Assembly: GCA_964354755.1 (NCBI GenBank) | Contig: CAYHBA010000001.1 | Coordinates: 224,009 to 288,008, forward strand | Direction of reading: 5' to 3' | Origin: an uncultured Thermoplasmata archaeon | GTDB lineage: Archaea; Thermoplasmatota; Thermoplasmata; SG8-5 | Length of the DNA stretch: 64,000 nt | Shown: piece by piece, positions 1 to 64,000 of the stretch | Layout of the letters: the number at the start of each line of letters is the position of its first letter | How positions within the stretch are numbered: position 1 is the first letter of the stretch | Position numbers and translations under genes: made by a program | The notes under the pieces: model-generated | What the model saw: only the letters and a program-made list of their open reading frames with translations | What the model was told of the DNA's origin: nothing | Database searches by the model: none

Positions 1-184
1 GCTGCTCCAGGTCCGGAGCCTCGCACTCCACCTTTTTAATTTTCAGGGGCTCGACTGTGGAAGCGTCGCACATCGTGTCGAAGAGGGCATAGGCCGCATT
101 CTCGAAAGCCTCGTCCATCGTCTTCCCGGAAGTCCTGATTAAAATATCGGCCGTGTGGTCGATTATCTGGTATCTCTCTGCCAT
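1..184 (-). CDS. Archease (RtcB cofactor), 5' end present, 3' end beyond window edge
   Basis: Minus-strand translation from ATG near 184 gives MAERYQIIDHTADILIRTSGKTMDEAFENAAYALFDTM..., matching the archease N-terminal HTADI motif. Not on the ORF track because it runs off the window. Confidence 0.7.
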   Translation of the reverse strand, partial: MAERYQIIDHTADILIRTSGKTMDEAFENAAYALFDTMCDASTVEPLKIKKVECEAPDLEQ

Positions 185-219
185 GGTGACTTGTATCTGT
201 TTCGCTGGTATTTATTACT

Positions 220-840
220 TCACCTTTCCCGCCTCTCCCTTCTCTTCCCCGGCTTGGCCTTCCTCTCGCGCTTCTCCTGCCAGACCACGAACTTGTAGCT
301 GAACACCACCAGGCCTATGAAGCCGAGTATTATCAGGACATAGTACAACGTGTAATCCTTCTCCGAGGCTTCATCGGTGTGGATTTCGACCGAATACTGG
401 ACGTCGATGCCTGAGGTGGAATTCACCTGGATGAAATAATCCCTTGAAAATCCATAGTCCGGGGGAAAGGTCCTCTCGAAATCAGTCACTGGCAGGGGTG
501 TGCTGAAGCTGACATAGTAGTTCAGCGGGTCCTCCATCTTGGACAGGTACACGGAGATATTGCCTTCCCCGACCACATGGAACTCGAAATGTATCTCCTG
601 GCCGATTTCCGCATGGACCACGTAGTATTTCCAGGGGTCCGCGGCAGTCACCGTGTCCGTGCTTTCATAGCCGGCCGGAGGGACCTCGATGGGCTCCGGA
701 ACCGTCTGAGCCAGAGCGGTCACCGATGACAGAATAATTGCCAAGGCCAAAAATACCGATAAAAATCTCAGAATCCCACCACCGCAGTCACTCTCAGCCC
801 CTGCTTCCTCTCTCCTGCACCGGCCACAATGATGCCGCAA
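220..840 (-). CDS. Hypothetical secreted/membrane-anchored protein with a signal-peptide-like segment and a C-terminal TM plus basic tail
   Basis: Track ORF 220..1011. An internal hydrophobic segment (ILRFLSVFLALAIILSSVTALA) suggests the true start is downstream. The only in-frame candidate is TTG near 840. The C-terminus has a TM helix plus a KRERK tail. Start is uncertain. Confidence 0.4.
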   Translation of the reverse strand: MRHHCGRCRREEAGAESDCGGGILRFLSVFLALAIILSSVTALAQTVPEPIEVPPAGYESTDTVTAADPWKYYVVHAEIGQEIHFEFHVVGEGNISVYLSKMEDPLNYYVSFSTPLPVTDFERTFPPDYGFSRDYFIQVNSTSGIDVQYSVEIHTDEASEKDYTLYYVLIILGFIGLVVFSYKFVVWQEKRERKAKPGKRRERRER

Positions 841-1694
841 TCCTTTCCGGCAAGCCTGGAAAACAGTTTCCCCAGCTCCTCCAGGTCCCCGTAGAGGCTC
901 CGGCCCTCTACAAAAAGGATGGCGGATTTCGGCTTCCTGGAGCCGAGGTCGAGCCACTTGGATTTCCCGAGGGTCTCGATGGCTGCGAACTCGGCATTCT
1001 CCCTGTCCCACTCGGCCGAGTCCATGGCCATGACCTTTCCCAGGGCCAGGTGTTTCTCCAGCATGCCAAGGTCATCCCTGCCGAATGACCTCAGGAAAAG
1101 GTTGACGGGCGAAGCCAGCACGCTGTTCATGACTATAAAGGCCCTGTTGATGGGCAAGTTGGGCGCTTCCGCCAGTATCATGTCGTTGGGTATGACCAGG
1201 GAGGCGTCCGCCACCTGGATGAGGGACTTCAGTTGCGCCGTGGCCCTGTCCTTCCTGGAACCGCCCTCCACGGAGAACGGGACGCTGGCGATGCAGAACC
1301 CGATGCTCCTGGATACTGCCGCCGCCCTGGCGCCCACTACCGCGCCCCAGCCCCCGCTCAGGCCCCCGAGGCCGGCAAGTATGAAAGTGATGTCCGCGCC
1401 TGCGAGAAACTGGGCCAGCTCCTTCTCGAACTCGCTTCCCGCCAGCCTCGCGGATTTGGAGGATATCATGGCGTCGGACTCCAGCTCCCTGGCGCTGGCC
1501 AGCATCTTTTTCTCTGTCCTGAGCAAGGCCATGGTCTGCTGCTCGGAGCCCACAGCCACCCGCATGGAATTGTCCGGAAGGAGACCTTCTGCCAGGATGT
1601 TGCATCCTGTCCCGCCGCAGCCGACGAAGGCGGCCTTCAGGGGCGGGCCTCTAGGGCTTTGGATGATAACTGGCTCGGGATTATCGAGAGACAT
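768..1694 (-). CDS. Divergent FtsZ/tubulin-superfamily GTPase
   Basis: N-terminal AAFVGCGGTGCNIL matches the FtsZ GGGTG-N box. ILAGLGGLSGGWGAVVG...IASVPFSVEGG...VIPND aligns to the FtsZ T4 region and to PFSFEG...VIPND. C-terminal RVTAVVGF resembles RVTVVATG. The T4 and T7 loops are non-canonical. Confidence 0.65.
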   Translation of the reverse strand: MSLDNPEPVIIQSPRGPPLKAAFVGCGGTGCNILAEGLLPDNSMRVAVGSEQQTMALLRTEKKMLASARELESDAMISSKSARLAGSEFEKELAQFLAGADITFILAGLGGLSGGWGAVVGARAAAVSRSIGFCIASVPFSVEGGSRKDRATAQLKSLIQVADASLVIPNDMILAEAPNLPINRAFIVMNSVLASPVNLFLRSFGRDDLGMLEKHLALGKVMAMDSAEWDRENAEFAAIETLGKSKWLDLGSRKPKSAILFVEGRSLYGDLEELGKLFSRLAGKDCGIIVAGAGERKQGLRVTAVVGF

Positions 1695-1889
1695 TGCAGA
1701 CTGTAATACCTGTGGAATTAAAAGGATTTGGAAAGTCCGTAGATTACCAATCTACGGTCCAAACCGTGTCTGCCGGCACATGTATCCAGTACCCGAGTAT
1801 TTTTCTTTAAATTTCCTGCGCTGGCTCGGGCTCCAAAGAAAAATATTCAGTAAATAAGAAACTCGCCACTCGCCTGCTCGGAAATTAGC

Positions 1890-4241
1890 CTACCAATCCA
1901 CTGTCCAGATGGTATCAGCCGGTACATGCACCCAGTATCCTTCTCCCGGCTTCATCACATAGTTCGGGCCAACCTCACTTATAAGAGAGGGAGAACCGGG
2001 GTCGTATGCCTCCACCCGGTCGGCGCCCGTGCCCCAGAGGGCGGTCGCGACATTTTGTTCTGTTTGGGTGGGGTAACCGACCAGGTTCCAGCCGGCATTT
2101 AATAATATATTCGTGGCGACCGGTACATTTCCATAGATTACCAGGTTACTCGATGAATTGGTAATGTGGAGCCAGAATCCCATCGTGTGGTCGATGCGGG
2201 CTAGGTCGTTGACTGAGCTTCCGACCCTGCAAGTCTTCCAGGGGTCCATAATGTCTGTGGCATTGTAATACTTGACAACGTCCCACTGGCCTGAGATGGA
2301 GGCCAGTACGTTTGGGATGGAGGAATCGGCCATTTCCAGGGGGATGGAGACGAGGTTCCAGCCAGCCGTCAGACTGATGTTGAATATTGTCAGTGGTTCC
2401 GAGTTCCAGGGGGTCATCAGCGGGTAGTTGTCCTGCGCCCCCGCACCGCCTCCGATGTTCATGTATGGAGTATCTCCAATTCCATCTGGAGGTGGAACAT
2501 CCTGGGTCGAAGTGCTGTTGAAGTCCACGCCAGTGTAGTCAGACCAATAGTTTCCACCGGAGGGATATGTTGAGTTCCATTGGTTCGTACCAGTGTCGTC
2601 AGAGGCTTGATTCGTGTTGTTGACGATGTTATTGTGATATATGGTGGTGCTACTGGAATAATTGAAGTAGACACCGTAGGCGGTGTTCGAGGAGATTGTG
2701 TTGTTAGCGATGGTATTGCCGTCGCTCTCCCAGGAGAGGCAGATGCCGTAACCGTTGTTCGAGGCGGTGTTGTCGGCAATGGTGTTGCTGCTGGAATAAT
2801 TGAGGTAGATGCCGTAGGCGGTGTTCGAGGAGATTGTGTTGTTGGCGATGGAGTTGCCGCTGGAGGAGGCGAGCTTGATGCCATACCAGATGTTCGAGGA
2901 AACGGTATTGTTAGCAATGGTGTTGTTGCTGGAAGAGCCAAGGGTGATGCCGTGATCGCTGTTCGAGGCAATGTTGCTAGTGATAGTGTTGCTACTGCAG
3001 GTGGCGAGAGAGATGCTGAAATCGCTGTTCGAGATGGTGTTGTTGGCGATGGTGTTGTTAGAGGAGCCAGAGCCAAGGGTGATGCCATACCAGTTGTTCG
3101 AGGAAACGGTGTTGTTGGCGATGGAGTTGTTGCTGGATGATCCGAGGAGTATACCGTAACCGCTGTTCGAGGCGGTGTTGTTGGCGATGGTGTTACTGCT
3201 GGAGAACTCGAGGCGAATGCCTCCTTGGTTGTTCGAGGCAATGTTGTTGGCGATGGTGTTGCTGATGGAGGAGTAGAGGGAGATGCCGAAGTTGTCGTTC
3301 GAGGAAGCGGTGTTGTTTGCGAGGAGGTTATTATCGGAGAATGCGAGAAGGATGCCAATGTTACCATCGCTAACATTCTGGTTCTCCACAATCACGTTTG
3401 TGCAGTTTGCGAGGATGACTTCACCAGCACCTGGTGGAATTGTGCCGCCGGATAGGTTCTTCCAATAATAAACTGGCTTCCCATTGACAGTATTTGATGT
3501 GTCGATAGTGTGTGTGTTAAAGTGCTCCTTTAGGTTGCCATAGATGAAAATCCCACAATCGACCATCGTGTTATCCGTTAGGGTGTTGCTGATGGACCAG
3601 TAGACGTAGATGCCGTGATTATCGTTGTTCGAGACGGTGTTGTTGACGATGGTGTTGCTGTTGGAGGAGTAGAAGTCGATGCCACCCCGGTTGTTCGAGA
3701 CGGTGTTGTTGGCGATGGTGTTGTTGCTGGAGACGTAGACATTGATGCCCCTATAGAAGTTCGAGGATGCAATGTTGTTGGCGATGGTGTTGCGATTAGA
3801 GGAATAGGTGAGTAAGATGCCGAAGAAGTTGTTTGATGCGTTGTTGCTCTCAATTTTGCCATTCGGGGTATTATACAAATATATTCCGGAATTTTCATAA
3901 TAGATTTTTGAATTTCCGCTCGCTTCATGCAAATAACAATCTCTCACCAAAAAATAATCCGTTGTATTCCCGATGTAGATACAATACCCATACCCAGTCC
4001 CGTTAATATCAAAATTCTCGATTAACCACGGATTCCCCGCAGTGCCATTCCCGCCCGTCACCTTCGGCGATGTGGCGAAATCCGCATTCGAGTTTATCCT
4101 GAACGGGGTGCTGGCAATGTAGGTCACACCATCTCTTACAACTTCTTTCCCCTCGACATTATTTCCAACATCGGTGGACATGGCCAAGGCTGACGCGACC
4201 AACGCCGCGCACAACCATACTGCAACCAGTTTCTTCCTCAT
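1890..4241 (-). CDS. Secreted cell-surface protein with right-handed parallel beta-helix (PbH1/NosD-like) repeats
   Basis: N-terminal signal peptide (MRKKLVAVWLCAALVASALA). About 25 tandem 22-23-aa repeats of the type NNTIANNT[AIV]SSN..YGI.L. The underlying DNA is near-periodic at 66-69 bp. Confidence 0.7.
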   Translation of the reverse strand: MRKKLVAVWLCAALVASALAMSTDVGNNVEGKEVVRDGVTYIASTPFRINSNADFATSPKVTGGNGTAGNPWLIENFDINGTGYGYCIYIGNTTDYFLVRDCYLHEASGNSKIYYENSGIYLYNTPNGKIESNNASNNFFGILLTYSSNRNTIANNIASSNFYRGINVYVSSNNTIANNTVSNNRGGIDFYSSNSNTIVNNTVSNNDNHGIYVYWSISNTLTDNTMVDCGIFIYGNLKEHFNTHTIDTSNTVNGKPVYYWKNLSGGTIPPGAGEVILANCTNVIVENQNVSDGNIGILLAFSDNNLLANNTASSNDNFGISLYSSISNTIANNIASNNQGGIRLEFSSSNTIANNTASNSGYGILLGSSSNNSIANNTVSSNNWYGITLGSGSSNNTIANNTISNSDFSISLATCSSNTITSNIASNSDHGITLGSSSNNTIANNTVSSNIWYGIKLASSSGNSIANNTISSNTAYGIYLNYSSSNTIADNTASNNGYGICLSWESDGNTIANNTISSNTAYGVYFNYSSSTTIYHNNIVNNTNQASDDTGTNQWNSTYPSGGNYWSDYTGVDFNSTSTQDVPPPDGIGDTPYMNIGGGAGAQDNYPLMTPWNSEPLTIFNISLTAGWNLVSIPLEMADSSIPNVLASISGQWDVVKYYNATDIMDPWKTCRVGSSVNDLARIDHTMGFWLHITNSSSNLVIYGNVPVATNILLNAGWNLVGYPTQTEQNVATALWGTGADRVEAYDPGSPSLISEVGPNYVMKPGEGYWVHVPADTIWTVDW

Positions 4242-4565
4242 TGCTCAATCCCACAGATATTTATCGATATCAAAATGTATATAGATGCTTATCGTATTTA
4301 TATGTTGAGCCTGGGACAAGTAGGCGGTTGGACCCGATGCCGGGGCTCCGAAGCCAGGTTGTATGTCGATTTAAACACCTCCCCGCCCTCCAGTTTTCAT
4401 AAAATAACATTCAGGCGAGGTTTCCTAAGGATGAAAACGGAATCGGTCATATCGCCAGATTCGTCCAATCTGGCGGTACAACCCCGCCCTTACAGGCGGG
4501 GTATGGTCGGGTTGGCAGGATTTATAGCAACAAACGTTATATATTCACCCTTCCTTCTAAACCCC

Positions 4566-5099
4566 ATGGCTAAGAAGAACGAACTGGGAATGGTCCATGT
4601 CTACACAGGGGACGGCAAGGGCAAGACAACCGCGTCGCTTGGCCTGGGAATGAGGGCCGCAGGGCACGGGTACAGGGTCCTGATGATCCAGTTCATGAAA
4701 GGGGACATCAAGTACGGGGAGCTGGAGGCGGCCAGGCATATACCCGGTTTTGAGATAAAGCAGTTCGGCAGGCCGGATTTTGTCGATAAGAAAAACCCCG
4801 CGCAGATCGACATAGACCTGGCCAGGAAGGGGCTGGAGCATGCCTGGGAGGTCATGAAAGCCGGAAAGATTGACATGCTCATCCTGGACGAGATAAACGT
4901 GGCTGTCGAGTGGGGGCTGGTTTCGGCTTCCGCCGTGGTGGAAATCGTCAAGGCCAGGCCAAGTAATATGGAAATTGTTCTGACAGGCAGGTACGCGCCC
5001 AGGGAATTCATAGAGCTGGCCGACACGGTAACAGAGATGAAAGAGGTCAAGCACCCTTACACGAAGAAGGTCATGGCCAGGAAGGGAGTGGAGTATTAG
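4566..5099 (+). CDS. cobA: ATP:cob(I)alamin adenosyltransferase (CobA/CobO/BtuR family)
   Basis: P-loop VYTGDGKGKTTASLG and a BtuR-like body. The internal ATG at 4566 matches the family length; the track ORF 4275.. is an N-terminal over-extension. Confidence 0.8.
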   Translation: MAKKNELGMVHVYTGDGKGKTTASLGLGMRAAGHGYRVLMIQFMKGDIKYGELEAARHIPGFEIKQFGRPDFVDKKNPAQIDIDLARKGLEHAWEVMKAGKIDMLILDEINVAVEWGLVSASAVVEIVKARPSNMEIVLTGRYAPREFIELADTVTEMKEVKHPYTKKVMARKGVEY

Positions 5100-6955
5100 T
5101 GTCCCCGAGCATGTGCAGGTTCCTGGCTCTCCAGATTTTGGCCGTGCTGATTCTTTCGGCACTAGCACTCCCGGGGGTTCATGGGCAGGGAGCCGATGAG
5201 AAATGGACCTTCATGGTCTACATGTCGGGCGACTCAAGCCTCGACGAGAACATGCCCGAAGACATCCGGGAGATGCAGTCCGTGGGCTCGTCCGAGATGC
5301 TGGACATCATTGTCCTGTACGATTCGTCAGGCTTCGATGACACGAAGCTCATGAAAGTGAATGCTGGGGGAACAGCCGACCTGGGACTTGGCCTAATAAA
5401 CCAGACATGGGCAGGCGAACTTGACCTGGGCGAGCCCGGGGTTCTGAGCCAGTTCGTGATATGGGCTGCGGAAACGTATCCGGCCGACAGGTACATGCTG
5501 GACCTCTGGGGCCACGGCAACGGCTGGCCAGGTATATGCCCGGACAAGGGGAACTACCTGACCCTGCCCGAGCTGAACACCGCTCTGGGGGCTGCCTCGG
5601 CCACAGGGCTCCAATTGGATCTGCTCAGCATGGACGCATGCCAGATGGGCATGATGGAGATAGCATACGATGTTCGCGACTATGCGGATTACGCCCTGCT
5701 CTCCCAGAAGGACATACCCGTGGACGGGTGGCCCTACGACCTTTTCCTGAGCAGGCTTGCAGGCAATGGCACCGTGGCCGGGAAGGGAGCGGCTATGATA
5801 GAGGACTATATCACGTGGGGGAAGGTGCACAGCTATTACTCGCTGACGCTGGCACTCATCGACCTCTCCGCGATGGAACAGCTTGCCGGGGCAGTCGACG
5901 GCTATGCCCTGGAGGCCATTTCGGATGCGGCATACTTCAACATGGAGTTCGCGGCGGCCAGGGGGCTCACCGAGAAATACGACGGCAACGCGCAGTACGA
6001 CCTAATCCATCTCCTGGAGAATGTCGACAACTGCACGCAATGCAAAAGCCTTGAGGCGCTGGCCGATGATGTCCGCTCGGCGTTCGCCGCCGCCGTTGTC
6101 CATGAGAACAGCTGGTCGAGCGCCACGGACCTGGAGAAGGCCAACCACGCCAACGGGCTCTCTGTCTGGTTCCCCATCAACGCCCCGACCTGGGACTATA
6201 TGGCGACATCGCTCGCCCGGGACACGCACTGGGACGAATTCCTGGGTTCCATGTCCGCATACTTCCAGCTTCCCGGAAGGATTGAAATTTCCTATGAAGC
6301 CGATGCGGAGCCACTGGATTCGGACGAGGACGGATTGTTGGATTCGGTGAGAATCACGCACGAATCGGCCGGGCAGAATGCCGCCAGGGTTGAGCTGTAC
6401 GGCCCTGACGGTTCTCTCTTCGCGAGGGAAACAATGGCCGGTGAAGGGGCCGCAGATATCGCGCTGGGAAACCTGGGCGCCTACCAGGCCGCAGCCTACC
6501 TCCGCGATGCGGACGGAATTCTGCTCAATTATTCATTTTTCGGCACTGGCCTTACAAAGGAGGGGCTCAGCGTCATATCCGGTCATGTCAAATCAGGCAC
6601 GGGCAGGGGCCAAAGATGGGTCAATATCGCCTTACTGGACGGGCAAGGAAACATTGTCAAATCCACTGTGACGGATTATTACGGATTCTACAGAATCGAG
6701 GTGGTCGTGCCCACTGACACGGACGGAACCGGTCTGGTTCTGGAATGCGGCCTGGGCCCGGACCGGGCAAATGTGACGGTGGGCAGCCTGGCTCCCGAAA
6801 ACGAGTACGATTTCACACTCTCGTCCGCTGGAATGGACGTGAAATGGATCGTCAGGGCCATAGGCATACTGAACCTATCGGGAATATGCTGCCTGGTCTA
6901 CTGGGCTGCCTGGGGCAGGCGTGAAAGGTCAAGGAAATTCGGCAAATCCCAATAG
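5099..6955 (+). CDS. Clostripain-like (C11 family) cysteine peptidase, secreted, with C-terminal TM anchor
   Basis: Signal peptide. His-Gly (DLWGHGNGW) and Ala-Cys (SMDACQMG) catalytic dyad motifs typical of C11/legumain-fold peptidases. C-terminal hydrophobic helix plus basic tail. The start may be ATG at 5111. Confidence 0.6.
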   Translation: MSPSMCRFLALQILAVLILSALALPGVHGQGADEKWTFMVYMSGDSSLDENMPEDIREMQSVGSSEMLDIIVLYDSSGFDDTKLMKVNAGGTADLGLGLINQTWAGELDLGEPGVLSQFVIWAAETYPADRYMLDLWGHGNGWPGICPDKGNYLTLPELNTALGAASATGLQLDLLSMDACQMGMMEIAYDVRDYADYALLSQKDIPVDGWPYDLFLSRLAGNGTVAGKGAAMIEDYITWGKVHSYYSLTLALIDLSAMEQLAGAVDGYALEAISDAAYFNMEFAAARGLTEKYDGNAQYDLIHLLENVDNCTQCKSLEALADDVRSAFAAAVVHENSWSSATDLEKANHANGLSVWFPINAPTWDYMATSLARDTHWDEFLGSMSAYFQLPGRIEISYEADAEPLDSDEDGLLDSVRITHESAGQNAARVELYGPDGSLFARETMAGEGAADIALGNLGAYQAAAYLRDADGILLNYSFFGTGLTKEGLSVISGHVKSGTGRGQRWVNIALLDGQGNIVKSTVTDYYGFYRIEVVVPTDTDGTGLVLECGLGPDRANVTVGSLAPENEYDFTLSSAGMDVKWIVRAIGILNLSGICCLVYWAAWGRRERSRKFGKSQ

Positions 6956-6985
6956 CTTATTACCTGGGCTGACGATTCCGTTCGG

Positions 6986-8209
6986 ATGAGGTTCAACGCG
7001 GATTTGCACATTCACGGCCGCTACTCAGCCGCCACGAGCTCGGACATGAATTTCCCCAATCTGGCAAAGGGCGCGGAGCAGAAAGGCGTCCAGCTCGTCG
7101 CCACCGGCGACTGCCTCCACCCGGGCTGGATGAAGGAAATCCGCGGGATGGAGGAAGTGGAGGAAGGCACGTTCCAGCAGGGCAAGACCAGGTTCTTTCT
7201 GACAACAGAAGTGGAGGCCGATAGACGGGTCCATCACCTGCTGATGTTCCCCTCGGTATCCAGCGTGGAGGATTTCACGGAGAGGCTGGGCGACGCCAAA
7301 CTGAGGTCTGACGGAAGACCCAGGATCCATTTCACCGGGGAAGAGCTGGCGCAGAGGGCAATTGACTCCGGAGCCCTCATCGGGCCGGCTCACGCGTTCA
7401 CGCCCTGGACGGGCGTTTACGCCCACTTCGGCTCCCTGAAGGGCTGCTACGGGGACCTGGCCTGTAAAATCCCCTACCTGGAGCTCGGCCTAAGCGCCAA
7501 CACAGATTACGGGGACCAGATTCCCGAACTGGCAGATGTCACATTCCTCACGAACTCGGACGCACATTCGCCCCAGCCAGTGAGGATAGGCAGAGAGTTC
7601 AACACTGTCGAGGCCAAGGACGCAACTTACCGGGAACTGGTCATGGCCATCGCTCGGAAGAAGGGCAGGAAGTTCGTTAGGAATGTCGGGCTGCCCCCCG
7701 AGGAAGGCAAGTACAACAGAAGCGCATGCTCTAGGTGCTACGCCCAGTTTGAACTGGACCGGGCGCTGGCGCTCAGGTGGAGGTGCCCCTGCGGCGGCAG
7801 CATCAAGAAGGGCGTGAGGGAAAGGGCACTGGAACTGGGCACCGGCAAGGTGAAACATCCCGACCACAGGCCCGAGTACGTGTACATGATACCGCTGGCC
7901 GAGATTATTGCCAAGGCAGTGGGACATTCATCGCCATTCACCGGGAGGGTGGACGAAATCTGGAGGGCGCTGGTCTCCGAACCGAGGACAGAGGTGGAGG
8001 TGCTCATGGAAATGCCAGCCGCTGACATCGGAAGGATAGCCGGGGAGGCCATCGCCGTGGCTGTGCAGGCCTTCAGGGGGGGGAAAATAAAAATAATCCC
8101 GGGCGGCGGGGGAAAGTACGGAACTATTCTGCTTCCTGGCCAGGAAAGACCTGCCATCCCCAAACCCGCCGGAAAGGGACAGAAGGACCTGTTCGATTTC
8201 GGGGGATAG
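6986..8209 (+). CDS. PHP-domain nuclease of the EndoQ / TIGR00375 family
   Basis: DLHIHGRYS, RRVHHLLMFP, GPAHAFTPWT, SDAHSP, Zn ribbon CSRCY...CPCGGSIKKGVRER, C-terminal IPGGGGKYG. The architecture matches archaeal endonuclease Q. Confidence 0.7.
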   Translation: MRFNADLHIHGRYSAATSSDMNFPNLAKGAEQKGVQLVATGDCLHPGWMKEIRGMEEVEEGTFQQGKTRFFLTTEVEADRRVHHLLMFPSVSSVEDFTERLGDAKLRSDGRPRIHFTGEELAQRAIDSGALIGPAHAFTPWTGVYAHFGSLKGCYGDLACKIPYLELGLSANTDYGDQIPELADVTFLTNSDAHSPQPVRIGREFNTVEAKDATYRELVMAIARKKGRKFVRNVGLPPEEGKYNRSACSRCYAQFELDRALALRWRCPCGGSIKKGVRERALELGTGKVKHPDHRPEYVYMIPLAEIIAKAVGHSSPFTGRVDEIWRALVSEPRTEVEVLMEMPAADIGRIAGEAIAVAVQAFRGGKIKIIPGGGGKYGTILLPGQERPAIPKPAGKGQKDLFDFGG

Positions 8210-8258
8210 GATTATTAGCGGCGATGCAATTTCCCCCCAATAATATTGAGGGGTAGGC

Positions 8259-9701
8259 ATGCCGGAAGACATTGTACTAGACAGGGATTTGGCCGTGAAG
8301 GCCGTGGACGCAGCGCTTGAAATGGGTGCGGAATATGCCGAGGCCAGGATGGAATCGTTCGTTTCGAACGGTCTCTTCCTGAAGAACGGGAACCCGGAGA
8401 TAGCCGGGTTCGGGACATACTCCGGCATGTGTGTAAGAGTGCTCATCCACGGGGGCATGGGCTTTGCATCGTCGGACATTCTCAACACCGATACAATGAA
8501 GTCCAGGGTCGAAACGGCCGTCAGGATGGCAAAGGCGTCGTCCAGGCTTGTCAGGGACAGGATAACGCTATCTGACGAGCCCACCCATGTCGCGGATTAT
8601 TCCGTTCCCCAGAAGAAGAAACTGGCCGATGTCGGGCTGGACGAGATTGTCAGCGCGCTCGGGCACATCGACAAGGCGATGACCGAAACTGCCCCGATCG
8701 TGAGCAGGTTCATGCAGCTGGTCATGGAGGAGAGGACCAAGTTCTTCGCCAACTCGGACGATTCGAGGATTTATTCTGTGATCCCGAGAATCGCCATCTT
8801 CACGATACCGACCATAAAGGACGGAGACAAGATGGCACAGGCCATGCTCCAGAGGGGGGTGTCAATGGGCTGGGAGTACATGGACCCCCTGGCCCGCGCC
8901 GAGGAGATATGCCACGAGATAGCCATGACGCACAAGAACATGAAGGAAGGCGTCAAGGCGCCTGCCGGAAAGATCGACATGGTGCTCGGCCCTGAAGTCG
9001 TGGGCATAGCCGCCCACGAGTCATGCGGCCATCCGTACGAAGCCGACCGCATATCAGGCAGGGAAGCCGCGCAGGCAGGAGAGTCATTCGTGAAGGCGGA
9101 CATGATGGGCACCAGGATTGGCAGCGACGCCGCCACCGTGGTGGACGACCCCACGCTCGAGAATTCCTACGGCTATTATCTGTACGACGATGAAGGCGTT
9201 AAGGCCAGGCCCAAGATCCTCATTAAAAACGGCATGATAAACGAGTTCCTGCATAACCGCGAGACCTCCTCGGCCATGGACATGGGCTCCAGCAACGGCG
9301 GGGCCAGGGCCAACAACTACAACCGCGAGGCAATTGTCAGGATGTCCAACACGTTTGTGGCGCCCGGAGACCATGCTGACGGGGAGCTGTTCGAGGGCAT
9401 AAAGCTGGGAGTTTACATGAAGAGCTTCATGGAATGGAACATCGACGACAAGCGTTACAACCAGCGTTATATCGGCAGGGAAGCTTATCTCATCGAGAAC
9501 GGGCAGGTCACGAGCCCAGTCAGGGCGCCGATACTGGAACTGACTACACCGGCGTTCTGGGCCGCGATCGACGCGGTCAGCAAGAAGCTGGAGTTCGCGG
9601 CCGCAACCTGCGGGAAGGGGGAGCCGGCCCAGGGCGTGCCCGTGTACACCGGAGGTCCGCACATCCGCCTGAGGGGCATCACCCTGGGGGTGGGAAAATG
9701 A
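8259..9701 (+). CDS. tldD: TldD-family metalloprotease
   Basis: HESCGHPYEADR (HExxxH) and the family-typical length. Translationally coupled (ATGA) to the downstream pmbA. Confidence 0.85.
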   Translation: MPEDIVLDRDLAVKAVDAALEMGAEYAEARMESFVSNGLFLKNGNPEIAGFGTYSGMCVRVLIHGGMGFASSDILNTDTMKSRVETAVRMAKASSRLVRDRITLSDEPTHVADYSVPQKKKLADVGLDEIVSALGHIDKAMTETAPIVSRFMQLVMEERTKFFANSDDSRIYSVIPRIAIFTIPTIKDGDKMAQAMLQRGVSMGWEYMDPLARAEEICHEIAMTHKNMKEGVKAPAGKIDMVLGPEVVGIAAHESCGHPYEADRISGREAAQAGESFVKADMMGTRIGSDAATVVDDPTLENSYGYYLYDDEGVKARPKILIKNGMINEFLHNRETSSAMDMGSSNGGARANNYNREAIVRMSNTFVAPGDHADGELFEGIKLGVYMKSFMEWNIDDKRYNQRYIGREAYLIENGQVTSPVRAPILELTTPAFWAAIDAVSKKLEFAAATCGKGEPAQGVPVYTGGPHIRLRGITLGVGK

Positions 9702-11038
9702 CCGACTGGTGCTCACTGAAGCCTGCCGAGCTGCCCGAGGCCATCGTGAAAAAAGCCCTCAAGATGGGCGCGGACGATGTCATATGCACATCCGAGACAG
9801 GCGACACCAAGCAGATAAGGTTCGCAAACAACTCGGTGACTGCTTCGAAGTCATGGGCCAGCACTGAAATAAACATTTACATCACCAAGGATAAGCGCAT
9901 ACTGTCCACGGACATTACAATGCTTTCTGAGATCGACAGAGCCCTCGACGAGCTGGCCAAGAGAGTGAAACTCATGGAGCCGAACGACGAGTTCGGCGGA
10001 ATCGCCCAGGGCATCGGAAAGTACAGGAAGGACATGGCCGATGCGACAATCGCGACCATGGTCGAGGAACTGTACGACCATGTGGACGCTGCCATAGCCT
10101 CCGCCCAAGAGGAAGGCGCCAGCAGGGTCGCCGGTGTCCTGTACTCCAAAACGCAGCAAGTTCGCTTGGCCACGTCGGGCGGCGCGGTCGGCTCCTACGG
10201 CGACTCGGCCCTGGAGATATCGGTCCGGGCCATGTCGGACGCCCAGAGCTCGGGGCACATGGTCCAGTCCGTCACCAGCCCATGGAGGTTCGACCCGGAA
10301 AGGGTCGGCAGGGAGGCCGGGAGGCTTGCCAGGGAATCCAGGAACCCTGAAACAGGCGAAGAGGGCAAATTCGACGTTGTTTTCTCGCAGATGATATTCG
10401 CCAACATTCTCGAACATGTCGGCGCTTCCTGTTCGGCCGGGACGGTCGATGCGGGAATTTCATTCCTCAAGGATTGCCTGGGAAAGGGCGTGGCAAGCCC
10501 CGAATTCAATTGTTATGACGACGGGACCGATCCGGAATCGATACTGTCCCCGCCTTTCGACCAGGAGGGGGTGCCCACCCGCAGGACCTCGCTGTTCGAG
10601 AAGGGTGTGCTGAAGAACTACCTGCATAACACCAGCACGGCCAAGCGGTACAATACCGCGTCCACGGGGAATTCCGGGCTGGTTTTCCCCAATCCCTGGA
10701 CAGTGTGCATGGAGCCGGGCATGAAAACCAAGGACCAGCTGATATCGCAGGTCGACAGGGGGTACTACATGACCAACACATGGTACACGCGGTTCCAGAA
10801 CTACCAGACCGGGGATTTCTCCACGATACCGAGGGACGCCATCTTCCGCATCGAGAAGGGCAGGCTCGTGGGCCCTGTGAAAGACATCAGGATATCCGAG
10901 AACATGCTGAACATCCTGAAGAATGTCAGGGCCGTGGGAAACGACCCGATGCTGGTGCACTGGTGGGAGGTCGAGAGCCCCGTAATATGCCCGCATGTGC
11001 TGGTGGAGAAGGTAAATATTACGAAGAGCACGCAGTAG
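9698..11038 (+). CDS. pmbA: PmbA/TldE-family protein
   Basis: Paralogous to TldD and lacks the HExxxH motif. ATG at 9698 overlaps the tldD stop. The track ORF 9434.. is an out-of-gene extension. Confidence 0.8.
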   Translation: MTDWCSLKPAELPEAIVKKALKMGADDVICTSETGDTKQIRFANNSVTASKSWASTEINIYITKDKRILSTDITMLSEIDRALDELAKRVKLMEPNDEFGGIAQGIGKYRKDMADATIATMVEELYDHVDAAIASAQEEGASRVAGVLYSKTQQVRLATSGGAVGSYGDSALEISVRAMSDAQSSGHMVQSVTSPWRFDPERVGREAGRLARESRNPETGEEGKFDVVFSQMIFANILEHVGASCSAGTVDAGISFLKDCLGKGVASPEFNCYDDGTDPESILSPPFDQEGVPTRRTSLFEKGVLKNYLHNTSTAKRYNTASTGNSGLVFPNPWTVCMEPGMKTKDQLISQVDRGYYMTNTWYTRFQNYQTGDFSTIPRDAIFRIEKGRLVGPVKDIRISENMLNILKNVRAVGNDPMLVHWWEVESPVICPHVLVEKVNITKSTQ

Positions 11039-11072
11039 ACTGCTATATTAAAAATTCAATGCAAAACAGCTG

Positions 11073-12941
11073 TTGTCAGGAAGCAAAAAAATGACATCAA
11101 TGGTTGATATGCTCCACATCTCTGCGAGGCCTTATACCCGCTGGTGGTGGTTCTCAGGGAAGATCAATGAAGAAGATGTGAAATATCAATTGGATTGGCT
11201 CAAAGAGAATTATTTTGGCGGGGTGGAAATTGCATGGATATACCCGCTCCCCGGTTCCGATCCCGGGCCAAAGTGGCTTTCTCAGGAATGGTCTGACATC
11301 GTCGCCTTTGCAAAAGGATATGCGGAAAAGATCGGCCTTGGTTGTGATTTCACCTTTGGTTCATTGTGGCCGTTCGGCGGTCCAATCGTGGATGAAATGG
11401 ATGCATCGAGGAATTTCCTGGGACTTTCAGAACAGAGAATAAAAAAATCATGGGCGGAGCGGGATTCACCTCCCAGCTATGTGCTCAATCATCTCGATCG
11501 TGCATCACTCAGTCGATATGCTGGCAAGATGGGCGCAGCCCTCTTTGACGCATTGAACATTGGACCGTCCGCGCTTTTCTGCGACTCTTGGGAAGTGGAC
11601 ACTGATATGCTCTGGACCGATGGCTTTGATGTGTCATTCGCACAAAGGTTCGGCTATGATGTTTCTCCCTACATGCAGAAGTTGGACGAGTTTCCCGATA
11701 TTCGATACGATTACCGGAAGTTGTTATCCGACTATGTGCTCAACGAGTTTTACATACCGTACACAAACAATTGTAATTTACTCAAAGGTATTTCCAGAGT
11801 TCAATGTCATGGCGCACCTACTGACCTCGTCGCCGCATATGCTGCAGCTAATATTCCAGAGAGCGAAGCAATCTTATTCGATCCGCACTTTTCCCAGTTC
11901 GCCTCTTCGGCTGCGACCCTCACGGGTAAAACGGTCGTATCTGCGGAATCCTTCACATGTCTCTATGGATGGAAACGATATCCCGGACCCGGCGATTTCC
12001 AAAACCACGAGCATGTCGCGGACATGAAATTAGTGGCCGACGCGCTTTTTGCCAATGGAATAAACCTGATAATCTGGCATGGCATGCCCTACAATCCAAA
12101 AGGCGGCAATAACAGATTTTACGCATCGGTACATGTCGGCCCGGACAGCTGTTTCATTGACGAACTCCCCGCATTCAATCGTTATCTCGAACGCATTAGT
12201 TCCTTTATGCGACTTGGACAGAATTTCACCGACATCGCGGTGTACCTTCCGCTTGAAGACAATTGGATGAAGAGTGTGCTGCCCGAGAAACTCCGCAGGC
12301 CGAGCGCGAAATACTTCTGGGAATTGCATTATCAAAGGATCCCTGAGAACTTGGTTGGGTATAGGCCCACCTGGATATCCAATTATTTTTTAAAGGACGC
12401 ACAGTATCGCAAGGATGGGCTGCATTGTGGCCGCGCCGTCTTTAGCTCCTTGTACATCGACGTGGAATGGCTTGATCACGAGGCGCTCTTGAACATTCTC
12501 TGTCTTGCAGAGAAGGGGCTTCCCATATGTCTCAAGAAAAGACCGAATCAACCAGGGCTGAAAAAGAATCCTGATTTCGATAAAAATCTCGCCAAACTAT
12601 TGGAACATCACAATGTGAGGGCCGACCTGCTGAAAATTAATAAACTTCCACCTTTGGTTGCGGGTGAAGAAATACCCGAGTTCTTCTGCCGGATTTCAAA
12701 GGAGGCAGCATTCATATTCTTCGCCCATCCAAAAACAAAGGAATTGAAATATCCTATGAAGTACGGACAATCGCTATGCGAAAAGTCCATTGAAATACCT
12801 ATAAAGGTCCATATTTTCAATAATAATATCAATGTAAGATTGGTATTCGAACCATATCAATCCATACTTCTGAGAATAAACAAGAATGGCGACACCTTTT
12901 TTGAGGATATACGATTTTTACCGAAAGAACCGATTCGATGA
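11073..12941 (+). CDS. Hypothetical protein, possibly glycoside-hydrolase-like
   Basis: Long ORF with host-like GC and codon usage. An N-terminal RWWWF motif is present. No confident family assignment from sequence alone. Confidence 0.45.
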   Translation: MSGSKKMTSMVDMLHISARPYTRWWWFSGKINEEDVKYQLDWLKENYFGGVEIAWIYPLPGSDPGPKWLSQEWSDIVAFAKGYAEKIGLGCDFTFGSLWPFGGPIVDEMDASRNFLGLSEQRIKKSWAERDSPPSYVLNHLDRASLSRYAGKMGAALFDALNIGPSALFCDSWEVDTDMLWTDGFDVSFAQRFGYDVSPYMQKLDEFPDIRYDYRKLLSDYVLNEFYIPYTNNCNLLKGISRVQCHGAPTDLVAAYAAANIPESEAILFDPHFSQFASSAATLTGKTVVSAESFTCLYGWKRYPGPGDFQNHEHVADMKLVADALFANGINLIIWHGMPYNPKGGNNRFYASVHVGPDSCFIDELPAFNRYLERISSFMRLGQNFTDIAVYLPLEDNWMKSVLPEKLRRPSAKYFWELHYQRIPENLVGYRPTWISNYFLKDAQYRKDGLHCGRAVFSSLYIDVEWLDHEALLNILCLAEKGLPICLKKRPNQPGLKKNPDFDKNLAKLLEHHNVRADLLKINKLPPLVAGEEIPEFFCRISKEAAFIFFAHPKTKELKYPMKYGQSLCEKSIEIPIKVHIFNNNINVRLVFEPYQSILLRINKNGDTFFEDIRFLPKEPIR

Positions 12942-13477
12942 CATCACTGACCTTTGAGTTACATTTTATCAAGACTCACCTGGGACGGCGGGGGAGCAAC
13001 ACCAGTTGCGACCAATCCAAATTATGAATCCAGCTGGGGAGCATACGACATGTAAACTACCAGCCCCTAAAGGGACTAGCGTTTGTTGCCAGGGCTGGAT
13101 GTTTACCTAGGCAGCCTTGCACCTGATTATCAAAGCTAAGATGCTTTGATTTCATATGATGGAAAATGTACGGTGCAAGGCGGTCTATCTTTTGCATGCA
13201 TTCGTGTAAAGGCCTTTCATCCCTGGCTTAAAATCCAGGGGGTTCGGAGCGACCACACTTGGTCGCGACTAAACCGAATCTTGGATTCGGTGATACCGGC
13301 CTTTATCACTAAGCAGCCATTGTGGCATTAGAAAATGTTATAAACGTCAGCAGCTTGGCGGTTGCACCCGAGAATAAACCATGCAGGAATAGCCAAGCCT
13401 GGTCTACGGCGCTAGATTCAGGGTCTAGTCCTTAGTGGTTCTCCGGTTCGAAGCGAAGGCGAACGGCAATTAATTGC

Positions 13478-13763
13478 AGTATCGTTCGCTGAGTTCAGGA
13501 CGAGAAACGGTTTCAAGCAACCTATAGCATTTCTCGTCCGTGACTGCATCGAGCTTGCTCGATGCAATTGAGCTGGACTTCGCGAACTTCCGGATTCCTG
13601 CATCTATTCTTTCCAATTTGCTGTATCGTTCGCTGAGTCAGGACGAGAAACGGTCGTCAACAACCCTGAGCATTTCTCGTCCGTGACCGAGTCGAGCTTA
13701 CTCGACTCGATGTTGGCAAAGTCCTTCGTGAAAATCCGGATTCCTGCATCACATTCTTTTGGT
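13478..13763. repeat. Two tandem copies of a ~143-bp unit, each containing two hairpins
   Basis: Units at 13478-13620 and 13621-13763 share cgttcgctgag..caggacgagaaacgg...catttctcgtccgtgac...cggattcctgcatc. Each has a 10-bp stem (ggacgagaaa/tttctcgtcc) and a perfect 22-24-nt palindrome. The palindrome sequence differs between copies. Confidence 0.8.
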
Positions 13764-13846
13764 GCGCAACACGGTTATTTCAGAGCAAGTTATAAAAACT
13801 CTTTATAGTATCATGTATTGGTGGAATTACCCGCGGGGGCAGCAGA

Positions 13847-15526
13847 GTGATTGACAAGGGCTTCAACTATCTGATTTACGAGGAGAAATCCGACATCGCG
13901 TTCAAGATGTTCACCGACCTCATCAGCTCTGGGTCTCCAGGCCTCTGCATAACCACGCTGTACCCTCAGAAACTTCAAAAGATGTACGGGATGGACAAAG
14001 CCCAGGTGCATTGGCTCTCGGACTCGACCGGCGACAAGGAAACCTTAAGCCCAACCAGGCTGGATTTCGAGATCACCAGGGTCATCAACAAGTTCATCAA
14101 GGGCGGGGGCGAACCCGTGTTCCTCCTGGACGGCATGGCCTACCTGTCCCTGGAGAACGATTACGACAAAGTGAGAAAATTCATCAAGCGCATCAACGAC
14201 ATGGCCTCCATGCACGATGCCACAATCATGATCGTGATAAATCCGGACTCCTTCTCCAAGGAGACCGTGGCCATGCTTGAGAAGGACTTCGACAAGATAG
14301 GGAGGCCAAATGAGCTCGACCCCTCCCTCGGAGGCGGGCATCCCGCGCCGGCTCCGACCGGGGCAACCCCGACCCATGCACCCATTCCGCCTGTCGTTTC
14401 CTCAGCCAGCCTGCGCATACAGATGCCTCCGGAATCGCCTGTCGATTTGCCCTTGGAGGAGGAACTGGAGCTCGAGATAGAAGACATTTACCTCATCCAC
14501 AGGGGGACAGGCACGCTCATCCAGCGCAGGACCTGGCGGGAGCAGGACCTCATCGACCCGGACCTCATAGGGGGGATGTTCCAGGCCATCCTCGATTTCA
14601 TAAGCAACTCTTTTGCCAGCAGCCAGGCGTCCGAGTTCAGCAGGATGGAGGTCAAGGGCTACATCATTTTAATTGCGGACGGCAAGTACATCTCCGAGGC
14701 TATTGTATTCTCGGGCAAGGCCGAGGAATACATACACAAGATCCTGAACGATATCAAGAGGGTGTTGAAAGAGAACATCGCCGACATCGAAGGCCAATAC
14801 GGAAACGTGTTCAAGAATTACGATGGCGATGTGAGCAAACTCAGGGGCACCAGGAAATCACTGGACGCTCTGGCTCTTGGCATCAACAAGGCACTCGAGC
14901 CGCATATGAAGAAGGGCGTGAAGAAGCACCTCACCGATGTCGAGAGGCGGCAGAGCCAGGAGAAGTACAACCAGGCGATTGCCCTCGGGAGGTCGAAGAA
15001 ATACGATGACGCCCTCAAGGCATACGACGAGGCCCTGGCCATAGACCCGTGCAATATCCAGTCGCTGTTCAACAAGGCGGTTGTCCTCCAAATGCTGGGC
15101 AGGGTGCCGGAGGCGCTTGTGTGCTACGACCGCGCCCTCGAGGTGAACCCGAACGATTCCGAGACCTGGGGCAACAGGGGCATAGCCCTCAGGAGCCTGG
15201 GAAGGACGGAAGAGGCCATTGAGTCATACTACAAGGGGCTGGGCATTAACCCCGGGGATTCGGCCCTGTGGAGCAACCTGGGGATCGCGCTGAGAAGCGT
15301 GGGCAGGGTCAAGGAGGCCATTGAGTGTTATGACAAAGCCCTGGAAATCAATCCGAGCGACGCGGGCGTGTGGAGCAACAAGGGCGTGGTCCTGGGCAGC
15401 ATGGGCCTTCTGAAGGAGGCCATCGAGTGCTACGACAAAGCCCTGGCAATCGACCCGGGCAGGAAGCTCGCCCAGAGAAACAGGGATATCGCAATAAAGG
15501 AATTGGAGAAGAGGAGTGTGAAATAG
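13847..15526 (+). CDS. DUF835 (degenerate KaiC/RecA-like) - Roadblock/LC7-like - TPR repeat protein
   Basis: N-terminal ~150 aa matches the archaeal DUF835 pattern (GSPGLCITT...VFLLDGMAYL...IMIVINP). The middle segment IYLIHRGTGTLIQ...KGYIILIADGKYISEAIVFSG has Roadblock/LC7 character. Six or more TPR repeats at the C-terminus. Confidence 0.6.
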   Translation: MIDKGFNYLIYEEKSDIAFKMFTDLISSGSPGLCITTLYPQKLQKMYGMDKAQVHWLSDSTGDKETLSPTRLDFEITRVINKFIKGGGEPVFLLDGMAYLSLENDYDKVRKFIKRINDMASMHDATIMIVINPDSFSKETVAMLEKDFDKIGRPNELDPSLGGGHPAPAPTGATPTHAPIPPVVSSASLRIQMPPESPVDLPLEEELELEIEDIYLIHRGTGTLIQRRTWREQDLIDPDLIGGMFQAILDFISNSFASSQASEFSRMEVKGYIILIADGKYISEAIVFSGKAEEYIHKILNDIKRVLKENIADIEGQYGNVFKNYDGDVSKLRGTRKSLDALALGINKALEPHMKKGVKKHLTDVERRQSQEKYNQAIALGRSKKYDDALKAYDEALAIDPCNIQSLFNKAVVLQMLGRVPEALVCYDRALEVNPNDSETWGNRGIALRSLGRTEEAIESYYKGLGINPGDSALWSNLGIALRSVGRVKEAIECYDKALEINPSDAGVWSNKGVVLGSMGLLKEAIECYDKALAIDPGRKLAQRNRDIAIKELEKRSVK

Positions 15527-15529
15527 GGG

Positions 15530-16822
15530 ATGAAAATGCTTGACAAGGGGCTGAGATATCTCATCTACGAGGCCAGGACCAATTTCACCTATGAGCTGTA
15601 CGCCGAGTTCCTGAAAACCGGCACGAAGGGGCTGTGCATCACCACAACTATACCCAAGAAGCTGGAGAAGGAATACGGCCTGAAGAACACGGAAATCGTC
15701 TGGATAACCGACATGGAAGGCGTGGAGAGCGCCTTTGACCCCAAAGACCTGAACAAGAAAATCTTGACCAGGGTGAAGCAGTTCACCGAAAGAAACAATG
15801 ACTGCGTCATTCTGATAGACGACCTCGGATACCTGATACTGGAGAACAGCTACACCGAGGTGAGCAAGTTCCTCGATGCCCTGAGCCAGTGCACGACAAA
15901 AGCCAAATGCACCCTCATGGTGCCGATCAACCCGGACTCTGTCACAAAGGAGATATCGAACGCACTGGTCAAGAAGTTCGACCAAGTTAAAGATGTAAGG
16001 AATTACATTCTCACTGGCAACAAGGTCGAATGCCCCGAATGCGGGGCCATGTGGCGGACCAATGTCGACGCATGCGACATCTGCGGCTACCAGTTCTCAG
16101 CGGAGACCAACAAGCCCGGGCTCACCACGGAGGAGAAGCCCATACCGAGGATGGAGGCAAAGGTCTCTGGCAAGCTCAGGGTCAAGCCCCCGGAGGAGGA
16201 TAAAAGGACGCCGGAACCGCCGCCACCGCTTGCCTACGATTTCGAGAACAGGCCTTCGGACGATTCCTGGTTCAACAGGGGCGTGGCCCTGGAGAAGATG
16301 GGGAAGAGCGAGCAGGCAGTGGAATGCTTCGACAAGGCGCTGGAGCAGAACCCGAACGATTCATGGGCATGGTTCAACAAGGGAGTGTCCCTTCACAGAC
16401 TCGGACTCCTGGGCGAGGCACTTTACTGCTATGACAAGGCCCTCACCTACAACCCGAACGATCCGGACTTACTATCGAACAAGGGCATTGCCCTCAGGAC
16501 GCTGGGCAGGGCGGACGAAGCCCTTCAATGCTACAAGAAAGCCCTGTCCATCAACCCGGCGGATTCGGGCATCTGGTCCAACATGGGCGTCACGTACCGG
16601 GTCATGGGCATGAACGATGCGGCGCTGGACGCGTACAACAAGGCCCTGACCATAGACCCCTATGATGTGGGAGTGTGGCTGAATAAGGCCGCCGCGCTTC
16701 AGTCGCAGGGCAAGTTCGACGAGGCAATTGTCTGCTACGAGGAAGTGCTGAGAATCAACCCGTACCACCCCGTCGCGCTGAGGAACAAGGAATTCGCAAT
16801 GTCTAGGACGCTGCGCAGCTGA
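15530..16822 (+). CDS. DUF835 - zinc ribbon - TPR repeat protein, paralog of the upstream gene
   Basis: N-terminal domain paralogous to 13847..15526 (GLCITTTIPKKLEKEYG...VILIDDLGYL). CPECG...CDICGY zinc ribbon. C-terminal TPR repeats. Confidence 0.6.
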   Translation: MKMLDKGLRYLIYEARTNFTYELYAEFLKTGTKGLCITTTIPKKLEKEYGLKNTEIVWITDMEGVESAFDPKDLNKKILTRVKQFTERNNDCVILIDDLGYLILENSYTEVSKFLDALSQCTTKAKCTLMVPINPDSVTKEISNALVKKFDQVKDVRNYILTGNKVECPECGAMWRTNVDACDICGYQFSAETNKPGLTTEEKPIPRMEAKVSGKLRVKPPEEDKRTPEPPPPLAYDFENRPSDDSWFNRGVALEKMGKSEQAVECFDKALEQNPNDSWAWFNKGVSLHRLGLLGEALYCYDKALTYNPNDPDLLSNKGIALRTLGRADEALQCYKKALSINPADSGIWSNMGVTYRVMGMNDAALDAYNKALTIDPYDVGVWLNKAAALQSQGKFDEAIVCYEEVLRINPYHPVALRNKEFAMSRTLRS

Positions 16823-16855
16823 GTTATAGACCTAAAACTATATTTTTGCCCCATC
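16823..16855. other. attL (B-O-P') of the integrated element
   Basis: tatagacctAAAACTATATttttgccccatc. The core AAAACTATAT is identical to the one at attR. The ttttgccccatc arm is the exact reverse complement of the attR arm gatggggcaaaa. Confidence 0.65.
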
Positions 16856-17076
16856 AAGGTATCTGGCTCGGCTCGAAAAGGTGCCGTACTCCGCAATTAT
16901 CCCGAAATCTATAGAATGGCACAGAAGCAGCATGCAAGACGCATAATTGAGTTTTACAGCAGCGAAAGCGCTGAATCCCCAACCGACCGCGAGACCGATT
17001 TTACTCAATTTCATTTCCATGACGTTGACGGGGGTGCAGGATAATCAGTCAAACGACGCGGAAACACTCGCCTGGG

Positions 17077-17232
17077 TTTTGTGTGTGTGCGGGGGTTGGG
17101 GCAACCCAGCTCAGCAAGGGTAAATCCGCACCAATCGACGACCAACTTAGAGGATACGCTGCTGACGCAGAAAAAGTTGGCTGGCCAGGCCTGTCGATAG
17201 GGTCAATCCGGAGTAATAGCACACACACAAAA
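17077..17232. repeat. Long-range inverted repeat at the provirus left end
   Basis: ttttgtgtgtgtgc (17077-17090) pairs with gcacacacacaaaa (17219-17232). The ~130-nt interior contains further short hairpins (ggggttggggcaaccc). Confidence 0.7.
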
Positions 17233-17311
17233 TTCATCAAGTTACAGGGAGACATAAAGGAAGCGCACAAAACTCCCGCCGATAACACAAAACTCGAACG
17301 GAGATGGGAAA

Positions 17312-17617
17312 ATGAAACAAAGTAGACAGAAATCGAATCTAAGGGAACGCTACGAGACAGTAGCCAACGCAATCAGAAAGACATGGCCAGCAGAGGCCAT
17401 AATCCCTGTAAGTGCAATCAGATTGCTGATGGAGCGCCTCGACGTGCACATGTGCGACGAGCGCACCCAGAACAAGAATCTTAATCGACTCATGAGCAGC
17501 CAGGTTTTCGGCGATGCCGTCCTGGAGCGCGTCGATAGCGGCAAGATGAAGGTTCTTTCGAGGACACAACTCACCATCGAGGACAGGTGCACGATAGTTG
17601 AGTTGGTGCAGCAATGA
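17312..17617 (+). CDS. Hypothetical provirus protein
   Basis: Track ORF of 101 aa, first gene rightwards of the left-end hairpin. Confidence 0.4.
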   Translation: MKQSRQKSNLRERYETVANAIRKTWPAEAIIPVSAIRLLMERLDVHMCDERTQNKNLNRLMSSQVFGDAVLERVDSGKMKVLSRTQLTIEDRCTIVELVQQ

Positions 17618-17808
17618 GAGCGGGCTACAGACGGATGAAGACCTGCCCGGAATGCAAAAGCTCGAAAGTGTCCATGGCCAATGGGGTATTTCGTTGCGGG
17701 GCCTGTGGATATTCTAATTGCCTGCCAAATGCAGATAATTCAAGGTTGGAGTTCAGAACATATAGGAGGAAGCAATTTGGCAAAGAAAGAGTCGATAAAA
17801 TACCATGA
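17614..17808 (+). CDS. Small zinc-ribbon protein
   Basis: CPEC...CGAC four-cysteine motif. Overlaps the next gene start, so either may be truncated. Confidence 0.3.
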   Translation: MRAGYRRMKTCPECKSSKVSMANGVFRCGACGYSNCLPNADNSRLEFRTYRRKQFGKERVDKIP

Positions 17809-18247
17809 AACCCTGATAATCGGGCTGAGTCAGGAAATTGCGGACCTGATGATGAAGGGCGGCATCGATGTCGTGGAGTTCAAGCTGCATTGTACTGATT
17901 TATCTCTGGTGGTTCTGACCTGCATATCTTCCCGCGTGAAGAAGGCAGACCATCAGGATCTTGTCAAGATGCTCAAGAAAGCCGGGCGCACCTATATCAC
18001 GCTGTTTCTTTCGGATGCCCAGATTCCAACGCTGATGGCCATCAGCGCAGATGTCGGTGGCATATCTGGCTCGTATCGTTGCCATCATGAAGGGATATTT
18101 GTCACGTATGAAGGAAAGACATTCAACATTCTGCTGAAGTTCGTGCATGAGAAAGTTGGCGCCAAGTTGCTGTTGAGCCAGAGACTTCAAGACGCGCTGG
18201 CTGAAAAGAATGGCGTCATCGAACGACAGGCCGCGACAATGGGATAA
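17777..18247 (+). CDS. Hypothetical protein immediately upstream of the large terminase, positional candidate for a small terminase subunit
   Basis: TTG start with a GGAGGA RBS 6 nt upstream. Ends 4 nt before the terminase start. No recognisable motifs. Confidence 0.35.
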   Translation: MAKKESIKYHETLIIGLSQEIADLMMKGGIDVVEFKLHCTDLSLVVLTCISSRVKKADHQDLVKMLKKAGRTYITLFLSDAQIPTLMAISADVGGISGSYRCHHEGIFVTYEGKTFNILLKFVHEKVGAKLLLSQRLQDALAEKNGVIERQAATMG

Positions 18248-18251
18248 TTGT

Positions 18252-19916
18252 ATGACTAACAATGCGCTCCTGAAAGCGCTTGTCAATCTCGAGAAGAGCG
18301 ACAACGAACGAACCCTCGCCCTCCGGAATGCAGTCACCTGGGCGATTAAATATGGCATTGTGCCGAGAGGACCCGAGGCAGGAAAGAAGTTCTCCTTCGC
18401 TGGCCGGCCATGGATGGTCGAACCGTATCTGGTATTGTCCCAGCCCCATGGCCGCGCCGTATTCGTGAAGGCTCGCCAGCTGGAGTTCTCGACCATGGCA
18501 ATCAACGTCGAGCACTACTGGGCGGACAAGCGGCCGTATACGGCCTGCGCCCATGTCTTCCCCACTGCCAAGCAGATGAACAAATTCTATGAGGAACGAT
18601 TAACGGTGATCTACCGCAAAGGCTCCAGATTCTTTGAAATGCTGGCCAACATGAAAGCCGATGGCATGGAAGTTCTGAACCGGAAGATGCACCTCTTCCG
18701 GAACAGCAGCTATTATTCCATGGAGTTCACGGTCGGCGAGAACGGGGGGAAATCCGAAGGTCTCAGGTCCCCAGCGCTGGACGTTCTGGCCTGCGATGAG
18801 CGCGCGGATTTCCCAGCTGATATTTCTCCAGTTCTGACGGAAGCTCTGAGCCACAGTGATATAAAAGTCCAGTTCGACCTGGGAACCCCGACCTACAACG
18901 ATACAGAGCTGGACAAGATGTGGAAGCTCAGCACTATGGAGGAATGGAAAGTTCATTGCAAGTCATGCGATCGCAAGCAAAATCTTACCATGGACAACCT
19001 CATGGCCAATGAATACGGGGAATATTTCAAAGGTTGCATAAATTGCCGTGCGGAGCTGGACACGACAATCGGCTCCTGGGTCGCCTTCAATCCGGAGGGA
19101 TTCTACCGAGGATTCCACCTCAACCAAATCGTAGCGCCCTGGGTATCCGCAAAGGAAATCCTGCAGAAAAAAGCAGAATACCTGCCCCGACGATTCGCAA
19201 ACGAGGTTATGGGCATGGCCTTTGTTGGGGATGAAAAGCTCCGCTTCAGAGCCAAGGTCATGGCCCGCGCCGATACCACAGGAGAATACCGACCGACAGT
19301 GATTTACGGAAATACCGTGGTAATCGGAGTCGATCACGGAAACTCGACCCGATGGATCGCAATATCCCGAAAAGAAGATGGGAAGACAGTCTGGCTTGAC
19401 ACTGGGGAGATCGACGATGTCGATATCAACAATCATGCGCTGAAGATCGCGGAGTTGGCGTATGGCTACGAGAGAAACAGCGTTCGCGTCGCCCTCATGC
19501 TCGATAGCGGTTATGGAAAGGCGCAGAACCAGAAGCTGATGAAGTTGTTCCCGCACCGGGCCTTTGCGGTCTTTTACGGCGGGGAGAAGATGACCCGCCC
19601 TGCATGGCAGGACAAACCCCTGGAACAACACGTCACAATCGAGCATACCAGTCTCTGCGAGAATGCCGAGCAATACCTGAACGCTGGAAACTTTGTCGTG
19701 CCTTTCGGGCAGGGAGGCATAGACTCGACGCGCTGGTCAAGTCTTCTTGATGAGTTCGACGCTGTGCGAGTTGAAGAAGAGGAGATAAAAACCGGGGGAA
19801 AGAAGCGGGTCTTCGTGACCAAACATGGGCACGGCTACATGGCCATGGCCTACGCCTTGCTCTGGTTCGAGAGAACCGGATTCAACCGGGAGCTGAGAAA
19901 GCCGAGGTCCGCATGA
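18252..19916 (+). CDS. Terminase large subunit (lambda GpA-like family)
   Basis: FAGRPWMVEPY...AVFVKARQLEFST resembles the GpA N-terminal ATPase region, and the length and position fit. Internal ATG at 18252 chosen over the track start 18210. Confidence 0.65.
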   Translation: MTNNALLKALVNLEKSDNERTLALRNAVTWAIKYGIVPRGPEAGKKFSFAGRPWMVEPYLVLSQPHGRAVFVKARQLEFSTMAINVEHYWADKRPYTACAHVFPTAKQMNKFYEERLTVIYRKGSRFFEMLANMKADGMEVLNRKMHLFRNSSYYSMEFTVGENGGKSEGLRSPALDVLACDERADFPADISPVLTEALSHSDIKVQFDLGTPTYNDTELDKMWKLSTMEEWKVHCKSCDRKQNLTMDNLMANEYGEYFKGCINCRAELDTTIGSWVAFNPEGFYRGFHLNQIVAPWVSAKEILQKKAEYLPRRFANEVMGMAFVGDEKLRFRAKVMARADTTGEYRPTVIYGNTVVIGVDHGNSTRWIAISRKEDGKTVWLDTGEIDDVDINNHALKIAELAYGYERNSVRVALMLDSGYGKAQNQKLMKLFPHRAFAVFYGGEKMTRPAWQDKPLEQHVTIEHTSLCENAEQYLNAGNFVVPFGQGGIDSTRWSSLLDEFDAVRVEEEEIKTGGKKRVFVTKHGHGYMAMAYALLWFERTGFNRELRKPRSA

Positions 19917-20215
19917 CCACCGAGGAAGAGATCAGAGAGCTGGAGAAGGTCCTGGCGGAGCTGAGGCGAAAGCCTTCTGACCGCCCGCAGGGAAACGCAA
20001 CTTCCTCGATTGATATCCTCCGATACCTTATCGGCCGGCCGGAGAAGCTCCGGGCAACGACCAAGATAATGAAGGCCTTCAACCTCTCTTACTCCATGTT
20101 CGTGGAGAGAATGTACATGTCCCTGGGCAAGGGCTGGATCGAGAAGGAGAGGAAAAACAACAGGGTGGTCTGGTCGGTCACGGAGGAGGGGAGGAAGATA
20201 TTGAGGGAGGAGTGA
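19913..20215 (+). CDS. Small winged-helix DNA-binding protein
   Basis: 100 aa with a wHTH-like IDILRYLIGRPEKLRATTKIMKAFNLSYSMFVERMYMSLGKGWIEKE segment. Confidence 0.4.
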   Translation: MTTEEEIRELEKVLAELRRKPSDRPQGNATSSIDILRYLIGRPEKLRATTKIMKAFNLSYSMFVERMYMSLGKGWIEKERKNNRVVWSVTEEGRKILREE

Positions 20216-22068
20216 AGTGGCAATCAATGCAACGGAGTTCCGACTTTTCGAATTATTTTATATATCCTCTGAATTATGCAGGTTCTATGAAAGCGGGAGC
20301 ATTTCCATTTAGTGTACTAAAAATGGAGGGGAGACTTACAATACCATTTTTCCAGCGAGGCTATATCTGGATAGAAGACAATTGGCAAGATTTACTCGAA
20401 GACATGGAAAGCGCAAACAAGAAACATTTCTGGGGATCATTAATTTTCAAACATGAAAAGGAAACAACCGGTGAACCAAAGAAAATTATCATCATCGACG
20501 GTCAACAAAGATTAACGACGATGAGTATAATGTTAAAGGCATTATACGATACATTCTCGCCGGGTATTAAGACAAGCACAAAATCAGTAGTAGAAGACTT
20601 GTTGTTATACAGGGTAAGTTCTACATCTCCAAAGTTTCAAGTCAGAATCCAACACTCACGTATTGACAGAAAATCCTATAAAAAGGTTATAACGTCTGGA
20701 TTAGGAGAAACAGAATTAACGGATGCTGAAATCAAAGATAATAATCCAATAATGAATTGCTACAGGTGGTATACTGAGAAACTTTCATCCAAAACCGAAA
20801 GTGCCCGGGAATTTATCTTCAACACCCTTACAAATATTGATAACAAAATGCTGGTCATCATCGACCTTGATGAAGATGATAATGAACAGACAATTTTTGA
20901 TACAATCAATACGGCAGGGGTAAGATTAACAAGTACTGACATTATAAAAAACAAACTCTTCCAAAAAGTCGTGGAATTATTCGATGAAGACCAGGCTATT
21001 GAGTATTATAAGAATACATGGGAGAATTGTTTTTTAAAGGATGAAGAAGCGAATGCTTATTGGCTTGGTGAGAGTTCAGAAGGAAGGATGACAAGGACCA
21101 ATAGCGATATTTTGCTCCATTCGGTAGCGGTTATCCAAGGATTTTACAATCCAGTGGATGATAAGCTCGGGGATTTACCCACCCGTTACAAGGAAAAAAT
21201 CGATGGATATGATTCATCAACCAAAGACAAACTCATTGAATTCATCAAAGAAATCAAAGCCTTTGCGACCATTTATAGGATGGATGTACCTGTATTCGAT
21301 AAAGACTTCCTATTGACATACACCAGGCAAGAGGAAAGATTGTTCCATATCCTCCATGAATTGAATATATCAACATTTCATCCTTACATACTATACATCC
21401 TGAAGAAATATCCCGCTGGGAGTGCGGAGAGAGCTAAAGGATTATACGACCTCGAAAAATTCGTCATGAGGAATATGATGGCGAAGAATCAAACAAGGAG
21501 CTATATCAATTATTGTAAAGAATTCATAGACGATCCATCTGAGATTATGAGGAAATATGCAAAGATAACTGATGCTGAAGTGGCTGCAGGTCTGAGGGAC
21601 ATCAGGACTAATGGAACCGCATCATTGATATTGTTCTGGATAGAGTTAAAACGGCTTGAAGACCCGCACGATGTCAAAGAGCTGCATTACCATTATTCCC
21701 TTGAACACATAATGCCTCAGAAGTGGGAGCCACATTGGACGGATCTTCCAACAACTCATACAGATGGCACGCCATTATCCGTTGACGAAATAGCTGAGGC
21801 CAAAGCTGAACGTTACAAACGCGTGTACTGGCTTGGCAATATGACTCTTCTCAGAACCAGGTTGAACTCTTCACTTAGGAATCATACCTATGAAAGAAAA
21901 ATGAATGGAGAGGGAAAGAAGAAAGGAATCAAGGATTATGCCTCTCTGACAATCACACGTGCAGACCTCGTAGAGCCTTTCCAAACGCTAGGGCAAACAA
22001 AATGGAATGAATCGAAGATAGAGGGACGAACTAGGAAACTTGAAGAGGAAATCAAGGCATTGTGGTAA
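20212..22068 (+). CDS. GmrSD-family type IV restriction endonuclease (DUF262 ParB-like NTPase + DUF1524 His-Me nuclease)
   Basis: Hallmark IIDGQQRLTT motif in the N-terminal domain. C-terminal HYHYSLEHIMPQKW matches the DUF1524 EHI.P nuclease motif. The gene is AT-rich. Confidence 0.8.
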   Translation: MKWQSMQRSSDFSNYFIYPLNYAGSMKAGAFPFSVLKMEGRLTIPFFQRGYIWIEDNWQDLLEDMESANKKHFWGSLIFKHEKETTGEPKKIIIIDGQQRLTTMSIMLKALYDTFSPGIKTSTKSVVEDLLLYRVSSTSPKFQVRIQHSRIDRKSYKKVITSGLGETELTDAEIKDNNPIMNCYRWYTEKLSSKTESAREFIFNTLTNIDNKMLVIIDLDEDDNEQTIFDTINTAGVRLTSTDIIKNKLFQKVVELFDEDQAIEYYKNTWENCFLKDEEANAYWLGESSEGRMTRTNSDILLHSVAVIQGFYNPVDDKLGDLPTRYKEKIDGYDSSTKDKLIEFIKEIKAFATIYRMDVPVFDKDFLLTYTRQEERLFHILHELNISTFHPYILYILKKYPAGSAERAKGLYDLEKFVMRNMMAKNQTRSYINYCKEFIDDPSEIMRKYAKITDAEVAAGLRDIRTNGTASLILFWIELKRLEDPHDVKELHYHYSLEHIMPQKWEPHWTDLPTTHTDGTPLSVDEIAEAKAERYKRVYWLGNMTLLRTRLNSSLRNHTYERKMNGEGKKKGIKDYASLTITRADLVEPFQTLGQTKWNESKIEGRTRKLEEEIKALW

Positions 22069-22091
22069 ACAAGAATGCAACCTAGCTGAAA

Positions 22092-22745
22092 TCACGAAAA
22101 TTTCGTCTCCATCATCCTATCGATTTCACCCTGCCCATATTTATTGATAACATAATCCATGTATTCTTCGATTCCCATCATTCTTGCGAGCTTATGTGAC
22201 CATCTTTTAAACTGTAGGTCTGAATAATAGAACATAGTATTCTTATCAAATGGCTCCACAATCCGGATTATGTATCCATCTTCGACAAATCCCACTCTAC
22301 GAATAGTCATCAACTCCCGAATTCGAACTCTCTTCCACCTGTCGGAATTATCAAAGTCGAGGACTATCTGCCCATTTATTAGTTCGAGGGGTATTTGGCG
22401 TGAGTTGGCAAGATTCTTGAAGTCGGAATCAATCTTCTCCATCAGTTTCTGAGTCATAACCCAGCATTTCTGATTGCCGTGGTATTTTCTTATCCATCTG
22501 ATTCGAGAGTTCATCAGGGCTTCGTATCTGATTTTAGGAATTTTTCCTATATTTTTACGAAGTGGAGCTGAGCCTGTTCTGTCTGTGATGTGGTTGGATA
22601 TAAAATCTCCATCATCCATTGTTATCAAATGAATGTCTCCCACACCCTCAAGGCAGAGTCCAAAAACCATTCCGTCCTTGGTTTGTCCATAAAACATAAT
22701 GCCTTTGTCCAGAGCAGTAATCTTAACGGTTTTCTTTTTCCCCAT
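22092..22745 (-). CDS. Hypothetical protein (AT-rich island)
   Basis: 217-aa ORF with no recognisable motif. Confidence 0.4.
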   Translation of the reverse strand: MGKKKTVKITALDKGIMFYGQTKDGMVFGLCLEGVGDIHLITMDDGDFISNHITDRTGSAPLRKNIGKIPKIRYEALMNSRIRWIRKYHGNQKCWVMTQKLMEKIDSDFKNLANSRQIPLELINGQIVLDFDNSDRWKRVRIRELMTIRRVGFVEDGYIIRIVEPFDKNTMFYYSDLQFKRWSHKLARMMGIEEYMDYVINKYGQGEIDRMMETKFS

Positions 22746-22805
22746 CTCAAGCCACGCTCACTTGACCGTTCATCAATCCTCGATGCCATTGCTGATAATT
22801 AAAGG

Positions 22806-23126
22806 TCACCCTTCAAAATAATTCCGTAATCTCTGCTCAATGACAGTGCAACCAAAATTGATAGGTTTATCAGTGATTTTCACAGTCACGATATTACCAG
22901 AGACACTATATGAACCAGATACCTTTCCTGAAAAACATCCACTCTGCGTATCCCCGCTAACTATTACACCGTTCCTCGCTGCTTCTTGTCTTACGTGTCC
23001 CAGAATTAAGTTTAAATCCATCCTGACTCGAATTGTAAATGTTGGACACCCGGACATAATAATAGTTAGGATTCCGGGCGATAAATAAATTGTGGTAAAA
23101 AAAAATAGGTCAGTGAGGGTTACCAA
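22806..23126 (-). CDS. Hypothetical protein
   Basis: 106-aa ORF. An alternative ORF exists on the opposite strand, so coding status is weak. Confidence 0.25.
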   Translation of the reverse strand: MVTLTDLFFFTTIYLSPGILTIIMSGCPTFTIRVRMDLNLILGHVRQEAARNGVIVSGDTQSGCFSGKVSGSYSVSGNIVTVKITDKPINFGCTVIEQRLRNYFEG

Positions 23127-23194
23127 TTAGACATCCAATTAACTTTTCTAATTGGACAGGAAAATATTTACAGTGTCAAGTCCATCCACGCCAT

Positions 23195-23548
23195 GTGAGA
23201 ATCAAGATATATGTCGGTACGGCCGCAGTGGGCGAAGGCGAACGGACGACCAGCACAGGCTACCATAGCACGCGTCTGACTTATTCCAAATTATATGACT
23301 GCCTCGATTCCACCGCCATGCATTCCGGGGATATGGAGGACGAATGCATCAAGACATTACATCTTGTAAGCCGGTTCGCAGAGGAGCATGGCCTGGAATT
23401 GAAGATGTACGATGTTTCGCACGATTATGCCGCTTTCAGGGCCTGGCTCGACAGAGTGAAATCCATACCCACCGTAATCATCGGAAAAAAGAAGTTCGAG
23501 GGTGTTCCGGAAATCGAGGAACTTGAAAAAGCCCTAAAAACCAATTAG
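23195..23548 (+). CDS. Thioredoxin/glutaredoxin-fold protein without a CxxC motif
   Basis: The C-terminal FRAWLDRVKSIPTVIIGKKKFEGVPEIEELEKAL is glutaredoxin-like. It is paralogous to 46247..46612 (FFKGVKILPTVIIGKHIL). The true start may be an internal ATG. Confidence 0.45.
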   Translation: MRIKIYVGTAAVGEGERTTSTGYHSTRLTYSKLYDCLDSTAMHSGDMEDECIKTLHLVSRFAEEHGLELKMYDVSHDYAAFRAWLDRVKSIPTVIIGKKKFEGVPEIEELEKALKTN

Positions 23549-23562
23549 AATTTATAAAAAAA

Positions 23563-23935
23563 GATAGGCAGGGATTTAGTCATTTCTGACATGGTTGGAG
23601 AGAGATTCCCTGCCCAAAGTGGGGAAGAGTTAAGCGTGATATTGCCCACATAAGCCTCAGCTTCCCGAAAAGGATAATAGTGCGGGGGGGATTTATAGAT
23701 ATAGATTGAAATTATGGAAATGAGAACCATAAATGAGATGAAATAACAAAACGGTAGAAAAAGAGAGGGCAGGGCATTTGGCCATTTCTGGCAATACATT
23801 GGGTAAAGACACCCTGCCCAAATTTTGGGGAAGAGTTGATCGTGAATATTCTGCCCACATAAATGCCTGCTTCCCGAAAAGGATAATAGGGCGGAGGGAT
23901 TTATAGGTTAGGGTTAGGTTGAAATTATGGTAGAA
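23563..23935. repeat. Duplicated ~160-bp structured leader
   Basis: Units at ~23563-23720 and ~23766-23935 share ggcaggg..catttctg.ca...ccctgcccaaa..tggggaagagtt...tgcccacataa...cttcccgaaaaggataatag..gg..gggatttatag...ttgaaattatgg. The second copy ends at the ATG of gene 23927. The first ends in a 9-codon mini-ORF. Confidence 0.75.
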
Positions 23936-24442
23936 GAAAAGGCAAAAGAGAAGAAAAAAGAAAATAATCCGGAGTTTGTTTTAACTGCCGCGACTATGAA
24001 TGCTATTGCGGATATAGTCAAATCACAAAAACGCACAGAAGATTTGGTTAGAGCTACAATGGCATCACAAAGTACATTGGCAACATTAAATCAAATCGCT
24101 CAAAATTCATTAGCAATACAGAGATTCATGGCCCCAACAATGAGCATCTTGGCCTCCCATTTAAATGAAAAAAAAGCAATGGAAAATTTACATCAACAAA
24201 TGCAATCTATAGCATGCTACGAAAAAACGTTATCTTCCCCCTCAATTGGATTAATAAAACCTGAAATGGCGATAATTGCCACAAATCAGCAAAAGATTGA
24301 TGAACGGTTGGATAGAATTGAAAAATTAGTAAAAAGAGTAATTCAATTACTTGGCGAAACCGAACTTTCTGAGGAACAAAAGAAACAACTCGAAAAATTA
24401 ATGAAAGAAATCAATGAAGAAACCGATAAAGCATACAGTTGA
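23927..24442 (+). CDS. Coiled-coil hypothetical protein
   Basis: 171 aa, K/E-rich with heptad character. Confidence 0.45.
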   Translation: MVEEKAKEKKKENNPEFVLTAATMNAIADIVKSQKRTEDLVRATMASQSTLATLNQIAQNSLAIQRFMAPTMSILASHLNEKKAMENLHQQMQSIACYEKTLSSPSIGLIKPEMAIIATNQQKIDERLDRIEKLVKRVIQLLGETELSEEQKKQLEKLMKEINEETDKAYS

Positions 24443-24942
24443 TTGGTAATTGAGGTGATGTTATTACTGGCAGACCAAGAAGACCAAGCCGAAAGGAAAT
24501 TGAAAAACAATCGGAAAAAGCCCGTAGAAGAGTTAAAACCGAACCAATAGAATAATGGAAATAAATAGCCATTATACTCTTAATCAGGCAACGGTTTCCT
24601 TTGTTGATAGTTGCATACGACTTTAGTAAGCAATGCAGGGAAAAGAAAGGCAAAATAAAAGCCGCCGCCCCTACCCTTTCAGCGTCATCCAGCGCAGTAT
24701 CAATAACGCCATTATTATCGCGTTCAGAAAAATTCCTGTGTTATAGCCAATACAAAAATTATAGACCATTCCGATCAAACAAATGAGAAGCCCGCTGCTC
24801 AGGATGGCTTTTATCACTCTTCCGTTCATCAATGCTCAATGCTATTGCTGATAGTTAAGGATTGGTAAAGAAAAGACTTGCCCGGAAGGGATAATTCGGA
24901 CCTAGGATCCAGAATGAAGGGGCGACTACGAAGTTTAGTGCA

Positions 24943-25293
24943 ATGACATTATGTAATAAACTGTTAAAGCATGTTAAATGTATGTTAATCATCTTTAAAT
25001 CGTATCATAACTATTTACAGTTAATGGACGAATCATTAGAAATAATCAACTGGTTGAAAAGTGGAAAATATAGAGTTCCAATGCTAAACGAATTACTATC
25101 TCCTAAATCGCCATCTGAACTTGCTGGCATTCTAAATATAAATCGTGCCTCTGTTAGTAGGATAATAAAGGATCTAACTAGTAAAAAATTGATAGATTGC
25201 ACTGAATCTGGTGCCAAAACAAAGTTATGTATTATTAATGAAAAAGGCAAACACATAATAAAACTCTTTTATGATATCGTGGGTGGTGGATGA
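24943..25293 (+). CDS. Winged-HTH transcriptional regulator, possible restriction-modification controller
   Basis: SPSELAGILNINRASVSRIIKDLTSKKLID is HTH-like. It lies immediately upstream of, and overlaps, the putative endonuclease gene. Confidence 0.45.
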   Translation: MTLCNKLLKHVKCMLIIFKSYHNYLQLMDESLEIINWLKSGKYRVPMLNELLSPKSPSELAGILNINRASVSRIIKDLTSKKLIDCTESGAKTKLCIINEKGKHIIKLFYDIVGGG

Positions 25294-26050
25294 TATAAAT
25301 ATTTCATTTCTTAAAAAGGCAATGGTGAATAGACGGGTACCAAAACCCGCTTCAGGCACGTTGTCTGGACACGCTGCTGGAGAACCCTTTGATAAACTTG
25401 TTTATCAATTAATTAAAGAAAAATATCCTAATAAAACTTTTAGGCAATATGAATACTTAAATAAATTATACCTTGATCATCCCAAGGTAACAACTTACAA
25501 AGATAGGTATAGTTTAATTTCATCTCCTGCATTGAGACTTTTATTAAATCGAGGCGTTGGTGTCACTAAAAAATGGACCTCTACTAATCAACTGAAAGAA
25601 AAGCAAGATGATACAGCTGATACATTATTGATTTCTGGAAATTTCCATCATATTATTGATGTAAAAACACGAAATATAGACAAAAAGGCACTTGCACCAA
25701 ATATTATTTCTGCTAAAAAGTTAGCAGAGATGTCTTTAATAATGATTAAAGAAACGGATTTTGATAGTTTTAAAATAACATACGTAGGTGTCGATTGGGC
25801 CCTTGAGGGGGCTTATTTAGTTTGTAGTAAAACAACAATGAAAGATATATTTCAGGCAACTCCCTCTTCCTTGTATATAAATTGGTCTGCAGCCAATCAA
25901 ATCCAGTTCCATGTTGAAAAACTTGACCAAAGTTATAAAAAAGGAATTAAGACTTGGTGTAAAGAATATCTCGCTCATTATGTCGAATCTGCAAATCATC
26001 GAATGAAACACTTTCGTAAGAAATTTATTAAACCATTCGATATCGATTAG
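25271..26050 (+). CDS. Putative type II restriction endonuclease (PD-(D/E)xK candidate)
   Basis: ADTLLISGNFHHIIDVKTR has PD...(D/E)xK spacing. The gene is convergent with and abuts the methyltransferase gene. Confidence 0.45.
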   Translation: MISWVVDDINISFLKKAMVNRRVPKPASGTLSGHAAGEPFDKLVYQLIKEKYPNKTFRQYEYLNKLYLDHPKVTTYKDRYSLISSPALRLLLNRGVGVTKKWTSTNQLKEKQDDTADTLLISGNFHHIIDVKTRNIDKKALAPNIISAKKLAEMSLIMIKETDFDSFKITYVGVDWALEGAYLVCSKTTMKDIFQATPSSLYINWSAANQIQFHVEKLDQSYKKGIKTWCKEYLAHYVESANHRMKHFRKKFIKPFDID

Positions 26051-27835
26051 TTAATAAATCATGGAATCTAAAATTTTATCGATATCTTCCTTTCCTTTAC
26101 TTGATTGTGTTTTAATTATGTGGTCTACTATCTTCACGATTTTATTATGTATGGCAACTTCATTATCATTTGACCAGTCGATTAATCTTATGGGTATTTT
26201 TGAAAGTGGTTTTTCAGAAAATTCAAGTACGCCACCTCTTGCTAAGCCTTGATATTTTAACCAAGTTAATATGGTGTTTGAATTTAGTTGGGCTAGAATG
26301 AATCGAATATCCTCCTTTACCCATTGTTTTAAAACGATACCAGTTACATCTTGTGTCGGATAAAATTGCCCCTGGATATATGAAAAACGAGCATAATTTC
26401 TCTTATCAATTCGTTCTTTACATGGACAGAATATTTTAGAATCGTTTGTATGAAACAATTCCCAATTTCTTAAGAACACCCATTGCCACCAGGGAATATT
26501 ACGATTATAGGAATATCTGGCATTTAATTTTTCTTTGTGTTTTAATAGTTGATTATATACATGTGGCATCTTCTCTTTTAATTCCCTCTCTGAATGAAGA
26601 TTGTTAAGGAAGATATAGGGGGTATATCCAGTAGCCCAATATTGTTTAAGATCATACGCTTTTATTACGTTGATAATGTATGATTTTTCTGTCTTATTAA
26701 GTGTGTTCAAATCTGAGAGTTGGAATGCTCGGTCCAATCCGCTTACAAGACCATTTCCTATTTCTGCAATATCTCCGAGTCTAATATTTCTCTCAAGATT
26801 GAAATCCTCATTTATCTTTAAGGTTGGATTAGAGAGTGTATAGTATTTCGTTCCAGTAAAATTAATTTCGGAACATATATTTTTAGGGATATCCAATTCC
26901 TCTAAATCGTCTTTCGTGAAAAGTTTAGCTAAGCTATAATAATCTGTTTTTCCATTTAATGTACATTTTACTTTAGGAGAATATATGTGTTTTGTTTGTT
27001 TCAAAACAGAAATTATTGCTTCATATTGTGGTGGAATAATGTTCCAGGGCTGTCCGTTATGAAATTGATGGTGAAGGTATGCTTCATAAATATCTTCGTT
27101 CAGATAAGGATTTCTACTTGATAATTTATTGAGTATTACTGAAATTTCCTCTAGATGGGTAGCTGTTAATCGTTTCTTACTATTTACATTTACAACGAGG
27201 ATGGGCATATTTTGTTTTTTGATACTTTTAATGAATTTAAAGATAATGATCGAGGAGGACACATTATCAAATATCCTCATTTCATTAAAATTAATTATGT
27301 GTGTGATAGTTCCATTTTCTGTGAGAAAACGTCGTAATTTGCTGGCATGAAGGGTTTTTAACCAAAATCCCGGAGTAATAAAAATTAATTCTCCGTTTTC
27401 TTTTAATGCGTCTACAGATGAATAAATAAAGGGATATAGTAAATCTGCCAGGCTGTTCAATCGTTCTTTCCAGATTTCATTTTCTGTTAAATATTGTTGA
27501 AAATCTTTAGGCATGTTTTTCCATCTTACATATGGAGGATTCCCAATTACTAAATCGTAATGATTTTGTAATTCGAGCTTTAAGAAATCTGTATATTTCA
27601 TTTCTATCTTGGATTTATTGTCTAATGTATTATCAATTTCAAATGCATCGATATTATGGTAACCTAATTGTGATAAAATTTCAAGAAAGACTCCTTCGCC
27701 TGCTGATGGCTCACAAATTAGTTGTTTTTCCTTTATTGATGAAAGAGACACCATGAACTTGACAACAATTTCTGGGGTGAATATTTGTCCATACTGTTTT
27801 TCTTTTTCAACCATGATTACCACATCAATTAACAT
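26051..27835 (-). CDS. Type II N6-adenine DNA methyltransferase (gamma class, TaqI-like) with C-terminal target-recognition domain
   Basis: Motif X IFTPEIVVKFMV, motif I CEPSAGEGVFL and motif IV VIGNPPYV, in that order. Confidence 0.8.
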   Translation of the reverse strand: MLIDVVIMVEKEKQYGQIFTPEIVVKFMVSLSSIKEKQLICEPSAGEGVFLEILSQLGYHNIDAFEIDNTLDNKSKIEMKYTDFLKLELQNHYDLVIGNPPYVRWKNMPKDFQQYLTENEIWKERLNSLADLLYPFIYSSVDALKENGELIFITPGFWLKTLHASKLRRFLTENGTITHIINFNEMRIFDNVSSSIIIFKFIKSIKKQNMPILVVNVNSKKRLTATHLEEISVILNKLSSRNPYLNEDIYEAYLHHQFHNGQPWNIIPPQYEAIISVLKQTKHIYSPKVKCTLNGKTDYYSLAKLFTKDDLEELDIPKNICSEINFTGTKYYTLSNPTLKINEDFNLERNIRLGDIAEIGNGLVSGLDRAFQLSDLNTLNKTEKSYIINVIKAYDLKQYWATGYTPYIFLNNLHSERELKEKMPHVYNQLLKHKEKLNARYSYNRNIPWWQWVFLRNWELFHTNDSKIFCPCKERIDKRNYARFSYIQGQFYPTQDVTGIVLKQWVKEDIRFILAQLNSNTILTWLKYQGLARGGVLEFSEKPLSKIPIRLIDWSNDNEVAIHNKIVKIVDHIIKTQSSKGKEDIDKILDSMIY

Positions 27836-28030
27836 CTATTTAACTATTGTTTAACATCTATGTTCATCAACTGTGATTAATTCATTCAAATATTTAAGCA
27901 AGAAGGTGGGAAGACACCATAACTAAATTCATCCGAAATGGCTAACTCAAGGTCATCCCGCCGCGAGGCCAGATATTTGCAATTAGGTGAAATACCCTTT
28001 TAATACCACAAGCTGATTTTAATCGGCCTG

Positions 28031-29467
28031 ATGACCAAAGGTTCTGGAACAGGCAGGATGAGCATGGCCGGCATCAGCGAGATGCACCGCTCCAAGTGGA
28101 TGGGCGGCGGCCAGCAGTTTTTTCCGATGTCCCAATATTCCGGGAAATCCGGGGGGGCTTTTCAATCCGGGATCACCGACAAGAAGCTCATCGACATGTT
28201 TCTGAGAGACGAGATGGCTTACCGGATTGTCCGCGATTTCGCTGTTGATCCTCTGAAGAAGGGCTTTTCTGTCCAGGCCGCAGAGGATGACGGGGGGAAG
28301 TTCAAGGAGGATTGCTCGAAGATTCTTTCCTCTGTCGATACCATCAAGAAGCTGGGTTCTGCCAGGGTGCTGTCCAGACTGGCTGGGTTCAGCTTATTGC
28401 TGCTTGGGACAGAAGATTCCGCGCCTTCCGACAAGCCACCGGAGAACGTCAGGCGGCTGGCGTTTCTCAAGCCGGTGAGCAAGTGGAATGTCCGGGCCAT
28501 GCACCAGGATACTGATGCGTCTAGTCCTACCTTCGGGGAGATTATAGCGTATGACATCGCCAGCACCCTGCAGGGCGGGCTTACCGACACCAAAACAGTT
28601 TCTGCTGCCAGGGTCATTCACATTACGAACGACGAATTTGATTCTGATCCTCGCGGAGTCTCCACGCTGTTTCCTCTCTTCGATATCCAGAACATCAAGA
28701 AGGAAACCGATGCTGCTTTGGGGGAATCGGCTGTCAGGAACGCCGAGCCCTGGCGCGTTGTTACATTGCCTCCGGATGCGGACGAGGCCGAGGCGCAGGC
28801 TGTGGAAGATGAACTCTATGGTGGCAGGCGCAACATCTTCATCCAGCCGGGAACAGGGAACGACCAGACGGATTACAAATGGAAGCAGTTGCCCCCGAAC
28901 ACCATCAATCCGAAGGACTGGGTTGACTGGGTGAACACCCGCATTGCAGGCGGCTCCGGAATGCCGAAGACCATGCTCGAAGGCGCGACTCCCGGCAGCG
29001 TCACAGGTTCATGGGTCAGCCAGGCAGACTATTGGAAGAAATGCGGGGAGATGCAGGAAACGGATATTACGCCTATCATCGGCGAGTTGGTCCGCAGACT
29101 GCAGGGCTGGGGGCTTCTGGAAGAAAAGGATTTCGAGGTCTGCTGGCCGACATTGTGGGAGCTGGACGACAAGGAGCTTGCCGCAGTCGCCAACCTTCAG
29201 GCCAATGCATTTGCCAAGGTCGTGGCCGCGGCCAAGGACTTGTTCGAATTGCCGAAGGCCGGGGAACTCATGACCTGGGGCATAGACCAGCAGGGATTCT
29301 ATCTGGAATACGGAAAAGATTCTGGGCGGTACTACCCGATAGCAAACATGAGCAAGACCGGAATGAAGGTGCAGACCGGAGCCATCCGGCAGAGGAAGAA
29401 TGTTAAAAACAATCCTCAGAATGAAAGGATAAGGGAAGAACACGCGGGAGGCGGAACGCATGTCTAA
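28031..29467 (+). CDS. Putative portal protein
   Basis: 478 aa. It is the first gene of the morphogenesis block and is followed by scaffold/protease and capsid genes. The call rests on size and order only. Confidence 0.5.
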   Translation: MTKGSGTGRMSMAGISEMHRSKWMGGGQQFFPMSQYSGKSGGAFQSGITDKKLIDMFLRDEMAYRIVRDFAVDPLKKGFSVQAAEDDGGKFKEDCSKILSSVDTIKKLGSARVLSRLAGFSLLLLGTEDSAPSDKPPENVRRLAFLKPVSKWNVRAMHQDTDASSPTFGEIIAYDIASTLQGGLTDTKTVSAARVIHITNDEFDSDPRGVSTLFPLFDIQNIKKETDAALGESAVRNAEPWRVVTLPPDADEAEAQAVEDELYGGRRNIFIQPGTGNDQTDYKWKQLPPNTINPKDWVDWVNTRIAGGSGMPKTMLEGATPGSVTGSWVSQADYWKKCGEMQETDITPIIGELVRRLQGWGLLEEKDFEVCWPTLWELDDKELAAVANLQANAFAKVVAAAKDLFELPKAGELMTWGIDQQGFYLEYGKDSGRYYPIANMSKTGMKVQTGAIRQRKNVKNNPQNERIREEHAGGGTHV

Positions 29468-30521
29468 CACGCCTCAACCCAGGATAATGATGGCCGAGAT
29501 AATCGGCGAGCCGCGCGTGAATGTTAAAGGCCCCTATGGGCCTGAGGTTTTGGTCAAGGCCGTGATAACGCAGGAAGGCGTTCATAATGGCAGCTACAAG
29601 AATGCCGAAGAGATTGTCAAGATGGCTCGGTTCGGGCAGCACCGATGGGTCTGCGATTCCCACCCCTGGACGATTCTCGTGGCTTCGCCAACTGACATCA
29701 AGGGGTATCAGGATAATATTGCTATTGAAACAGTCGTCATGAAAAAGAACGACCTGACCATGGAAGTGCCGAGAGTCACCGCCGACTTACATGTTGTTCA
29801 GGAATGGGCGCCCGAGCTTTTCAAGGACGTTTCCGAGGGGAAGCGCAAGGCAGTTTCCATCGGTTACTGGGCGCAGATTTCCGAAGAGGAAGGCGACTTC
29901 ATGGGCGACCATTACACCGAGATGGAGAAGGAGATGGTCCAGGACCACACCGGAATTTTGAGACCGGACGAGAAGCCGGCTTGCGAATTTGCATTGATAA
30001 ACAACGCCATGAAAATGATGACCAAACAGCGCGTTGCTGGAACAAGGTCCGCCTTGGGCGGACAGGGAGGGGTCGATATGGGTGACCCGATCATTGAAAA
30101 AGACAAACAAGAGACACCGCCCAAACCCGCAGAGGCAGCAGAGCTGCCATGCGGGGCAACTGGCGGACTGAAGGAAACAGCGCCGGCCGAGGACATGGCC
30201 AAGAGGATAACGGAGCTTGAAAAGAGGGACAAAGCGAACACCGAACTCCTGGCCAGGCTGAAGGCCGAGAAGGACGCTGAGGAAAGAGCGAAGGTGAAGG
30301 AACTCGCGAAGGAACTTGCCGACATCACCGGGCAGAAGCCCGAGGTGTTTGAGGAAATGTCCTTTGAGGAGATAAAGTCGCACCTGGGGACGGCACAGAA
30401 CGCACGCGTGACCATACACAACGAGTTTAGAGGCGCTGGAGCCGCTAATCTCGGCGGAAAGGGCGCGGAACCGACTTCAAACGGTCTCACCTGGGACCCT
30501 GTGAAGAAGGCGTGGTTTTAG
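29460..30521 (+). CDS. Putative prohead protease/scaffolding protein
   Basis: Globular N-terminal domain plus a C-terminal K/E-rich coiled coil (TELEKRDKANTELLARLKAEKDAEERAKVKELAKEL). Lies between portal and capsid. Confidence 0.4.
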   Translation: MSNTPQPRIMMAEIIGEPRVNVKGPYGPEVLVKAVITQEGVHNGSYKNAEEIVKMARFGQHRWVCDSHPWTILVASPTDIKGYQDNIAIETVVMKKNDLTMEVPRVTADLHVVQEWAPELFKDVSEGKRKAVSIGYWAQISEEEGDFMGDHYTEMEKEMVQDHTGILRPDEKPACEFALINNAMKMMTKQRVAGTRSALGGQGGVDMGDPIIEKDKQETPPKPAEAAELPCGATGGLKETAPAEDMAKRITELEKRDKANTELLARLKAEKDAEERAKVKELAKELADITGQKPEVFEEMSFEEIKSHLGTAQNARVTIHNEFRGAGAANLGGKGAEPTSNGLTWDPVKKAWF

Positions 30522-30533
30522 GAGGCAAGTGAG

Positions 30534-31493
30534 ATGATAATTTCAGCAATAATTCTGATGGCCGCATTGGTCGCAGTCACGATCAACATGGCCTATACAG
30601 GAGTGAGAGCGCCGTCCAACGGGATAATCGCGCAGGGCGAACCCCTGTACGAGATATTGAAAGTCGAGACGGCAACCAACATGTACCCGGGGCGATGGGT
30701 TACAAGAGGCACGAATAACGACGACGTAATCGTCGGGGCGCTGGACAAGTCACCGGGCGGATGGCTTGGATTCGAGTACACGCCGAACAACTACATAGAC
30801 GGCCATACCGAAGACACGATATACTCGGCCAGCGACATGGTCGCAGTGTACTACGGCGGGAAATTCTGTCTGGTGGCCAGTCTTGCAGCGGGCTTCAACG
30901 TCTACAAGTATGACGGGCTGGCGAATTGGTCGGATGGCCAACTGGCTGGACCGTGCGAACCAGGCAATGGCGGGGTTTGGCTCAAGGTGCCGTTCACCAA
31001 CAGCGCCGCAGCAGTCCACGACACAGGCATCGACCTTCCTGCGGACATTGTCATCGCGGACGTTCTCATCGACGTGACGACCGGAGTGGCAGGCTCAAGC
31101 ATCGAAGTTGGATTCATCAACGCCGTGGAAAGCGGGGACGAGGACGGCCTTGTGGATGCGGCAAGCTGCGTGAACGCAGTGAAGCTCAGACCGGGAGTGA
31201 CAGTCACGACCGGCTCGAACACCAAGTACATGGCATCGACCACGCGCGGCGTTTTGCTGGCGGATTTCCAGGCCGGCTCGGATGTCGACCAGGACGAGGG
31301 CGTGTATGCCGAAAAGACGTACCGCACTGACGGCACAATCAAGTCGCTAACCTACACCACATCCAATCACGCGGTAGTGGGAAACATCTGGCTGCTTCTT
31401 CAGAACCCAACGCTCAAAGTCATCGCCACAGCGGAAGAGAATAAGGACGCAAGCTCAGCGGCTGCGGACATCGTGGTCCGGAGCATCATCTAG
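30534..31493 (+). CDS. Hypothetical head-associated protein with N-terminal hydrophobic segment
   Basis: 319 aa in the head module. Confidence 0.35.
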   Translation: MIISAIILMAALVAVTINMAYTGVRAPSNGIIAQGEPLYEILKVETATNMYPGRWVTRGTNNDDVIVGALDKSPGGWLGFEYTPNNYIDGHTEDTIYSASDMVAVYYGGKFCLVASLAAGFNVYKYDGLANWSDGQLAGPCEPGNGGVWLKVPFTNSAAAVHDTGIDLPADIVIADVLIDVTTGVAGSSIEVGFINAVESGDEDGLVDAASCVNAVKLRPGVTVTTGSNTKYMASTTRGVLLADFQAGSDVDQDEGVYAEKTYRTDGTIKSLTYTTSNHAVVGNIWLLLQNPTLKVIATAEENKDASSAAADIVVRSII

Positions 31494-31504
31494 GAGGAGA
31501 AAAC

Positions 31505-32497
31505 ATGAACAACAACATACCGAAAGGAGTGGTTCTGAACCAACCGGTTTCAACGGTCTTCAACGCGAACAACCCTGGCGCGGCCTTCGGGAAGTTCCCG
31601 ATGGCGTCTGCGAACAGGCTCGCGAACGTGCTGACGAACAGCATGCTCTCCACGGAGGAATGGAGGGAGCTGGAGACGGAAGTCAAAATCGCCGCCAGGG
31701 AGCAGATGGTCGGCCGGATGCTATTCGGCAGGGACAAGACAAACCCGCTCGGCTTGGGAATCGAACGCTACGACTTCGACAAGCTGAGCGAGCTTGGCGA
31801 GGCAGTAAGCTCCTACGGCTTCCAGGAGACAGCTAGGGACATTCCCCACAAGACGCGCGCCACAGTCAACCTGCTCGTGCATCAACTGGACTGGTTCATC
31901 AACCGCAGGACGCTGGAAGCAACAATCGCGAGCGGCCAGAGGATGGACCTCGCGACCATGAAGGGCGCGGCCTACAGGGTGGCCCAGAAGGAGAACGTCT
32001 GCTTAATAGAAGGGCTGACCCAGGACGGCACGAACTACGATGAAAGCGGCCTGTACCAAGGCGCAGGGAACTCCGAGGCGACAAGCTTGGATTACGGCAC
32101 TGTGGCGAACATAGTCACATCAATCAACAACGCCGGCGCACTTCTCAAGACCGACAACATCCCGGAGCCGTACCAACTTGTCCTCAATCCGACCCAGGAA
32201 GGCCAGACCCGCGCCCTGATATCGGGCAGCGACAAGTCATACTACCAGTGGATAGTCGAGAGGATAGGAATCTCCGGAACGCCCGGACAGATATTCTCGA
32301 CGCCGTCCATGACAGCAGGCAACGGAATCCTCATGGCCACGCCGGGCAAGGACTGGTTCAAGCACATCGTCGGATGGGACTTGGACACGTGGGTTTGCGA
32401 AGTCGGACCGATGAGGGATCTGTGGGCGAAGACCTTCATAATCAGCGCGGTGGCGTACTACGACAACAACTCGGTCTGCCAGCTGACGACCATCTAA
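31505..32497 (+). CDS. Putative major capsid protein
   Basis: 330 aa, strong RBS, in the canonical position after the scaffold. Size is typical of HK97-fold capsid proteins. Confidence 0.5.
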   Translation: MNNNIPKGVVLNQPVSTVFNANNPGAAFGKFPMASANRLANVLTNSMLSTEEWRELETEVKIAAREQMVGRMLFGRDKTNPLGLGIERYDFDKLSELGEAVSSYGFQETARDIPHKTRATVNLLVHQLDWFINRRTLEATIASGQRMDLATMKGAAYRVAQKENVCLIEGLTQDGTNYDESGLYQGAGNSEATSLDYGTVANIVTSINNAGALLKTDNIPEPYQLVLNPTQEGQTRALISGSDKSYYQWIVERIGISGTPGQIFSTPSMTAGNGILMATPGKDWFKHIVGWDLDTWVCEVGPMRDLWAKTFIISAVAYYDNNSVCQLTTI

Positions 32498-32509
32498 GGA
32501 GGCGGAGGC

Positions 32510-32872
32510 ATGGCAAACAAGGAGACAAGGATGATCCCCTGCAAGGTCAAGCAAGGCAAGACGATCGCAATCGGGTACATGGAAGGCGGCAGCGTCAACG
32601 GACAGCCAATGGTCGAGTTCGACCCCGAGGGTGGCGCGCCCATGAGGTACGTGATGAAGGGCGGGGAGACTGCCTCCCTACCCGAAGCGTTCTTCAGACG
32701 CCACAACACACATTTCGAGCTGATAGCGGCCACTGTCGACGAGTTCGTTGAAAGAGAATCGGCGCTGGCGGAAAGGGAAGCATCCCTGGATGCATGGGCA
32801 GCGGAACTCGATGCCAAAAAGAAAGAACTGGACAGCCAGGCCAGGGCAGCCAAGCCCAAGAAGGCGAAGTAA
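32510..32872 (+). CDS. Hypothetical small head protein
   Basis: 120 aa with a C-terminal K/E-rich tail. Confidence 0.35.
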   Translation: MANKETRMIPCKVKQGKTIAIGYMEGGSVNGQPMVEFDPEGGAPMRYVMKGGETASLPEAFFRRHNTHFELIAATVDEFVERESALAEREASLDAWAAELDAKKKELDSQARAAKPKKAK

Positions 32873-32935
32873 TCAAGCGAATGGCGGGGAAAGCTCCCCG
32901 CCACCTTTTCATTTTACCATCAGGAGAGATTCAAA

Positions 32936-33250
32936 ATGTCACCGGAACAGATGATCATAGCAATTGCATGTTATACCGGAGTGTTCGCGGCAGCAGCGTT
33001 GCCATACTTCCGCAAGAAAGATATCGCGACTTGGGACCGCAAGTACACCTACGTTGTAGTGTTTGCTTGCATTTTAAGCGCGGTAACTCTCGAGACCACC
33101 ATACTGCAGTATGCAGAGAGCGTTACGCAATTTAACGGCCTTCTAGCCCCATTGCTCACGGCGTTCATGGCCGGCTTCGGATTCCAGGCCGGAACCGCAG
33201 AGGCCATGAAGATTCTCGAAGAGATGAAGAATCGCCTGCCGGGGGGGTAA
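32936..33250 (+). CDS. Small membrane protein (2-3 TM), holin-like candidate
   Basis: Hydrophobic segments IIAIACYTGVFAAAALPYF, YVVVFACILSAVTL and LLAPLLTAFMAGFGF. Confidence 0.3.
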   Translation: MSPEQMIIAIACYTGVFAAAALPYFRKKDIATWDRKYTYVVVFACILSAVTLETTILQYAESVTQFNGLLAPLLTAFMAGFGFQAGTAEAMKILEEMKNRLPGG

Positions 33251-33254
33251 GAAC

Positions 33255-33599
33255 ATGACCAACGGCGCGATGGATGCGGCGGCATTCAACGAGATGGACG
33301 AAAGCGCCCAGCACATGCATCTGTACCAGCGCCTGGTGAGCATCGAGTCTGCCATGAAAAGCGTGGGGCTTTCGGCACAGAATGCCGCAAGGAGCGCCGA
33401 CAATGCGAGGTCCGGCATTGCCGCGGAGATCGAGAAACACGCGATATCATGCCTCACGGCGCGCAAGGAAGAGGCCGATGCAGTTGAAAAGGTCGTGAGC
33501 AAGGGCGACCGCTCGCTGCAACTCGCCTACGGTGTCATCGTGCTGCTGACAGGGCTCGTGACGTTCGCGTTCGGATACATTCTCAACGGGGTGATATGA
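33255..33599 (+). CDS. Hypothetical protein with C-terminal TM
   Basis: 114 aa ending in a hydrophobic segment VIVLLTGLVTFAFGYIL. Confidence 0.3.
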   Translation: MTNGAMDAAAFNEMDESAQHMHLYQRLVSIESAMKSVGLSAQNAARSADNARSGIAAEIEKHAISCLTARKEEADAVEKVVSKGDRSLQLAYGVIVLLTGLVTFAFGYILNGVI

Positions 33600-34021
33600 T
33601 GGCCTACGGCAGCCGGGAAAGAGTCAAGGAACTCTGCGGCATCAAATCCACGAACACGAATCACGATAATGAAATCGACGATTATCTCGCGGAGCTGAGC
33701 CGCTCTATGGTCGATAATGCGCTCCGGGCGGCAGGCGCCATCGTGCCGTTGGCATCCGTGCCCAGCGAGATTGACGACGCCGCCAACAACCTGGCGGCAG
33801 GCGCATTCGATGAGGACCAAGTCGGCAGGAAAAGCGGGGAGCGCGCATGGACAGACCCGAAGAGCAAGCGCGGCCAGGAGATGTTGAAAACATACATCTC
33901 AGGCCATTATCGCGGTGCCGGAGAGGGCTGTGGCCCTGGAGGACGGCGGCTGATATTCAGGCGCGTCCGGAGTCCGTATGAATCCGGAGGACGCGTTCAC
34001 GACCAAGAGGAACCGCTATGA
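33596..34021 (+). CDS. Hypothetical head-tail joining protein
   Basis: 141 aa. Assigned by position between the head and tail blocks only. Confidence 0.3.
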   Translation: MMAYGSRERVKELCGIKSTNTNHDNEIDDYLAELSRSMVDNALRAAGAIVPLASVPSEIDDAANNLAAGAFDEDQVGRKSGERAWTDPKSKRGQEMLKTYISGHYRGAGEGCGPGGRRLIFRRVRSPYESGGRVHDQEEPL

Positions 34022-34309
34022 CCGCGCTCGATGACTTCGTGGGCAGAGCCAGGGAGACGGTAGTCAACGACCGCCTGCCTGCGATCGCCGAGGCGGAATT
34101 GAAACGAAGCCTGGCGTTCATCATGGGGGGCTTATGAAGAAGTACCATTACAAGGTCAATATCGTAGAAACTCATGTCCATGAGGACATACTACAACTGG
34201 ACCCCGATGCAGAACTGCCAGAAGGCTGTGTGATGGATTGGGACAGGCCAAATGGGAAGGTCAAGATAACCAGCCCCACTAAAATACCAGGCTTGGAGGA
34301 GGAAGAGTA

Positions 34310-35032
34310 ATGGGCTGGTATGACAAGATGGAGGACACCGATGAACTGAACCTGTCCAGCCATGTCCCCGATGGCGGAGGCACATGGACGCAGGTAACTT
34401 ACACCAATGGAACAGCGAAGATTGATACTGCTCAGAAATTCGCTGGCAATTCATCAGCCAGGTTTTACTTATCAGGCACTAATCCCTTCCTGTACATGAG
34501 ATGCTCCATTACCGGGGTAATGGCAGATACATTTTATTGGAGAGTGAGATGGGATAACATAGGAAACAATCATTTAGTTCAGGGCATCCTGGGAACTGCA
34601 GCTGAAAAGTGGGGCCCGACATGGTATATTTATGGGGCATCAGGAACGCTATATTATGGTTCAGGGGTTTCCTACATAACTACTGGAAAGAATTTATCTA
34701 TTAACACTTGGTATGAATTAAAGGCCGAGTTCAACTGCACGACCAAGACTTATCTACTCTGGATTAAGGGGGGAACCTATGCGGATTGGACATTGGCCTG
34801 GGGGTCAGTAACATGGAAGGCCTTTTACAATAGCTTAGATGATTTTTCAGGAGGCATTACCAGAGTAGGCATAAGGACATTCCTAAATGGTGGGACAGGG
34901 ACCAAGAATTCATGGTGGGATGATTTATCTTTCGGTGAAATCGGAGCACATGACGCATATCTAAAGGTTGATGGCACAGCCTGGGCCGGGGATAATATTG
35001 CCACTAAAATAGATGGTGAGGTATTCACATGA
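34310..35032 (+). CDS. LamG/concanavalin-like lectin-fold protein (fibre or receptor-binding candidate)
   Basis: TWYELKAEFNCTTKTYLLWIKGG matches the LamG pattern TW..V.I..D....TY..WLNG. Paralog of 40847..41533. Confidence 0.5.
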   Translation: MGWYDKMEDTDELNLSSHVPDGGGTWTQVTYTNGTAKIDTAQKFAGNSSARFYLSGTNPFLYMRCSITGVMADTFYWRVRWDNIGNNHLVQGILGTAAEKWGPTWYIYGASGTLYYGSGVSYITTGKNLSINTWYELKAEFNCTTKTYLLWIKGGTYADWTLAWGSVTWKAFYNSLDDFSGGITRVGIRTFLNGGTGTKNSWWDDLSFGEIGAHDAYLKVDGTAWAGDNIATKIDGEVFT

Positions 35033-36522
35033 CAACGGCCACCTTGACCACCTATGCAGATAGTGGCTACGCTACCAGTCAAAGTGTATTCAAAGAGGGG
35101 GATACAATATATGCGGATGGCTACCTGACTGAGAGTGCAGCTACAATTAATACGAATGTCCTGCTGGAAGTCTATAATGATGCTGGCGTTAAGCAGGGTA
35201 GCAGTGTTATTAATGACACTTACAGCTTTAGCACAGCAGCAGTAAGGCTTGTTACCATTCATGGGCTTACCATCAGTTTTGCATGTCCTTCCACTGAGGG
35301 AAGCTATTACCTTAAATTAACTATCTCTGGCACAGGTGTAGAAACATATTATGTCTATGTTAGGTTCCAAGTCAGGAAGGTACAGATATACACTCAATCT
35401 GCGAATCCATACCTAGCCACAAGCAGCACCATCTCAGCGGAGATTGAGAAGGGGAACCTTGTAGGCTTCGATGGTGTTCTCAGTGTGCCACCCTGCACCT
35501 TAGATATAGTCGGCAGTATCTACACTGCGGATAATGTATTAGTCGAAGCCGATATATTCTCATTCAATCATACTTATGGGGGGGCTAGCTATACTGATTA
35601 CCTGGCTGCATTAAACGGGGGAACTAAACCTACCTGGGATACCACAGGCCATGACGCAGGCAGCTATTTCCTACTGATTGCATTCAGTGGCACAGGCTTC
35701 ACTTCCAGCAATGAACGTGTGTTTTTCCATATCCAAGAGGCCCAGCCCACAATATCAAGTCCGGCCATCAGCGCCGCCAGCATCACGCAGGACGAACAGG
35801 CGACCATAACCGCCACCTTCACAAACGCCACACGAGCCTGGGTCACAATCATAGATGCCGATGGCCTCGTTGAACATTCCAAGGACATGACAATCGCGGC
35901 AGGGGCCGGAACCTGCACAATACCGGGAAGATACCTCACGCCAGCAGTTTACGCGGCCGGGCAGATCGAGATTCACGCGGTCGACAGCACCGGGGCGATT
36001 GCCGCCCTGGATGAAACGCTGGAATTGGAAGTCACCGCTTCCGCATCCGCTCTCCTCATCCGGGTTGCCGAAGCTTTGCAGTTGTTAATCCGGACAGATT
36101 CACGTTTTTCAGACATCGAAGATGAAGACATCATCATCGCCGCCCATGCCAATGAAGCTGGAAAGGCCATGGGCCAGAAATCCATTGTCCTGATTCCGTT
36201 GCGCCAGGTATCGCAGGAATCGACATGCTCTCTGGATGAAAACAAACTCGTCATCTGGGCTGTATCGGTGGTTTATGACAGCAGAACCGATAGGGAAGAC
36301 TATCAGCCGCTGGAGGACATTGAAGAAATGATGGCCAATCTCAAACAACTTATTCGGGAGCAGGACGACGATCCTGACGAACGGCTCTCAGGCATCGCGC
36401 AGAGCATTCATGCGACATCGATGGGAGACGAGAACATGAACAAGCGCGGCGGGACCGTGCTCGTGGGATATACGGAGATCATAGTCACGGTTCTGACAGA
36501 CGAGAACGGAGAACCCCAATGA
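35029..36522 (+). CDS. Structural protein with beta-rich, Ig-like repeats
   Basis: 497 aa, T/S/A-rich. Confidence 0.4.
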   Translation: MTTATLTTYADSGYATSQSVFKEGDTIYADGYLTESAATINTNVLLEVYNDAGVKQGSSVINDTYSFSTAAVRLVTIHGLTISFACPSTEGSYYLKLTISGTGVETYYVYVRFQVRKVQIYTQSANPYLATSSTISAEIEKGNLVGFDGVLSVPPCTLDIVGSIYTADNVLVEADIFSFNHTYGGASYTDYLAALNGGTKPTWDTTGHDAGSYFLLIAFSGTGFTSSNERVFFHIQEAQPTISSPAISAASITQDEQATITATFTNATRAWVTIIDADGLVEHSKDMTIAAGAGTCTIPGRYLTPAVYAAGQIEIHAVDSTGAIAALDETLELEVTASASALLIRVAEALQLLIRTDSRFSDIEDEDIIIAAHANEAGKAMGQKSIVLIPLRQVSQESTCSLDENKLVIWAVSVVYDSRTDREDYQPLEDIEEMMANLKQLIREQDDDPDERLSGIAQSIHATSMGDENMNKRGGTVLVGYTEIIVTVLTDENGEPQ

Positions 36523-36534
36523 GGAGGAACATGC

Positions 36535-36774
36535 ATGGCAAAGAAAAATAATGACAAAATCCCGGCCTATTTCAGGAACACAGGAGGCCCGCAGATAGTG
36601 ACCTTGCACGGCCCTGTGAAAGCCGGCGAGGTGATGACCACCGATAATCCGACAGTAGCGAAAGGACTCAGGAGCCATTCGCGTTATCGGGAGGTTTCAA
36701 AATCGGAATATGACAAATACAAGAAGACTGCAAGCCCAGAGTTCAGAACCGGGGAGGAGACATGGCGAGAATAG
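36535..36774 (+). CDS. Small hypothetical protein
   Basis: 79 aa with a strong RBS (ggaggaacATG). Confidence 0.3.
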   Translation: MAKKNNDKIPAYFRNTGGPQIVTLHGPVKAGEVMTTDNPTVAKGLRSHSRYREVSKSEYDKYKKTASPEFRTGEETWRE

Positions 36775-37718
36775 TGAAGTACGTCGGACTCGGCGAGGAA
36801 GCCACAGCCCTCACCGAAGCCAGCTCAAAGAATGTTTATCTCGATGTCATAGACTTCGACGCCGGCCAGAACCAGCAATGGGAGAACGAAGGCGGCGTGG
36901 CCAACAGCTATGTTTCGGACAAGAACATGATGGCCGAAGACGCATCGCCCAGGTTCAACTTCCCAATCGGGCCGGAGAGCGGCATCGGCTGGCTTTTGAA
37001 ATGGTTTCTCGGAGACCCGACAAGCACGCAGCAAGAGACCAGCATCGCCTACGAACACGAGTTCGAATCCGATGACGCGCTGAAGACATTCACCGTTTTC
37101 GCGGGAAGCGAAGACCTCACAGAGGAACCGTATCCTGGCCAGTCCGGAGACGTGCTTGGCTTATCCTGCCAGAAAGGCGGGGTGCTCATGGGTTCATTGT
37201 CCGCTTACGGTTTGAACAAAGCCGCTGACAACGCACTCGCGGCGGCAAGCTTCAGCGGCCTGAAATCGTTCAGGTTCAGGGACATGACGTTCAAAGCAGA
37301 CACCGTCGCCAAATCATCCTGTGTCCAATCGATGTCCATGAAACTGGACCAGGGGCTTGCGAAGAACATGCACACGTCCGGAAGCGCAGCCCTGCAAAAC
37401 CGGGCCAAGCACACCGTCAGACTCATCACCGGAACCGTGGAGTTCAGCAAGTACGACTCGGCCCTGCGCACCGCTCACAACAACAAGACCGCCGTCGCGC
37501 TCGAGTTCGCATGGACCGGCGCCTTGATCGTTGATACGTATTACTACAAACTGACAATCACGCTTCCCTCGGCATATATCACAAGCTATCGCCATCCAGT
37601 CAAAGGCCGCGCCATCGAGATGCACACATTCGGTTTCGAGGCAAAGAACGATCCGACCGAGGGCTCCGAGATCAATGTGAAACTGGTCAACACGGAAACC
37701 GATTATCCAGATGCCTGA
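36762..37718 (+). CDS. Putative major tail protein
   Basis: 318 aa, immediately followed by overlapping chaperone-like ORFs. Assigned by position only. Confidence 0.35.
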   Translation: MARIVKYVGLGEEATALTEASSKNVYLDVIDFDAGQNQQWENEGGVANSYVSDKNMMAEDASPRFNFPIGPESGIGWLLKWFLGDPTSTQQETSIAYEHEFESDDALKTFTVFAGSEDLTEEPYPGQSGDVLGLSCQKGGVLMGSLSAYGLNKAADNALAAASFSGLKSFRFRDMTFKADTVAKSSCVQSMSMKLDQGLAKNMHTSGSAALQNRAKHTVRLITGTVEFSKYDSALRTAHNNKTAVALEFAWTGALIVDTYYYKLTITLPSAYITSYRHPVKGRAIEMHTFGFEAKNDPTEGSEINVKLVNTETDYPDA

Positions 37719-37730
37719 GCCGGAGGAAAA

Positions 37731-38204
37731 ATGACAGAAAGAATCGGCCGCCGAAGAAAAGACTGGCATGTCGAAGTCGAGGAAGAGGACGGTACATTCA
37801 CCACAATCAGCGGGAGATATGCCGGGCAGATGGACATAGCGTTTTCGTTGATGTCCGCAGAGCAAAACCCCAGGACATACATCGCCATGCTCCAGAAAGA
37901 ATTGTTCCAGCGCTGCGTAACTTCTCATAAGATGTTTGCCAATCCGCTGGACAAACATGTTCTCACTGAGGAAACATTCGATTCATCCAATCCGACGCAC
38001 ATGCTCATCAGCGAGCTGGAGGACGACGCCCAACGTTCGCTGCTCTGGACAATGGCCCCGTTCATGAAAGAGCTTGCCGAGAAAGAATCTGCTCCGGAGC
38101 AGAAGGAGGGCCAGGCGCTTGCCGAGAGATTTCGACAGGAAAAACCTCATCAGGATAACGAAGCTTGCGAAACTGACAGGCCAGATGCCGCACGTTCTGG
38201 CTGA
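37731..38204 (+). CDS. Putative tail assembly chaperone
   Basis: Acidic 157-aa protein whose 3' end overlaps a second ORF in another frame (38074..38397), reminiscent of the G/GT frameshift arrangement. Confidence 0.35.
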   Translation: MTERIGRRRKDWHVEVEEEDGTFTTISGRYAGQMDIAFSLMSAEQNPRTYIAMLQKELFQRCVTSHKMFANPLDKHVLTEETFDSSNPTHMLISELEDDAQRSLLWTMAPFMKELAEKESAPEQKEGQALAERFRQEKPHQDNEACETDRPDAARSG

Positions 38205-38397
38205 ATACTATAACGCCCACCAATGGGAATACGGCTTTGACATCGCGGCATACGAAATTATGTCCGATTCGGAAAAGATAACGACCAGCCGACGAAACAT
38301 GGGCGTCCAGAACTTCACCGAGGAACAATGCGACAAGATGGTTCAAGAACGAAATGCCTGGATGAAAAACCTCAGGGAGAAATCATGGGACTCGTAA
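38074..38397 (+). CDS. Overlapping ORF, possible frameshift extension of the tail chaperone
   Basis: Overlaps 37731..38204 by ~130 nt in a different frame. Confidence 0.25.
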   Translation: MPRKNLLRSRRRARRLPRDFDRKNLIRITKLAKLTGQMPHVLAEYYNAHQWEYGFDIAAYEIMSDSEKITTSRRNMGVQNFTEEQCDKMVQERNAWMKNLREKSWDS

Positions 38398-40850
38398 GAC
38401 AGATGGAAGACCTGCAAATCGTGTTCACCAGCCGGGATGAACTGACAGAGAACACTCTGACAGCCGAAGACATCTCGGAAGTCAGGATAAACGAACAGGA
38501 TCTGGTCGGCGGCAGGGCGAAGATAAGAATCAGGAACAAAGCCGGCAGCAATAAATCGAAATTCTACGAGGGCTACAAGGTCGATGTAAAAATCCAATGG
38601 GTCGGCGGCTCTTTAACAAGTTTCTGGCTCGGGAGAATCACCAAGAAACTGCCTGCGAATGATTTGTATCAACGGCAATGCATCACACTCGACGCAGTCG
38701 ATGAAGGCACATGGACGCTAAGCGGAATTAATACAACAACTTATCACACGCATGCAAGCGTCGATGTCGGAGTCATTGTAAAGGCACTTTTGGACACATA
38801 CACAACTTTCGACACAGCCAACATCAACCAGACCACAGGAACGACAATCAGCATTTCCATCCAGACCGGAAGAAACATCATGGACATAATCCGGGAACTC
38901 ATCAGCGGGACAAACAATTCATTTTACATTGATGAGACCGGGCATGCCTACCTTATTGAACGTGGAGCCAGCTCTTCCTATACTTTGGGAGAACTCAGTG
39001 GAAGAACCTTCGATGTGGACCGCGACATCTACAGCATCAAGAATGACATTTTGGTCAAAGGCTCATACATCGCCGACGCCACAAGCACCAGCCAGGAAGG
39101 CCCTCCGGACGGGTACTGGAACATAGACAACAGCACCTACAGACGGAAAATAAAATTCACGCCGACCGGCACGATGATACAGGCAGCAATCATGGCATAC
39201 AATTCCGCAGCCAGCGACCATAACCTCATGATACGCATCCAGCCTGATAACGGCGCAGGAACCGGGCCAGTGGATATCGCGAACTATTCCGCAGACATAG
39301 CGACCGTATTCGTACCGAACTCGGTAATAAACACAGAGGAAGCCGAGGCAGTCGGCGGGGATATCAACGCAAACCTGATCGACGGCGTTGTCGATTACTG
39401 GATTATCGTCGAAAGCGACAGCGCGACCGGGAACTTATTGACGGTCGGATATAAAACCGTCTCCGCTGTCAACACCCTGATTTACGAAGTCTATACAAGG
39501 GAAGAACTGATAAACACGCCCGGAACCGGGACGGACGCGGAGAGTATCGCTAAGCATGGAACTCGGGCTTACACACATATTGACAGAACGCTCTCATCAC
39601 AGGACGAAGTCGATGAGAAGGCCGCAGCTCTGCTCATCGAATACAAAGACCTTGCCAACACAGTGAAAGGCGAATTGCTCACAGACATATTCACCGGCGC
39701 CCATGCGAGAGTCGGCCAGGGCGTCACTGTCAATTTGCCGGATGAAGAGGTCGATGGCAACGTTCTTGGCATCATCGGGATAGTCTGGTCCATCCGGACC
39801 GAGAACGGAACATATCTGGACATCCCGAACTTGATACTCTCGGACACACCGCCTCCGCTGGATGATGCGGATTGGGCGGCACAGATCGGAAGACAGATGG
39901 ATTCCATCAGCAATTCCGTCTCGGTCATTCAGGCAACATCCAGAAGTATTCCGATGCACGCAATCGGCGGGACCAGGCACAGCCCCAGCACATTGGCAGC
40001 TCTAAATGCCCTGATATCCGACAATGATTTAGTCGGCGACGATGACGCCAGGCTCAGCGACGCCAGAACACCTCTGGCTCATGACCACGAAGGAGTCGAT
40101 ATTAAAAGCACAGGGGAAACTGGCACAGCTAAATTCTTAAGGGTAGACGGAGACGATACTTGCTCATGGCAGCCAATCCCGGCAGCCGACCCTCCGGAAG
40201 GAACGGCTGTGAAGTCCACAGGGGAAACCGGGACCTCGAAATTCTTAAGGATTGATGGCGACGATACCTGCTCGTGGCAGGAACCATCTTCACTGGACAC
40301 TACAGCCATCCATAAGGCCACAGACGGTGAAATAGCCGCTATGGATGATAAGACCCCGCCAGTGGATGCTGATATGTTAGTGATAGAAGACAGTGAGGCC
40401 AGTGATGCCAAGAAGAAGCTGACCCTGGCCAATCTAAAAGCATATATCGGTGGCGGGGCCAGTGGTGAAGAAGTGGTCATTACCTGCTATAATGACACTG
40501 GTGACCAGATAATTAAAGGGTCCATCTGCTATGTGTCTGATGATAACGGTGGCACACCCATGATAGCCCTGGCCAAGGCTGATGCCGTGGCCACCACCAG
40601 GGGCATGCTGGTTATGCCTAAGGATGACATAGACGACGAAGGCACCGGTGAATGCGTGGTGATAGGCCCGGTGGATGAATTTAGTGAACTAACTACAGGC
40701 ATGCCAGTCTATATAAGCGAGGCATCAGCCGGGGTCATCACACAGACCATACCCAGCACTGCAGGCCACTATGTCAGGATAGCGGGCTATGCTCTCAGTG
40801 CAACAGTGGTGTACTTCCTGCCTGATGGCACCTACATCAAAAGAAGGTGA
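38385..40850 (+). CDS. Large tail/baseplate-fibre protein with two C-terminal 24-aa tandem repeats
   Basis: 820 aa and beta-rich. Repeats STGETGTAKFLRVDGDDTCSWQPIP and STGETGTSKFLRIDGDDTCSWQEPS. The protein is not alpha-helical, so it is not a classical tape measure. Confidence 0.45.
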   Translation: MGLVRQMEDLQIVFTSRDELTENTLTAEDISEVRINEQDLVGGRAKIRIRNKAGSNKSKFYEGYKVDVKIQWVGGSLTSFWLGRITKKLPANDLYQRQCITLDAVDEGTWTLSGINTTTYHTHASVDVGVIVKALLDTYTTFDTANINQTTGTTISISIQTGRNIMDIIRELISGTNNSFYIDETGHAYLIERGASSSYTLGELSGRTFDVDRDIYSIKNDILVKGSYIADATSTSQEGPPDGYWNIDNSTYRRKIKFTPTGTMIQAAIMAYNSAASDHNLMIRIQPDNGAGTGPVDIANYSADIATVFVPNSVINTEEAEAVGGDINANLIDGVVDYWIIVESDSATGNLLTVGYKTVSAVNTLIYEVYTREELINTPGTGTDAESIAKHGTRAYTHIDRTLSSQDEVDEKAAALLIEYKDLANTVKGELLTDIFTGAHARVGQGVTVNLPDEEVDGNVLGIIGIVWSIRTENGTYLDIPNLILSDTPPPLDDADWAAQIGRQMDSISNSVSVIQATSRSIPMHAIGGTRHSPSTLAALNALISDNDLVGDDDARLSDARTPLAHDHEGVDIKSTGETGTAKFLRVDGDDTCSWQPIPAADPPEGTAVKSTGETGTSKFLRIDGDDTCSWQEPSSLDTTAIHKATDGEIAAMDDKTPPVDADMLVIEDSEASDAKKKLTLANLKAYIGGGASGEEVVITCYNDTGDQIIKGSICYVSDDNGGTPMIALAKADAVATTRGMLVMPKDDIDDEGTGECVVIGPVDEFSELTTGMPVYISEASAGVITQTIPSTAGHYVRIAGYALSATVVYFLPDGTYIKRR

Positions 40851-41533
40851 GGTTGATGACTTATGAATATTTTAAGTGGGATAGCACCTTAGAAGGCTGG
40901 CATCAAATTCTTTCATTATATTCCACTTGGACCATAGGTGTGTCAGCCACACATTACCATAGCAGCCCTAAGTCACTCAGACTTTTGTGGACCTCTGGAG
41001 GTTCCGATGCCTTCAGCTACTATCAGCATAGTGGGAATGCTATATCGGTAGGTTACTTTACTTTCTGGGTATATAGAACTGGGGGTAGTGTAGTCATGGT
41101 GCTAAATTCAAACATTACTGTGAATGCTGGTGTCGCTAACCCACCCACACCCTTTACTGATTGGAATGCAGCGATTGATATGGCAGGCACCGGGAATAAG
41201 GTGTATTACAGAAGCAGTGCTGGGGCCTGGGTGGATACTGGGGCTACAGCTGCAGCGAATACCTGGCATAGGGTGGATATTAGAATAGACTGCACCAATG
41301 ACACATATAGTGCCTGGCTAAATGGTGTCAAAATAGTGGATGAAGTGGCAGTAGCTAACAGCTTCACTGATGTACAGATGACCTATGTATGGGCATCTGG
41401 GACAGGTGGATATTACCTTGATGATGTGGAAATAGACGGGGTAGGGCCTCTGGAAGTCAATGAAGTCAGCTGGTGGTCTGAAATAAACGAAGTGGACATT
41501 TCAAACATATCAGAACTGAACGAGGTCAGCTGA
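40847..41533 (+). CDS. LamG-like lectin-fold tail fibre/receptor-binding candidate
   Basis: NTWHRVDIRIDCTNDTYSAWLNGVKIV. Paralog of 34310..35032. Confidence 0.5.
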   Translation: MRLMTYEYFKWDSTLEGWHQILSLYSTWTIGVSATHYHSSPKSLRLLWTSGGSDAFSYYQHSGNAISVGYFTFWVYRTGGSVVMVLNSNITVNAGVANPPTPFTDWNAAIDMAGTGNKVYYRSSAGAWVDTGATAAANTWHRVDIRIDCTNDTYSAWLNGVKIVDEVAVANSFTDVQMTYVWASGTGGYYLDDVEIDGVGPLEVNEVSWWSEINEVDISNISELNEVS

Positions 41534-41669
41534 CGTCCCGCGCCGCAGCGCTTCACATCGTTCGCGCACGAACGTAGGAGCGCCCGGTGCAGAACGCAAG
41601 GTGGCGCTCACCCTGCTACTGTCGCAGGAAACACGTAAAGAAATAAAACAATGAACAGGAAGTGATAGC

Positions 41670-42146
41670 ATGGAAGAAGACATACTGAACAAGATACTCA
41701 GAAGAACGAGAGAAAGTTCCGGCATACCACCCGGAGAAGCAGACCAATACGCCCTGGTCGGAGAGTCCGGCCCGGAAGCCATCGTCCCGATGTACCGTGA
41801 CGGCATCAGGAAGTCCTTGGCGCTCATGTCCGGGGTCACCACCCATACATACAATGTAAGCGGCGGCAGCATCGAAGAACTGAACGAATACGGCCGAGGG
41901 TCAACACCCGGATACTCCAGCGTCCGACCGCTGGGGGACTTTGTGTCCAGGCCGGGACAGCCAGCGCAGCCAATCAGCCAGGACGATACCGTCTTCGGCA
42001 TGAAGGACCCGGCCGGCCTCAATTCGGGAACTACCGTCACCATCACGATTGGCACGATAATCGCCAGCGGGGAAGACGAAGGAAGAGCGGCGGCCAAGGC
42101 CTTCAAGGAAGAGATGGCACGCAGAGGCGTCCAGTTCTCCAGGTAG
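41670..42146 (+). CDS. Hypothetical protein
   Basis: 158-aa ORF. Confidence 0.35.
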   Translation: MEEDILNKILRRTRESSGIPPGEADQYALVGESGPEAIVPMYRDGIRKSLALMSGVTTHTYNVSGGSIEELNEYGRGSTPGYSSVRPLGDFVSRPGQPAQPISQDDTVFGMKDPAGLNSGTTVTITIGTIIASGEDEGRAAAKAFKEEMARRGVQFSR

Positions 42147-42154
42147 GTGATGAC

Positions 42155-42844
42155 ATGGGCAACCTATCATCTGGAGATATCACGGAAATCCGGCTGTATT
42201 ATTCCAACCACCCGAAGGAATCTTACGAAGACATAGCCAGGCATTTCAATCTCTCCAAAGGCACGATATGGCGGATTGTCAACAAAGGGGATCCTGTCGG
42301 TCCCGATGCCCCTTCTAAGCGCGTGCGCGGGGAAACGAGTTTGAACGATAATGCGGAACACTCCTCAGAGGTGGCTGTCCGAGAGCAGCCAAGGACGGAG
42401 GCGCTCATCGCAGGGGCCAAGAATGAGGGCAAGGAGATAATGAAGAAGCTCGACGAGCTGCTCCGTGGGCAGGATGCCCGGTTGAACAAGGTCCTGGAGG
42501 CCGAGCGGGACTTCAGGCAAGCGCTGAAGGACAAAGGCATGGATTCCGAGGAGAGGTATCGGCTGGAGAAGGAGATGAACAAGGACTACAATGTCGCTAT
42601 CCTAGGGCTGAAATCCACACTGCACCAGATGGCCGAACTTTCGCGGAGCATCAACATCTTCGTGGACAACCGCAAGGTTCTCAATGTCACATACGAGCAG
42701 TTGCCGCCGATGGCCAGGCAGCGCATGGATGAAGCAGTAACCGAACGCCTAATCGGTGACATGTGGCCGCTGATGTGCCCGGAGTGCAAGGCCAGGTTCA
42801 TCGAGCTGACTAAGGTACAACCCATAGAGCCGGGGGAGCCGTGA
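42155..42844 (+). CDS. HTH - coiled-coil - zinc-ribbon protein
   Basis: N-terminal HTH (SYEDIARHFNLSKGTIWRIV), a central coiled coil, and a C-terminal CPECKARF. Confidence 0.45.
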   Translation: MGNLSSGDITEIRLYYSNHPKESYEDIARHFNLSKGTIWRIVNKGDPVGPDAPSKRVRGETSLNDNAEHSSEVAVREQPRTEALIAGAKNEGKEIMKKLDELLRGQDARLNKVLEAERDFRQALKDKGMDSEERYRLEKEMNKDYNVAILGLKSTLHQMAELSRSINIFVDNRKVLNVTYEQLPPMARQRMDEAVTERLIGDMWPLMCPECKARFIELTKVQPIEPGEP

Positions 42845-43101
42845 CCGGGGCATGCCCTCTTTCAACCTGTAGTCTGGCTCATCTGGACGCTAGTATCCCT
42901 TTCCGATTTCGCTTCGGTTTCAACGCTTTTTTATTGGGTTGATGTGCGCCACCGCTCAGGTGGCACACCGCGCCGAAGCCCTAACAAAATCGTTCTGCGG
43001 CGGCGCTTTGTTCGAAGGCACTTGCCGCACCGGGACTGTGTTTGGGTCTCTCCAGGTGGGGCATGCCAGTATGGGGGTGAGGGGTATGCTGCAACCTTTG
43101 A

Positions 43102-44748
43102 TTATTTCGACTCTTTTCCCATGAACGGATACTTGTAATCCGTAGGTGGCAGCAGGTTCTCCTTGATTGTTCTTGGGCTGACCCAGCTCAGGAGATTGAG
43201 GTATGAGCCTGACTTGTCGTTTGTTCCGGAGCACCTCGCGCCTCCGAACGGCTGCTGGCCCACGACTGCGCCCGTGCATTTGTCGTTTATGTAGAAGTTG
43301 CCAGCCGCGTTCCGCAGTATCTCTGAAGCTTTTACAATGGCATTTCTGTCCTTCGCGAATATCGCTCCTGTAAGAGCATAAGGCGATGTCTGGTCGCAGA
43401 GCCGGAGCGTCTCTTCGTACATCTTGTCCTTGTAGACATAAATCGTCAGTACGGGACCAAATATCTCCTCCTCCATGGTCTTGAAGTGCGGGTCCAGAGC
43501 CTGTATGAGGGTCGGCTCGATGAAGTATCCCTTGGATGAATCGGCCTTTCCGCCAAATATTATCTTTGCGTCCTTGGACTGACGCGCTATTTCAATGTAC
43601 CCAGAAATAGTCTCGAATGCCGATTTGTCTATGACCGCATTCACAAAATTACCAAAGTCCTGGACATCGCCGGTTTTAATCTCCTTAAGCATCTGGATGC
43701 ATTTCGCTTTAACGGGCTCCCAGAGGGATTCAGGGATGTAAGCCCTGGATGCGGCAGAGCATTTCTGGCCCTGGTACTCGAATGCGCCCCGGACCAGTGC
43801 CGTGGCGACTGAATCAGCCTCGGCCGAAGGGTGTACGAAGATGAAATCCTTGCCGCCGGTCTCGCCCACCAGCTTCGGATAGGATGAATACACACTTAGA
43901 TTCTCTCCGAGCGTTCTCCAGAGCTTGCTGAAGACTGCTGTCGAGCCAGTGAAATGAATACCAGCTAACCTTCGATCGTTCAGTGCGATGTTTCCAACAA
44001 CCTCGCCGGAGCCGGGGACGAAGTTTATCACGCCGTCCGGAAAACCCGCTTCCTTGAATATCTCCATTAGGAAATAGTTTGAGAGGAGCGATGTCGTCGC
44101 TGGCTTCCAGAGCACGACATTGCCCATTATCGCCGGAGCGGTCGGAAGATTTGCTCCAATGGCGGTGAAATTGAACGGAGTAACCGCGAAAACGAAACCC
44201 TCCAGTGGTCGGTATTCAACTCGGTTAAGCGTTCCGAGCGAGGCTTCCGGCTGGTCTGCGTAAATCTTCTGGAGATAATAGGCATTGAATCTAAGAAAAT
44301 CTATTGTCTCGCATGCTGCGTCAATCTCTGCCTGGAAAGCGTTCTTGCTTTGACCAAGCATGGTCGCGGCATTGATGAGGAACCGGTGTTTCTTGGAAAT
44401 CAATTCAGCGGCCTTGAGCGCTATTGTCCCGCGTTCCTCCCAGGGAAGGGCTTCCCAGTCGGATTTTGCCGCGATTGCGCAGTCTATCGCTTCCTTGACC
44501 AGTTCAGGTGTCACTTTGTGATATTCGGCAAGTATGTGTTTATGGTCATGGGGCATGACGACTTTGCCCTTGTCGCCTGTCGGAACCTTTCTCCCGCCGA
44601 TGACTGGCATGATTTCTATCTTGCTGTTCTCTATATCTCTCATTGCCTGGATGATGGCTTTTCGCTCCGGACTTCCGGGGGCGTAGTTGAGAACTGGTTC
44701 GTTCGCTGGCCTGGGTATGTTGATGATTGATTCATTCATAATAAACAC
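43102..44748 (-). CDS. 1-pyrroline-5-carboxylate dehydrogenase (aldehyde dehydrogenase superfamily, RocA/PruA-like)
   Basis: The N-terminal NEPVLNYAPGSPERKAI motif is typical of the P5CDH subgroup. ALDH catalytic Cys/Glu regions are present. GC is visibly lower than in host genes. Confidence 0.75.
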   Translation of the reverse strand: MFIMNESIINIPRPANEPVLNYAPGSPERKAIIQAMRDIENSKIEIMPVIGGRKVPTGDKGKVVMPHDHKHILAEYHKVTPELVKEAIDCAIAAKSDWEALPWEERGTIALKAAELISKKHRFLINAATMLGQSKNAFQAEIDAACETIDFLRFNAYYLQKIYADQPEASLGTLNRVEYRPLEGFVFAVTPFNFTAIGANLPTAPAIMGNVVLWKPATTSLLSNYFLMEIFKEAGFPDGVINFVPGSGEVVGNIALNDRRLAGIHFTGSTAVFSKLWRTLGENLSVYSSYPKLVGETGGKDFIFVHPSAEADSVATALVRGAFEYQGQKCSAASRAYIPESLWEPVKAKCIQMLKEIKTGDVQDFGNFVNAVIDKSAFETISGYIEIARQSKDAKIIFGGKADSSKGYFIEPTLIQALDPHFKTMEEEIFGPVLTIYVYKDKMYEETLRLCDQTSPYALTGAIFAKDRNAIVKASEILRNAAGNFYINDKCTGAVVGQQPFGGARCSGTNDKSGSYLNLLSWVSPRTIKENLLPPTDYKYPFMGKESK

Positions 44749-44989
44749 CGTTATTCTGGGCCAAGTATATCGGCTATATTAATGTGATGTTGAACCAATT
44801 TCAATACGTTGAATGATGTGATTTTTCACGACCTTGGGATGCAAAAGCGTATAATTATAATGTTTCAATTATATATTCGAGCCAGCCATCTATGATTCAA
44901 ACTTCGTCTGATGCAACAACGGACGGCAGAAGGCACATACAACGGAACCGCTGGCCCTCCCCCCACCCGCACCGCGCTGGAACCCCTTT

Positions 44990-45335
44990 TCCTATCATTC
45001 CAGTCTTTCGTTCATGCCTGCTTCCGGTCTGGCCACCTTTTCTCCCGTGAATCCGGTGAGAAAAGTTGTCTCAAACAAACATCGGCACCTGTGCCTCGGG
45101 TGTAAAGGAAGCAGAGGCGAGCATGAACGACCAGCCAGTTTGGCTTGGATATTCCCGCGAATATCGGGAATGGAAAGCCTGGAACGAGTCGGTGAAGGAG
45201 CTGGTTTGAATGGCTATGGAATCGATTAGCTGTGATGGCATGCCAGAGGTCTTTCCGGGGGATTTCCCCCGGAAGCCACCACAGCCTTTCCATAATCCAT
45301 TCAACACGCAAGCCAGCTTCGAGGTGATTCAATGA
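44990..45335. repeat. Repeat R1, copy a (copy b at ~46728-47060): structured leader plus two conserved tiny ORFs
   Basis: The first ~230 bp are near-identical between copies (ccagtctttcgttcatgc...ggaagcagaggcgagcatgaacgacc...gagctggtttgaatggc). The second small ORF and the rest of the unit diverge, as detailed in the R1 finding. Confidence 0.85.
45123..45209 (+). CDS. Candidate 28-aa Trp-rich peptide (MNDQPVWLGYSREYREWKAWNESVKELV)
   Basis: Conserved in copy b (MNDRPIWLSYSREYREWKAWNESVKELV) with two synonymous and three conservative changes. Preceded by two hairpins and GGAAGCAGAGG. Its stop is immediately followed by the ATG of a second small ORF (45210-45335). Confidence 0.35.
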   Translation: MNDQPVWLGYSREYREWKAWNESVKELV

Positions 45336-45604
45336 GGGCATCGTCGCCGCACTGGCTTCGGGTGCTTCAATATCTGAATCACTTCAATCCAGACGACCTG
45401 GATTTCGTGGCACCCTTCGACATAACGCAGAACGGGATCGCCGATGCCCTCGGAATCACCCGGCCGCATGCGAGCCTCGTGTTAAAGAAACTCATCACGG
45501 ATGGTTTCGTGGAGCGAAAGATGCTCCATATCAGAGGAGGCCGCAGACGAAGGCTGGCTTACATTATCAGCCCCTCTGGGATTCAGGTGGTGAGAGCTTG
45601 CTAG
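45332..45604 (+). CDS. Winged-HTH transcriptional regulator
   Basis: 90 aa. ADALGITRPHASLVLKKLITDGFVERK is an HTH plus wing. Its ATG overlaps the stop of the upstream tiny ORF (ATGA). Confidence 0.5.
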   Translation: MRASSPHWLRVLQYLNHFNPDDLDFVAPFDITQNGIADALGITRPHASLVLKKLITDGFVERKMLHIRGGRRRRLAYIISPSGIQVVRAC

Positions 45605-45939
45605 GCCAAGTGACGCTCGGCCAGCTCGCAGATGTTACGCGGGGGAATCGTGACATCTCCCTGCAAGTCGATGATATCCTGATCCGGCGGGTGTCCGGCT
45701 CCATAGAGAAACTTGGCGAACCTGTGATAATTGGCGACAGTCGGACACCCTGGCCGGGGAATCCGGACACCTTCATTCATATTCGAGTGTCCAGGAGAGA
45801 TGTACTATTCCCCCGCTATCTGTACTATCTTCTCCAGCACCTGAACCAGAGCGGCCAGTTCCAGCGCATCGCGCAGGGTTCGGTCCAGCAGTTCATCCGC
45901 GTCCGTGACGTCGAGGCGATCGGGCTGAGGCCGGGGTGA
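45598..45939 (+). pseudogene. Fragment of a type I restriction-modification specificity subunit (HsdS half)
   Basis: VTLGQLADVTRGN...DILIRRVSG...LFPRYLYYLLQHLNQSGQFQRIAQGSVQQFIRVRDVEAIGL matches the HsdS target-recognition-domain pattern. No hsdM or hsdR nearby. A shorter copy of the 3' end occurs at ~47170-47255. Confidence 0.6.
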
Positions 45940-46190
45940 CGGCGCCCGACTGCTCGGGCGGCACCAATAAGCGCTGGCTTTGCTGCCAGAGACGAACGCA
46001 AAGCCAGGCGATTAAAGGTGCCGCCCTCGCACGACGATGGTCGTGCGCGCGTTGTTAACATACTCCTTACATACGATATGCAATTATATAGCTACAAGCC
46101 TCGTCTGTAAGGACGGGGTTATGTTAACTAATACTAACGGATATAAACTATATATACCTGTTATCGGATAATGGGAACACGTGACTTGGC
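45846..46190. repeat. Repeat R2, copy a (copy b at ~47170-47530): HsdS 3' fragment, hairpin element, inverted-repeat module and promoter
   Basis: Long direct repeat. It contains a nested hairpin (45955-46027), a 75-bp element with GTTAACAT/ATGTTAAC termini (46054-46128), a TATA-like box (aaactatatatacc) and a conserved leader (ggataatgggaacacgtgacttg). Each copy precedes a different gene. Confidence 0.85.
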
Positions 46191-46246
46191 GTAGCGGAGG
46201 AGTGCCCGGTTAGGAACGTGAATTTGGGGATGGCCAGTTAGGTGAA

Positions 46247-46612
46247 GTGATGATAATTGAACTCTACCTAGACTCAGATAAAGGCGCTGTGAAAGGTGAA
46301 GGTACTGGAAACCTTCCATGGTCTATGAGAGCGGGTTGGACACCAACAAAGGATTCTTCACTTAATGTTAAGATGGCATTCGTCAATTTTACCGATGAAG
46401 AAAATGAATTGAGGACTCGACTTGACCGAATTGCTACCGAACACAATCTCGAAATAATTCTATATGACACAGCGCGGACTCGGTATGCAATGCGAGCTTT
46501 TTTCAAAGGAGTGAAGATATTGCCAACCGTAATTATTGGTAAACATATACTGACTGGCAAAATTACTGAAGCTCAGATAATCAAAGTAATAAATGAGCAA
46601 TCTAATGTTTGA
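46247..46612 (+). CDS. Thioredoxin/glutaredoxin-fold protein without CxxC, paralog of 23195..23548
   Basis: HNLEIILYD...MRAFFKGVKILPTVIIGKHILTGKITEAQI aligns with the 23195 product. AT-rich and driven by the R2 promoter. Confidence 0.5.
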   Translation: MMIIELYLDSDKGAVKGEGTGNLPWSMRAGWTPTKDSSLNVKMAFVNFTDEENELRTRLDRIATEHNLEIILYDTARTRYAMRAFFKGVKILPTVIIGKHILTGKITEAQIIKVINEQSNV

Positions 46613-47548
46613 AAATAGATACAAAAAGTAGGCTGCAACATCCGCCTTTTGCTATACTTAACAACCATACTTAACATCACCGCTAGCCCGCCCCCTCCTC
46701 CGCCCTGCACTGGCCCTCCTCTACCCCCAGTCTTTCGTTCATGCCCTGCTTCCGTCCAGCCACCCTTTCTCCCGTGAATCCGGTGAGAAAAGTTGTCTCA
46801 AACAAACATCGGCACCTGTGCCTCGGGTGTAAAGGAAGCAGAGGCGAGCATGAACGACCGGCCAATTTGGCTTAGCTATTCCCGCGAGTATCGGGAATGG
46901 AAAGCCTGGAACGAGTCGGTAAAGGAGCTGGTTTGAATGGCAATGGAACCAGTCGACTCCCTTGATTGTGATTGGCCGGGGAGTGTTCCCTGGCCATTCC
47001 CGCCTGAAAAGGCGGTCTCCTCTGGGGGGCGGGCGCGGTATTGCCTAACGTGAGTCTGGCGCGCCCACGCGCCAGTGTTGTACCGAGCGAGCAGGTGAGG
47101 GCGAGTTTTCTTGTTTACTGAATATTTTTCTTTTGGAGCCCGAGCAAGCGCAGCGAGGTCAAAAGAAAAATACTCGCGGCCAGTTCCAGCGCATCGCCCA
47201 GGGGTCGGTCCAGCGATTTATTCGGGTTCGGGATGTCGAGGCGATCGGGCTGATTCTGGCTTGACATCCAGCTACACTCGGGCGGTGCCAATAAACGCTG
47301 GCTTAGCTGCTAGAGACGAACGCAAAGCCAGGCGATTAAAGGCACCGCCCTCGCACGCCAGGCAAGGCTGGTCGCGCGTGCGCATTGTTAACATACTCCT
47401 TACATACGATATGCAATTATATAGCTACAAGCCTCGTCTGTAAGGACGGGGTTATGTTAACTGATATTAACTGATATTAACTGATATAACCTATATATAT
47501 CTGATATCGGATAATGGGAACACGTGACTTGCGAGGGAGTGAATAGCT

Positions 47549-48478
47549 TTGAAGGAGATGGGCCTGACTGGCATCGATATTAGAAACTATGATAAAACGA
47601 TAGATATCGACAATTTTGTCCGGTTTTACAATCATGCTCATTCGGATTATCCATCACATAATACTCTAACTGCTGACATCGCGCAGCAATATATTTTTGG
47701 AAAACCAGGGTATGATTCTCAATCACATTTTCTAGCAATCAAGGATTCAGAGATCATCGGAAGTGTCAAAGGGGAGATATTTGCTGGAAAAAGAGGAATT
47801 ATTGGAATGATAATTAGTCCAGAACACCGTATGCTTGGGATTGAAGATGTCCTTTACAAGCTGGTTATGAATTACTATCGTCAGAAAGGATTGGATGAAG
47901 CCGGAGTCCATGTTGATTCGTCATTTCCAAAAATGATTGATTTCTACAAGTCACATGGATTTACCATTTGGAAAATATCATACCAGATGTCATGTAAATT
48001 AAAGCAATCTATGAAAACTAGTTCTAAAATGGCAGCAGGTTATCATATTGGACCATCCAATCAAAATGAGATTGATAAGGTAAGGAATGTCTTAGCAATT
48101 GGTTTTGAAAATGAGCATGTAGAGGAAATAATTGGTGAATTTGACCGACTTCTCCAAGAAAAGGGTTTTGATATAAGTGGAATAATTGTGGCAAGGAAAA
48201 GCAACGATGTCATTGGACTGATATTTAATTTCATCCATCCAGCGATGCCGGATAGAGGATTTGTTACATGGATTGCTGTGATTCCATCAGAGAGAAACAA
48301 GGGTGTGGGAAAATCCCTATTATCATCGGGATTGTCTTGGATGAAAGAGAAAGGCGCTTTGACTGTGGAATTGAATGTCGATTTAAAGAATCCCAGCGCA
48401 TTAAAATTATATCAAGACTGTGGGTTTGAAGTAGTATCTGAAACTAATATTATGCAAAAGGCCCATCTCCGTTTGTAA
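47549..48478 (+). CDS. GNAT-family N-acetyltransferase (two GNAT-like halves)
   Basis: Acetyl-CoA-binding-like motifs (KRGIIGMIISPEHRMLGIED and RGFVTWIAVIPSERNKGVGKSLL). AT-rich and driven by the R2 copy b promoter. Confidence 0.65.
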   Translation: MKEMGLTGIDIRNYDKTIDIDNFVRFYNHAHSDYPSHNTLTADIAQQYIFGKPGYDSQSHFLAIKDSEIIGSVKGEIFAGKRGIIGMIISPEHRMLGIEDVLYKLVMNYYRQKGLDEAGVHVDSSFPKMIDFYKSHGFTIWKISYQMSCKLKQSMKTSSKMAAGYHIGPSNQNEIDKVRNVLAIGFENEHVEEIIGEFDRLLQEKGFDISGIIVARKSNDVIGLIFNFIHPAMPDRGFVTWIAVIPSERNKGVGKSLLSSGLSWMKEKGALTVELNVDLKNPSALKLYQDCGFEVVSETNIMQKAHLRL

Positions 48479-48524
48479 GTTGAACGACCGAGCTCGGCCA
48501 TGAACATCTGGAAACGACGAGAGG

Positions 48525-48730
48525 CCGCGTGGATGCCTCGCCGGAGGATTGCGTCCTTGCACTGCCGCTCATCGAGCAATCCGCACGGATGCGAGCCACC
48601 GTTTTCCCAACGTTACGGCGAAGCAGCCACGAGTACAACGAAGGGACGGGGAGTGTGAACGAAAGGCTTATTATCTGCCTTTCGCATTCACTTGGGGCAA
48701 GTGGCTACTGGCTAAGGCTGTGTGCCCGTT
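48525..48730. repeat. Repeats R_A/R_B, copy 1 (further copies at ~49500-49670 and ~50620-50800)
   Basis: R_A (gaatgcctcgccggag...caagccacc...ttacggcgaagcagc.acgagtacaacg.agg..gggag) and R_B (acgaaag.cttatta...gcattcacttgg...ctgtgccc) recur around the nucleotidyltransferase and membrane-protein genes. The last copy ends in a long palindrome (ggggcggggagcgggtttaatgca...tgcattaaacccgcacaccgcccc). Confidence 0.8.
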
Positions 48731-49520
48731 TCAAATCAATTAAATATTTCTCTGCTACTTCAAGCCATTTGATTTTATCATCTTTTGAGATCACTTGTTG
48801 TCTACGTAGCTTTAATGAATAGTGCACAATGTGTTTTTCATTGTTTTTGAATGCCATTGCTATTTCAGAGTAGCCATTGACTGACTTGTTATCACTCACA
48901 AGATGCAGTTCAATATCAGCGATGTAAAAGATTACCTTAATAAAATCTTTGAATGTGAAGTCAGGGCAAATTTGGTCTTTTTCTTTAAATGTATCTTTAT
49001 GCTCATAAAATATATCAATATGATATTCCAATTCGTTTCTCAGAGTCGCTGGCTTGATTGAAAATTCATTAAAGTTTAACTGTTTTCCATGTACTAATTT
49101 CGCTTTCTTAAGGAAGTTAATGAATACCGGCAATTCGATATTTTCCATTATACTCCCTTTGGATTCCCCACCGAAAAATTCGTCATAACTCATCATGCCA
49201 ATGTCAATTTTGTGAGCAGAGCGAATTTTATTATTCAGAATTTCGTTCAATTGCGTCTCATTAGTAAAATCATAACTGGACTTCATTACACCGATAAAAT
49301 CGATATCGCTGTTATTTATCATGTCTTTTGTGATAAAAGAACCAATAACATAAAGAGAGATTAAATTATCCCCAGTATGCTTTAATATCGTATTTTTAAT
49401 TTCATTAATGAGTTTTTCATCATTCATAAATACCAAATAGATTTCAAGATTATATAGATGTCTCTTAACAAGGGCATGCAACCGAATGATAATTAAGGGA
49501 GCCACCTCCGCCGTGACCAC
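48705..49520 (-). CDS. Polymerase-beta-superfamily nucleotidyltransferase (ANT/LinB-like or defence-type)
   Basis: GSFITKDMINNSDIDF matches the minimal nucleotidyltransferase GS...DxD signature. AT-rich. The true start is probably the internal MNDEKLINE near 49440. Confidence 0.55.
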   Translation of the reverse strand: MVTAEVAPLIIIRLHALVKRHLYNLEIYLVFMNDEKLINEIKNTILKHTGDNLISLYVIGSFITKDMINNSDIDFIGVMKSSYDFTNETQLNEILNNKIRSAHKIDIGMMSYDEFFGGESKGSIMENIELPVFINFLKKAKLVHGKQLNFNEFSIKPATLRNELEYHIDIFYEHKDTFKEKDQICPDFTFKDFIKVIFYIADIELHLVSDNKSVNGYSEIAMAFKNNEKHIVHYSLKLRRQQVISKDDKIKWLEVAEKYLIDLKRAHSLSQ

Positions 49521-49714
49521 CTTGTATTGACGAGAGGTGGCGTTGATGCCCCAGCTAAGCCAGGCAATGAATTGAGCCCCAACGGATTCTATTCACAACG
49601 AAAGCCTTATTACCGGACGGATGCATTCACTTGGAGATGGACGTTTCAGTCGTAGGTTCTGTGCCCCCCAAATCCTTAATAAAAATTTCATTAATATGGA
49701 TATAGGAGCTACTG

Positions 49715-50614
49715 ATGATTATTAAATTCGATATTAACTATATTTTGAAGGTCGTTTTAAAGAGCTTCATTTGTTCAATTTTGCTAATTGTCGGCATGAT
49801 AGTTGGGGGAATTGTGGCAATAACCTTAGGACTGACTCAACCAACAATGCCAGCATCAATTGATACAAATTTAACAATTATTCTAATGATACCTGCGGGA
49901 ATGATAATCTCTATAGTCCTTGGAGAGCTTTTTAAGAAATTAAATCAAGGTTTCCTAGAGCGATTTGTTTGCATATTTCTTTTCAACTACATTATCTATT
50001 TTTTGCTCCAAGTCTTTGAATCGGTTATCTTTACTACAATGATGAATTTAAATTTCGGGATTGTAATGGATATTTTTCCTTCCCTGTTTATTTCGTTAGC
50101 GATAGCCAAAATGTGGAAACCCATCAAGGAAGACCGTAGCCTTAGAACTGAAGCCAAAAGTTACTTTGCTAAAAGAAAAACCTTGGACTGGACATGGAGA
50201 TTTGTATTGGCTTGGCTCGCATATGTACCTTTATATTACTTTATAGGTGTGGCAATTAGCCCGTGGGTTCTTCCATATTATAGTGATCATAGCTTGGAGT
50301 TAGGCATTATTCTTCCTGATGTATCTGAAATGATTGCCCTGCAGTTCATACGGAGTGCTTTTTTCCTTTTCGCAGCAATGCTAGTGATAATAATGTGGAA
50401 GGGAACCAAACAATCACTTCGGTTGTGGCTCGGTTTCTCAATTTTCGTACAAGTGGCTGTAATTCCATTAATCGTCGGACATTGGCTCCCAATCGGATTG
50501 AGAATACCACATGCTATTGAGTTGACTATCGACTCCTTCGTTCAAGCAATAATTTATGTGGGACTTTTATTTATTAACAATCCTAGTCCTAATAGTGTTG
50601 TATCCAAGAATTGA
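49715..50614 (+). CDS. Polytopic membrane protein (about 8 predicted TM)
   Basis: 299 aa, strongly hydrophobic and AT-rich. Divergent from the nucleotidyltransferase gene. Confidence 0.5.
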   Translation: MIIKFDINYILKVVLKSFICSILLIVGMIVGGIVAITLGLTQPTMPASIDTNLTIILMIPAGMIISIVLGELFKKLNQGFLERFVCIFLFNYIIYFLLQVFESVIFTTMMNLNFGIVMDIFPSLFISLAIAKMWKPIKEDRSLRTEAKSYFAKRKTLDWTWRFVLAWLAYVPLYYFIGVAISPWVLPYYSDHSLELGIILPDVSEMIALQFIRSAFFLFAAMLVIIMWKGTKQSLRLWLGFSIFVQVAVIPLIVGHWLPIGLRIPHAIELTIDSFVQAIIYVGLLFINNPSPNSVVSKN

Positions 50615-50948
50615 AGAGTATACGAGAGAACCGCTTGAATGCCTCGCCGGAGCTTTGTATCCTGGTAGCGACGAGATTCGCCAACAAAGCGTACGGTTGC
50701 AAGCCACCATATTCCTGATGTTACGGCGAAGCAGCTACGAGTACAACGCAGGGGCGGGGAGCGGGTTTAATGCACAATGCGAATTGGGGTTGCATTAAAC
50801 CCGCACACCGCCCCGACCCTTCATTCAACGTGAAGACACCTTGAAGCTAATTGCTTCTACATCTTTTCAGGTAACGCCTCAATATTCCACGAGTATTCCT
50901 CAGGGATGCAGCGCCCATGGGGGCCTGTGGCTTGTCCTTGTTGAGTGA

Positions 50949-51392
50949 TTGACCCGCGACAGCCCCCCACACCCCCACCCCTTCGGAATGATGGTCTCTG
51001 TGCAACCGCTTCGCTCTTGGTTTATGAAGTGTGGACATCCCCCTGGATGTATGTGTGGCGATACTTTCGCCCACCCCTTGCGCCCGGTTAAATATTCTCC
51101 GGGAATTATCAATCCGGGAGGTAATAGCTTGGAAAATTCAGTCAAGATATTCTGCAAGCAGGGAAAGAGTCAATATTTGGTGAGCGAGACGAATGTCGAG
51201 CTTTTCTTGTCCAGAATGAAAGTGTCATGGGTCCAGGACAGATGCTTCATCACCTTTGCAACCCCCGAAGGCGGCGTGGAGCTCGAGCTGCCCCGGAGCA
51301 GTACGATTGACATGATTGAGTCGCTGATCATGATGCTGCCGCATGAGGATATCCAGGAACTGCTCGCGGGGATGAGCGAGGTAATGGCATGA
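50949..51392 (+). CDS. Hypothetical protein
   Basis: 147 aa with a TTG start on the track. The N-terminal part is low-complexity and the true start may be internal. Confidence 0.3.
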   Translation: MTRDSPPHPHPFGMMVSVQPLRSWFMKCGHPPGCMCGDTFAHPLRPVKYSPGIINPGGNSLENSVKIFCKQGKSQYLVSETNVELFLSRMKVSWVQDRCFITFATPEGGVELELPRSSTIDMIESLIMMLPHEDIQELLAGMSEVMA

Positions 51393-51397
51393 GACGG

Positions 51398-51571
51398 TTA
51401 TTCCTTGGTGTAGACCCGCTCTTCTCTCGCTAGGGCTTCGAGGCGTAACCTTATGGCTTCCTTTATGAAATCCGTAGGTGTGGAATAACCCAGGCCAGCT
51501 TTCTCAATGAATACTTCAACACGGTCGAGCAAGTCAGCCGGTATGCTTACGGTTCTTACAGGGGTTCGCAT
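51398..51571 (-). CDS. Ribbon-helix-helix (CopG/Arc-like) DNA-binding protein, 57 aa
   Basis: MRTPVRTVSIPADLLDRVEVFIEKAGLGYSTPTDFIKEAIRLRLEALAREERVYTKE is a canonical RHH beta-strand plus two helices. Below the 60-aa track cutoff. Coordinates are accurate to ±1-2 nt. Confidence 0.55.
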   Translation of the reverse strand: MRTPVRTVSIPADLLDRVEVFIEKAGLGYSTPTDFIKEAIRLRLEALAREERVYTKE

Positions 51572-51680
51572 GTGTTACCCATAACGCACAGGACATATAA
51601 ATCTTTCGTATCAATCACTTGTCAATTACTTGTAGCATAATTTATTTATATGAAATAGACCTTACAGGTGATTGATAAAT

Positions 51681-51821
51681 ATGGGAAAATTCAGAACGAT
51701 AAGTCTGCCTGGCGACCTTTACAAACAAATCGAAAAAAAGGTTAAAGAGGGAAATTACAACACTATTACCGAATTTGTCAAAGAGGCTATCAGGCTCAGA
51801 CTGGAAGCAATGAACGGGTAG
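51681..51821 (+). CDS. Ribbon-helix-helix protein, 46 aa, divergent paralog of the 51398..51571 gene
   Basis: MGKFRTISLPGDLYKQIEKKVKEGNYNTITEFVKEAIRLRLEAMNG. It shares EFVKEAIRLRLEA with the partner. The intergenic region carries the inverted repeat atcaatcac...gtgattgat. Confidence 0.5.
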   Translation: MGKFRTISLPGDLYKQIEKKVKEGNYNTITEFVKEAIRLRLEAMNG

Positions 51822-51840
51822 AGAAAGGAGCCGTGGAGCC

Positions 51841-52461
51841 ATGGTGTTGCAAACAACAGCGCTGGGGGGCGCAGGGAATGATCGCATGAATGTTGAGGAA
51901 ATAGTCGAAAATATTATCGGCCTGACCACAGCGATCAAGGAAATCAGCGAGACAATCCAGGAACGGGCGCAACCATATGCAGACCGCTTGAAGGCTCTCC
52001 AGGAAGAGATGGACCGGGATCTGTCGGAATTGAAGGCGCAGTCCGAGAAAATGAAACTGGAACTGGCCGAAGACAAGACTCTATTGATAGAGCACTGGCC
52101 GGTGGACAGCGGCAGGATAGAAACGCGGGGATGGACAATCGACAGGAAGGAACGGAAGAGCGTGGAGATTGTTGATGAATTTTCATTGATGGATACCTTA
52201 CTGGAGGTGCTGCCTCAAAATAAGATGCCCTGCAACATAGCCTGGAACAAAACCAAGCTGGCCAAATTGATTGATGATGGCGTGATACCAGAAGAACAAG
52301 CCCGTTCAACCGTGACTATCAGCATCGCCATTACTCCGCCGGCATCCGCAGATGACGAAGAGACTGCCAACGAGGAACGCGCAGATAGAGACCGACTTGT
52401 TCAGGTGGACAGAGCCGCCAGAGGCCATTACAGCACATTGTCGGGGGCCGGAAACCCATGA
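51841..52461 (+). CDS. Hypothetical protein (coiled-coil N-terminus)
   Basis: 206 aa with an RBS (gagaaaggag) ahead of the ATG. The overlapping minus-strand ORF 51642..52076 is low-complexity and probably spurious. Confidence 0.4.
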   Translation: MVLQTTALGGAGNDRMNVEEIVENIIGLTTAIKEISETIQERAQPYADRLKALQEEMDRDLSELKAQSEKMKLELAEDKTLLIEHWPVDSGRIETRGWTIDRKERKSVEIVDEFSLMDTLLEVLPQNKMPCNIAWNKTKLAKLIDDGVIPEEQARSTVTISIAITPPASADDEETANEERADRDRLVQVDRAARGHYSTLSGAGNP

Positions 52462-52688
52462 CCCTCAACAACCCCAAGGGCACGAACGACCGAGGCCGAC
52501 TGATAACCTATACAGTCCATGATCTCGCAACCGGGCTCGAGTTGTTCTACTTCCAGGGAAAACGATTTTCCGCCCAAGCTGCGGCACGCGAGGCCATCAG
52601 CCGGAAGATAGTGCTGCCGGTCGAGGTCCGCTGGATAACCGCCAACCGTTGGGGATTCAATACCCAGCATCGGATGGTGAGCGCGTGA
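52458..52688 (+). CDS. Small hypothetical protein
   Basis: 76 aa, translationally coupled to its neighbours. Confidence 0.3.
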   Translation: MTLNNPKGTNDRGRLITYTVHDLATGLELFYFQGKRFSAQAAAREAISRKIVLPVEVRWITANRWGFNTQHRMVSA

Positions 52689-52918
52689 CCACTGAGCCTC
52701 GCCGCGGCCCGTTCTCCCTCAACCAAGCTCTATGGATACAGGATTGTCAAATCTGCCCCTATTGCGGCTGGAGACGCGGGGACATGCACCCGATACTTCT
52801 CAAACCTATATGCGCCCACCAGGTCCTTGCCGGCGAGGTCATCCGGAGTCACATGCGGGCTGCTGAGAGTAATGTCATTTTCATTACAGCCGACAAACTG
52901 GCGGAGGCAATGCTGTGA
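52649..52918 (+). CDS. Small zinc-finger protein
   Basis: CQICPYCGW...C..H motif. Confidence 0.3.
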   Translation: MGIQYPASDGERVTTEPRRGPFSLNQALWIQDCQICPYCGWRRGDMHPILLKPICAHQVLAGEVIRSHMRAAESNVIFITADKLAEAML

Positions 52919-52960
52919 ACGGCTGCGGCGAGGGAAACGGTACATGCACCAGCACAACAA

Positions 52961-54007
52961 ATGAGCCCCTCGAAGCCGCTCAGCTGGGGTATAATCCCCA
53001 ATCGCTGCAGCCAAATTATTTATCGAAGCAATCGATACGGAGGGAGGCAGATGCCAAGACAGGAAACGTATCTGTGCCGAATAGATCAATGGGAAGCAAA
53101 ACTGAACCAGAGCAGGAAGTCGCCATACACGGTCGCCAGCTATACCGCGGCGGCCAGGTTGGCGCGCAGGATACTGATGGAGAACGGAATCCAGACAGCC
53201 CCCAAGAAACTGTCGCAGGAGGATATCGAACTCATTTATCGGAACCTGCACAACAGCGCCTACAAGATGGGCGTGAAGGACTTCCTCAGGTTCGTGGAAA
53301 ACCCGTATGTGGAACGCGCGGACACCGGCCCGGCTCCGAAGTGCATGAACAAGGCGGACTGGTTGGACAGGGACACGGACGAAGACCGAATAGTCTGGGA
53401 GACGGCGATGAACTCGCCGCTGTTCGAGAAGGTCATTGTCCACTTCGAACTACACCTGGGAATGAGGCGGGGCGGCTGCAAGCGGCTGCTGATGTCCTAC
53501 TACTTGGGCAGACACATGATAGTCCTGGAAAAAGGACGGGAAGGCGGAAAGTTCCGAACCATCCCAGTACACCCGTTCACCAAGGACATCATGCGGGAAG
53601 TGAAGGACTTCAGGGCGGACACCCTGGAGCCGCACGCTTTCAGGAACGGCCTGAAGGTCCCAGAAAAGGTCATCGCCTGGCCGAACCACCACAAGATAAC
53701 CACCCCCTCGGACAACACCCTGAATATACTGCTGAAGAACGTCAGCAGAAAGGCGGGGATAGAGTTCAGCCACCACACCCTGCGGAGGACCTGCGCCAGG
53801 AACCTCTACTTAGAGATGGTGGAACGGGGCAAGGTGAACCTAGCTGCGATACAGCGGTTCTTAGGCCACGAATCCATGGAAATGACCGTGAAATACTTGG
53901 GCATCAACATGGTCGACATGGAGGAGATGATGTCGATAGGCTCCCAAAGGTTCCAAAAACCGATAAATTCGCCGGACTGCACCGAAACGCCAGTAGCCAG
54001 CCTTTAG
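52961..54007 (+). CDS. Tyrosine recombinase/integrase
   Basis: Box I GMRRGGCKRL (Arg), HHTLRRTCARN (His-x-x-Arg), GHESMEMTVKYL (His...Tyr). The stop lies 1-2 bp before the attR arm. The start may be the internal ATG ~90 nt downstream. Confidence 0.8.
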   Translation: MSPSKPLSWGIIPNRCSQIIYRSNRYGGRQMPRQETYLCRIDQWEAKLNQSRKSPYTVASYTAAARLARRILMENGIQTAPKKLSQEDIELIYRNLHNSAYKMGVKDFLRFVENPYVERADTGPAPKCMNKADWLDRDTDEDRIVWETAMNSPLFEKVIVHFELHLGMRRGGCKRLLMSYYLGRHMIVLEKGREGGKFRTIPVHPFTKDIMREVKDFRADTLEPHAFRNGLKVPEKVIAWPNHHKITTPSDNTLNILLKNVSRKAGIEFSHHTLRRTCARNLYLEMVERGKVNLAAIQRFLGHESMEMTVKYLGINMVDMEEMMSIGSQRFQKPINSPDCTETPVASL

Positions 54008-54035
54008 ATGGGGCAAAACTATATATTCGGAATAT
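54007..54035. other. attR (P-O-B') of the integrated element
   Basis: gatggggcaaaaCTATATattcggaatat. The arm gatggggcaaaa is the exact inverse of the attL arm, and the core AAAACTATAT is shared. Confidence 0.65.
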
Positions 54036-54080
54036 CCTATGATGTACTTGCGCGTGCGCGCATGAGGGGCAGGAAGAAAG

Positions 54081-56012
54081 ATGGCTTGGTTCGACAAAAA
54101 GAAAAAGGATGAGGACACTGGTCACGGTCTTGACAGCAACATCGGTACGACCGGCGCCCTGACCGAATCCAAGAAGGGCGGTCTTTTCCCCGGGAAAAAG
54201 GAGACACATAAGCCAGCTCCGAAGAAGGCCCCTGCGGATTCCATCAGATGCGGAATATGCGACTCGCTGTCGCCGGCCGGAAGCGCTGAATGCATAACCT
54301 GCGGCGGCGCCCTGGGTGATTCTGATGTGTCTGAGCCAGGAGCCCGGGCCGTACAGCCGGAGACCGTTCAAAAGCCGATTCCGGTCCCGGCCGGACCGCC
54401 GGCGGGAAAGCCTAAGAAAGCGCCTCGGCCATTGCCTGAGGCTGAGCCTGAGCCTGAAAAATTCCAACCTGCCTGGACACCGCTGCCCGATGAGGAGAGG
54501 AAGGTCGCGGAGAGAGAGGTCAACGAACATATCAAAATACTTCACAAGGTTTTGCAGAAGAATCAGATTACCAGGGAGGAGTATGACAGGCGCGTCAAAC
54601 AGTTGAAGGTGGACAGGCACCTGGAACCGCCTATGCCCAAGGCAAAGCCGGCACCAAAACCTGTCAGGGCGCCGACCCAGGCACTGCCTCCGAAGGAGAA
54701 GGCCGCCCCTGCGCGGGAGCCCGAGAGAAAGGCGCAGCCCGAGCTTGTCCAGGACGAGCTGACTCCAGAGGAAGTCCAACTGCAGACAGAGCTTGTGGGC
54801 ATAGACAGGGAGAAGGCCCTCGACAAGGAGATCGACGAGATACTGCCCATGGAGCTTCTGGCCCTGGAGGAGATTGTCGTGGAGGCCGAGGAGGAGCCCG
54901 AAACCAGGCCAACCCCCAAATCCCAGGCGGAGGCCGAGCCCGAGAGGAAGGTCGGATTCCTGGCTTCCAGGAAGATATTCGGCGACAAGGCCAAGCAGCT
55001 CGAGGAATGGGAGGCGCAGCTCAGAGCCGAGGAGCAGAACATCCAGGCTATGAAGGCGGCACTGGACAACAGGGAAACCAAGCTCCAGGAGAAGGACCTG
55101 GGGATCCAGACGGAACTGCAGATACTCCAGACCAAGAAAAAGGACATGACAATCCGCATCCAGAACCTTGACAAAAAGGAGGCGGAGCTCCAATCCCTCG
55201 GCGGAAAGCTGGCGCACCGCAACGAAGAGCTGGACATAATGGCCGCCGAGATATCGAAGCGCGAGGAGGATCTCACTGGCAGGACAGAGACCCTGGGCAA
55301 GAGGGAATCGGAACTTGCTGACAAGACGCTCATGTTCGAGAAGAAGGAAAGGGACATCGTGGCCAGGGAGAGCGAGACCCGTGAGAAATGGCTGGAGATG
55401 CGGGAGTTCGACCGCAAGATAACGACCCGCGCCGAGGAGCTGGATGCCGCAGAGGAGGAGATGAACGAGAAGCGTGCCGCCCAGAGGAAGCGGGATTCGG
55501 AACTTGACGACAAGCGCAGGGAACTGGATGCCAGGGGCAGGGAGCAGGAGGCGAAGGTCAGGGAGCTTGCCTCGCTCGGGGAGCAGATCGCCCAGAAGGA
55601 GGAGAAGCTGATACAAAATGTTGAGGCGAACCAGACAAGAGCCAACGAGCTGGATGACAGGGAGGAATCGCTGCAGGCCAGGAAGGAAGAGCTTGACACG
55701 CTGGGCACTGACCTCCGGGAGAGGGAGGAGAGCATGGAGGCCTGGAAGAAGCGGCTCGAGGCAAAGGAGAACGAGCTTACTGTGAAGAATAACGAACTAG
55801 CTGGCAAGGAAGGGGCCATCAGGACGGCCGAGAGGGATCTCGACGGCAAGAGGGAGAAGCTCAAGGCCAGGATACAGGAGATAAAGAATCTCGAGGAGCG
55901 CACCCTGCTCAGGAAGAGGGAAGTAGATGAGATAGAACTCATGCTCATCCAGAAGGAAAACGAACTGTTCAACAGGGAACAGGGCCTCTCCAGAAAGGAA
56001 GCCGCGAAGTGA
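54081..56012 (+). CDS. Zinc-ribbon protein with very long charged coiled-coil
   Basis: CGICD...CITCGG at the N-terminus, followed by ~450 aa of E/K/R-rich heptad sequence. Confidence 0.5.
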   Translation: MAWFDKKKKDEDTGHGLDSNIGTTGALTESKKGGLFPGKKETHKPAPKKAPADSIRCGICDSLSPAGSAECITCGGALGDSDVSEPGARAVQPETVQKPIPVPAGPPAGKPKKAPRPLPEAEPEPEKFQPAWTPLPDEERKVAEREVNEHIKILHKVLQKNQITREEYDRRVKQLKVDRHLEPPMPKAKPAPKPVRAPTQALPPKEKAAPAREPERKAQPELVQDELTPEEVQLQTELVGIDREKALDKEIDEILPMELLALEEIVVEAEEEPETRPTPKSQAEAEPERKVGFLASRKIFGDKAKQLEEWEAQLRAEEQNIQAMKAALDNRETKLQEKDLGIQTELQILQTKKKDMTIRIQNLDKKEAELQSLGGKLAHRNEELDIMAAEISKREEDLTGRTETLGKRESELADKTLMFEKKERDIVARESETREKWLEMREFDRKITTRAEELDAAEEEMNEKRAAQRKRDSELDDKRRELDARGREQEAKVRELASLGEQIAQKEEKLIQNVEANQTRANELDDREESLQARKEELDTLGTDLREREESMEAWKKRLEAKENELTVKNNELAGKEGAIRTAERDLDGKREKLKARIQEIKNLEERTLLRKREVDEIELMLIQKENELFNREQGLSRKEAAK

Positions 56013-56569
56013 TTTCCATGCCCCATGTCAAGGGAATTCATCTGGCAAATGTTTTCAGGTTCGTAAGGTGGAAGCGCGGCCTTCTGGGCCTCAAGCGGTT
56101 CCAGGACGACATAAAGAATCTCCCGAACTGCTCAAAAGCAGACGAGAACACCTTCGTGGAGAGCAACTGGTACGACTACGAGCTGTACATGGAACTCCTG
56201 GCCTCCGCGGACAGGATATGCGGCAGCGGGGACATGTCCAAGATATTCGAGATAGGCGTGTGGAACATACGGAACCTGGGGCACCTGAGCTACATGGCCA
56301 GGAACCCGGACATCAGGGAGTTCATCAAGGGCGCGGTCACGGGCTGGCACAATGTCTATGATTTCGGCGGGGTCGAGCTGGTCGAGGACAACCCCAAGAA
56401 AATCATAATGCGGTACAGGGGCTTCCCGGACGCACCGGAGAAATGCCAGTACTTCAGAGGCAGCCTCACCGGTATGATGGAGATATGCGGACTCGAGGGA
56501 AAGGTCGAGCATACGGCCTGCAACACGAAGGGCTCCGAGTACTGCGAGTTCGTGCTGAGCTGGCAGTGA
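56009..56569 (+). CDS. V4R-domain protein
   Basis: GSLTGMMEICGLEGKVEHTACNTKGSEYCEFVLSW fits the V4R (4-vinyl reductase) Cys pattern. Translationally coupled to the upstream coiled-coil gene. Confidence 0.5.
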   Translation: MISMPHVKGIHLANVFRFVRWKRGLLGLKRFQDDIKNLPNCSKADENTFVESNWYDYELYMELLASADRICGSGDMSKIFEIGVWNIRNLGHLSYMARNPDIREFIKGAVTGWHNVYDFGGVELVEDNPKKIIMRYRGFPDAPEKCQYFRGSLTGMMEICGLEGKVEHTACNTKGSEYCEFVLSWQ

Positions 56570-56774
56570 ACGAAATTCCTGCCAATGCCATCATACCCTG
56601 CCTGATTGTTATCATTCTCCCATCCGAGGGCGGGGTCGTGACCCGGTTGACGGAACCGGGTTGGTGATGATTGAGTTCATTCCTAGGAAACCTCGGGGCT
56701 TGCCCCGGGGAGGTGTTAAAACCGGCATTCGACCCGGTCCTGGGATTCTGGCATCGGCCAAGATATAGTTATGC

Positions 56775-57137
56775 ATGAATAACAAACATATTTATGCCAC
56801 AGATGCATACAGCATATGTCGTGAACATATGAAAGACATGAAATGCATATCTTGCGGTAAGACTGCCAGACCAGCGAAACTCAGCTTCCAGGGCAGGAAG
56901 ATAGACGGATGGAAATGCACATGCGGCGAGGAGTACTTCGAGCCGGAGCAGGCGCAGAGAATTCTGCTGCTCAACCAGGTCAGGAAGGAAGTCTACCGGG
57001 CCAAGCTGGGCAGGATCAGGAGCAACCTTATCCTGCGCATACCCAAGGCCGTCGCGGATGCCCTTGAGCTGAGGGCCGGGGAGGAAGTCACCCTCAGGGT
57101 GGAGAGTGGCGGGGAGATAAGGGTGATGATTGGGTAA
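56775..57137 (+). CDS. Zinc-ribbon plus AbrB/MazE-type swapped-hairpin DNA-binding protein
   Basis: CISCGK...CTCGEE ribbon. The C-terminal LRIPKAVADALELRAGEEVTLRVESGGEIRVM matches the AbrB/SpoVT motif. Confidence 0.5.
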   Translation: MNNKHIYATDAYSICREHMKDMKCISCGKTARPAKLSFQGRKIDGWKCTCGEEYFEPEQAQRILLLNQVRKEVYRAKLGRIRSNLILRIPKAVADALELRAGEEVTLRVESGGEIRVMIG

Positions 57138-57151
57138 TGGGCTAAGGCTTT

Positions 57152-58147
57152 CTAATACTCCAGCGCTGCGAAAAGGATTTCCGCAAATGCTCCAGCACGT
57201 TCTTTCGCGCATACATATGCGACCGCATCCGGGTCCCCGCATTCCGCTTCCGATGCTTTGGCCCCGAAGGCCTTCGCGCATTCTCTGGCCCTGGCGATTC
57301 CCTTGGCTCCCGCCCCGGACCTGAAAACGGCCACTATGCGCATCCTGTCTTCCCCGGCAGGGCTCGAAGCCAGCCCCAGGAATTCGGGCATCTTCTCATG
57401 CCCGGCCTGTCCTATGAGCGTTCCTTCACTATCATTGAAAGTGGAGCGCACCCTGATGCGCAGCCCGGCCGATTTCGCGAGCAGCGCTGACTTATCGTGG
57501 AGCACCCTGGCCCCGTGTTTGGCCAGCCTGAACATCGAATCATAGTCAAGGAATTTCATGTAAGGCGCGCCTTTCACAAGGCGCGGGTCTGCCTTGGCTA
57601 CGCCCAGCACGTCCTTGTAGATGTCCACGAAATCTGCTCCCATAGCCGCTCCTATCGCGACCGCGCTGGTGTCGCTGCCTCCGCGCCCCAGCGTCAGAAT
57701 GTTTCCTGTCCTGTCAACGCCCTGGAAGCCGGATACCACCGGCACCTTGCCGGTCTTGAGGACCGCCCTGATGGGCTTGGGGTCCACCTTGCCGGGGACG
57801 GCATCGCCGAAAGGCCCTTCCGCAGCGAGGCCGGCAGTATGGGCGGTCATGGGGACTGCCGGAATTCCCTTCGAGTCCAGCAGGGAGGCTATTACACAGG
57901 CCGAAATGACCTCTCCGGACGAGGCCAGCAGGTCTTTTGTCAGCCCGTCCGCGCCTCCGGGGAATTCGCCCAGCAGGTCCAGAAGCGTGTCCGTGGCGTA
58001 GGGGTCGCCTTTTCTGCCCATGGCCGAGACTACTAGGACGACTTTGTCTCCGTTGGCCTTGGCCTTCTGGACTTTTCCGGCGAGCAGCTCTCTCGAAGCT
58101 GCGTCGGCCAGCGATGTGCCCCCGTACTTCTGGACAATCAGCGCCAT
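57152..58147 (-). CDS. Aspartate kinase (amino-acid kinase family)
   Basis: IVQKYGGTSLADA start and VVSAMG motif. Adjacent to asd and hom. Confidence 0.75.
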   Translation of the reverse strand: MALIVQKYGGTSLADAASRELLAGKVQKAKANGDKVVLVVSAMGRKGDPYATDTLLDLLGEFPGGADGLTKDLLASSGEVISACVIASLLDSKGIPAVPMTAHTAGLAAEGPFGDAVPGKVDPKPIRAVLKTGKVPVVSGFQGVDRTGNILTLGRGGSDTSAVAIGAAMGADFVDIYKDVLGVAKADPRLVKGAPYMKFLDYDSMFRLAKHGARVLHDKSALLAKSAGLRIRVRSTFNDSEGTLIGQAGHEKMPEFLGLASSPAGEDRMRIVAVFRSGAGAKGIARARECAKAFGAKASEAECGDPDAVAYVCAKERAGAFAEILFAALEY

Positions 58148-59170
58148 TCAGACCTTCCTTGAATGCAGCCCTTTTGCGACGAGGGTTTCGGCAATCTGCA
58201 CGGCGTTCAGGGCCGCGCCTTTCAGCAGGTTATCGGAAACGACCCAGATATTGAGCCCGTTCGGAACGGTCGTGTCCCTGCGGATGCGCCCGACGAAGGT
58301 CTCATAGCGCCCGTCGCAGTCCAGCGGAGTCGGGTAAACGAGCTTGGACGGATCGTCCATCACGAGGATGCCTGGCGCTTTTCTGAGCAACTTCACGACT
58401 TCCTCCACCTTGAAAGGTTTCTCTGTCTCGATGTTGACTGATTCTGAATGTCCCCTGATCACACCGACGCGGACAGCCGTGGGGCTCACTGATATGGCTG
58501 GGTCCAGAATCTTGTGCGTCTCGTTGACCATCTTCATCTCTTCCTTCGTATAGCCGTTCTCCAGGAAGTCGTCGATGTGCGGAATCAGGTTGAAGAATAT
58601 CTGCCGCGGATAGACCTTCACTTCGATGGGCCTGCCTTCGGAGTACTGCTTCGCCTGGCTTTTCAGCTCGGCTATTGCCGGGGCTCCGGTCCCGGATACT
58701 GCCTGGTAGGTCGAAACGACGATTCTTTTGATCTTGTACGCGTCGTGGATGGGCTTTGCAGCCACGAGCATCTGGATGGTCGAGCAGTTTGGGTTGGCGA
58801 TGATGCCCTTGTGCCCGTCCAGGGCCTGAGGGTTCACTTCCGGGATGACCAAAGGAATGCCCGGTTCCATGCGCCATGCCGCGGAGTTGTCTATGACGAC
58901 CGCGCCTTCCTTGACGGCGACGGGCGCGAGGGCCAGACTGGCCTCTGTGCCAGCCGAGAACAGGGCTATGTCCACGTCCTTGAAGGCGCCGGCCTTCGCG
59001 GCGCGGACAGTGACTTCCTTTCCATTGTAGGTTACTTTCTTGCCGGCCATGGATTCGATATCCATCGGGATGAATGCCGAGACCGGGAACTTCCTCTTCT
59101 CGAGGGTCTTTGTCATCTCTGTTCCGACTGCGCCCAGCGCGCCTACCACTGCTACCCTGTATCTGTCCAT
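58148..59170 (-). CDS. asd: Aspartate-semialdehyde dehydrogenase
   Basis: VVGALGAVG Rossmann fold, NPNCSTI active-site Cys motif and AVSGTG. Confidence 0.85.
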   Translation of the reverse strand: MDRYRVAVVGALGAVGTEMTKTLEKRKFPVSAFIPMDIESMAGKKVTYNGKEVTVRAAKAGAFKDVDIALFSAGTEASLALAPVAVKEGAVVIDNSAAWRMEPGIPLVIPEVNPQALDGHKGIIANPNCSTIQMLVAAKPIHDAYKIKRIVVSTYQAVSGTGAPAIAELKSQAKQYSEGRPIEVKVYPRQIFFNLIPHIDDFLENGYTKEEMKMVNETHKILDPAISVSPTAVRVGVIRGHSESVNIETEKPFKVEEVVKLLRKAPGILVMDDPSKLVYPTPLDCDGRYETFVGRIRRDTTVPNGLNIWVVSDNLLKGAALNAVQIAETLVAKGLHSRKV

Positions 59171-59181
59171 CTGTTTCCCTC

Positions 59182-60222
59182 CTACATTTCCTTATGCATG
59201 TTCAGGACGTCGATGAGTATGGCGAAACCTGTCTCTGTTTTGCCTGCGCCTGGACCTTGGATGGTCACTGCGCCCGAGAGATCTGTTTTGAAGGTGAGGG
59301 CATTCACCGCGCCGCCGACCCCCGCCAGAGGGTCGCTCAGGTCAAGTTTGACCGGTTTCACGGAGGCTATGATCTTGCCGTGCTCCTTTTTGGTGGAGCC
59401 TATGAGCTTGTACCTCATGCCCTCGGCCTTGGCCTTCTGTATATCCTCGATCGTGATGCCGGAGATTCCGACCCTCTCCTGCGCATCCGCGGGCGAGATG
59501 CTTCCCCCCAGAACCACATTGGACAGGATGACGACCTTGGCCAGGGCGTCGAAGCCTTCGACGTCCGCGGTTGGATCCGCTTCCGCGTACCCGAGCTTCT
59601 GGGCCAGGGCCAGGGCGTCGGCGTAGCTCATGTTCTCCTCCTCCATCTTCGTGAGCATGAAATTGGTCGTGCCGTTCAGTATGCCCCTGATCTCCTGTAC
59701 ATCGTTCCCTGCCAGGCAATACTCCAGAAGGTCGAATATCGGCGTGCCGGACATGACCACGCCCTCGTACCTGAACAGGACATTGTTCACCTCGGCCAGC
59801 CTGTGCAGTTCCTTGCAATGGAGCGCAACCGGGCCCTTGTTGGTCGTCGCCACGCACATGCCTCTCTCGAAAGCCTTTTTGATATGGCTGGTTGCTGGTT
59901 CCCCTGTTTTAATATCCGTGTAGGTGACCTCGACCATGATGTCGGCCTCGGCCTGCTCCAGCATCTCCAGGGAGTTCAGACCGACAACGGCGCCGTTCGC
60001 CGGGAAGTCATGGACTGTGCCTTTGGACCTGACATGCTCCAGGAACTTGGCCATGTCCATCCCGTCAGGGACAAGAACCGAGCCCTTCACCATATCTGCT
60101 ACACCCACCAGGACAGGCTCGAAATCGAACTCCTGTTCCAGCAATTCCTTCTTTTTCACCAGTATCTCCAGGAATCCCTGGCCCACCACCCCGCACCCTA
60201 TCAGAACCATTCTCCTCTGCAT
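59182..60222 (-). CDS. hom: Homoserine dehydrogenase
   Basis: LIGCGVVGQG NAD-binding N-terminus and overall homoserine-dehydrogenase pattern, in an operon with asd and aspartokinase. Confidence 0.8.
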   Translation of the reverse strand: MQRRMVLIGCGVVGQGFLEILVKKKELLEQEFDFEPVLVGVADMVKGSVLVPDGMDMAKFLEHVRSKGTVHDFPANGAVVGLNSLEMLEQAEADIMVEVTYTDIKTGEPATSHIKKAFERGMCVATTNKGPVALHCKELHRLAEVNNVLFRYEGVVMSGTPIFDLLEYCLAGNDVQEIRGILNGTTNFMLTKMEEENMSYADALALAQKLGYAEADPTADVEGFDALAKVVILSNVVLGGSISPADAQERVGISGITIEDIQKAKAEGMRYKLIGSTKKEHGKIIASVKPVKLDLSDPLAGVGGAVNALTFKTDLSGAVTIQGPGAGKTETGFAILIDVLNMHKEM

Positions 60223-60352
60223 GATTTTTCACCTTGTCCAGCAATGAACGGATGTGATTATATAATTTTATCTTATCTGATTATTCGTGCGAAGGTTTTA
60301 TATCCAAGAGTATGTTATATTTCATCGAAATAAATAATCGGAGCACTGGACA

Positions 60353-62347
60353 ATGGAAAAGGATTTGTGCAAGCTGCCGCCGGATGAGTGGATCCAGAAC
60401 CTCAAGTTCGAGACCACAGACCAGGTCAAGATTCCCCCAAGCCTTGCTGACCAGGTGATAGGCCAGGAGGACGCCGTCTACGTGATAAAGAAGGCGGCCG
60501 AGCAGAAGCGCCATGTCCTCCTCATCGGGGAGCCGGGAACAGGCAAGTCCATGCTGGCCAACGCCATGGTCGATTACCTCCCGAAAGGCGAGCTGGAGGA
60601 CGTCATAGCCTATCCCAACCTGGAGGACCCCAACGAGCCCATAATCAAGGTCGTGCCCGCAGGAAAGGGCAAGGAGATTGTCTCGGCGCAGAAGGCCGAG
60701 GTAATGCTGAGGCAGAGCCAGAAGTTCCAGACAATGTTCACAATTATCTTCCTGATAGTCGGCTTCGCAATCATCATGTTCATCATAGACCCGAACCACA
60801 ACCCGATGTGGATTTTCTTCGGGATACTGGCTGCGGTTTTCATCTACATGGCGACGAGGATGCCGGGAGCCCAACGCCAGGAGATCGGGCAGGTTCCGAA
60901 GCTGCTCATGTCGCACCTTCCGACAGACAAGCCCCCGTTCATCGATGCGACAGGCGCGCATGCCGGCGCCCTTCTGGGCGACGTGAAGCATGACCCGTTC
61001 CAGAGCGGCGGGCTCGAGACTCCCCAGCATGACCGCGTCGAAGTGGGTGCGATACACAAGGCCAACAAGGGCGTTCTTTTCGTGGACGAGATAAACATGC
61101 TCAAGATGGAGAGCCAGCAGAGCCTCCTCACAGCCCTCCAGGAGGGCAAGTTCCCCATTGTCGGGCAGAGCGAGCGCAGTTCGGGAGCCATGGTGAAGAG
61201 CCAGCCTGTCCCATGCAGCTTCGTGCTTGTGGCCGCTGGAAACCTGGACTCGATATACGGCTCAAAGGACGAGAACGGCATCCAGCACGGCGGCATGCAC
61301 CCGGCCCTGAGGTCCAGGATACGCGGCTACGGTTACGAGACATACATGAAGACTGTCATGCCAGATTCCGACGACAATAGAAAGAAGCTCATCAGGTTCG
61401 TCGCGCAGGAAGTGGTGAAGGACAAGAAAATCCCCCATTTCACGAAGGATGCGGTCGCCGAGATCATCAGGGAGGCGCAGAGGCGCTCGGGCCGCAGGGG
61501 CCATCTCACGCTGAGGCTCAGGGAGCTGGGCGGGCTCATCAGGGTCAGCGGCGACATCGCCAAAGAGAACCATCTGCCATTCGCCACCAAGGAAGAGGTC
61601 CTGCAGGCAAAGAAGGTCGCGCGCTCGCTTGAGCAGCAGATAGCGGACCGCATGGTGGAGCAGAACAAGGAGTACGCGACGCTGCTGACAGAAGGAACGG
61701 CAGTCGGGCTGGTGAACGGCCTAGCAGTGTTCCAGGGCGACGGCTCGCTTGCGGAATATTCAGGCATGGTCCTGCCCATCGCAGCGGAGGTCACCCCGGC
61801 CCAAGTCAAAAATGGCGGTGTGATAATTGCCACGGGTCGTCTCGGCGAGATAGCCAAGGAGGCCGTGCAGAATGTTTCAGCTGTCATCAAGAAGATGACG
61901 GGCGAGGACATTTCCAATCACGATGTGCATGTGCAGTTCGTGGAGTCCAAGTCAGGAATCGAAGGCGATTCCGCATCCATTTCAGTCGCCACGGCCGTGT
62001 TTTCAGCGCTCGAGGGCATCGAGGTGGACCAGAGCCTGGCCATGACGGGTTCGCTCAGCGTCAGGGGCAAGGTTCTTCCGGTCGGCGGCGTCACCGCGAA
62101 GATAGAAGGCGCCGCAGAAATGGGGCTGAAGAAGGTCCTGATACCCAGGGCCAACATGAAGGACGTACTGCTGGATGACAAGTACATCGGCAAGATAGAG
62201 ATCATTCCAGTCGACACGTTGAGCGACGTTCTGCAGCATGCGTTTGTCGGCAAGAAGAAAGACAGCCTTGTGAAGAAGCTGGCCGCTGTCGTGCCACTGA
62301 GTGCAAGTGTAGTACTGCCAATCCAGACAGACAGAGTACCATCCTGA
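60353..62347 (+). CDS. lonB: Archaeal membrane-bound Lon protease (LonB)
   Basis: AAA+ Walker A GEPGTGKS. Two TM helices are inserted in the ATPase domain ([17 protein letters not shown] / [15 protein letters not shown]). C-terminal Lon protease domain with the Ser-Lys region. Confidence 0.85.
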
Positions 62348-62359
62348 GAGGGGATACCG

Positions 62360-62551
62360 ATGTGCGGTTTCATGTTCGAGGGCTTGTCCGAAGATGAGGA
62401 GGAGGACAAATTCGTCGGAAGGGAATGCTACGTTTTCAATAACACCCTGGGAATTTCCCTCGATGACGACAGGTGCGAGCACTGCCGGCATTATCTCACG
62501 CTGCAATGCAAGCATATCCATGAATTCGTCGACGAGGACGGTGACGCTTGA
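62360..62551 (+). CDS. Small Cys/His-containing protein
   Basis: 63 aa with C..H.....C.H spacing. Coupled between lonB and nadM. Confidence 0.3.
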   Translation: MCGFMFEGLSEDEEEDKFVGRECYVFNNTLGISLDDDRCEHCRHYLTLQCKHIHEFVDEDGDA

Positions 62552-63060
62552 GGACAGGTTTGTTCCTCGGAAGGTTCCAGCCGTTCCACAATGGCCATCT
62601 CGAAGTCATAAAGGAGATAGCCCCGCAGGTGGACAAGCTGGTCATAGGGATAGGCAGCGCCCAGGACAGCCACACCCTGGAGGACCCGTTCACGGCCGGG
62701 GAGCGCCATCTGATGATTTCCGAGACTCTGGACGAGCTGGCCATAACTCACTATTTCCTCATACCTATAGTGGACATAAACAGGTACTCGGTCTGGGTGA
62801 GCCATGTCAGGTCGCTGGTCCCGCCGTTCCAGGTGATTTTCACGAACAACGACCTCACTGCCAGATTGTTCGCGGAGGCAGGGGTGGAGGTCGTGCGGCC
62901 AAAGCAGTACAACAGGGAGATGTACACGGGCCGGAAGGTTAGGAGCATCATGCTGCAGCAGGGAAATTGGGAGGCGCTGGTGCCTTCGGGCACTGTGAAA
63001 GTTGTGAAGGCCATCGGCGGCATCAGGCGCATCAGGGAGCTGGCCGGGGAAACCCCATGA
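62548..63060 (+). CDS. nadM: Nicotinamide-nucleotide adenylyltransferase (archaeal NadM type)
   Basis: GRFQPFHNGH (H/T-x-G-H) nucleotidyltransferase motif and archaeal NMNAT length. Confidence 0.8.
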   Translation: MRTGLFLGRFQPFHNGHLEVIKEIAPQVDKLVIGIGSAQDSHTLEDPFTAGERHLMISETLDELAITHYFLIPIVDINRYSVWVSHVRSLVPPFQVIFTNNDLTARLFAEAGVEVVRPKQYNREMYTGRKVRSIMLQQGNWEALVPSGTVKVVKAIGGIRRIRELAGETP

Positions 63061-63530
63061 AGCCGGAAGAGAGGCTCGGGGAACTGCTCACCTCGAAAGG
63101 CCTCACATTGGCCGTGGCCGAGTCCTGCACCGGCGGCCTGCTGGGCAAGACAATCACGGACATGCCTGGCTCCTCCGCATACTTCCTCGGGGGCATCACC
63201 GCCTATTCGGATTCATCCAAGGTCGAGATTCTGGGCGTCCCGGCCCAGACCGTGGAAAGATTCGGAGCGGTTTCCGAGCGCACCGCCGTCTGCATGGCCA
63301 AGGGCATACTGAACAATTTCGCCTGCGACATCGGGATAGGGGTCACGGGAATAGCTGGGCCGGGCGGAGGCACCGAGGAAAAGCCTGTGGGCACCGTATT
63401 CATCGCGGTGGCCAGCGACGACCGGGAGCTGGCCAGAGGTTTTGCATTCAAAGGAAAGAGGCAGGAAATCAGGGAATCCGCGGCCGGCGCAGCCCTGGAA
63501 CTGGCATGCGAGTTCCTCGCGGGGGAATGA
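63057..63530 (+). CDS. CinA C-terminal domain protein (PncC-like NMN deamidase)
   Basis: TLAVAESCTGGLLG...GITAYSD...GIGVTGIAGPGG. The ATG overlaps the nadM stop. The track ORF 62967.. is over-extended. Confidence 0.75.
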   Translation: MKPEERLGELLTSKGLTLAVAESCTGGLLGKTITDMPGSSAYFLGGITAYSDSSKVEILGVPAQTVERFGAVSERTAVCMAKGILNNFACDIGIGVTGIAGPGGGTEEKPVGTVFIAVASDDRELARGFAFKGKRQEIRESAAGAALELACEFLAGE

Positions 63531-63533
63531 GCC

Positions 63534-64000
63534 ATGGAAGTCCGTTGGAACGTGGACAGGAAAATCCACAACCAGGCCTGGAAGCCCATCCGGGCCATGT
63601 CAGCGAAAGTCTCCGTCATGGCCAAAGGCGCGAAGCGCATCGTGGACCTGGGAGGCGGTTCCGGTTGGTTCGGCCTGCACCTTGCCATGGCCCACAAGGA
63701 TGCCGAAGTGATTTCGGTTGACACGGCGCCCAGGCTCGGTCAGGACAGGGTAAGGCACATCAAGGGCAGCGTCCTGGACATACCCTTGGAATCAGGATCC
63801 GCGGATATCGTAGGAGCAAATGCAATCCTCCACCATGTACCGGACGACCTGGACAAATGCGTCTCGGAAATATCCAGGATAATGAAACCGGGCGGGATAT
63901 TCCTGGCCCAGGAGCCTCTCGCAGGAAATCCCCCTGCACGATGGATTCGGGGCTGGGTGAGGACCAGCGCCCACGAGGAAGGCGAAAGACCGCTTCCCTA
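63534..64000 (+). CDS. Class I SAM-dependent methyltransferase, 3' end beyond window
   Basis: Motif I VDLGGGSGWFG and the post-I acidic loop. Truncated by the window edge. Confidence 0.6.
   Translation, partial: MEVRWNVDRKIHNQAWKPIRAMSAKVSVMAKGAKRIVDLGGGSGWFGLHLAMAHKDAEVISVDTAPRLGQDRVRHIKGSVLDIPLESGSADIVGANAILHHVPDDLDKCVSEISRIMKPGGIFLAQEPLAGNPPARWIRGWVRTSAHEEGERPLP

Follow-up and report, generated by a model that had tools for sequence, protein, structure and literature searches.

The direct repeats that a tailed provirus carries between its tail genes and its integrase, in the 64,000-nt stretch of DNA analysed here (the window), are split into two different systems. R1 and the left half of R2 (system A) are the head and tail of one small duplicated operon, and R_A and R_B (system B) are versions of one inter-cassette spacer, as the right half of R2, placed by manual alignment, also appears to be. 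The whole looks like a gene-cassette system, not a classical integron. We give an even chance to the joint explanation in which the duplicated operon and the spacer-punctuated cassettes share the accessory region of the provirus and cassettes are exchanged by recombination within the spacers.

Repeats of the provirus accessory region

The provirus is marked by genes for TerL (18210), portal (28031) and tail tube (36762), and its host, an archaeon, is probably related to Methanomassiliicoccales. Placement of the repeats between the tail module and a phage-type tyrosine integrase, as given in the initial annotation, is correct. Two genes outside the repeats are:

43102..44748, minus strand: aldehyde dehydrogenase gene (Pfam Aldedh, 2e-101)
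52961..54007, plus strand: tyrosine integrase of the provirus (Pfam Phage_integrase, 4e-11)

Self-comparison of the window with blastn recovers the R1 pair at 44947-45221 and 46679-46948 (88% over 277 nt, E 3e-95), the R2 pair at 45851-46188 and 47176-47531 (83% over 357 nt, E 6e-105) and an R_A pair at 48517-48653 and 50622-50761 (76% over 140 nt, E 8e-21). Of the four direct-repeat families initially described, these pairs and the second copy of R_B (49596-49633, 30/38 identical) stand; the supposed third R_A comes down to a fragment of 22 nt (49528-49549, 19/22 identical), collinear with that R_B copy, and fragment and copy each exceed 500 of 500 shuffles. The repeats are genuine, far beyond what chance would give, and all of them are direct. 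In a scan of 17-56 kb, the six strongest hairpins or palindromes all fall within the repeat region. The aldehyde dehydrogenase gene occupies a variable minus-strand slot left of the first operon copy (unit a); in the relatives L002 and L006 this slot, which sits right of a segment homologous to window positions 42907-43045, is taken by a membrane protein of 150/161 aa.

The duplicated operon of system A

The operon comprises, in order, a short ORF with a Shine-Dalgarno sequence and TTG start, short ORF 2, a winged-helix regulator, a single-TRD HsdS-like protein and an 80-nt terminal hairpin, and the left ~180 nt of R2 belong to it. It is present twice in tandem, the second copy (unit b) being decayed:

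44944..45221, plus strand: R1a, head of unit a (upstream region, SD GGTGA-N6-TTG, short ORF 1), 88% identical to R1b
45066-45209, plus strand: short ORF 1, 47 aa, with the EWKAWN motif
45210..45335, plus strand: short ORF 2a, 41 aa, diverged from short ORF 2b
45332..45604, plus strand: winged-helix (MarR-like) regulator, 90 aa (Pfam MarR_2, 31.9 bits, cutoff 27)
45598..45939, plus strand: single-TRD HsdS-like protein, 113 aa; its last 30 codons are the start of R2a
45951..46031, plus strand: terminal hairpin of unit a, 25 pairs
46679..47053, plus strand: R1b with short ORFs 1b and 2b, head of decayed unit b (self-comparison)
47088..47176, no strand: MITE-like element of ~90 nt; in unit b it takes the place of the winged-helix gene and the 5' part of the TRD-like gene
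47176..47357, plus strand: left half of R2b, a remnant of the TRD-like C-terminus with terminal hairpin b (47277-47357)

R1 and the left half of R2 had been described as cassette boundaries or free-standing structured repeats; they turn out to belong to this operon, as its 5' coding end and its 3' hairpin. The regulator was rightly recognized as a winged-helix protein and has nine homologues at 62-91% identity. The presumed HsdS fragment is actually a complete, conserved ORF, with family members of 113-132 aa sharing 54-86% identity; 17 of the PADLOC models for Type I specificity subunits match it (best E 6.5e-5), and its PDB profile matches are S.BsaXI and EcoKI HsdS only (E 0.4-0.5). R1a is 85% identical to positions 7133-7401 of L002 and the head of unit b 88% identical to positions 7143-7466. 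About 19 N-terminal codons of short ORF 1 recur, with synonymous changes, in a Zn-ribbon ORF of L002 and L019, and the EWKAWN peptide is kept in the distant relative L008. The MITE-like element has an inverted copy in host DNA (1794-1880, 88%) and an internal inverted repeat (47120-47175); its insertion cost unit b the winged-helix gene and most of the TRD-like gene.

Hairpin a folds with a minimum free energy of -54 kcal/mol (z -4.7). Across the hairpin alignment 92.6% of cells are paired, four pairs show compensatory changes and the covariation score exceeds 500 of 500 shuffles; hairpin b differs from hairpin a by a double compensatory change in the outer stem (CA/TG to TG/CA). Similarity to every relative stops at 46029-46031, the base of the hairpin, and beyond it follow six different cargos: Trx, GNAT, a Type I restriction-modification (R-M) system, a 114-aa ORF with an integrase, a 1097-aa surface protein and an RNase III-like gene. 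The unit recurs at 82-91% nucleotide identity in L002/L009/L018 (one contig of the Methanomassiliicoccales archaeon UBA280), L005, L006 and L017, and no flanking or structural genes common to the window and these relatives were found. The TRD-like ORF neighbours a complete Type I R-M system in L002 and an integrase in L005. The tandem pair is also present in L002 and L006, two other elements, one of them in a Methanomassiliicoccales MAG; compared with L006, L002 carries an extra 2.6-kb insertion immediately 3' of the hairpin. In the distant L007 and L008, three system A genes are present in another order.

Spacers and cassettes of system B

The true cassette punctuation is R_A together with R_B and the leader. 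A full spacer carries the 142-nt folded R_A, a G-rich tract, the R_B hairpin and the leader, in this order, and the spacers (50-63% GC) alternate with cassettes of 33-39% GC:

46052..46189, plus strand: right half of R2a, apparently a miniature spacer, near-identical in R2b, with palindromes I3 and I5
46082-46092: TATA-like site in the right half of R2a
46099-46118: hairpin CCTCGTC/GACGGGG in the right half of R2a, resembling the P0 stem of R_A
46135-46170: AT palindrome around TATATATA in the right half of R2a
46184-46189: ACTTGG in the right half of R2a
46190..46650, plus strand: Trx-fold cassette with leader CGTAGCGGAGGAGTGCCC... (46190-46246), ORF (46247-46612) and truncated trailer
47358..47548, plus strand: right half of R2b (apparent miniature spacer b) and shortened leader before GNAT
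47549..48478, plus strand: GNAT acetyltransferase cassette, two GNAT domains, 37% GC (Pfam Acetyltransf_1, 1e-25)
48514..48698, plus strand: full spacer, R_Aa (48514-48655) and R_Ba putative promoter hairpin (48636-48698), ending CACTTGG
48705..49427, minus strand: nucleotidyltransferase cassette, inverted relative to the array (Pfam Polbeta, 2e-5)
49528..49637, plus strand: degenerate spacer, 22-nt R_A head (49528-49549) and R_Bb (49575-49637)
49715..50614, plus strand: membrane protein cassette, ~8 hydrophobic (TM) segments, 36% GC
50619..50814, plus strand: terminal spacer with R_Ac (50619-50763; R_A covariance model, 135 bits)

R_A has a strongly conserved primary sequence, a closing stem CCTCGCC/GGCGGGG (P0) and a 7-bp stem P1 that covaries in six of its seven pairs; its structure is read from covariation among six copies only, and folding of single R_A sequences is no better than that of shuffled ones (z +0.5 to -1.6). 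R_B is a hairpin of variable sequence, with a TATA-like octamer in its loop ~25 nt upstream of a fixed CTTGG, a distance kept even where the loop is expanded by ~30 nt. Its stem is 84.7% paired, both partners have changed in three pairs, and 0 of 500 shuffles reached its covariation score or its percentage of pairing; G-U pairs are tolerated in the stems. From this sequence geometry we infer a TATA/Inr-like promoter in each spacer. The spacers match no Rfam family at E <= 1. The full spacer scores 156.5 bits (E 6e-36) with the R_A covariance model and 71.4 bits (E 4e-14) with that of R_B; R_Bb, with its broken stem, reaches 50.4 bits (E 2e-9). In the terminal spacer, the 3' arm of R_Ac enters palindrome I1 (50751-50814), which stands in for the R_B hairpin and whose arms (50751-50774 and 50791-50814, 24 nt, 92% complementary) bear out the terminal palindrome reported at the last R_A.

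The initial annotation had R2 supplying one promoter region to two different genes, and the same AT-rich TATA region and ...ACGTGACTTG do precede both. The right half of R2a meets four other spacer versions at CTTGG; its hairpin is equated with the closing stem of R_A by manual alignment only, and no copy of this AT-rich half was found beyond the host genome. Aligned by hand, the GNAT leader, CG..AGGGAGTG..AATAG, looks like a version of the Trx leader shortened by deletion.

The Trx-fold cassette shares 78-89% nucleotide identity with its counterparts in L020-L025, and its trailer has lost GGGCACTCC after ...ATCCGC. Sequence searches with the encoded protein, which has zero cysteines, gave no match; the proposed Trx fold is supported by an AlphaFold model (pLDDT 72, beta-alpha-beta-alpha-beta-beta-alpha) whose top PDB matches are mostly thioredoxins. 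The GNAT and eight-TM assignments agree with our results, the membrane protein matching no family in the searches made with it. For the predicted nucleotidyltransferase, Polbeta/NTP_transf_2 matches are present at scores below the Pfam curated cutoffs (24.9 vs 26.9 and 18.7 vs 21 bits), alongside PADLOC PDC-S09 (3e-7) and weak ANT(9)/MntA matches. In the window, the GNAT, nucleotidyltransferase and membrane protein cassettes show no leader/trailer complementarity, and none of the three was found in another array.

Arrays elsewhere and proposed routes of cassette exchange

Contigs of at least five further metagenome assemblies carry arrays in which the same spacer parts single genes that are unrelated to one another. 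The R_B model finds two copies in the window and 16 distinct ones in L020, L022, L024, L025, L026 and L027 (four further matches in L021 duplicate L020 matches), each on the same strand as the genes called in the arrays. The R_A model finds two copies in the window, three full copies in L026 and one in L020 (97-162 bits). Neighbours of the Trx-fold cassette differ among five arrays (window, L020, L022, L025 and L026). Five different upstream modules join an identical CTTGG and leader, and in one of them (L023) the hairpin is cleanly removed by a 46-nt deletion. In other arrays, certain cassettes have complementary leaders and trailers, cassette-specific and of at least four sequence types. The cargo includes GNAT, nucleotidyltransferase, methyltransferase and NYN genes, which are single, small and mostly on the same strand. 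A provirus-specific system, as first suggested, does not agree with the contigs that carry the best arrays, on which no viral genes were seen. Precomputed gene and Pfam listings call no recombinase on the array contigs, all short metagenome contigs (0.6-11 kb), so that array ends and a linked recombinase would lie out of view. The search for the repeats beside other cargo, proposed with the initial annotation, is positive for R1, the R2 hairpin, R_A and R_B. The cassette idea holds largely for the cargo half, with its system B spacers, and fails for the system A repeats, R1 and the left R2 half.

Integron cassette arrays, CALINs among them, have been reported in Archaea (Ghaly et al., 2022; PMC9668308). 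Like sedentary chromosomal integrons and CALINs, the present arrays hold tandem, mostly single, co-oriented small genes of unrelated function, parted by a repeated element of conserved secondary structure, with one cassette beside different neighbours and possibly no adjacent integrase. Unlike them, this system lacks R''/R' core sites and IntI, its spacer is longer (up to ~250 nt) with a strongly conserved R_A primary sequence, complementary ends of some cassettes flank the ORF instead of the spacer, and each spacer has a promoter-like TATA/Inr, so that cassettes would not rely on a single Pc. Phase-variable hsdS loci and shufflons likewise have an HsdS-TRD-like ORF adjoining repeats, but in the window no repeat is inverted, the TRD-like ORF is complete and conserved with no silent gene half, and hsdM and hsdR are absent. 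The system, likened to integrons and shufflons in the initial annotation, is neither of the two, given spacers without attC cores, no IntI, direct repeats and a TATA/Inr-like promoter per spacer. Temperate phages and satellites such as P2/P4 have accessory and defence hotspots, and lambdoid phages have morons. These share low-GC foreign genes with their own promoters and conserved flanks, the interval between tail module and integrase, and cargo that varies among related elements and is often of defence type (R-M, GmrSD, HEPN, TIR, nucleotidyltransferase); here, in contrast, the conserved flank is a small tandem-repeated operon common to otherwise unrelated elements, and the cargo is punctuated internally by a repeated spacer family. 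Correia elements are promoter-bearing intergenic MITEs. Such MITEs, and likewise putative mobile promoters (Matus-Garcia et al., 2012; PMC3488235), place one promoter-like sequence and leader before unrelated genes in several genomes, whereas the present spacers are arrayed between consecutive genes and not dispersed, carry a 142-nt folded upstream element and lack conserved terminal inverted repeats or a consistent target duplication.

The fixed CTTGG junction and the always sharp hairpin boundary could reflect site-specific cutting instead. In such a structure-specific, integron-like route, a recombinase would recognize the spacer in its folded form (R_B hairpin, R_A or both) and cut at or beside CTTGG, where single-gene circles would be inserted and excised, with the winged-helix/TRD-like unit and the AT-rich promoter ending in ACTTGG as platform (attI and Pc). 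This is unlikely, even though five upstream modules and the independent 46-nt deletion end at CTTGG, R_B varies in sequence yet keeps its pairing as attC sites do, R_A is conserved as expected of a protein-binding site, the genes are of typical integron-cassette kinds with one window cassette inverted, and integrase-less attC arrays are known in archaea (PMC9668308). The RYYYAAC...GTTRRRY pair is absent from every spacer on both strands, the window integrase has XerA as its best NCBIfam match, with 38.9 of the 220 bits required, and no match to the integron-integrase model TIGR02249, and the array contigs show no called recombinase; the constant TATA-CTTGG spacing explains hairpin and junction conservation as promoter geometry, and spacers of 60-250 nt at 75-90% identity are sufficient substrates for homologous recombination.

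It is less probable still that the spacers are RNA-level punctuation only, that is, processing, stability or termination modules and internal promoters of ordinary gene clusters, with R_A as a 3'UTR structure, leader and trailer as a panhandle and gene orders from ordinary rearrangement. Covariation in R_A, R_B and the leader/trailer pairs, G-U tolerance and conserved promoter geometry suit this, but the Trx-fold gene stands beside unrelated genes in five arrays with breakpoints within spacers, cassettes are lower in GC than the spacers around them, arrays are found in the accessory region of a provirus and near defence-type genes, and Rfam offers no family. We consider it quite improbable that the genes are mobile insertion cassettes, each between inverted repeats, that a transposase acting in trans inserts at GTAGCG with duplication of this target, with CTTGGC-GTAGCG-AAGCTGGAGC as the expected empty site. 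Leader and trailer of one cassette do form inverted repeats of 9-13 nt, with GTAGCG immediately outside both arms in Trx-type cassettes; however, these repeats are wholly different between cassettes (GGAGTGCCC, GAGTGGCCGGTGG, GGACAAATTCCT, GGCATTGGGCA), so that no one transposase could recognize all of them, they act like covarying stems, GTAGCG is missing from other cassette types, and no transposase was seen on any of the contigs. Very little credence is left for a single local duplication of a ~1.7-kb unit with later deletions and without any cassette system. Units a and b are a tandem duplication, b decayed by the MITE-like insertion, the AT-rich half of R2 was found in the host genome only and the middle spacer is degenerate; yet R1, the terminal hairpin, R_A and R_B all accompany different cargo in other genomes and the tandem pair recurs in L002 and L006. 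One-off duplication is refuted as a complete explanation and survives only as the origin of the unit a/unit b pair.

Under the joint explanation of a duplicated operon and exchanged cassettes, each cassette would be its own transcription unit, made up of spacer promoter, leader, one ORF and trailer, with a presumed function for R_A, and cassettes would be gained, lost, inverted and re-ordered via recombination inside the conserved spacers. The products of exchange, the same gene with different neighbours, are observed, and from them we infer the route. The simplest would be host homologous recombination between spacer copies, in which a circle of one cassette and one spacer forms and may re-enter at any other spacer, with no need for a dedicated recombinase. 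The system A operon may be a regulatory module downstream of which accessory and defence genes accumulate.

Genomic setting of the repeats

The direct repeats at 44.7-51 kb belong to two systems, a duplicated operon and a family of spacers that punctuate gene cassettes, both of which fold and recur with different cargo. They lie in archaeal chromosomal DNA that carries a tailed virus in integrated form, and the host-type genes include those for archaeal LonB, DUF835/TPR proteins and CobA. The host lineage is probably related to Methanomassiliicoccales, because a close relative of the window's winged-helix gene sits on a contig of Methanomassiliicoccales archaeon UBA280. The gene order of the provirus bears out the placement of the repeat region between tail module and integrase in the initial annotation.

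Provirus genes of the window, in order
18210-19916, large terminase, first in the gene order
20.2-27.8 kb, AT-rich defence island with GmrSD and a HincII restriction-modification system
20212-22068, GmrSD-type endonuclease of this island
25271-26050, HincII endonuclease of this island
26051-27835, minus strand, Eco57I-like methyltransferase of this island
28031, portal
31505, HK97-like capsid protein
36762, tail tube
38328-40850, 840-aa ORF without Pfam match
52961-54007, tyrosine integrase

From its size and its position behind the tail tube, the 840-aa ORF is taken to be the tape-measure protein. The defence island (20212-27835, 31-40% GC) is a second AT-rich island, inserted between large terminase and portal inside the structural module; covariance models detected no R_A or R_B copies in it. 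No tRNA or tmRNA able to mark an att site was found, and no relatives of the integrase were found among viral contigs. The minus-strand NosD/beta-helix gene (1890-4241, 783 aa) has extensive internal repeats at 2640-3840 with about 70-75% identity, which is ordinary repeat-protein structure; a relative of this protein (48% identity over 178 aa) is encoded on L020, one of the contigs with arrays described below.

Self-blastn confirmed the direct repeats R1 (88% over 277 nt), R2 (83% over 357 nt) and R_A (76% over 140 nt), with E-values of about 1e-95 to 1e-20. Of the three proposed R_A copies, the third amounts to no more than a head of 22 nt; this head is collinear with the second R_B copy, and both lie above every shuffle. 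The palindrome at the last R_A copy was recovered with 24-nt arms, and the six strongest hairpins or palindromes of 17-56 kb all fall inside this region. The gene identities first assigned were essentially correct, apart from two points: what was called a fragment of HsdS is an entire, conserved protein of 113 aa, and the Trx-fold protein contains no cysteine. The check proposed in the initial annotation, whether the repeats flank other cargo elsewhere, came out positive for the operon, R_A and R_B on other contigs. Exact 22-29-nt patterns (one from the right half of R2, two from R1, one each from R_A and the leader) had no match among viral contigs. A second exact pattern from the AT-rich right half of R2 had no match in genome contigs, and one from the terminal hairpin of the operon matched a single metagenome locus (L006) and no viral contig. 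The whole region had no blastn match among deposited phage and archaeal-virus genomes, and the exact sequence of the membrane protein is not on record. Rfam 15 gave no match at gathering thresholds for the whole window and none at E <= 1 for 44.7-51 kb and the array contig L026. Within a limited literature search, no description of these elements was found.

A duplicated operon with a terminal hairpin

A duplicated operon has R1 at one end and the left half of R2 at the other. R1 comprises a Shine-Dalgarno sequence (GGTGA), a TTG start six bases on and a 47-aa ORF, with a second short ORF directly behind. In unit a, the intact copy, these are followed by a winged-helix gene and then a TRD-like gene, whose final 30 codons form the first 90 nt of R2, ahead of an 80-nt nested hairpin. 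The decayed unit b retains R1, both short ORFs, a C-terminal TRD remnant and the hairpin, and the middle of the operon is replaced by a ~90-nt element (47088-47176) with an internal inverted repeat (TTTTTCTTTTG / CAAAAGAAAAA). A second, inverted copy of this element in host DNA (1794-1880, 88% identical) lies between two convergent genes, and the element is probably a small MITE-like dispersed host repeat.

A role of R1 as structured non-coding RNA only was rejected in favour of a coding one, given synonymous changes, the kept SD-TTG start and an unconserved first small hairpin; a dual role, coding and structured RNA, is possible, as the second hairpin covaries. The first ORF keeps the SD-N6-TTG start and a similar N-terminus of ~19 aa (..TCASGVKEAEA..) while the remainder of the protein differs (window 45066-45125; L002 3214-3275; L019 736-800; L007 ~250-305). 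In the window this remainder is an EWKAWN peptide, in L002 and L019 it is a zinc ribbon (CxxC...CxxC), and L007 and L008 have an in-frame fusion of the ORF with the TRD-like protein. A hairpin within the N-terminal stretch covaries (GCACC/GGUGU, GACACC/GGUGUC, GGUAUC/GGUACC). A minus-strand ORF of 78 aa over the R2 hairpin was rejected: its composition is not protein-like and a stop codon interrupts copy b.

The TRD-like protein (45598-45939, 113 aa) consists of one TRD-sized domain. Its homology was detected by 17 PADLOC Specificity_I models (E 6.5e-5 to 1e-2) over residues ~18-108; PDB profile matches were S.BsaXI and EcoKI HsdS only (E 0.36 and 0.52), and Pfam Methylase_S gave no match. Type I HsdS proteins, in contrast, have two TRDs with conserved spacer regions and are encoded with hsdM and hsdR, neither of which was found within the window. 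In L002, an hsdRMS operon adjoins the TRD-like gene on the opposite strand. IS200/IS605-type ends with an HUH transposase, considered in view of the subterminal hairpins, were discarded, as the 113-aa protein has no HUH motif and is TRD-like instead.

Four homologues of the TRD-like protein (54-86% identity) and nine of the winged-helix protein were detected, and their contigs place the same unit in five other settings. Beyond the unit itself, no protein-level sharing between these unit-bearing elements and the provirus of the window was found.

Settings of the unit outside the window
L002, L009, L018: one terminase-bearing element, recovered from many samples and also from the UBA280 MAG
L006: chromosomal island, adjoining a TIR-domain gene
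L005: adjoining an integrase
L017: adjoining a 1097-aa surface protein
L007, L008: distant low-GC relatives with changed gene order

A tandem pair of the unit is present in the window, L002 and L006. In every comparison, similarity ends at the 3' base of the terminal hairpin (46029-46031 in the window), with different cargo beyond each time, and L002 and L006 differ by a 2.6-kb insertion exactly at this base. The hairpin comprises 25 pairs, with 92.6% of cells paired and compensatory changes in four pairs. We infer that this operon has a regulatory function and sits at a hotspot of accessory-gene accumulation.

Several further observations concern the surroundings of the unit. The second unit of L006 is rearranged (7743-7906): its R1 core, 64 nt that match the window at 98% identity, is inverted, apparently via R1's own inverted repeat (TCGTTCATGC.../...GCATGAACGA), and joined to half a terminal hairpin; an RNase III-like gene is next. 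A conserved segment (window 42907-43045, L002 6255-6395; 75% identical), which may encode 61-66 aa and has AACAAA/TTTGTT pairing, flanks on the left a variable minus-strand slot, occupied by an aldehyde dehydrogenase gene in the window and a small membrane protein gene in L002 and L006. Independent short-read assemblies of the L002-type element (Logan contigs L013-L016) break less than ~80 nt past the winged-helix gene, in the terminal hairpin, and L001, 100% identical to window 45039-46129, has its ends inside R1 and R2. Such breaks are as expected for repeats; population heterogeneity downstream of the hairpin would produce the same pattern.

Spacers and cassette arrays

R_A and R_B form, together with the right half of R2 (the latter by manual alignment only), a single family of spacers, which elsewhere stands between the cassettes of arrays. 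Spacer-model matches separate four consecutive genes in L020, four in L022 and three in L026, all array relatives being short contigs; the window has four cassettes between spacers, one of them inverted.

Cassette arrays on other contigs
L020: GNAT, orf247, Trx
L022: Trx paralogue, nucleotidyltransferase, methyltransferase, Trx
L025: Trx, NYN
L026: Trx, membrane protein, orf195

Most spacers of these arrays correspond to the window's R_B with the 3' end of R_A in front, and complete R_A plus R_B spacers occur three times in L026. The R_A covariance model (142 nt) recovered full copies in the window (two), L026 (three) and L020 (one) at 97-162 bits. The R_B model (63 nt) recovered the two window copies and, in six other loci, 16 distinct ones; four further L021 matches duplicate L020 matches and are not counted. 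All of these share the strand of the called array genes. The closing stem of R_A is CCTCGCC/GGCGGGG, or CCTCACC/GGTGGGG in L020; its 7-bp stem occurs in three fully different complementary versions and the R_B stem covaries, the covariation support coming from 6-9 copies. The right half of R2 holds a hairpin (CCTCGTC-TGTAAG-GACGGGG) that may be read, by manual alignment only, as an R_A closing stem that lacks the interior. The idea that R_A is left over from coding sequence was rejected, since its mismatches show no codon periodicity (15/22/22).

Every R_B loop contains a TATA-like octamer ~25 nt upstream of an invariant CTTGG, also where the loop is expanded by 30 nt, which we take to be the geometry of an archaeal BRE/TATA/initiator promoter. 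Integron cassettes are promoterless and depend on a common Pc; the octamer argues for one putative promoter per cassette here. R_B and the leader precede genes for the Trx-fold protein, orf247, GNAT, nucleotidyltransferase, methyltransferase, membrane proteins and orf195, and R2, as the initial annotation had stated, lies upstream of both the Trx-fold gene and GNAT. Highly similar regions (R_B plus leader; R2) before non-homologous genes are what characterizes a putative mobile promoter, the promoter activity here being putative. Five different modules lead to CTTGG and the leader upstream of the Trx-fold gene: the canonical hairpin, two further hairpins of which one is AT-rich, a clean deletion of 46 nt and the AT-rich palindrome of the window. 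In the other arrays, leader and trailer of one cassette are complementary over 9-13 nt in a cassette-specific manner, with at least four types; none was seen in the GNAT, nucleotidyltransferase and membrane-protein cassettes of the window. No bulge-helix-bulge processing motif could be drawn at the leader/trailer stem.

The Trx-fold ORF had no match in Pfam, PHROGs or a PDB sequence search, and its fold is visible in the structure model only. The model predicts a beta-alpha-beta-alpha-beta-beta-alpha order, and its top PDB structure matches are mainly thioredoxins (TM 0.5-0.74); the CxxC site of true thioredoxins is absent, with a 30-aa low-confidence insert at that position. Homologues with 75-85% identity lie on other metagenome contigs in co-oriented arrays of unrelated small genes. 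A paralogue at 23195-23548 shares 32% identity with the L020 homologue and 34% with orf111 of L022, and is followed by a tandem duplication of ~200 nt (23555-23751 / 23755-23964, 76% identical). Both copies of the duplication contain a hairpin (GGCAGGGA...TCCCTGCC) and a TATA-like GATTTATAGATA, and 23557-23627 is similar to L002 285-356. The L020 array is closed by an 841-aa ATPase_2/TPR (STAND-like) protein (3016-5541, minus strand), whose winged helix is 41% identical to the 90-aa regulator of the window.

The array of the window seems to be a worn one: it has a truncated Trx trailer, an inverted cassette and a degenerate spacer, and a palindrome replaces the promoter hairpin of the last spacer. 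A 10-nt remnant of the cassette leader (GTGCCCGTTT; 48727-48736) closely follows the putative promoter of R_Ba, the first R_B copy, and falls within the inverted nucleotidyltransferase gene at its 3' end; this promoter would therefore fire antisense into the gene.

Known systems and the route of exchange

The integron- or shufflon-like layout initially proposed survives as an array of ORFs separated by structured sites, without attC cores or IntI and with all repeats direct. As in integrons and CALINs, short, mostly co-oriented ORFs stand in tandem with a repeated structured site between each. In attC sites, which are imperfect palindromes, 40-150 nt separate an inverse core (RYYYAAC) from a core (GTTRRRY). 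Scanned by script on both strands, window 44.7-51 kb and the contigs L020, L022, L025 and L026 yielded no R''/R' pair that is complementary and shows L''/L' pairing. Integron integrases are tyrosine recombinases with an IntI-specific extra domain and are encoded beside the array, and integron cassettes leave and enter arrays in circular form through site-specific recombination. The window integrase lies 2 kb from the array with other genes in between and is an ordinary tyrosine recombinase, as first annotated, far below the cutoffs of XerA and IntI models: its best NCBIfam match is XerA (38.9 bits, cutoff 220), and TIGR02249 (integron integrase) did not match. Since CALINs by definition have no IntI, its absence alone does not exclude a CALIN. 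Archaeal integrons, first reported in 2022, have so far been defined by canonical attC sites and IntI (PMC9668308), so that the present arrays would escape that approach. Shufflons and phase-variable hsdS loci have inverted repeats around alternative segments and a linked recombinase, whereas all repeat families here are direct, and the locus is therefore not a shufflon; the complete conserved ORF at 45598-45939 is a further difference from phase-variable hsdS. MITEs and mobile insertion cassettes have conserved terminal inverted repeats, which a transposase recognises, and target-site duplications, whereas the leader/trailer repeats vary by cassette here and GTAGCG flanks Trx-type cassettes only; such cassette-specific inverted repeats count against a single transposase.

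Each cassette may be an autonomous transcription unit driven from its own spacer, and cassettes would be shuffled by recombination within the spacers. Homologous recombination is the favoured route, because spacers of 60-250 nt with 75-90% identity suffice and no recombinase is linked to the arrays. Its main rival, a structure-specific mechanism acting at CTTGG, is considered unlikely. A broader proposal, tentative and on balance doubtful, is that the R_A/R_B spacers form an undescribed archaeal gene-capture system distinct from integrons, in which single genes would move as cassettes with promoter-carrying folded bounds, structure-specific exchange at CTTGG, and the wHTH/TRD-like unit (terminal hairpin, AT-rich promoter, ACTTGG) as docking and expression platform; this would account for the cargo always starting at the base of the unit's hairpin. 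The low GC content of the cassettes (33-39% for the cargo genes, a drop from ~56%) and the ~40% GC of the contigs with the best arrays suggest that the cassettes were acquired from a relative with lower GC.

To our knowledge, integrons are the sole well-understood system that stockpiles and shuffles single genes as cassettes. The arrays described here resemble cassette arrays with a different punctuation element, which is longer, promoter-like and RNA-like. Read conservatively, R_A, the R_B promoter hairpin and the terminal hairpin of the unit are three new conserved structured elements with covariation support, and the small wHTH plus single-TRD operon is a marker of variable-cargo hotspots; all four are now searchable by models. 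If the spacers mediate exchange, they would represent a second, independent solution to gene capture, in methanogen-related archaea, their viruses and defence islands, and a system invisible to attC-based integron finders.

Follow-up and report, generated by a model that had tools for sequence, protein, structure and literature searches.

We found, in a 64,000-nucleotide stretch of DNA from an uncultured Thermoplasmata archaeon (the whole of which is here called the window), a structured leader RNA that extends into the first gene of a chain of small, abutting or overlapping ORFs and that contains a covarying H-type pseudoknot inside the coding sequence. On balance we consider it probable that positions 44950-46033 make up one transcription-and-translation unit of the accessory island of a mobile element, in which a structured 5' mRNA domain gates a coupled cascade. 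The best reading of the leader is that of an undescribed cis-regulatory mRNA leader heading a coupled small-gene operon in the accessory island of a provirus, the host being a methanogen-related archaeon of the Thermoplasmatota/Methanomassiliicoccales lineage. The analysis itself shows the structures and how they covary, a frame and a start that stay conserved, the order and domain identities of the genes, and the mobile-element setting, for the following features:

44950-45036, plus strand: C/T-rich 5' part of the conserved module, presumed 5' UTR
45037-45065, plus strand: hairpin 1, CTTTTCTC-CCG ... CGG-T-GAGAAAAG, with a predicted fold of -13.5 kcal/mol
45066-45209, plus strand: sORF1 as redefined here, TTG start, 47 aa, MSQTNIGTCASGVKEAEASMNDQPVWLGYSREYREWKAWNESVKELV
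45084-45119, plus strand: H-type pseudoknot with covariation, within codons 7-18 of the 47-aa sORF1
45129-45206, plus strand: large hairpin in the C-terminal part of sORF1 (RNAalifold, 7 copies, 24 pairs)
45210-45335, plus strand: sORF2, 41 aa, rich in Pro and aromatic residues (also Cys and Trp)
45332-45604, plus strand: winged-helix (wHTH) regulator, 90 aa, minimal MarR-like, with Shine-Dalgarno sequence GAGGTGAT at 45322-45329
45598-45939, plus strand: ORF113, starting at a TTG that overlaps the wHTH stop; final gene of the long module
45953-46033, plus strand: D7 hairpin, 81 nt, conserved, closing the module
46691-47053, plus strand: leader of copy b with sORF1b (TTG start, 46793-46936) and sORF2b (46937-47053)
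47176-47357, plus strand: 3' part of copy b, with a remnant of the ORF113 C-terminus (47176-47265) and D7 (47277-47357)

The original prediction had described hairpin 1, a purine box, two abutting tiny ORFs and an ATGA overlap with a wHTH gene, all of which are indeed present in the sequence, as is a second copy 1.7 kb downstream (copy b) with both small ORFs intact (46850-46936, the ATG form of sORF1b, and 46937-47053). The sORF1 of copy b differs, as had been said, by three amino-acid changes (Q4R, V6I and G9S) and two synonymous ones, and no regulator follows it; copy b lacks the wHTH gene and the N-terminal part of ORF113. The extent given for the repeat (R1) was too small: the repeated unit is a module of ~1.2 kb (44950-46190), and in copy b (46690-47540) 227 nt stand in place of 629 nt of it. 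The conserved block found with nhmmer begins at 44957 and 46691, and positions 46727-46948 are 94.6% identical to 45000-45221.

A search for further copies, as the prediction had called for, yielded eight copies of the Trp-rich type found here (Trp-type) and at least seven other relatives, in Thermoplasmatota/Methanomassiliicoccales contigs. Such relatives carry a single zinc-ribbon ORF of 72 aa in place of sORF1 and sORF2, and these zinc-ribbon homologues share the leader and the N-terminus with sORF1. The leader arrangement goes beyond chance, since a pattern scan of the window gave two matches against zero expected and since independent contigs, from metagenomes and from genomes, carry the leader too. 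In the metagenome pattern scan one true copy was found (L017), the matches L018-L020 being discarded as due to chance; L001, a Logan contig of 100% identity that is broken where the repeat begins and ends, adds no divergence. Run ERR3804374 also contains a contig of 100% identity. No match was found among plasmid sequences (blastn with the module), among viral contigs (by DNA pattern or regulator profile) or, for tRNAs, in a tRNA search. The context is that of a mobile element: the window contains genes for a portal, an HK97-like capsid, a tail tube, an integrase, GmrSD and HincII restriction-modification, and the relatives adjoin terminase, HEPN, GmrSD, MmeI and Methylase_S genes in Methanomassiliicoccales UBA280 and other Thermoplasmatota MAGs.

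Hairpin 1 holds the Shine-Dalgarno sequence of the first ORF, GGTGAG (45055-45060), in its 3' arm. It folds in 14/14 copies, at -7 to -15 kcal/mol and with GGUGAG always within it, while its inner pairs vary by lineage (CCG/CGG, CCAA/UUGG, CCGG/CCGG, CCAG/CUGG and CAGG/CCUG). This evidence consists of per-sequence folds, which were used because MAFFT failed to place the shifting bulge and loop for column-based pair counts.

A second hairpin that had been proposed beside it (GGCA/TGCC, 45084-45095) is not the pairing that is conserved, being absent from relatives; the covariation is found instead in the pseudoknot, which begins ~19 nt past the start codon TTG 45066. Its stem 1 pairs 45084-45089 with 45099-45104 (including GCACC/GGTGT, 45085-45089/45099-45103) and its stem 2 pairs 45092-45097 with 45114-45119 (TGCCTC/GAGGCG). 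The conserved purine loop AAGGAAGCA sits between the two stems, and the purine box GGAAGCAGAGG occupies 45107-45117. An alignment pair count over seven distinct sequences (the eight Trp-type copies being identical across the element) gave 94% of cells paired over 12 pairs, with compensatory changes in 6/12, against 36-46% pairing and 0-2 compensatory pairs when the partner was moved by at least one position; the covariation score was reached by none of 500 shuffles. Programmed frameshifting at the pseudoknot was rejected, as inspection revealed no slippery heptamer 5' of it in any lineage.

The leader also offers a long-range pairing: TCGTTCATGC-CTGCTTCC at 45008-45025 is complementary to 45107-45114 and 45121-45130, and the predicted duplex reaches -18 to -36 kcal/mol in 12 copies (window MFE and RNAduplex), being strong in most. 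The helix consists mostly of invariant bases, shows one compensatory change (G>U/C>A, in L021) and competes with stem 2 of the pseudoknot in some lineages. TATA-like AT-rich stretches lie 25-40 nt 5' of the conserved block in some copies only, and no archaeal promoter 5' of the block could be placed with confidence when the copies were compared. AT-rich candidate promoters of the cargo genes lie at 46100-46190 and 47440-47530. The Rfam 15 covariance models gave no match at gathering thresholds in the whole window, and at E <= 10 only two chance-level matches to unrelated families in 44900-47600.

That a conserved structured leader is present was thus borne out by its recurrence in relatives; its placement 5' of the coding region was not, since the same frame is already open from the conserved TTG 45066, which has a Shine-Dalgarno sequence to itself, and the leader therefore overlaps ~19 codons. 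The 28-codon ORF that had been described runs from ATG 45123 to the stop at 45207-45209, and the TTG, 57 nt upstream, is common to all copies with the exception of L031, in which an ATG, likewise seven codons from the pseudoknot, takes its place. All copies have GGTGAG at a proper distance ahead of the TTG, the same frame has a TGA two codons 5' of the TTG, and JGI gene calls start at the TTG. The TTG frame is free of stops in 9/9 distinct leaders (the other frames have stops in 5/9 and 3/9), and every indel is a multiple of 3 nt. From the shared TTG after GGTGAG, the in-frame TGA and the in-frame indels it follows that the 28-aa peptide is probably the C-terminal part of a 47-aa protein. Peptides that would mark the predicted TTG-initiated form are SQTNIGTCASGVK and EAEASMNDQPVWLGYSR; initiation at ATG 45123 would give MNDQPVWLGYSR with an N-terminal Met.

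An internal start at ATG 45123 is also plausible in the Trp-type copies, because GAGG (45114-45117), in the 3' strand of stem 2, lies a few nt 5' of it. In its full form this alternative takes the 28-aa peptide as the real Trp-type unit and the TTG frame as accidental; since the 3' strand GAGGCG contains the ribosome-binding site of the peptide, the pseudoknot would then resemble the switches that sequester a Shine-Dalgarno sequence. The ATG is retained in 7/8 Trp-type copies, M or V stands at the equivalent position in the zinc-ribbon relatives P0026, P0017, P0018 and P0022, and the N-terminal 19 residues are unconserved as protein between lineages. However, most zinc-ribbon relatives have no start codon there (TCG, AAG or ACG) and keep the same leader, and the openness of the TTG frame, the in-frame indels, the conserved spacing of GGTGAG and the ATG of L031 at the TTG position likewise speak against it. 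The ACG that L002b carries in place of ATG 45123 is weak evidence against the ATG start, as it is a single recent change and the close relatives L029 and L030 keep the ATG. Together we regard this alternative as unlikely, although it is the strongest of those considered, and we retain the TTG-initiated 47-aa protein.

The distribution of variation points in the same direction as the pseudoknot. Among seven Trp-type copies, 7% of columns are variable from the start codon to the end of the pseudoknot, the most conserved segment of the module. The share rises to 39% in the C-terminal part of sORF1 and to 77% in sORF2, the most variable segment. Because of this gradient, and because between lineages the amino acids of the pseudoknot region change while the base pairs are kept, the conservation of the leader is, judging from the alignments, at the level of the RNA and not of the peptide. 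The original prediction had read the mostly silent or conservative changes as selection on the peptides. The region is under selection, but peptide-level selection is weak, with pN/pS values of 0.25-0.7, variable sites distributed 9/8/10 across the codon positions, and some paired non-synonymous changes that preserve an RNA helix. Of the small ORFs, sORF2 is fused or truncated in several copies, and sORF1 is intact in every copy found.

Downstream of the pseudoknot, the arrangement of the ORFs (TGAATG, ATGA and a Shine-Dalgarno sequence for each ORF of the chain) supports a layout for translational coupling. The ATG of sORF2 (45210) directly follows the sORF1 stop in TGAATG (45207-45212), a junction kept in 8/8 copies, and the sORF2 stop (45333-45335) overlaps the ATG at 45332 of the 90-aa wHTH gene in ATGA (45332-45335). 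The large hairpin of sORF1 has a core of 45149-45157 paired with 45165-45173, a stem without synonymous variation, and a predicted outer helix (45129-45136 with 45198-45206) that covers AAGGAG (45195-45200), the Shine-Dalgarno sequence of sORF2. This outer helix is mostly kept in seven copies, with no compensatory change within it; two columns of the hairpin do show compensatory changes, which are paired non-synonymous substitutions (L/F with A/T). A helix over the ribosome-binding site of sORF2 would fit translational coupling. For sORF2 itself, the prediction of a kept MAME..CD..P-rich pattern in an otherwise divergent peptide was correct: the pattern MAMEP..CD..FP..FP is maintained in eight copies, with in-frame indels. 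The predicted product includes MAMESISCDGMPEVFPGDFPR. In L017 sORF2 continues in frame into the regulator, and in L025 and in L002b/L029/L030 it is joined to what is left of the regulator C-terminus. Read-through of the in-frame TGA between sORF1 and sORF2, which share a frame, was discarded, as the frame relation to the regulator differs among copies; a minus-strand ORF of 109 aa across the region (45012-45341) was likewise set aside, being broken in copy b.

The gene after sORF2 was correctly predicted to encode a wHTH regulator: it matches Pfam MarR_2 (PF12802; 31.9 bits against a cutoff of 27) and also HTH_Crp_2, with a marginal match to a PHROG annotated as 'O-like' (E = 0.0067). Nine homologues were found, at 63-91% identity. 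In the AlphaFold model (pLDDT 84.7) a helix at H7-17 is followed by the HTH, a wing and a single short helix at the C-terminus. In the PDB it comes closest to S. aureus MepR (3eco and 4l9j), with a TM of about 0.7 over 82-85 residues, and the top 24 PDB matches are all MarR-family proteins, with a target-normalised TM of only 0.43-0.50. Canonical MarR proteins have ~140 aa and long N- and C-terminal dimerisation helices. The regulator shares with the family a winged-helix profile above the cutoff but, at 90 aa, lacks those long helices. The regulator is absent after the leader in copy b, L025, L002b and L031, and 'gating a regulator' is therefore not the sole role of the leader.

ORF113 is a fragment resembling a type I restriction specificity (S) subunit, a relation that is drawn from PADLOC profile matches (17 Specificity_I models, best E = 6.5e-5); it also weakly matches MAD5 S, and showed no significant similarity to the neighbouring HsdS of L003. 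Conserved versions of ORF113 are present in L001, L017 and L002b/L029/L030. The D7 hairpin behind it has a fold of -43.9 kcal/mol (z = -5.8) and, over 16 variants, 19 pairs of which six have compensatory changes; no Rfam match to it was found in 44900-47600. A pairing of D7 with the leader loop was rejected, being imperfect (10/12) and, by inspection, not maintained in L002. The D8 repeat gave no structure signal, with z near 0.

Since modules occur in tandem here, with different low-GC cargo genes after each D7, leader and D7 might instead act at the DNA level, as borders or as recombination sites, in a cassette-like mobile module by which cargo genes are shuffled among related proviruses, the small ORFs being incidental. 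The islands of L002 and L029 also carry two modules each, independent internal deletions spare leader and D7, D7 alone flanks a single gene in L014, and a tyrosine recombinase is encoded 7 kb downstream. Nevertheless, compensatory changes in both stems of the pseudoknot indicate a single-strand fold and not a duplex-DNA site. The individual Shine-Dalgarno sequences, the in-frame indels and the start/stop overlaps speak against incidental ORFs, the homology between copies runs through the ORFs, and no target-site duplications or terminal inverted repeats were found around the module. D7 was also rejected as an integron attC: its ends (CTCGGGCG... and ...CGCCCTCG) carry no AAC/GTT cores (RYYYAAC/GTTRRRY), and the cargo gene at 46247-46612 is followed by a leader copy and not by D7, as an integron array would have it. 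We consider DNA-level boundaries slightly less probable still than the internal start at ATG 45123.

The original prediction had also left room for a toxin/antitoxin-like pair or RiPP precursors, and the ORFs are indeed short, coupled and located on a mobile element, with a sORF2 rich in Pro, Cys and Trp. However, sORF1 and sORF2 have no match in Pfam, NCBIfam, PHROG or PADLOC (so that no toxin or defence relation was obtained), they contain no hydrophobic or toxin-like segment, and the wHTH gene has only a marginal match to HigA (E = 0.034). In addition, sORF2 is the fastest-evolving part, and half of the copies have it fused or truncated. Beside the module no maturation enzyme is conserved, and the neighbours differ at every locus (GNAT and nucleotidyltransferase genes here; unknown genes, HEPN, restriction-modification genes and heliorhodopsin elsewhere), which makes such a pair very improbable. 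The resemblance of sORF1 to a Trp-codon leader peptide that governs downstream genes by attenuation, as in trpL and tnaC, is limited to a short ORF 5' of other genes with three invariant Trp per 28 codons and hairpins nearby, and can practically be dismissed: the Trp residues (numbers 7, 17 and 20 in the 28-aa form, which are 26, 36 and 39 in the 47-aa form) are never adjacent and thus form no tandem codons, no plus-strand terminator-like hairpin with a T-run was found between sORF1 and the regulator or anywhere in 44750-47600, and hence no terminator/antiterminator pair, the downstream genes encode a MarR-like regulator and a type I S-subunit-like fragment and are not trp genes, homologous leaders carry a zinc ribbon in place of the Trp pattern, and the conserved structures lie 5' of and around the start codon and not between leader peptide and next gene.

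Under the reading that we prefer, a gated and coupled unit, hairpin 1 would bury the Shine-Dalgarno sequence GGUGAG, the start codon would be UUG 45066 and not AUG 45123, codons 7-18 would fold as an H-type pseudoknot, and a long-range helix with the C/U-rich 5' UTR would possibly close the domain. The first gene would yield a 47-aa protein, the sister lineages having the same leader and N-terminus on a zinc-ribbon domain in one 72-aa ORF. Translation of sORF1 would melt the helix over the Shine-Dalgarno sequence of sORF2 at the TGAATG junction, the overlap of the sORF2 stop with the start of the MarR-like regulator (ATGA) would provide the next step of the cascade, the overlap of the regulator stop with the TTG of the type I S-subunit-like fragment would extend it, and D7, the conserved 81-nt hairpin, would end the unit. 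The leader RNA would thereby be a gate setting the output of the whole cascade, and the nucleotide conservation on which the original prediction was based would, on this reading, be conservation of RNA structure. The gate might be opened by a protein of the operon, by temperature, by a ligand or by a host factor. We infer that the leader structures regulate translation and that coupling operates along the chain; the regulator, in turn, may control the cargo genes of the island.

More tentatively, and as a possibility that we rate below even, the leader (hairpin 1, the in-ORF pseudoknot with its invariant AAGGAAGCA loop and the long-range closing helix) may represent a new class of archaeal cis-regulatory RNA. 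Such an RNA would respond to a protein encoded in the same operon, to a host factor or to a small molecule, and would thereby switch on translationally coupled micro-genes and a MarR-like regulator of defence/accessory cargo in Methanomassiliicoccales-like proviruses, with the C-terminal module of the small protein (a zinc ribbon, or a Trp-rich helix and a Pro-rich peptide) being exchangeable on a fixed RNA platform. To our knowledge, structured cis-regulatory mRNA leaders supported by covariation are rare in Archaea, and we know of none for archaeal viruses or proviruses. If true, the module would offer a compact model for archaeal ribosomes meeting both Shine-Dalgarno sequestration and a pseudoknot just past the start codon, for translational coupling across ORFs of 30-90 codons, and for the regulation of accessory/defence islands in archaeal proviruses.

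Several known systems combine some of these elements. In the replication control of IncI-alpha and IncB plasmids a pseudoknot forms beside the ribosome-binding site of the initiator and is blocked by a cis-encoded antisense RNA. Shared with our module are the location on a mobile element, a structured leader RNA with stem-loops, a tiny leader ORF that ends on or directly before the next start (here TGAATG and ATGA), an RNA pseudoknot as part of the switch (as proposed here) and possibly, as a prediction here, a downstream ribosome-binding site in a helix that translation of the leader would open. The plasmid cases are ColIb-P9 repY-repZ and pMU720 repB-repA (Asano & Mizobuchi 1998, J Biol Chem 273:11815 and EMBO J 17:5201), as they are cited in PMC4288162. 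In contrast to those, the pseudoknot found here (45084-45119) lies inside the first ORF, ~200 nt from the regulator start and the wHTH ribosome-binding site, the downstream gene encodes a MarR-like regulator and not a replication initiator, and the cascade is archaeal, comprises three to four ORFs and does not resemble the plasmid systems in sequence.

Autogenous translational operators with pseudoknots are found in E. coli rpsO/S15, in the alpha-operon/S4 and in gene 32 of phage T4. These have in common with the leader a pseudoknot at or just past the initiation region, a ribosome-binding region held in structure, and downstream genes for nucleic-acid-binding proteins that could feed back. 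The pseudoknot described here differs in beginning ~19 nt past the start codon, which it does not span, and there is no homology. With the preQ1-II, SAM-II, SAM-V and guanidine-III riboswitches it shares a compact H-type pseudoknot, the third loop of which is rich in purines, and, in the Trp-type copies, a 3' strand with GAGG just 5' of an AUG, as in pseudoknot riboswitches that sequester a Shine-Dalgarno sequence. Unlike those, it has no counterpart among the Rfam models even when E values up to 10 are allowed, in most lineages the pseudoknot is not followed by a start codon, and the downstream genes are neither metabolic nor transport genes. The two covarying helices in H-type topology nevertheless place the element, as far as the alignment indicates, in the generic class of H-type pseudoknots. 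For the annotation of small ORFs the case would, if true, call for some caution, as a 'conserved leader and tiny peptide' becomes a longer gene with a TTG start, the first 19 codons of which are constrained as RNA.

The module (a repeat of ~1.2 kb with a leader, two tiny abutting ORFs (sORF1 and sORF2), a winged-helix regulator gene, ORF113 and the hairpin D7) lies in a provirus island of an archaeon and appears, from its sequence, to represent a known general kind of element, the structured translational leader followed by coupled small ORFs, in an undescribed variant. All features of the original prediction, from the leader hairpins to the regulator start, were found at 45037-45335; they are listed here together with the downstream elements.

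Features of the module and the associated cargo genes (window coordinates)
45037-45065, hairpin 1 of the leader, CTTTTCTC-CCG / CGG-T-GAGAAAAG
45107-45117, purine box GGAAGCAGAGG
45123, ATG of the 28-codon ORF originally predicted
45207-45212, TGAATG, with the ATG of sORF2 (41 codons) directly after the 28-codon ORF
45332, ATG of the regulator gene (90 aa), overlapped by the sORF2 stop (ATGA)
45598-45939, ORF113 (113 aa), its TTG overlapping the regulator stop
45953-46033 (copy b: 47277-47357), D7, 81-nt hairpin ending the module
46247-46612, cargo gene after the first module, function unassigned
47549-48478, cargo gene after copy b, double GNAT

The 90-aa regulator matched MarR_2 above the cutoff as well as HTH_Crp_2, and its AlphaFold model (pLDDT 84.7) was nearest to MepR and other MarR-family structures. 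The second copy (copy b) is real: 45000-45221 and 46727-46948 are 94.6% identical, and its sORF1 differs by exactly the substitutions counted originally, of which three alter the amino acid and two are synonymous. A second block matches as well (45851-46199 and 47176-47539, 84% identity), so the shorter repeat proposed originally is too small and the module is the actual repeat unit. Relative to the other module, copy b carries 227 nt in place of 629 nt; these 629 nt hold the remainder of sORF2, the regulator and the greater part of the 113-aa ORF. Within the 227-nt stretch, at 47054-47175, CTGGCGCG-CCCA-CGCGCCAG forms a perfect hairpin and CTTTTG...CAAAAG is a second inverted repeat. Behind each module come an AT-rich stretch and a low-GC gene, a different gene in each case. 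Another repeated stretch, located 3' of D7 (46042-46190 / 47375-47531), contains an inverted repeat GTTAACAT...ATGTTAAC and a TATATATA box; it probably represents the cargo promoter region, since the box sits just 5' of both cargo genes, and it showed no conservation in relatives from other loci.

The window holds genes of a tailed provirus (portal, HK97-like capsid, tail tube, integrase) and a GmrSD and HincII restriction-modification island. The latter, a low-GC region at 20212-27835 (31-43% GC against ~56% in the flanks) immediately before the portal gene, with GmrSD, a HincII endonuclease and an Eco57I / N6-type methylase, is a defence island within the provirus. Homologues of the regulator formed nine clusters (63-91% identity), with genome-collection matches in Methanomassiliicoccales archaeon UBA280 and another Methanobacteriota MAG, and one more relative in a Thermoplasmatota MAG. 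The neighbours of the related modules include terminase, HEPN, GIY-YIG, GmrSD, MmeI-type and Methylase_S genes, and the setting is a mobile-element accessory or defence context. Two types of relative could be distinguished among the database contigs: a Trp-type, similar to the copies in the window (L017, L021, L002b, L025, L029 and L030), and a zinc-ribbon-type, with a single 72-aa ORF where sORF1 and sORF2 would be and the same ATGA overlap at its end (L002a, L024, L022, L010, L014, L016 and L031, plus 16 protein clusters). The leader is common to all copies of both types. A divergent zinc-ribbon-type copy (L031 5970-6219) keeps the fold of the leader, starts with ATG, lacks both the regulator and D7, and adjoins an integrase and MC6 / CTD10 / DUF2326 genes; because this copy stands alone, the leader and small gene constitute the core unit.

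Hairpin 1 was present in all 14 copies when these were folded individually (-7 to -15 kcal/mol), always with GGUGAG in the 3' arm and with inner pairs that change by lineage (CCG/CGG, CCAA/UUGG, CCGG/CCGG, CCAG/CUGG, CAGG/CCUG). The second hairpin predicted originally (GGCA/TGCC) is lost in the relatives, where two other helices are conserved instead: stem 1 (GCACC/GGUGU; in other lineages GACACC/GGUGUC, GAUGUC/GGCAUC or CGCUG/CAGCG) and stem 2, first flagged by RNAalifold, in which the stem 1 loop UGCCUC pairs with a downstream GAGGCG. Together they form an H-type pseudoknot. Across a small set of seven distinct sequences, 94% of the cells pair and 6 of the 12 pairs changed on both sides; no shuffle matched the covariation score, and when the partner was slid by at least one position, only 36-46% of the cells paired and the compensatory pairs fell to 0-2. 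The amino acids encoded at the pseudoknot vary by lineage (TCASGV, AETSSA, VRAPGI) while the pairs are retained, and in the seven Trp-type copies only 7% of the columns from the start codon to the pseudoknot end are variable (41% in hairpin 1, 39% in the C-terminal part of sORF1, 59% in the 5' UTR and 77% in the first 63 nt of sORF2), which together place the strong nucleotide conservation at the RNA level. A candidate long-range duplex, between a C/U-rich strand UCGUUCAUGC-CUGCUUCC (45008-45025) and 45107-45130, may close the leader domain; it is strong in most copies, consists mostly of invariant bases with one compensatory change (in L021), and rivals stem 2 in some lineages. No Rfam family matched the leader.

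All copies also have a start codon directly 3' of hairpin 1, about 6 nt after GGTGAG. It is TTG everywhere except in L031, which has ATG, likewise exactly seven codons away from the pseudoknot ACC-TGT-GCC. The TGA of GGTGAG is in frame and in most copies precludes a start further 5'. The TTG frame is free of stops in all nine distinct leaders, against five and three leaders with stops in the other two frames, leader indels are all multiples of three, and the JGI gene calls start at TTG. On these grounds sORF1 is read as a 47-aa gene (45066-45209), of which the 28-aa peptide, originally taken as the unit, is the C-terminal part. The position of its ATG is TCG, AAG or ACG in the zinc-ribbon type, none of them a start codon, and ACG in the Trp-type L002b, a single recent change since near relatives retain ATG. 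An additional internal start at ATG 45123 is possible.

The C-terminal part of sORF1 is under only moderate purifying selection (pN/pS mostly 0.25-0.7; 9/8/10 variable sites over the three codon positions). It also folds as a large RNA hairpin with an invariant core AUUCCCG...CGGGAAU, and in the extension of this hairpin two columns are compensatory through non-synonymous changes that occur in pairs (L/F with A/T). Its outer helix, in which 45129-45136 pairs with 45198-45206, is predicted to cover the AAGGAG that serves sORF2. A helix that covers a ribosome-binding site and is opened by upstream translation is the classic layout for coupling, and translation of sORF1 is predicted to expose the start of sORF2. 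sORF2 retains MAMEP..CD..FP..FP with in-frame indels, and yet no segment varies more. L017 (2267-2632) has sORF2 and the full regulator naturally fused in frame (121 aa), which suggests that the peptide works with the regulator or as its extension; in L025 and in L002b/L029/L030 sORF2 runs into a remnant of the regulator C-terminus. Disrupted ORFs with conserved nucleotides, which the original prediction regarded as a sign of conservation at the DNA or RNA level, were found in part: the TTG frame is intact in every copy, but one copy has lost the ATG and sORF2 has been remodelled repeatedly. The regulator stop (45602-45604) is TAG, as in L017, and L002b has CAG here, its frame continuing for three more codons to TGA. 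UAG can be decoded as pyrrolysine in Methanomassiliicoccales, so a 3-residue extension of the regulator is conceivable.

ORF113, of which copy b keeps a remnant (47176-47265), looks like a portion of a type I restriction specificity (S) subunit and matched 17 PADLOC Specificity_I models (best E = 6.5e-5); such a stand-alone S-fragment in a provirus regulator operon could be a decoy or specificity modifier. In the D7 hairpin (-43.9 kcal/mol, z = -5.8; six compensatory pairs across 16 variants) a conserved internal loop (AAUAWAC / GAWUAAA) separates the outer stem from an inner one, which contains a bulged G and is capped by a terminal loop of variable sequence. D7 was also found in L002 (6322-6400, 10404-10480) and in L014 (1955-2034, 2715-2794), in the latter flanking a single gene without any leader, and is therefore a separate element. 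D7 had no Rfam match, and the core sites of integron attC are absent from it; a role as terminator, insulator or recombination site is possible.

We lean slightly towards a model in which the structured 5' domain of the mRNA gates initiation of sORF1 and start/stop coupling passes this gating on to sORF2 and then to the MarR-like regulator and the S-like fragment; the folds would thereby regulate translation, and the regulator would control the cargo genes of the island. Of the working systems, repY-repZ control in IncI-alpha / IncB plasmids, a switch made of a leader peptide and a pseudoknot, comes nearest (references in PMC4288162). Three features that define it are missing or placed differently: an antisense RNA is not evident at the module, the pseudoknot does not adjoin the ribosome-binding site of the target gene, and this gene does not encode a replication initiator. 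Alternatively, the leader and D7 could mark a cassette boundary at the DNA level, which fits modules arranged in tandem and internal deletions that arose independently but leaves both the covarying pseudoknot and the ribosome-binding sites unexplained. The feature predicted originally is real and conserved, and its interpretation was right only in part. The defining features of Trp attenuation, of a toxin-antitoxin pair and of a RiPP, all considered at the time, were not found.

We also observed, between the tail-side genes and the module, in DNA that otherwise looks like provirus accessory DNA, a 548-aa aldehyde-dehydrogenase-like ORF (43102-44748, - strand), which, judged by its sequence, seems to resemble 1-pyrroline-5-carboxylate dehydrogenase. 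Long GC-rich, ORF-free stretches flank the second module of Methanomassiliicoccales UBA280 (L002 8660-9100 and 10480-10900); they could represent decayed genes or a structured non-coding RNA. An intergenic 77-nt direct repeat (48577-48653 / 50685-50761, 83% identity), after the GNAT gene and a 299-aa ORF, gave no RNA-structure signal (z near 0). Short intergenic direct-repeat pairs, D10 and D11, are located at 13495-13705 and 23643-23898, and a 783-aa ORF (1890-4241, - strand) is made of 69-nt (23-aa) periodic repeats of the families D1-D3.

Follow-up and report, generated by a model that had tools for sequence, protein, structure and literature searches.

A nested hairpin that occurs twice in the window (the whole 64-kb stretch of DNA analyzed here) has a selected secondary structure, as covariation that preserves its helix demonstrates. 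The hairpin represents a new, narrowly distributed family of elements, for which we found no published description in the literature; its general kind is known, namely a viral module-boundary stem-loop or a folded recombination site. We favor, at somewhat less than even confidence and by analogy with the PeSL cassettes of phages, the reading that it is a structure-selected module-boundary element that would insulate an operon and serve as a junction for cargo exchange. The hairpin copies and the repeat that contains them are located as follows.

45956–46026, no strand assigned: hairpin copy A, nested and imperfect (folding and cross-locus covariation)
46028–46047, no strand assigned: second short GC hairpin, following copy A (CGCACGAC-GATG-GTCGTGCG)
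47280–47350, no strand assigned: hairpin copy B, with the architecture of copy A (sequence and folding)
45851–46188, plus strand: long direct repeat A, partner of 47176–47531
47176–47531, plus strand: long direct repeat B, whose left 90 nt (47176–47265) are a 27-codon remnant of the tail of a gene resembling a target-recognition domain (TRD-like)

Copy A is built from an outer 10-bp stem, GGGCGGCACC (45956–45965) paired with GGTGCCGCCC (46017–46026), and an inner 9-bp stem, TGGCTTTGC (45975–45983) paired with GCAAAGCCA (45998–46006), closed by a 14-nt apical loop (45984–45997). Between the two stems lie an A.A/A.A internal loop, a 3-bp TAA/TTA stem, and a 3-bp CGC/GCG stem with a bulged G. The outer stem of copy B, GGGCGGTGCC (47280–47289) with GGCACCGCCC (47341–47350), departs from that of copy A at pairs 7 and 8, where CA becomes TG on the 5′ arm and TG becomes CA on the 3′ arm. 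Because both arms swap, the neighboring C-G and A-T pairs are exchanged for two other Watson–Crick pairs, T-A and G-C. Folded as single strands, copies A and B reach −58.3 kcal/mol (z = −6.3) and −54.4 kcal/mol (z = −4.6), respectively, a stability matched by none of 200 shuffled sequences. The sequence, the nested stems, and the CA/TG compensation put forward in the original prediction are borne out by sequence and folding. Its further description of an approximately 72-nt element with interior point changes stands in that the hairpin is real, but the hairpin is only part of a longer repeat, and one of the three interior changes, T→A at 47305, leaves an uncompensated A.A in the inner stem.

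Rather than forming a free-standing 72-nt repeat, the hairpin is embedded in a direct repeat of ~340 nt (45851–46188 versus 47176–47531). This repeat comprises the last 90 nt of the TRD-like ORF, the nested hairpin, the second short GC hairpin (located at 47352–47382 after copy B, with an interior 9 nt longer than in its copy A counterpart), and a 72-nt block of 100% identity (46052–46123 in A) that includes a TATA-like box; the rest holds short TTAAC-type repeats, a second TATA-like box, and GGATAATGGGAACACGTGACTTG, ending 27–60 nt before the following gene. An additional repeat lies upstream of each hairpin copy (45000–45221 versus 46727–46948, 93%). Repeat searches and a covariance-model search with filters off detected no hairpin copy in the 64-kb window beyond these two.

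Contigs carrying homologues of the TRD-like ORF or of the winged-helix (wHTH) gene encoded upstream of copy A contain the same hairpin, with the exception of one wHTH homologue locus (L021). Such homologues are rare, with four TRD-like and nine wHTH clusters. Together with Methanomassiliicoccales MAG and metagenome contigs, which contributed 13 copies beyond the window, the total came to 15 distinct hairpin copies: 12 of type 1 and three that have diverged (type 2). The type-2 copies were found with a covariance model built on the 12 type-1 copies.

L001, 1664–1746: type-2 hairpin copy (covariance-model search)
L016, 7225–7308: type-2 hairpin copy (covariance-model search)
L010, 5132–5212: type-2 hairpin copy (covariance-model search)

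A pattern scan of one genome for each of 185,579 species returned four stretches, confined to three MAGs: two labeled Methanomassiliicoccales (UBA147 and UBA280) and one labeled "Methanobacteriota archaeon". The corresponding metagenome scan yielded one true locus, L014, which is arranged as L010; two other matches (L012 and L013) fell within coding sequence and were attributed to chance. IMG/VR, scanned with DNA patterns and protein-based searches, gave no true match, its one candidate (L023) being a chance hit in a coding region. Rfam 15 had no match at gathering score in the window, and a permissive search of 44900–47600 produced only noise at E>2.

The enlarged set allowed the fold to be judged by covariation. 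Double-sided changes affected 7 of 28 pairs (17 cells) in a 12-sequence alignment; in the 15-sequence alignment, such compensatory changes affected 12 of 25 pairs (29 cells). Neither the covariation score nor the count of cells changed on both sides was equaled by any of 500 column shuffles, while the number of double-changed pairs was reached by 2/500 with 15 sequences and 32/500 with 12. Sliding the partners by 1–3 columns lowered the paired cells from ~85–86% to 32–44% and left at most 7 double-changed cells, versus 29. Outer-stem positions 6–8 illustrate the range of solutions, with the variants GCA/TGC, GTG/CAC, ACA/TGT, AAG/CTT, and AAA/TTT. Type-2 copies have most of their inner and middle stems replaced with pairing kept; their inner stem is rewritten from CTGGCTTTGC/GCAAAGCCAG to GCGGTTCCGC/GCGGAGCCGC and still pairs. 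Covariation drawn from the two copies in the window alone would be anecdotal, but it is solid with 15 distinct copies.

The earlier argument from covariation to a functional secondary structure is therefore strengthened by 13 further copies, with 12 of 25 pairs changed on both sides, and the search for more copies with covariation scoring that had been proposed as a check supplied the 15 distinct copies and 29 double-changed cells. Copies in which one arm changes alone had been named as grounds for doubting the structure. These changes exist in a few cells, such as a recurrent T.C in the inner stem, the A.A of copy B, and two neighboring mismatches in L004, but they are a small minority, with about 86% of cells paired. 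A coding origin, considered for a minus-strand ORF that crosses the hairpin (45825–46061), was rejected because the loop is 12, 14, or 15 nt long depending on the copy, which changes the reading frame; no conserved ORF spans the element.

The genes around the two copies in the window form a recurring arrangement.

44942–45209, plus strand: leader (structured 5′ region) with a 28-aa ORF (45123–45209) of unit copy A, conserved, at the start of the leader-to-hairpin unit
45332–45604, plus strand: MarR/Lrs14-like winged-helix (wHTH) gene, 90 aa
45598–45939, plus strand: TRD-like small ORF, 113 aa, whose stop lies 16 nt before hairpin copy A
46247–46612, plus strand: cargo gene between copies A and B, 121 aa, no family
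47549–48478, plus strand: cargo gene after copy B, double GNAT acetyltransferase

Copy A is preceded, in order, by the leader, the 28-aa ORF, a 41-aa ORF, the wHTH gene, and the 113-aa TRD-like ORF. The unit before copy B is decayed, consisting of the leader and 28-aa ORF (46686–46936), after which the TRD-like ORF is reduced to its final 27 codons. Across other loci, the wHTH gene is the most constant partner of the hairpin. The TRD-like ORF, previously called an HsdS fragment, resembles the HsdS target-recognition domain only weakly (NCBIfam MADS5-S, E=0.049; hhalign against a real HsdS, E=0.036), and its AlphaFold model has a pLDDT of 51. Because four metagenomic clusters retain it as a small ORF, at 55–87% identity, it is not an hsdS pseudogene fragment. 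Nor is the hairpin the tail of an hsdS family, as had been raised, given that the gene upstream is a wHTH gene, or what remains of one, for seven type-1 copies and an unrelated gene for two type-2 copies.

The window carries a head-tail provirus with host genes on both flanks.

18210–19916: large terminase, GpA type
28031–29467: portal
31505–32497: HK97-type capsid
36762–40850: tail genes
52961–54007, plus strand: tyrosine recombinase near the inferred right provirus end, XerA-like, far under family cut-offs

A low-GC defense island (GmrSD, HincII R-M) separates the terminase from the portal, and both hairpins reside in a second accessory island at 44.9–51 kb. Repeats at 48.5 and 50.7 kb were compared as possible aldehyde dehydrogenase gene fragments of an att-type duplication, which they proved not to be. 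The related contigs are likewise proviruses or viruses, but with a terminase of the Terminase_6 family (L002 and L016) instead of the GpA type, and the window matches these contigs at the DNA level only in the region of the leader-to-hairpin unit. With different terminase families and a DNA match limited to the unit, the unit is common to unrelated viral backbones. All hairpin copies are found in accessory or defense islands of proviruses with terminase, portal, and capsid genes.

Within these islands, the hairpin occupies the end of an operon. In 13 of 15 copies it starts at most about 60 nt from the stop of a same-strand gene, which is a wHTH gene or remnant in seven cases (type 1), a TRD-like gene or remnant in four, and another gene in two (type 2). 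Where that gene is a wHTH gene, its stop codon is separated from the hairpin by a T/C-rich tract (CCGCACTTCTTTCTT...). What follows the hairpin is far less constant: the right flanks are of at least 9 different kinds, the next gene is on the same strand for six copies (both window copies included) and convergent for six, and the cargo is unrelated between loci, encompassing type I R-M, GmrSD, MmeI-like, integrase, and GNAT genes. Putative TATA-like boxes, recognized from sequence, lie ~15–130 nt downstream of the window copies, L001a, L004, L008, L016a, and L020.

A bacterial-type terminator, one of the roles first suggested for the hairpin, was excluded, as a terminator scan showed no T/U run after either window copy; in the flanks of 16 loci (15 distinct sequences), with both strands considered, the sole T-run after a hairpin is on the minus strand of L019b. 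The hairpin does resemble terminators and REP-type 3′ stabilizing hairpins in being GC-rich, in lying a few nt after a stop codon, and in often falling between convergent genes. It differs from them in lacking a U-tail, in having its T-rich tract upstream, and in the conservation of its loop and internal-loop bases. Hairpins are not known to be required for termination in archaea.

Comparisons between loci place the limits of homology at the hairpin, where the original prediction had suggested looking for rearrangement breakpoints. L004 and L015 are 93–100% identical through the TRD-like gene and the hairpin, then unrelated from the first base past the stem. L001a and L020 are 93–95% identical through the wHTH gene and the T-tract and then diverge, their hairpins being ~75% identical and their right flanks unrelated. 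Homology thus breaks at both bases of the hairpin. The similarities of the wHTH gene and the hairpin are also incongruent, at 0.94 versus 0.81 for the window and L015 and 0.70 versus 0.87 for the window and L001a. Cargo lies between direct hairpin copies at three loci: the window (A/B), L019 (a/b), and L001 (c/a/b). In L001/L002 and L010/L014, a type-2 hairpin is followed within 6–8 nt by a 55–75-nt terminase 3′ remnant (NDDCVDSLMMALWG...), and in L002 the terminase gene itself is found intact, 3′ end included, 4.2 kb upstream. Because the remnant abuts the hairpin while the intact gene lies upstream, the block ending in the type-2 hairpin looks like an insertion into the terminase 3′ end. In addition, L010 and L014 have an isolated 3′ half of the hairpin, broken where the loop meets the 3′ arm and joined to a rearranged leader. 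Four short-read contigs stop ~78–82 nt past the wHTH stop, within the hairpin; since these ends fall roughly where copies a and b cease to be identical, they look like an assembly effect rather than biology.

Given this arrangement, we propose that the hairpin is the 3′-terminal element of a small mobile regulatory unit, which consists of a structured leader, one or two tiny ORFs, a wHTH regulator, sometimes a TRD-like ORF, and the hairpin, and resides in the accessory-gene islands of Methanomassiliicoccales head-tail proviruses. The hairpin lies between this unit and the putative promoter of whichever unrelated cargo gene comes next. As a folded palindrome, it may insulate or end the upstream transcription unit, and cargo modules may be swapped, duplicated, or deleted by recombination at it; the latter role is suggested because the hairpin is the sole sequence common to otherwise unrelated neighbors. 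The observations that carry this reading are the fold kept by compensation, the position at the end of an operon, the homology breaks at both hairpin bases, the direct copies that flank cargo, and the presence of the unit on two unrelated viral backbones. From these we infer that the hairpin has insulating or terminating activity and that recombination at the hairpin is the cause of the junctions rather than their by-product. A T/C-rich tract is the usual archaeal termination signal and, because one precedes the hairpin in wHTH contexts, the operon transcripts may never include the hairpin. Also counting against a boundary role, each element holds only 1–3 hairpin copies, and cargo does not vary among eight contigs of one virus.

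Precedents exist for such an element in tailed viruses. PeSLs (promoter-early stem-loops) are repeated cassettes of a promoter and a stem-loop in the hyperplastic regions of T4-type phages, where recombination between copies shuffles genes (PMC2839356), and a PeSL-like motif of a TATA box and an inverted repeat has been noted in the haloarchaeal tailed virus HGTV-1 (PMC3950731). The present element is similar in being a repeated intergenic stem-loop beside a putative promoter in hyperplastic accessory regions of a tailed virus, with copies that bracket variable genes and with insertion or replacement junctions that map to the copies. In contrast to PeSLs, which number about 50 at one per gene, it is present in 1–3 copies per element. 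Its hairpin is long (about 25 bp) and nested, some of the unpaired bases are invariant, the bottom strand folds better than the top, and the putative promoter part is not conserved between loci.

The module-boundary reading does not account well for two properties of the hairpin: its invariant unpaired bases and its bottom-strand bias. CCAATA and TAAAGG around the A.A/A.A internal loop are invariant, and so are the 3′ arm AACGCAAAGCC and an AAC that closes the apical loop on its 3′ side. Every copy has a bulge on the 3′ arm, and the 5′ arm accepts changes that the 3′ arm does not. The invariant unpaired bases exceed what a mere terminator or homology patch would need. With RNA parameters, the minus (bottom) strand is the more stable one in 15/15 copies; with DNA parameters, this holds for 11/15. 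The RNAalifold values are −29.7 (minus strand) and −23.2 (plus strand). Among mismatches read on the plus strand, A.C (equivalent to G.U on the opposite strand) is more frequent than G.T, at a ratio of roughly 12:3. This bias is suggestive of which strand folds, but it is not decisive because the copies are not independent and the energy asymmetry arises partly from the loops; the strands of copy A differ by 5 kcal/mol with no mismatches.

These properties, together with the junctions, speak for a structure-specific recombination site, like the attC site of integrons or the folded attP of CTX phage, a reading we consider unlikely overall. The bottom strand would extrude as an imperfect hairpin whose conserved internal loop and bulged bases are read by the tyrosine recombinase of the provirus or another enzyme, and gene cassettes would be inserted or excised at the hairpin base. 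Integron attC top and bottom strands have been assayed separately, and archaeal integrons serve as our standard of comparison (PMC9668308). By analogy, the hairpin shares with attC a position 3′ of gene units, a single orientation, and cargo boundaries at the hairpin base, and its imperfect fold with structure kept over sequence, its unpaired spacer, its bulges on one arm, and its non-equivalent strands may be comparable to those of attC. Several of the junctions described above are consistent with such a site, namely the cargo bracketed by same-orientation copies, the exact stop of homology at the hairpin base, the solo 3′ half-hairpin joined to a rearranged leader in L010/L014, and the type-2 copies placed exactly at the terminase 3′ remnant. 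Mismatched arms in L004, L008, and L019b would be expected of hybrid sites, the better-folding bottom strand fits, as do the invariant unpaired bases and the bulge constantly on one arm, and L004 has a tyrosine recombinase gene at 805–1791, 370 nt from its hairpin.

On the other hand, the hairpin does not formally belong to the attC sites. The hairpin has no RYYYAAC/GTTRRRY cores (R″/R′), its basal stem being GGGCGRYRCC/GGYRYCGCCC, and the invariant bases beside the internal loop are CC/GG instead of AAC/GTT. There is neither an integron integrase nor an attI/Pc platform; the L004 recombinase scores 19 bits against the integrase_gron cut-off of 265, and the window recombinase has no such match. 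Both enzymes are generic XerA-like proteins far under cut-offs and are unrelated to each other, the one in the window lies 7 kb from the hairpin, and no recombinase is constantly linked to the element. The sites lie inside proviruses, in arrays of only two or three (1–3 per element), and the cassettes are multi-gene with their own promoters. Excision circles, excision variants, or other cargo polymorphism were not found among eight contigs of the L001-type virus, which come from different samples and are 99.97–100% identical. Moreover, any conserved patch between variable modules would also be expected to cluster junctions. What survives of the original comparison with attC are the junctions at the base, the conserved unpaired bases, and the bottom-strand fold. 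These leave some room, with the same low confidence, for an integron-independent analogue of attC through which archaeal proviruses would capture and exchange defense and accessory cassettes, including by insertion at the terminase 3′ end. Its reader would be the adjacent wHTH protein or the tyrosine recombinase of the provirus.

The strand bias could alternatively reflect an RNA made from the minus strand, either as a 3′ UTR or terminator of convergent cargo genes or as a cis-antisense RNA to the wHTH/TRD 3′ ends, like the oop RNA of lambda. Greater RNA stability of the minus strand in 15/15 copies and mismatches that are G.U-compatible on that strand favor this view, as do the convergent genes after six copies. 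In L019, about 40 nt separating the hairpin from the stop codons of two convergent genes are common to copies a and b, and on the minus strand of L019b the hairpin is followed by a run of six Ts. In addition, a candidate promoter on the minus strand, CTTACA-17-TATAAT, appears to be directed at both window copies. However, same-strand genes follow six copies, both window copies among them, and the TATA box in the window seems to be set for plus-strand transcription, judging by its A-rich (BRE-like) upstream side. The element keeps a constant orientation with respect to the gene upstream and not to the one downstream, and the asymmetry comes partly from loops rather than wobble pairs, as the mismatch-free copy A illustrates. 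We regard a minus-strand RNA as rather improbable.

Two further alternatives were weighed. If the hairpin were a duplex-DNA operator or centromere-like site for a dimer of the adjacent wHTH protein, the apparent covariation would come from symmetric recognition. The invariant blocks are indeed symmetric (CCAATA/TAAAGG), a wHTH gene or remnant lies directly upstream, or with only the TRD-like ORF between, in 10 of 12 type-1 copies, and all hairpin-bearing contigs of sufficient length to judge have one. Symmetric recognition nonetheless does not predict the compensated CA/TG swap between copies A and B, presumably targets of one protein, and about 45 bp would separate the half-sites; pairing is kept in type-2 copies despite differences at most stem positions, and the wHTH homologue of L021 has no hairpin. 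An operator is accordingly a poor prospect.

Poorer still is a functionless or selfish quasi-palindrome, that is, a MITE/REP-like repeat or arms kept complementary by replication template switching instead of selection: the neighboring double substitution turns GGCACC into its own reverse complement GGTGCC, a change that is the signature expected of intrastrand template switching in quasi-palindromes, and breakpoints on either side delimit the element as a discrete unit of ~80 nt, but it is not dispersed (two copies in 64 kb, four stretches in one genome for each of 185,579 species, none in IMG/VR), always occupies equivalent positions, shows no target-site duplication or flanking direct repeats in the hairpin flanks of 16 loci, and retains its invariant unpaired bases and asymmetric bulges over about 25–35% divergence. 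A MITE/REP-like dispersed repeat was thus rejected for its few copies and absence of flanking direct repeats. A variable/template repeat pair of a diversity-generating type (DGR) was rejected because differences between 45851–45940 and 47176–47265 involve all bases and are not A-specific, and no reverse transcriptase was detected among the scanned ORFs. A CRISPR repeat was likewise dismissed, with two copies 1.3 kb apart and a match of E=3.4.

Viruses of methanogens are poorly known, and the hairpin provides a compact, covariation-supported cis element for them, together with a covariance model from 15 copies. On two unrelated viral backbones, it marks where variable cargo is joined to a conserved regulatory unit. 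Should it be a true recombination site, it would represent a new cassette-capture system in Archaea; if it is a true insulator or terminator, it would represent a rare hairpin-dependent boundary in archaeal transcription.

A conserved structured leader precedes the mini-operon, in which tiny ORFs and a wHTH gene are followed by the nested hairpin. The leader and its surroundings comprise the following features in the window and in related loci (L numbers) on contigs outside it:

Window 45030-45125 and 46757-46852; L001:3190-3270; L019:1430-1500; L022:20-90: conserved structured leader
Window 45001-45026 / 45107-45135; L010:1264-1391: imperfect inverted repeats on both sides of the leader core
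Window 45123-45209 and 46850-46936: 28-aa ORF (MNDQPVWLGYSREYREWKAWNESVKELV), present in both window units

The leader follows the pattern TCTCCC..GGTGAGAAAAGTTG..CACCTGTGCCTCGGGTG..AAGGAAGCAGAGGCGAG-ATG; over a 64-nt stretch, the window version shares 98% identity with that of MAG locus L010. Comparison of loci suggests covariation in the small stems of the leader (e.g., ACACC/GGTGT versus GATGTCC/GGGCATC), and the leader may act as a cis-regulatory 5′ UTR or operator. In L010 and L014, the segment between the flanking inverted repeats lies in inverted orientation, with a lone 3′ hairpin half fused to it; this segment may be invertible or rearrangement-prone. The 28-aa ORF, which is without known family, is also kept in L001, L008, and L006.

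Two further motifs lie between hairpin and cargo:

Window 46111->46083 and 47444->47416, minus strand: promoter-like CTTACA-17-TATAAT, in a 100%-identical block
Window 47446-47480, copy B: three 10-nt units, TTAACTGATA

The promoter-like motif is directed at the hairpin, and its TATA box could also be usable for plus-strand transcription. Because the TTAACTGATA repeats, whose copy A counterpart is a degenerate version at 46123-46145, sit immediately 5′ of a TATA-like box, their position suggests a candidate protein-binding array.

Other repeats and gene blocks occur elsewhere in the window:

13495-13562 and 13638-13705: a pair of 68-nt direct repeats sharing 82% identity, upstream of a DUF835-TPR gene, each with an internal hairpin (GGACGAGAAA...TTTCTCGTCC)
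20212-22068: GmrSD
25271-26050: HincII-like endonuclease
26051-27835: Eco57I-type methylase
22758-22802/24814-24858 and 23643-23689/23852-23898: short direct repeats
43102-44748, minus strand: full-length aldehyde dehydrogenase gene between the provirus tail module and the accessory island
48525-48653 and 50631-50761: second type of direct repeat (~135 nt), following two cargo genes, one for GNAT and the other a 299-aa ORF
50751-50814: inverted repeat

GmrSD, the endonuclease, the methylase, and the short direct repeats belong to a low-GC (31-41%) defence island (20000-28000) inserted between terminase and portal. The aldehyde dehydrogenase gene could be cargo or else a host gene dividing two elements. 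One copy of the ~135-nt repeat terminates in a 24-bp hairpin; these repeats do not derive from the nearby aldehyde dehydrogenase gene.

Outside the window, the type-2 hairpin, a diverged second subtype, is directly followed by a piece of a terminase gene:

L001:1747-1800 (=L002:4304-4360) and L010:5060-5131 (minus strand): terminase large-subunit 3′-end remnant, 55-75 nt (..NDDCVDSLMMALWG..)

The terminase gene of L002 is itself intact, retains its 3′ end and ends 4.2 kb upstream of the remnant. From this arrangement, the terminase 3′ end looks like an insertion target, with that end replaced in the process.
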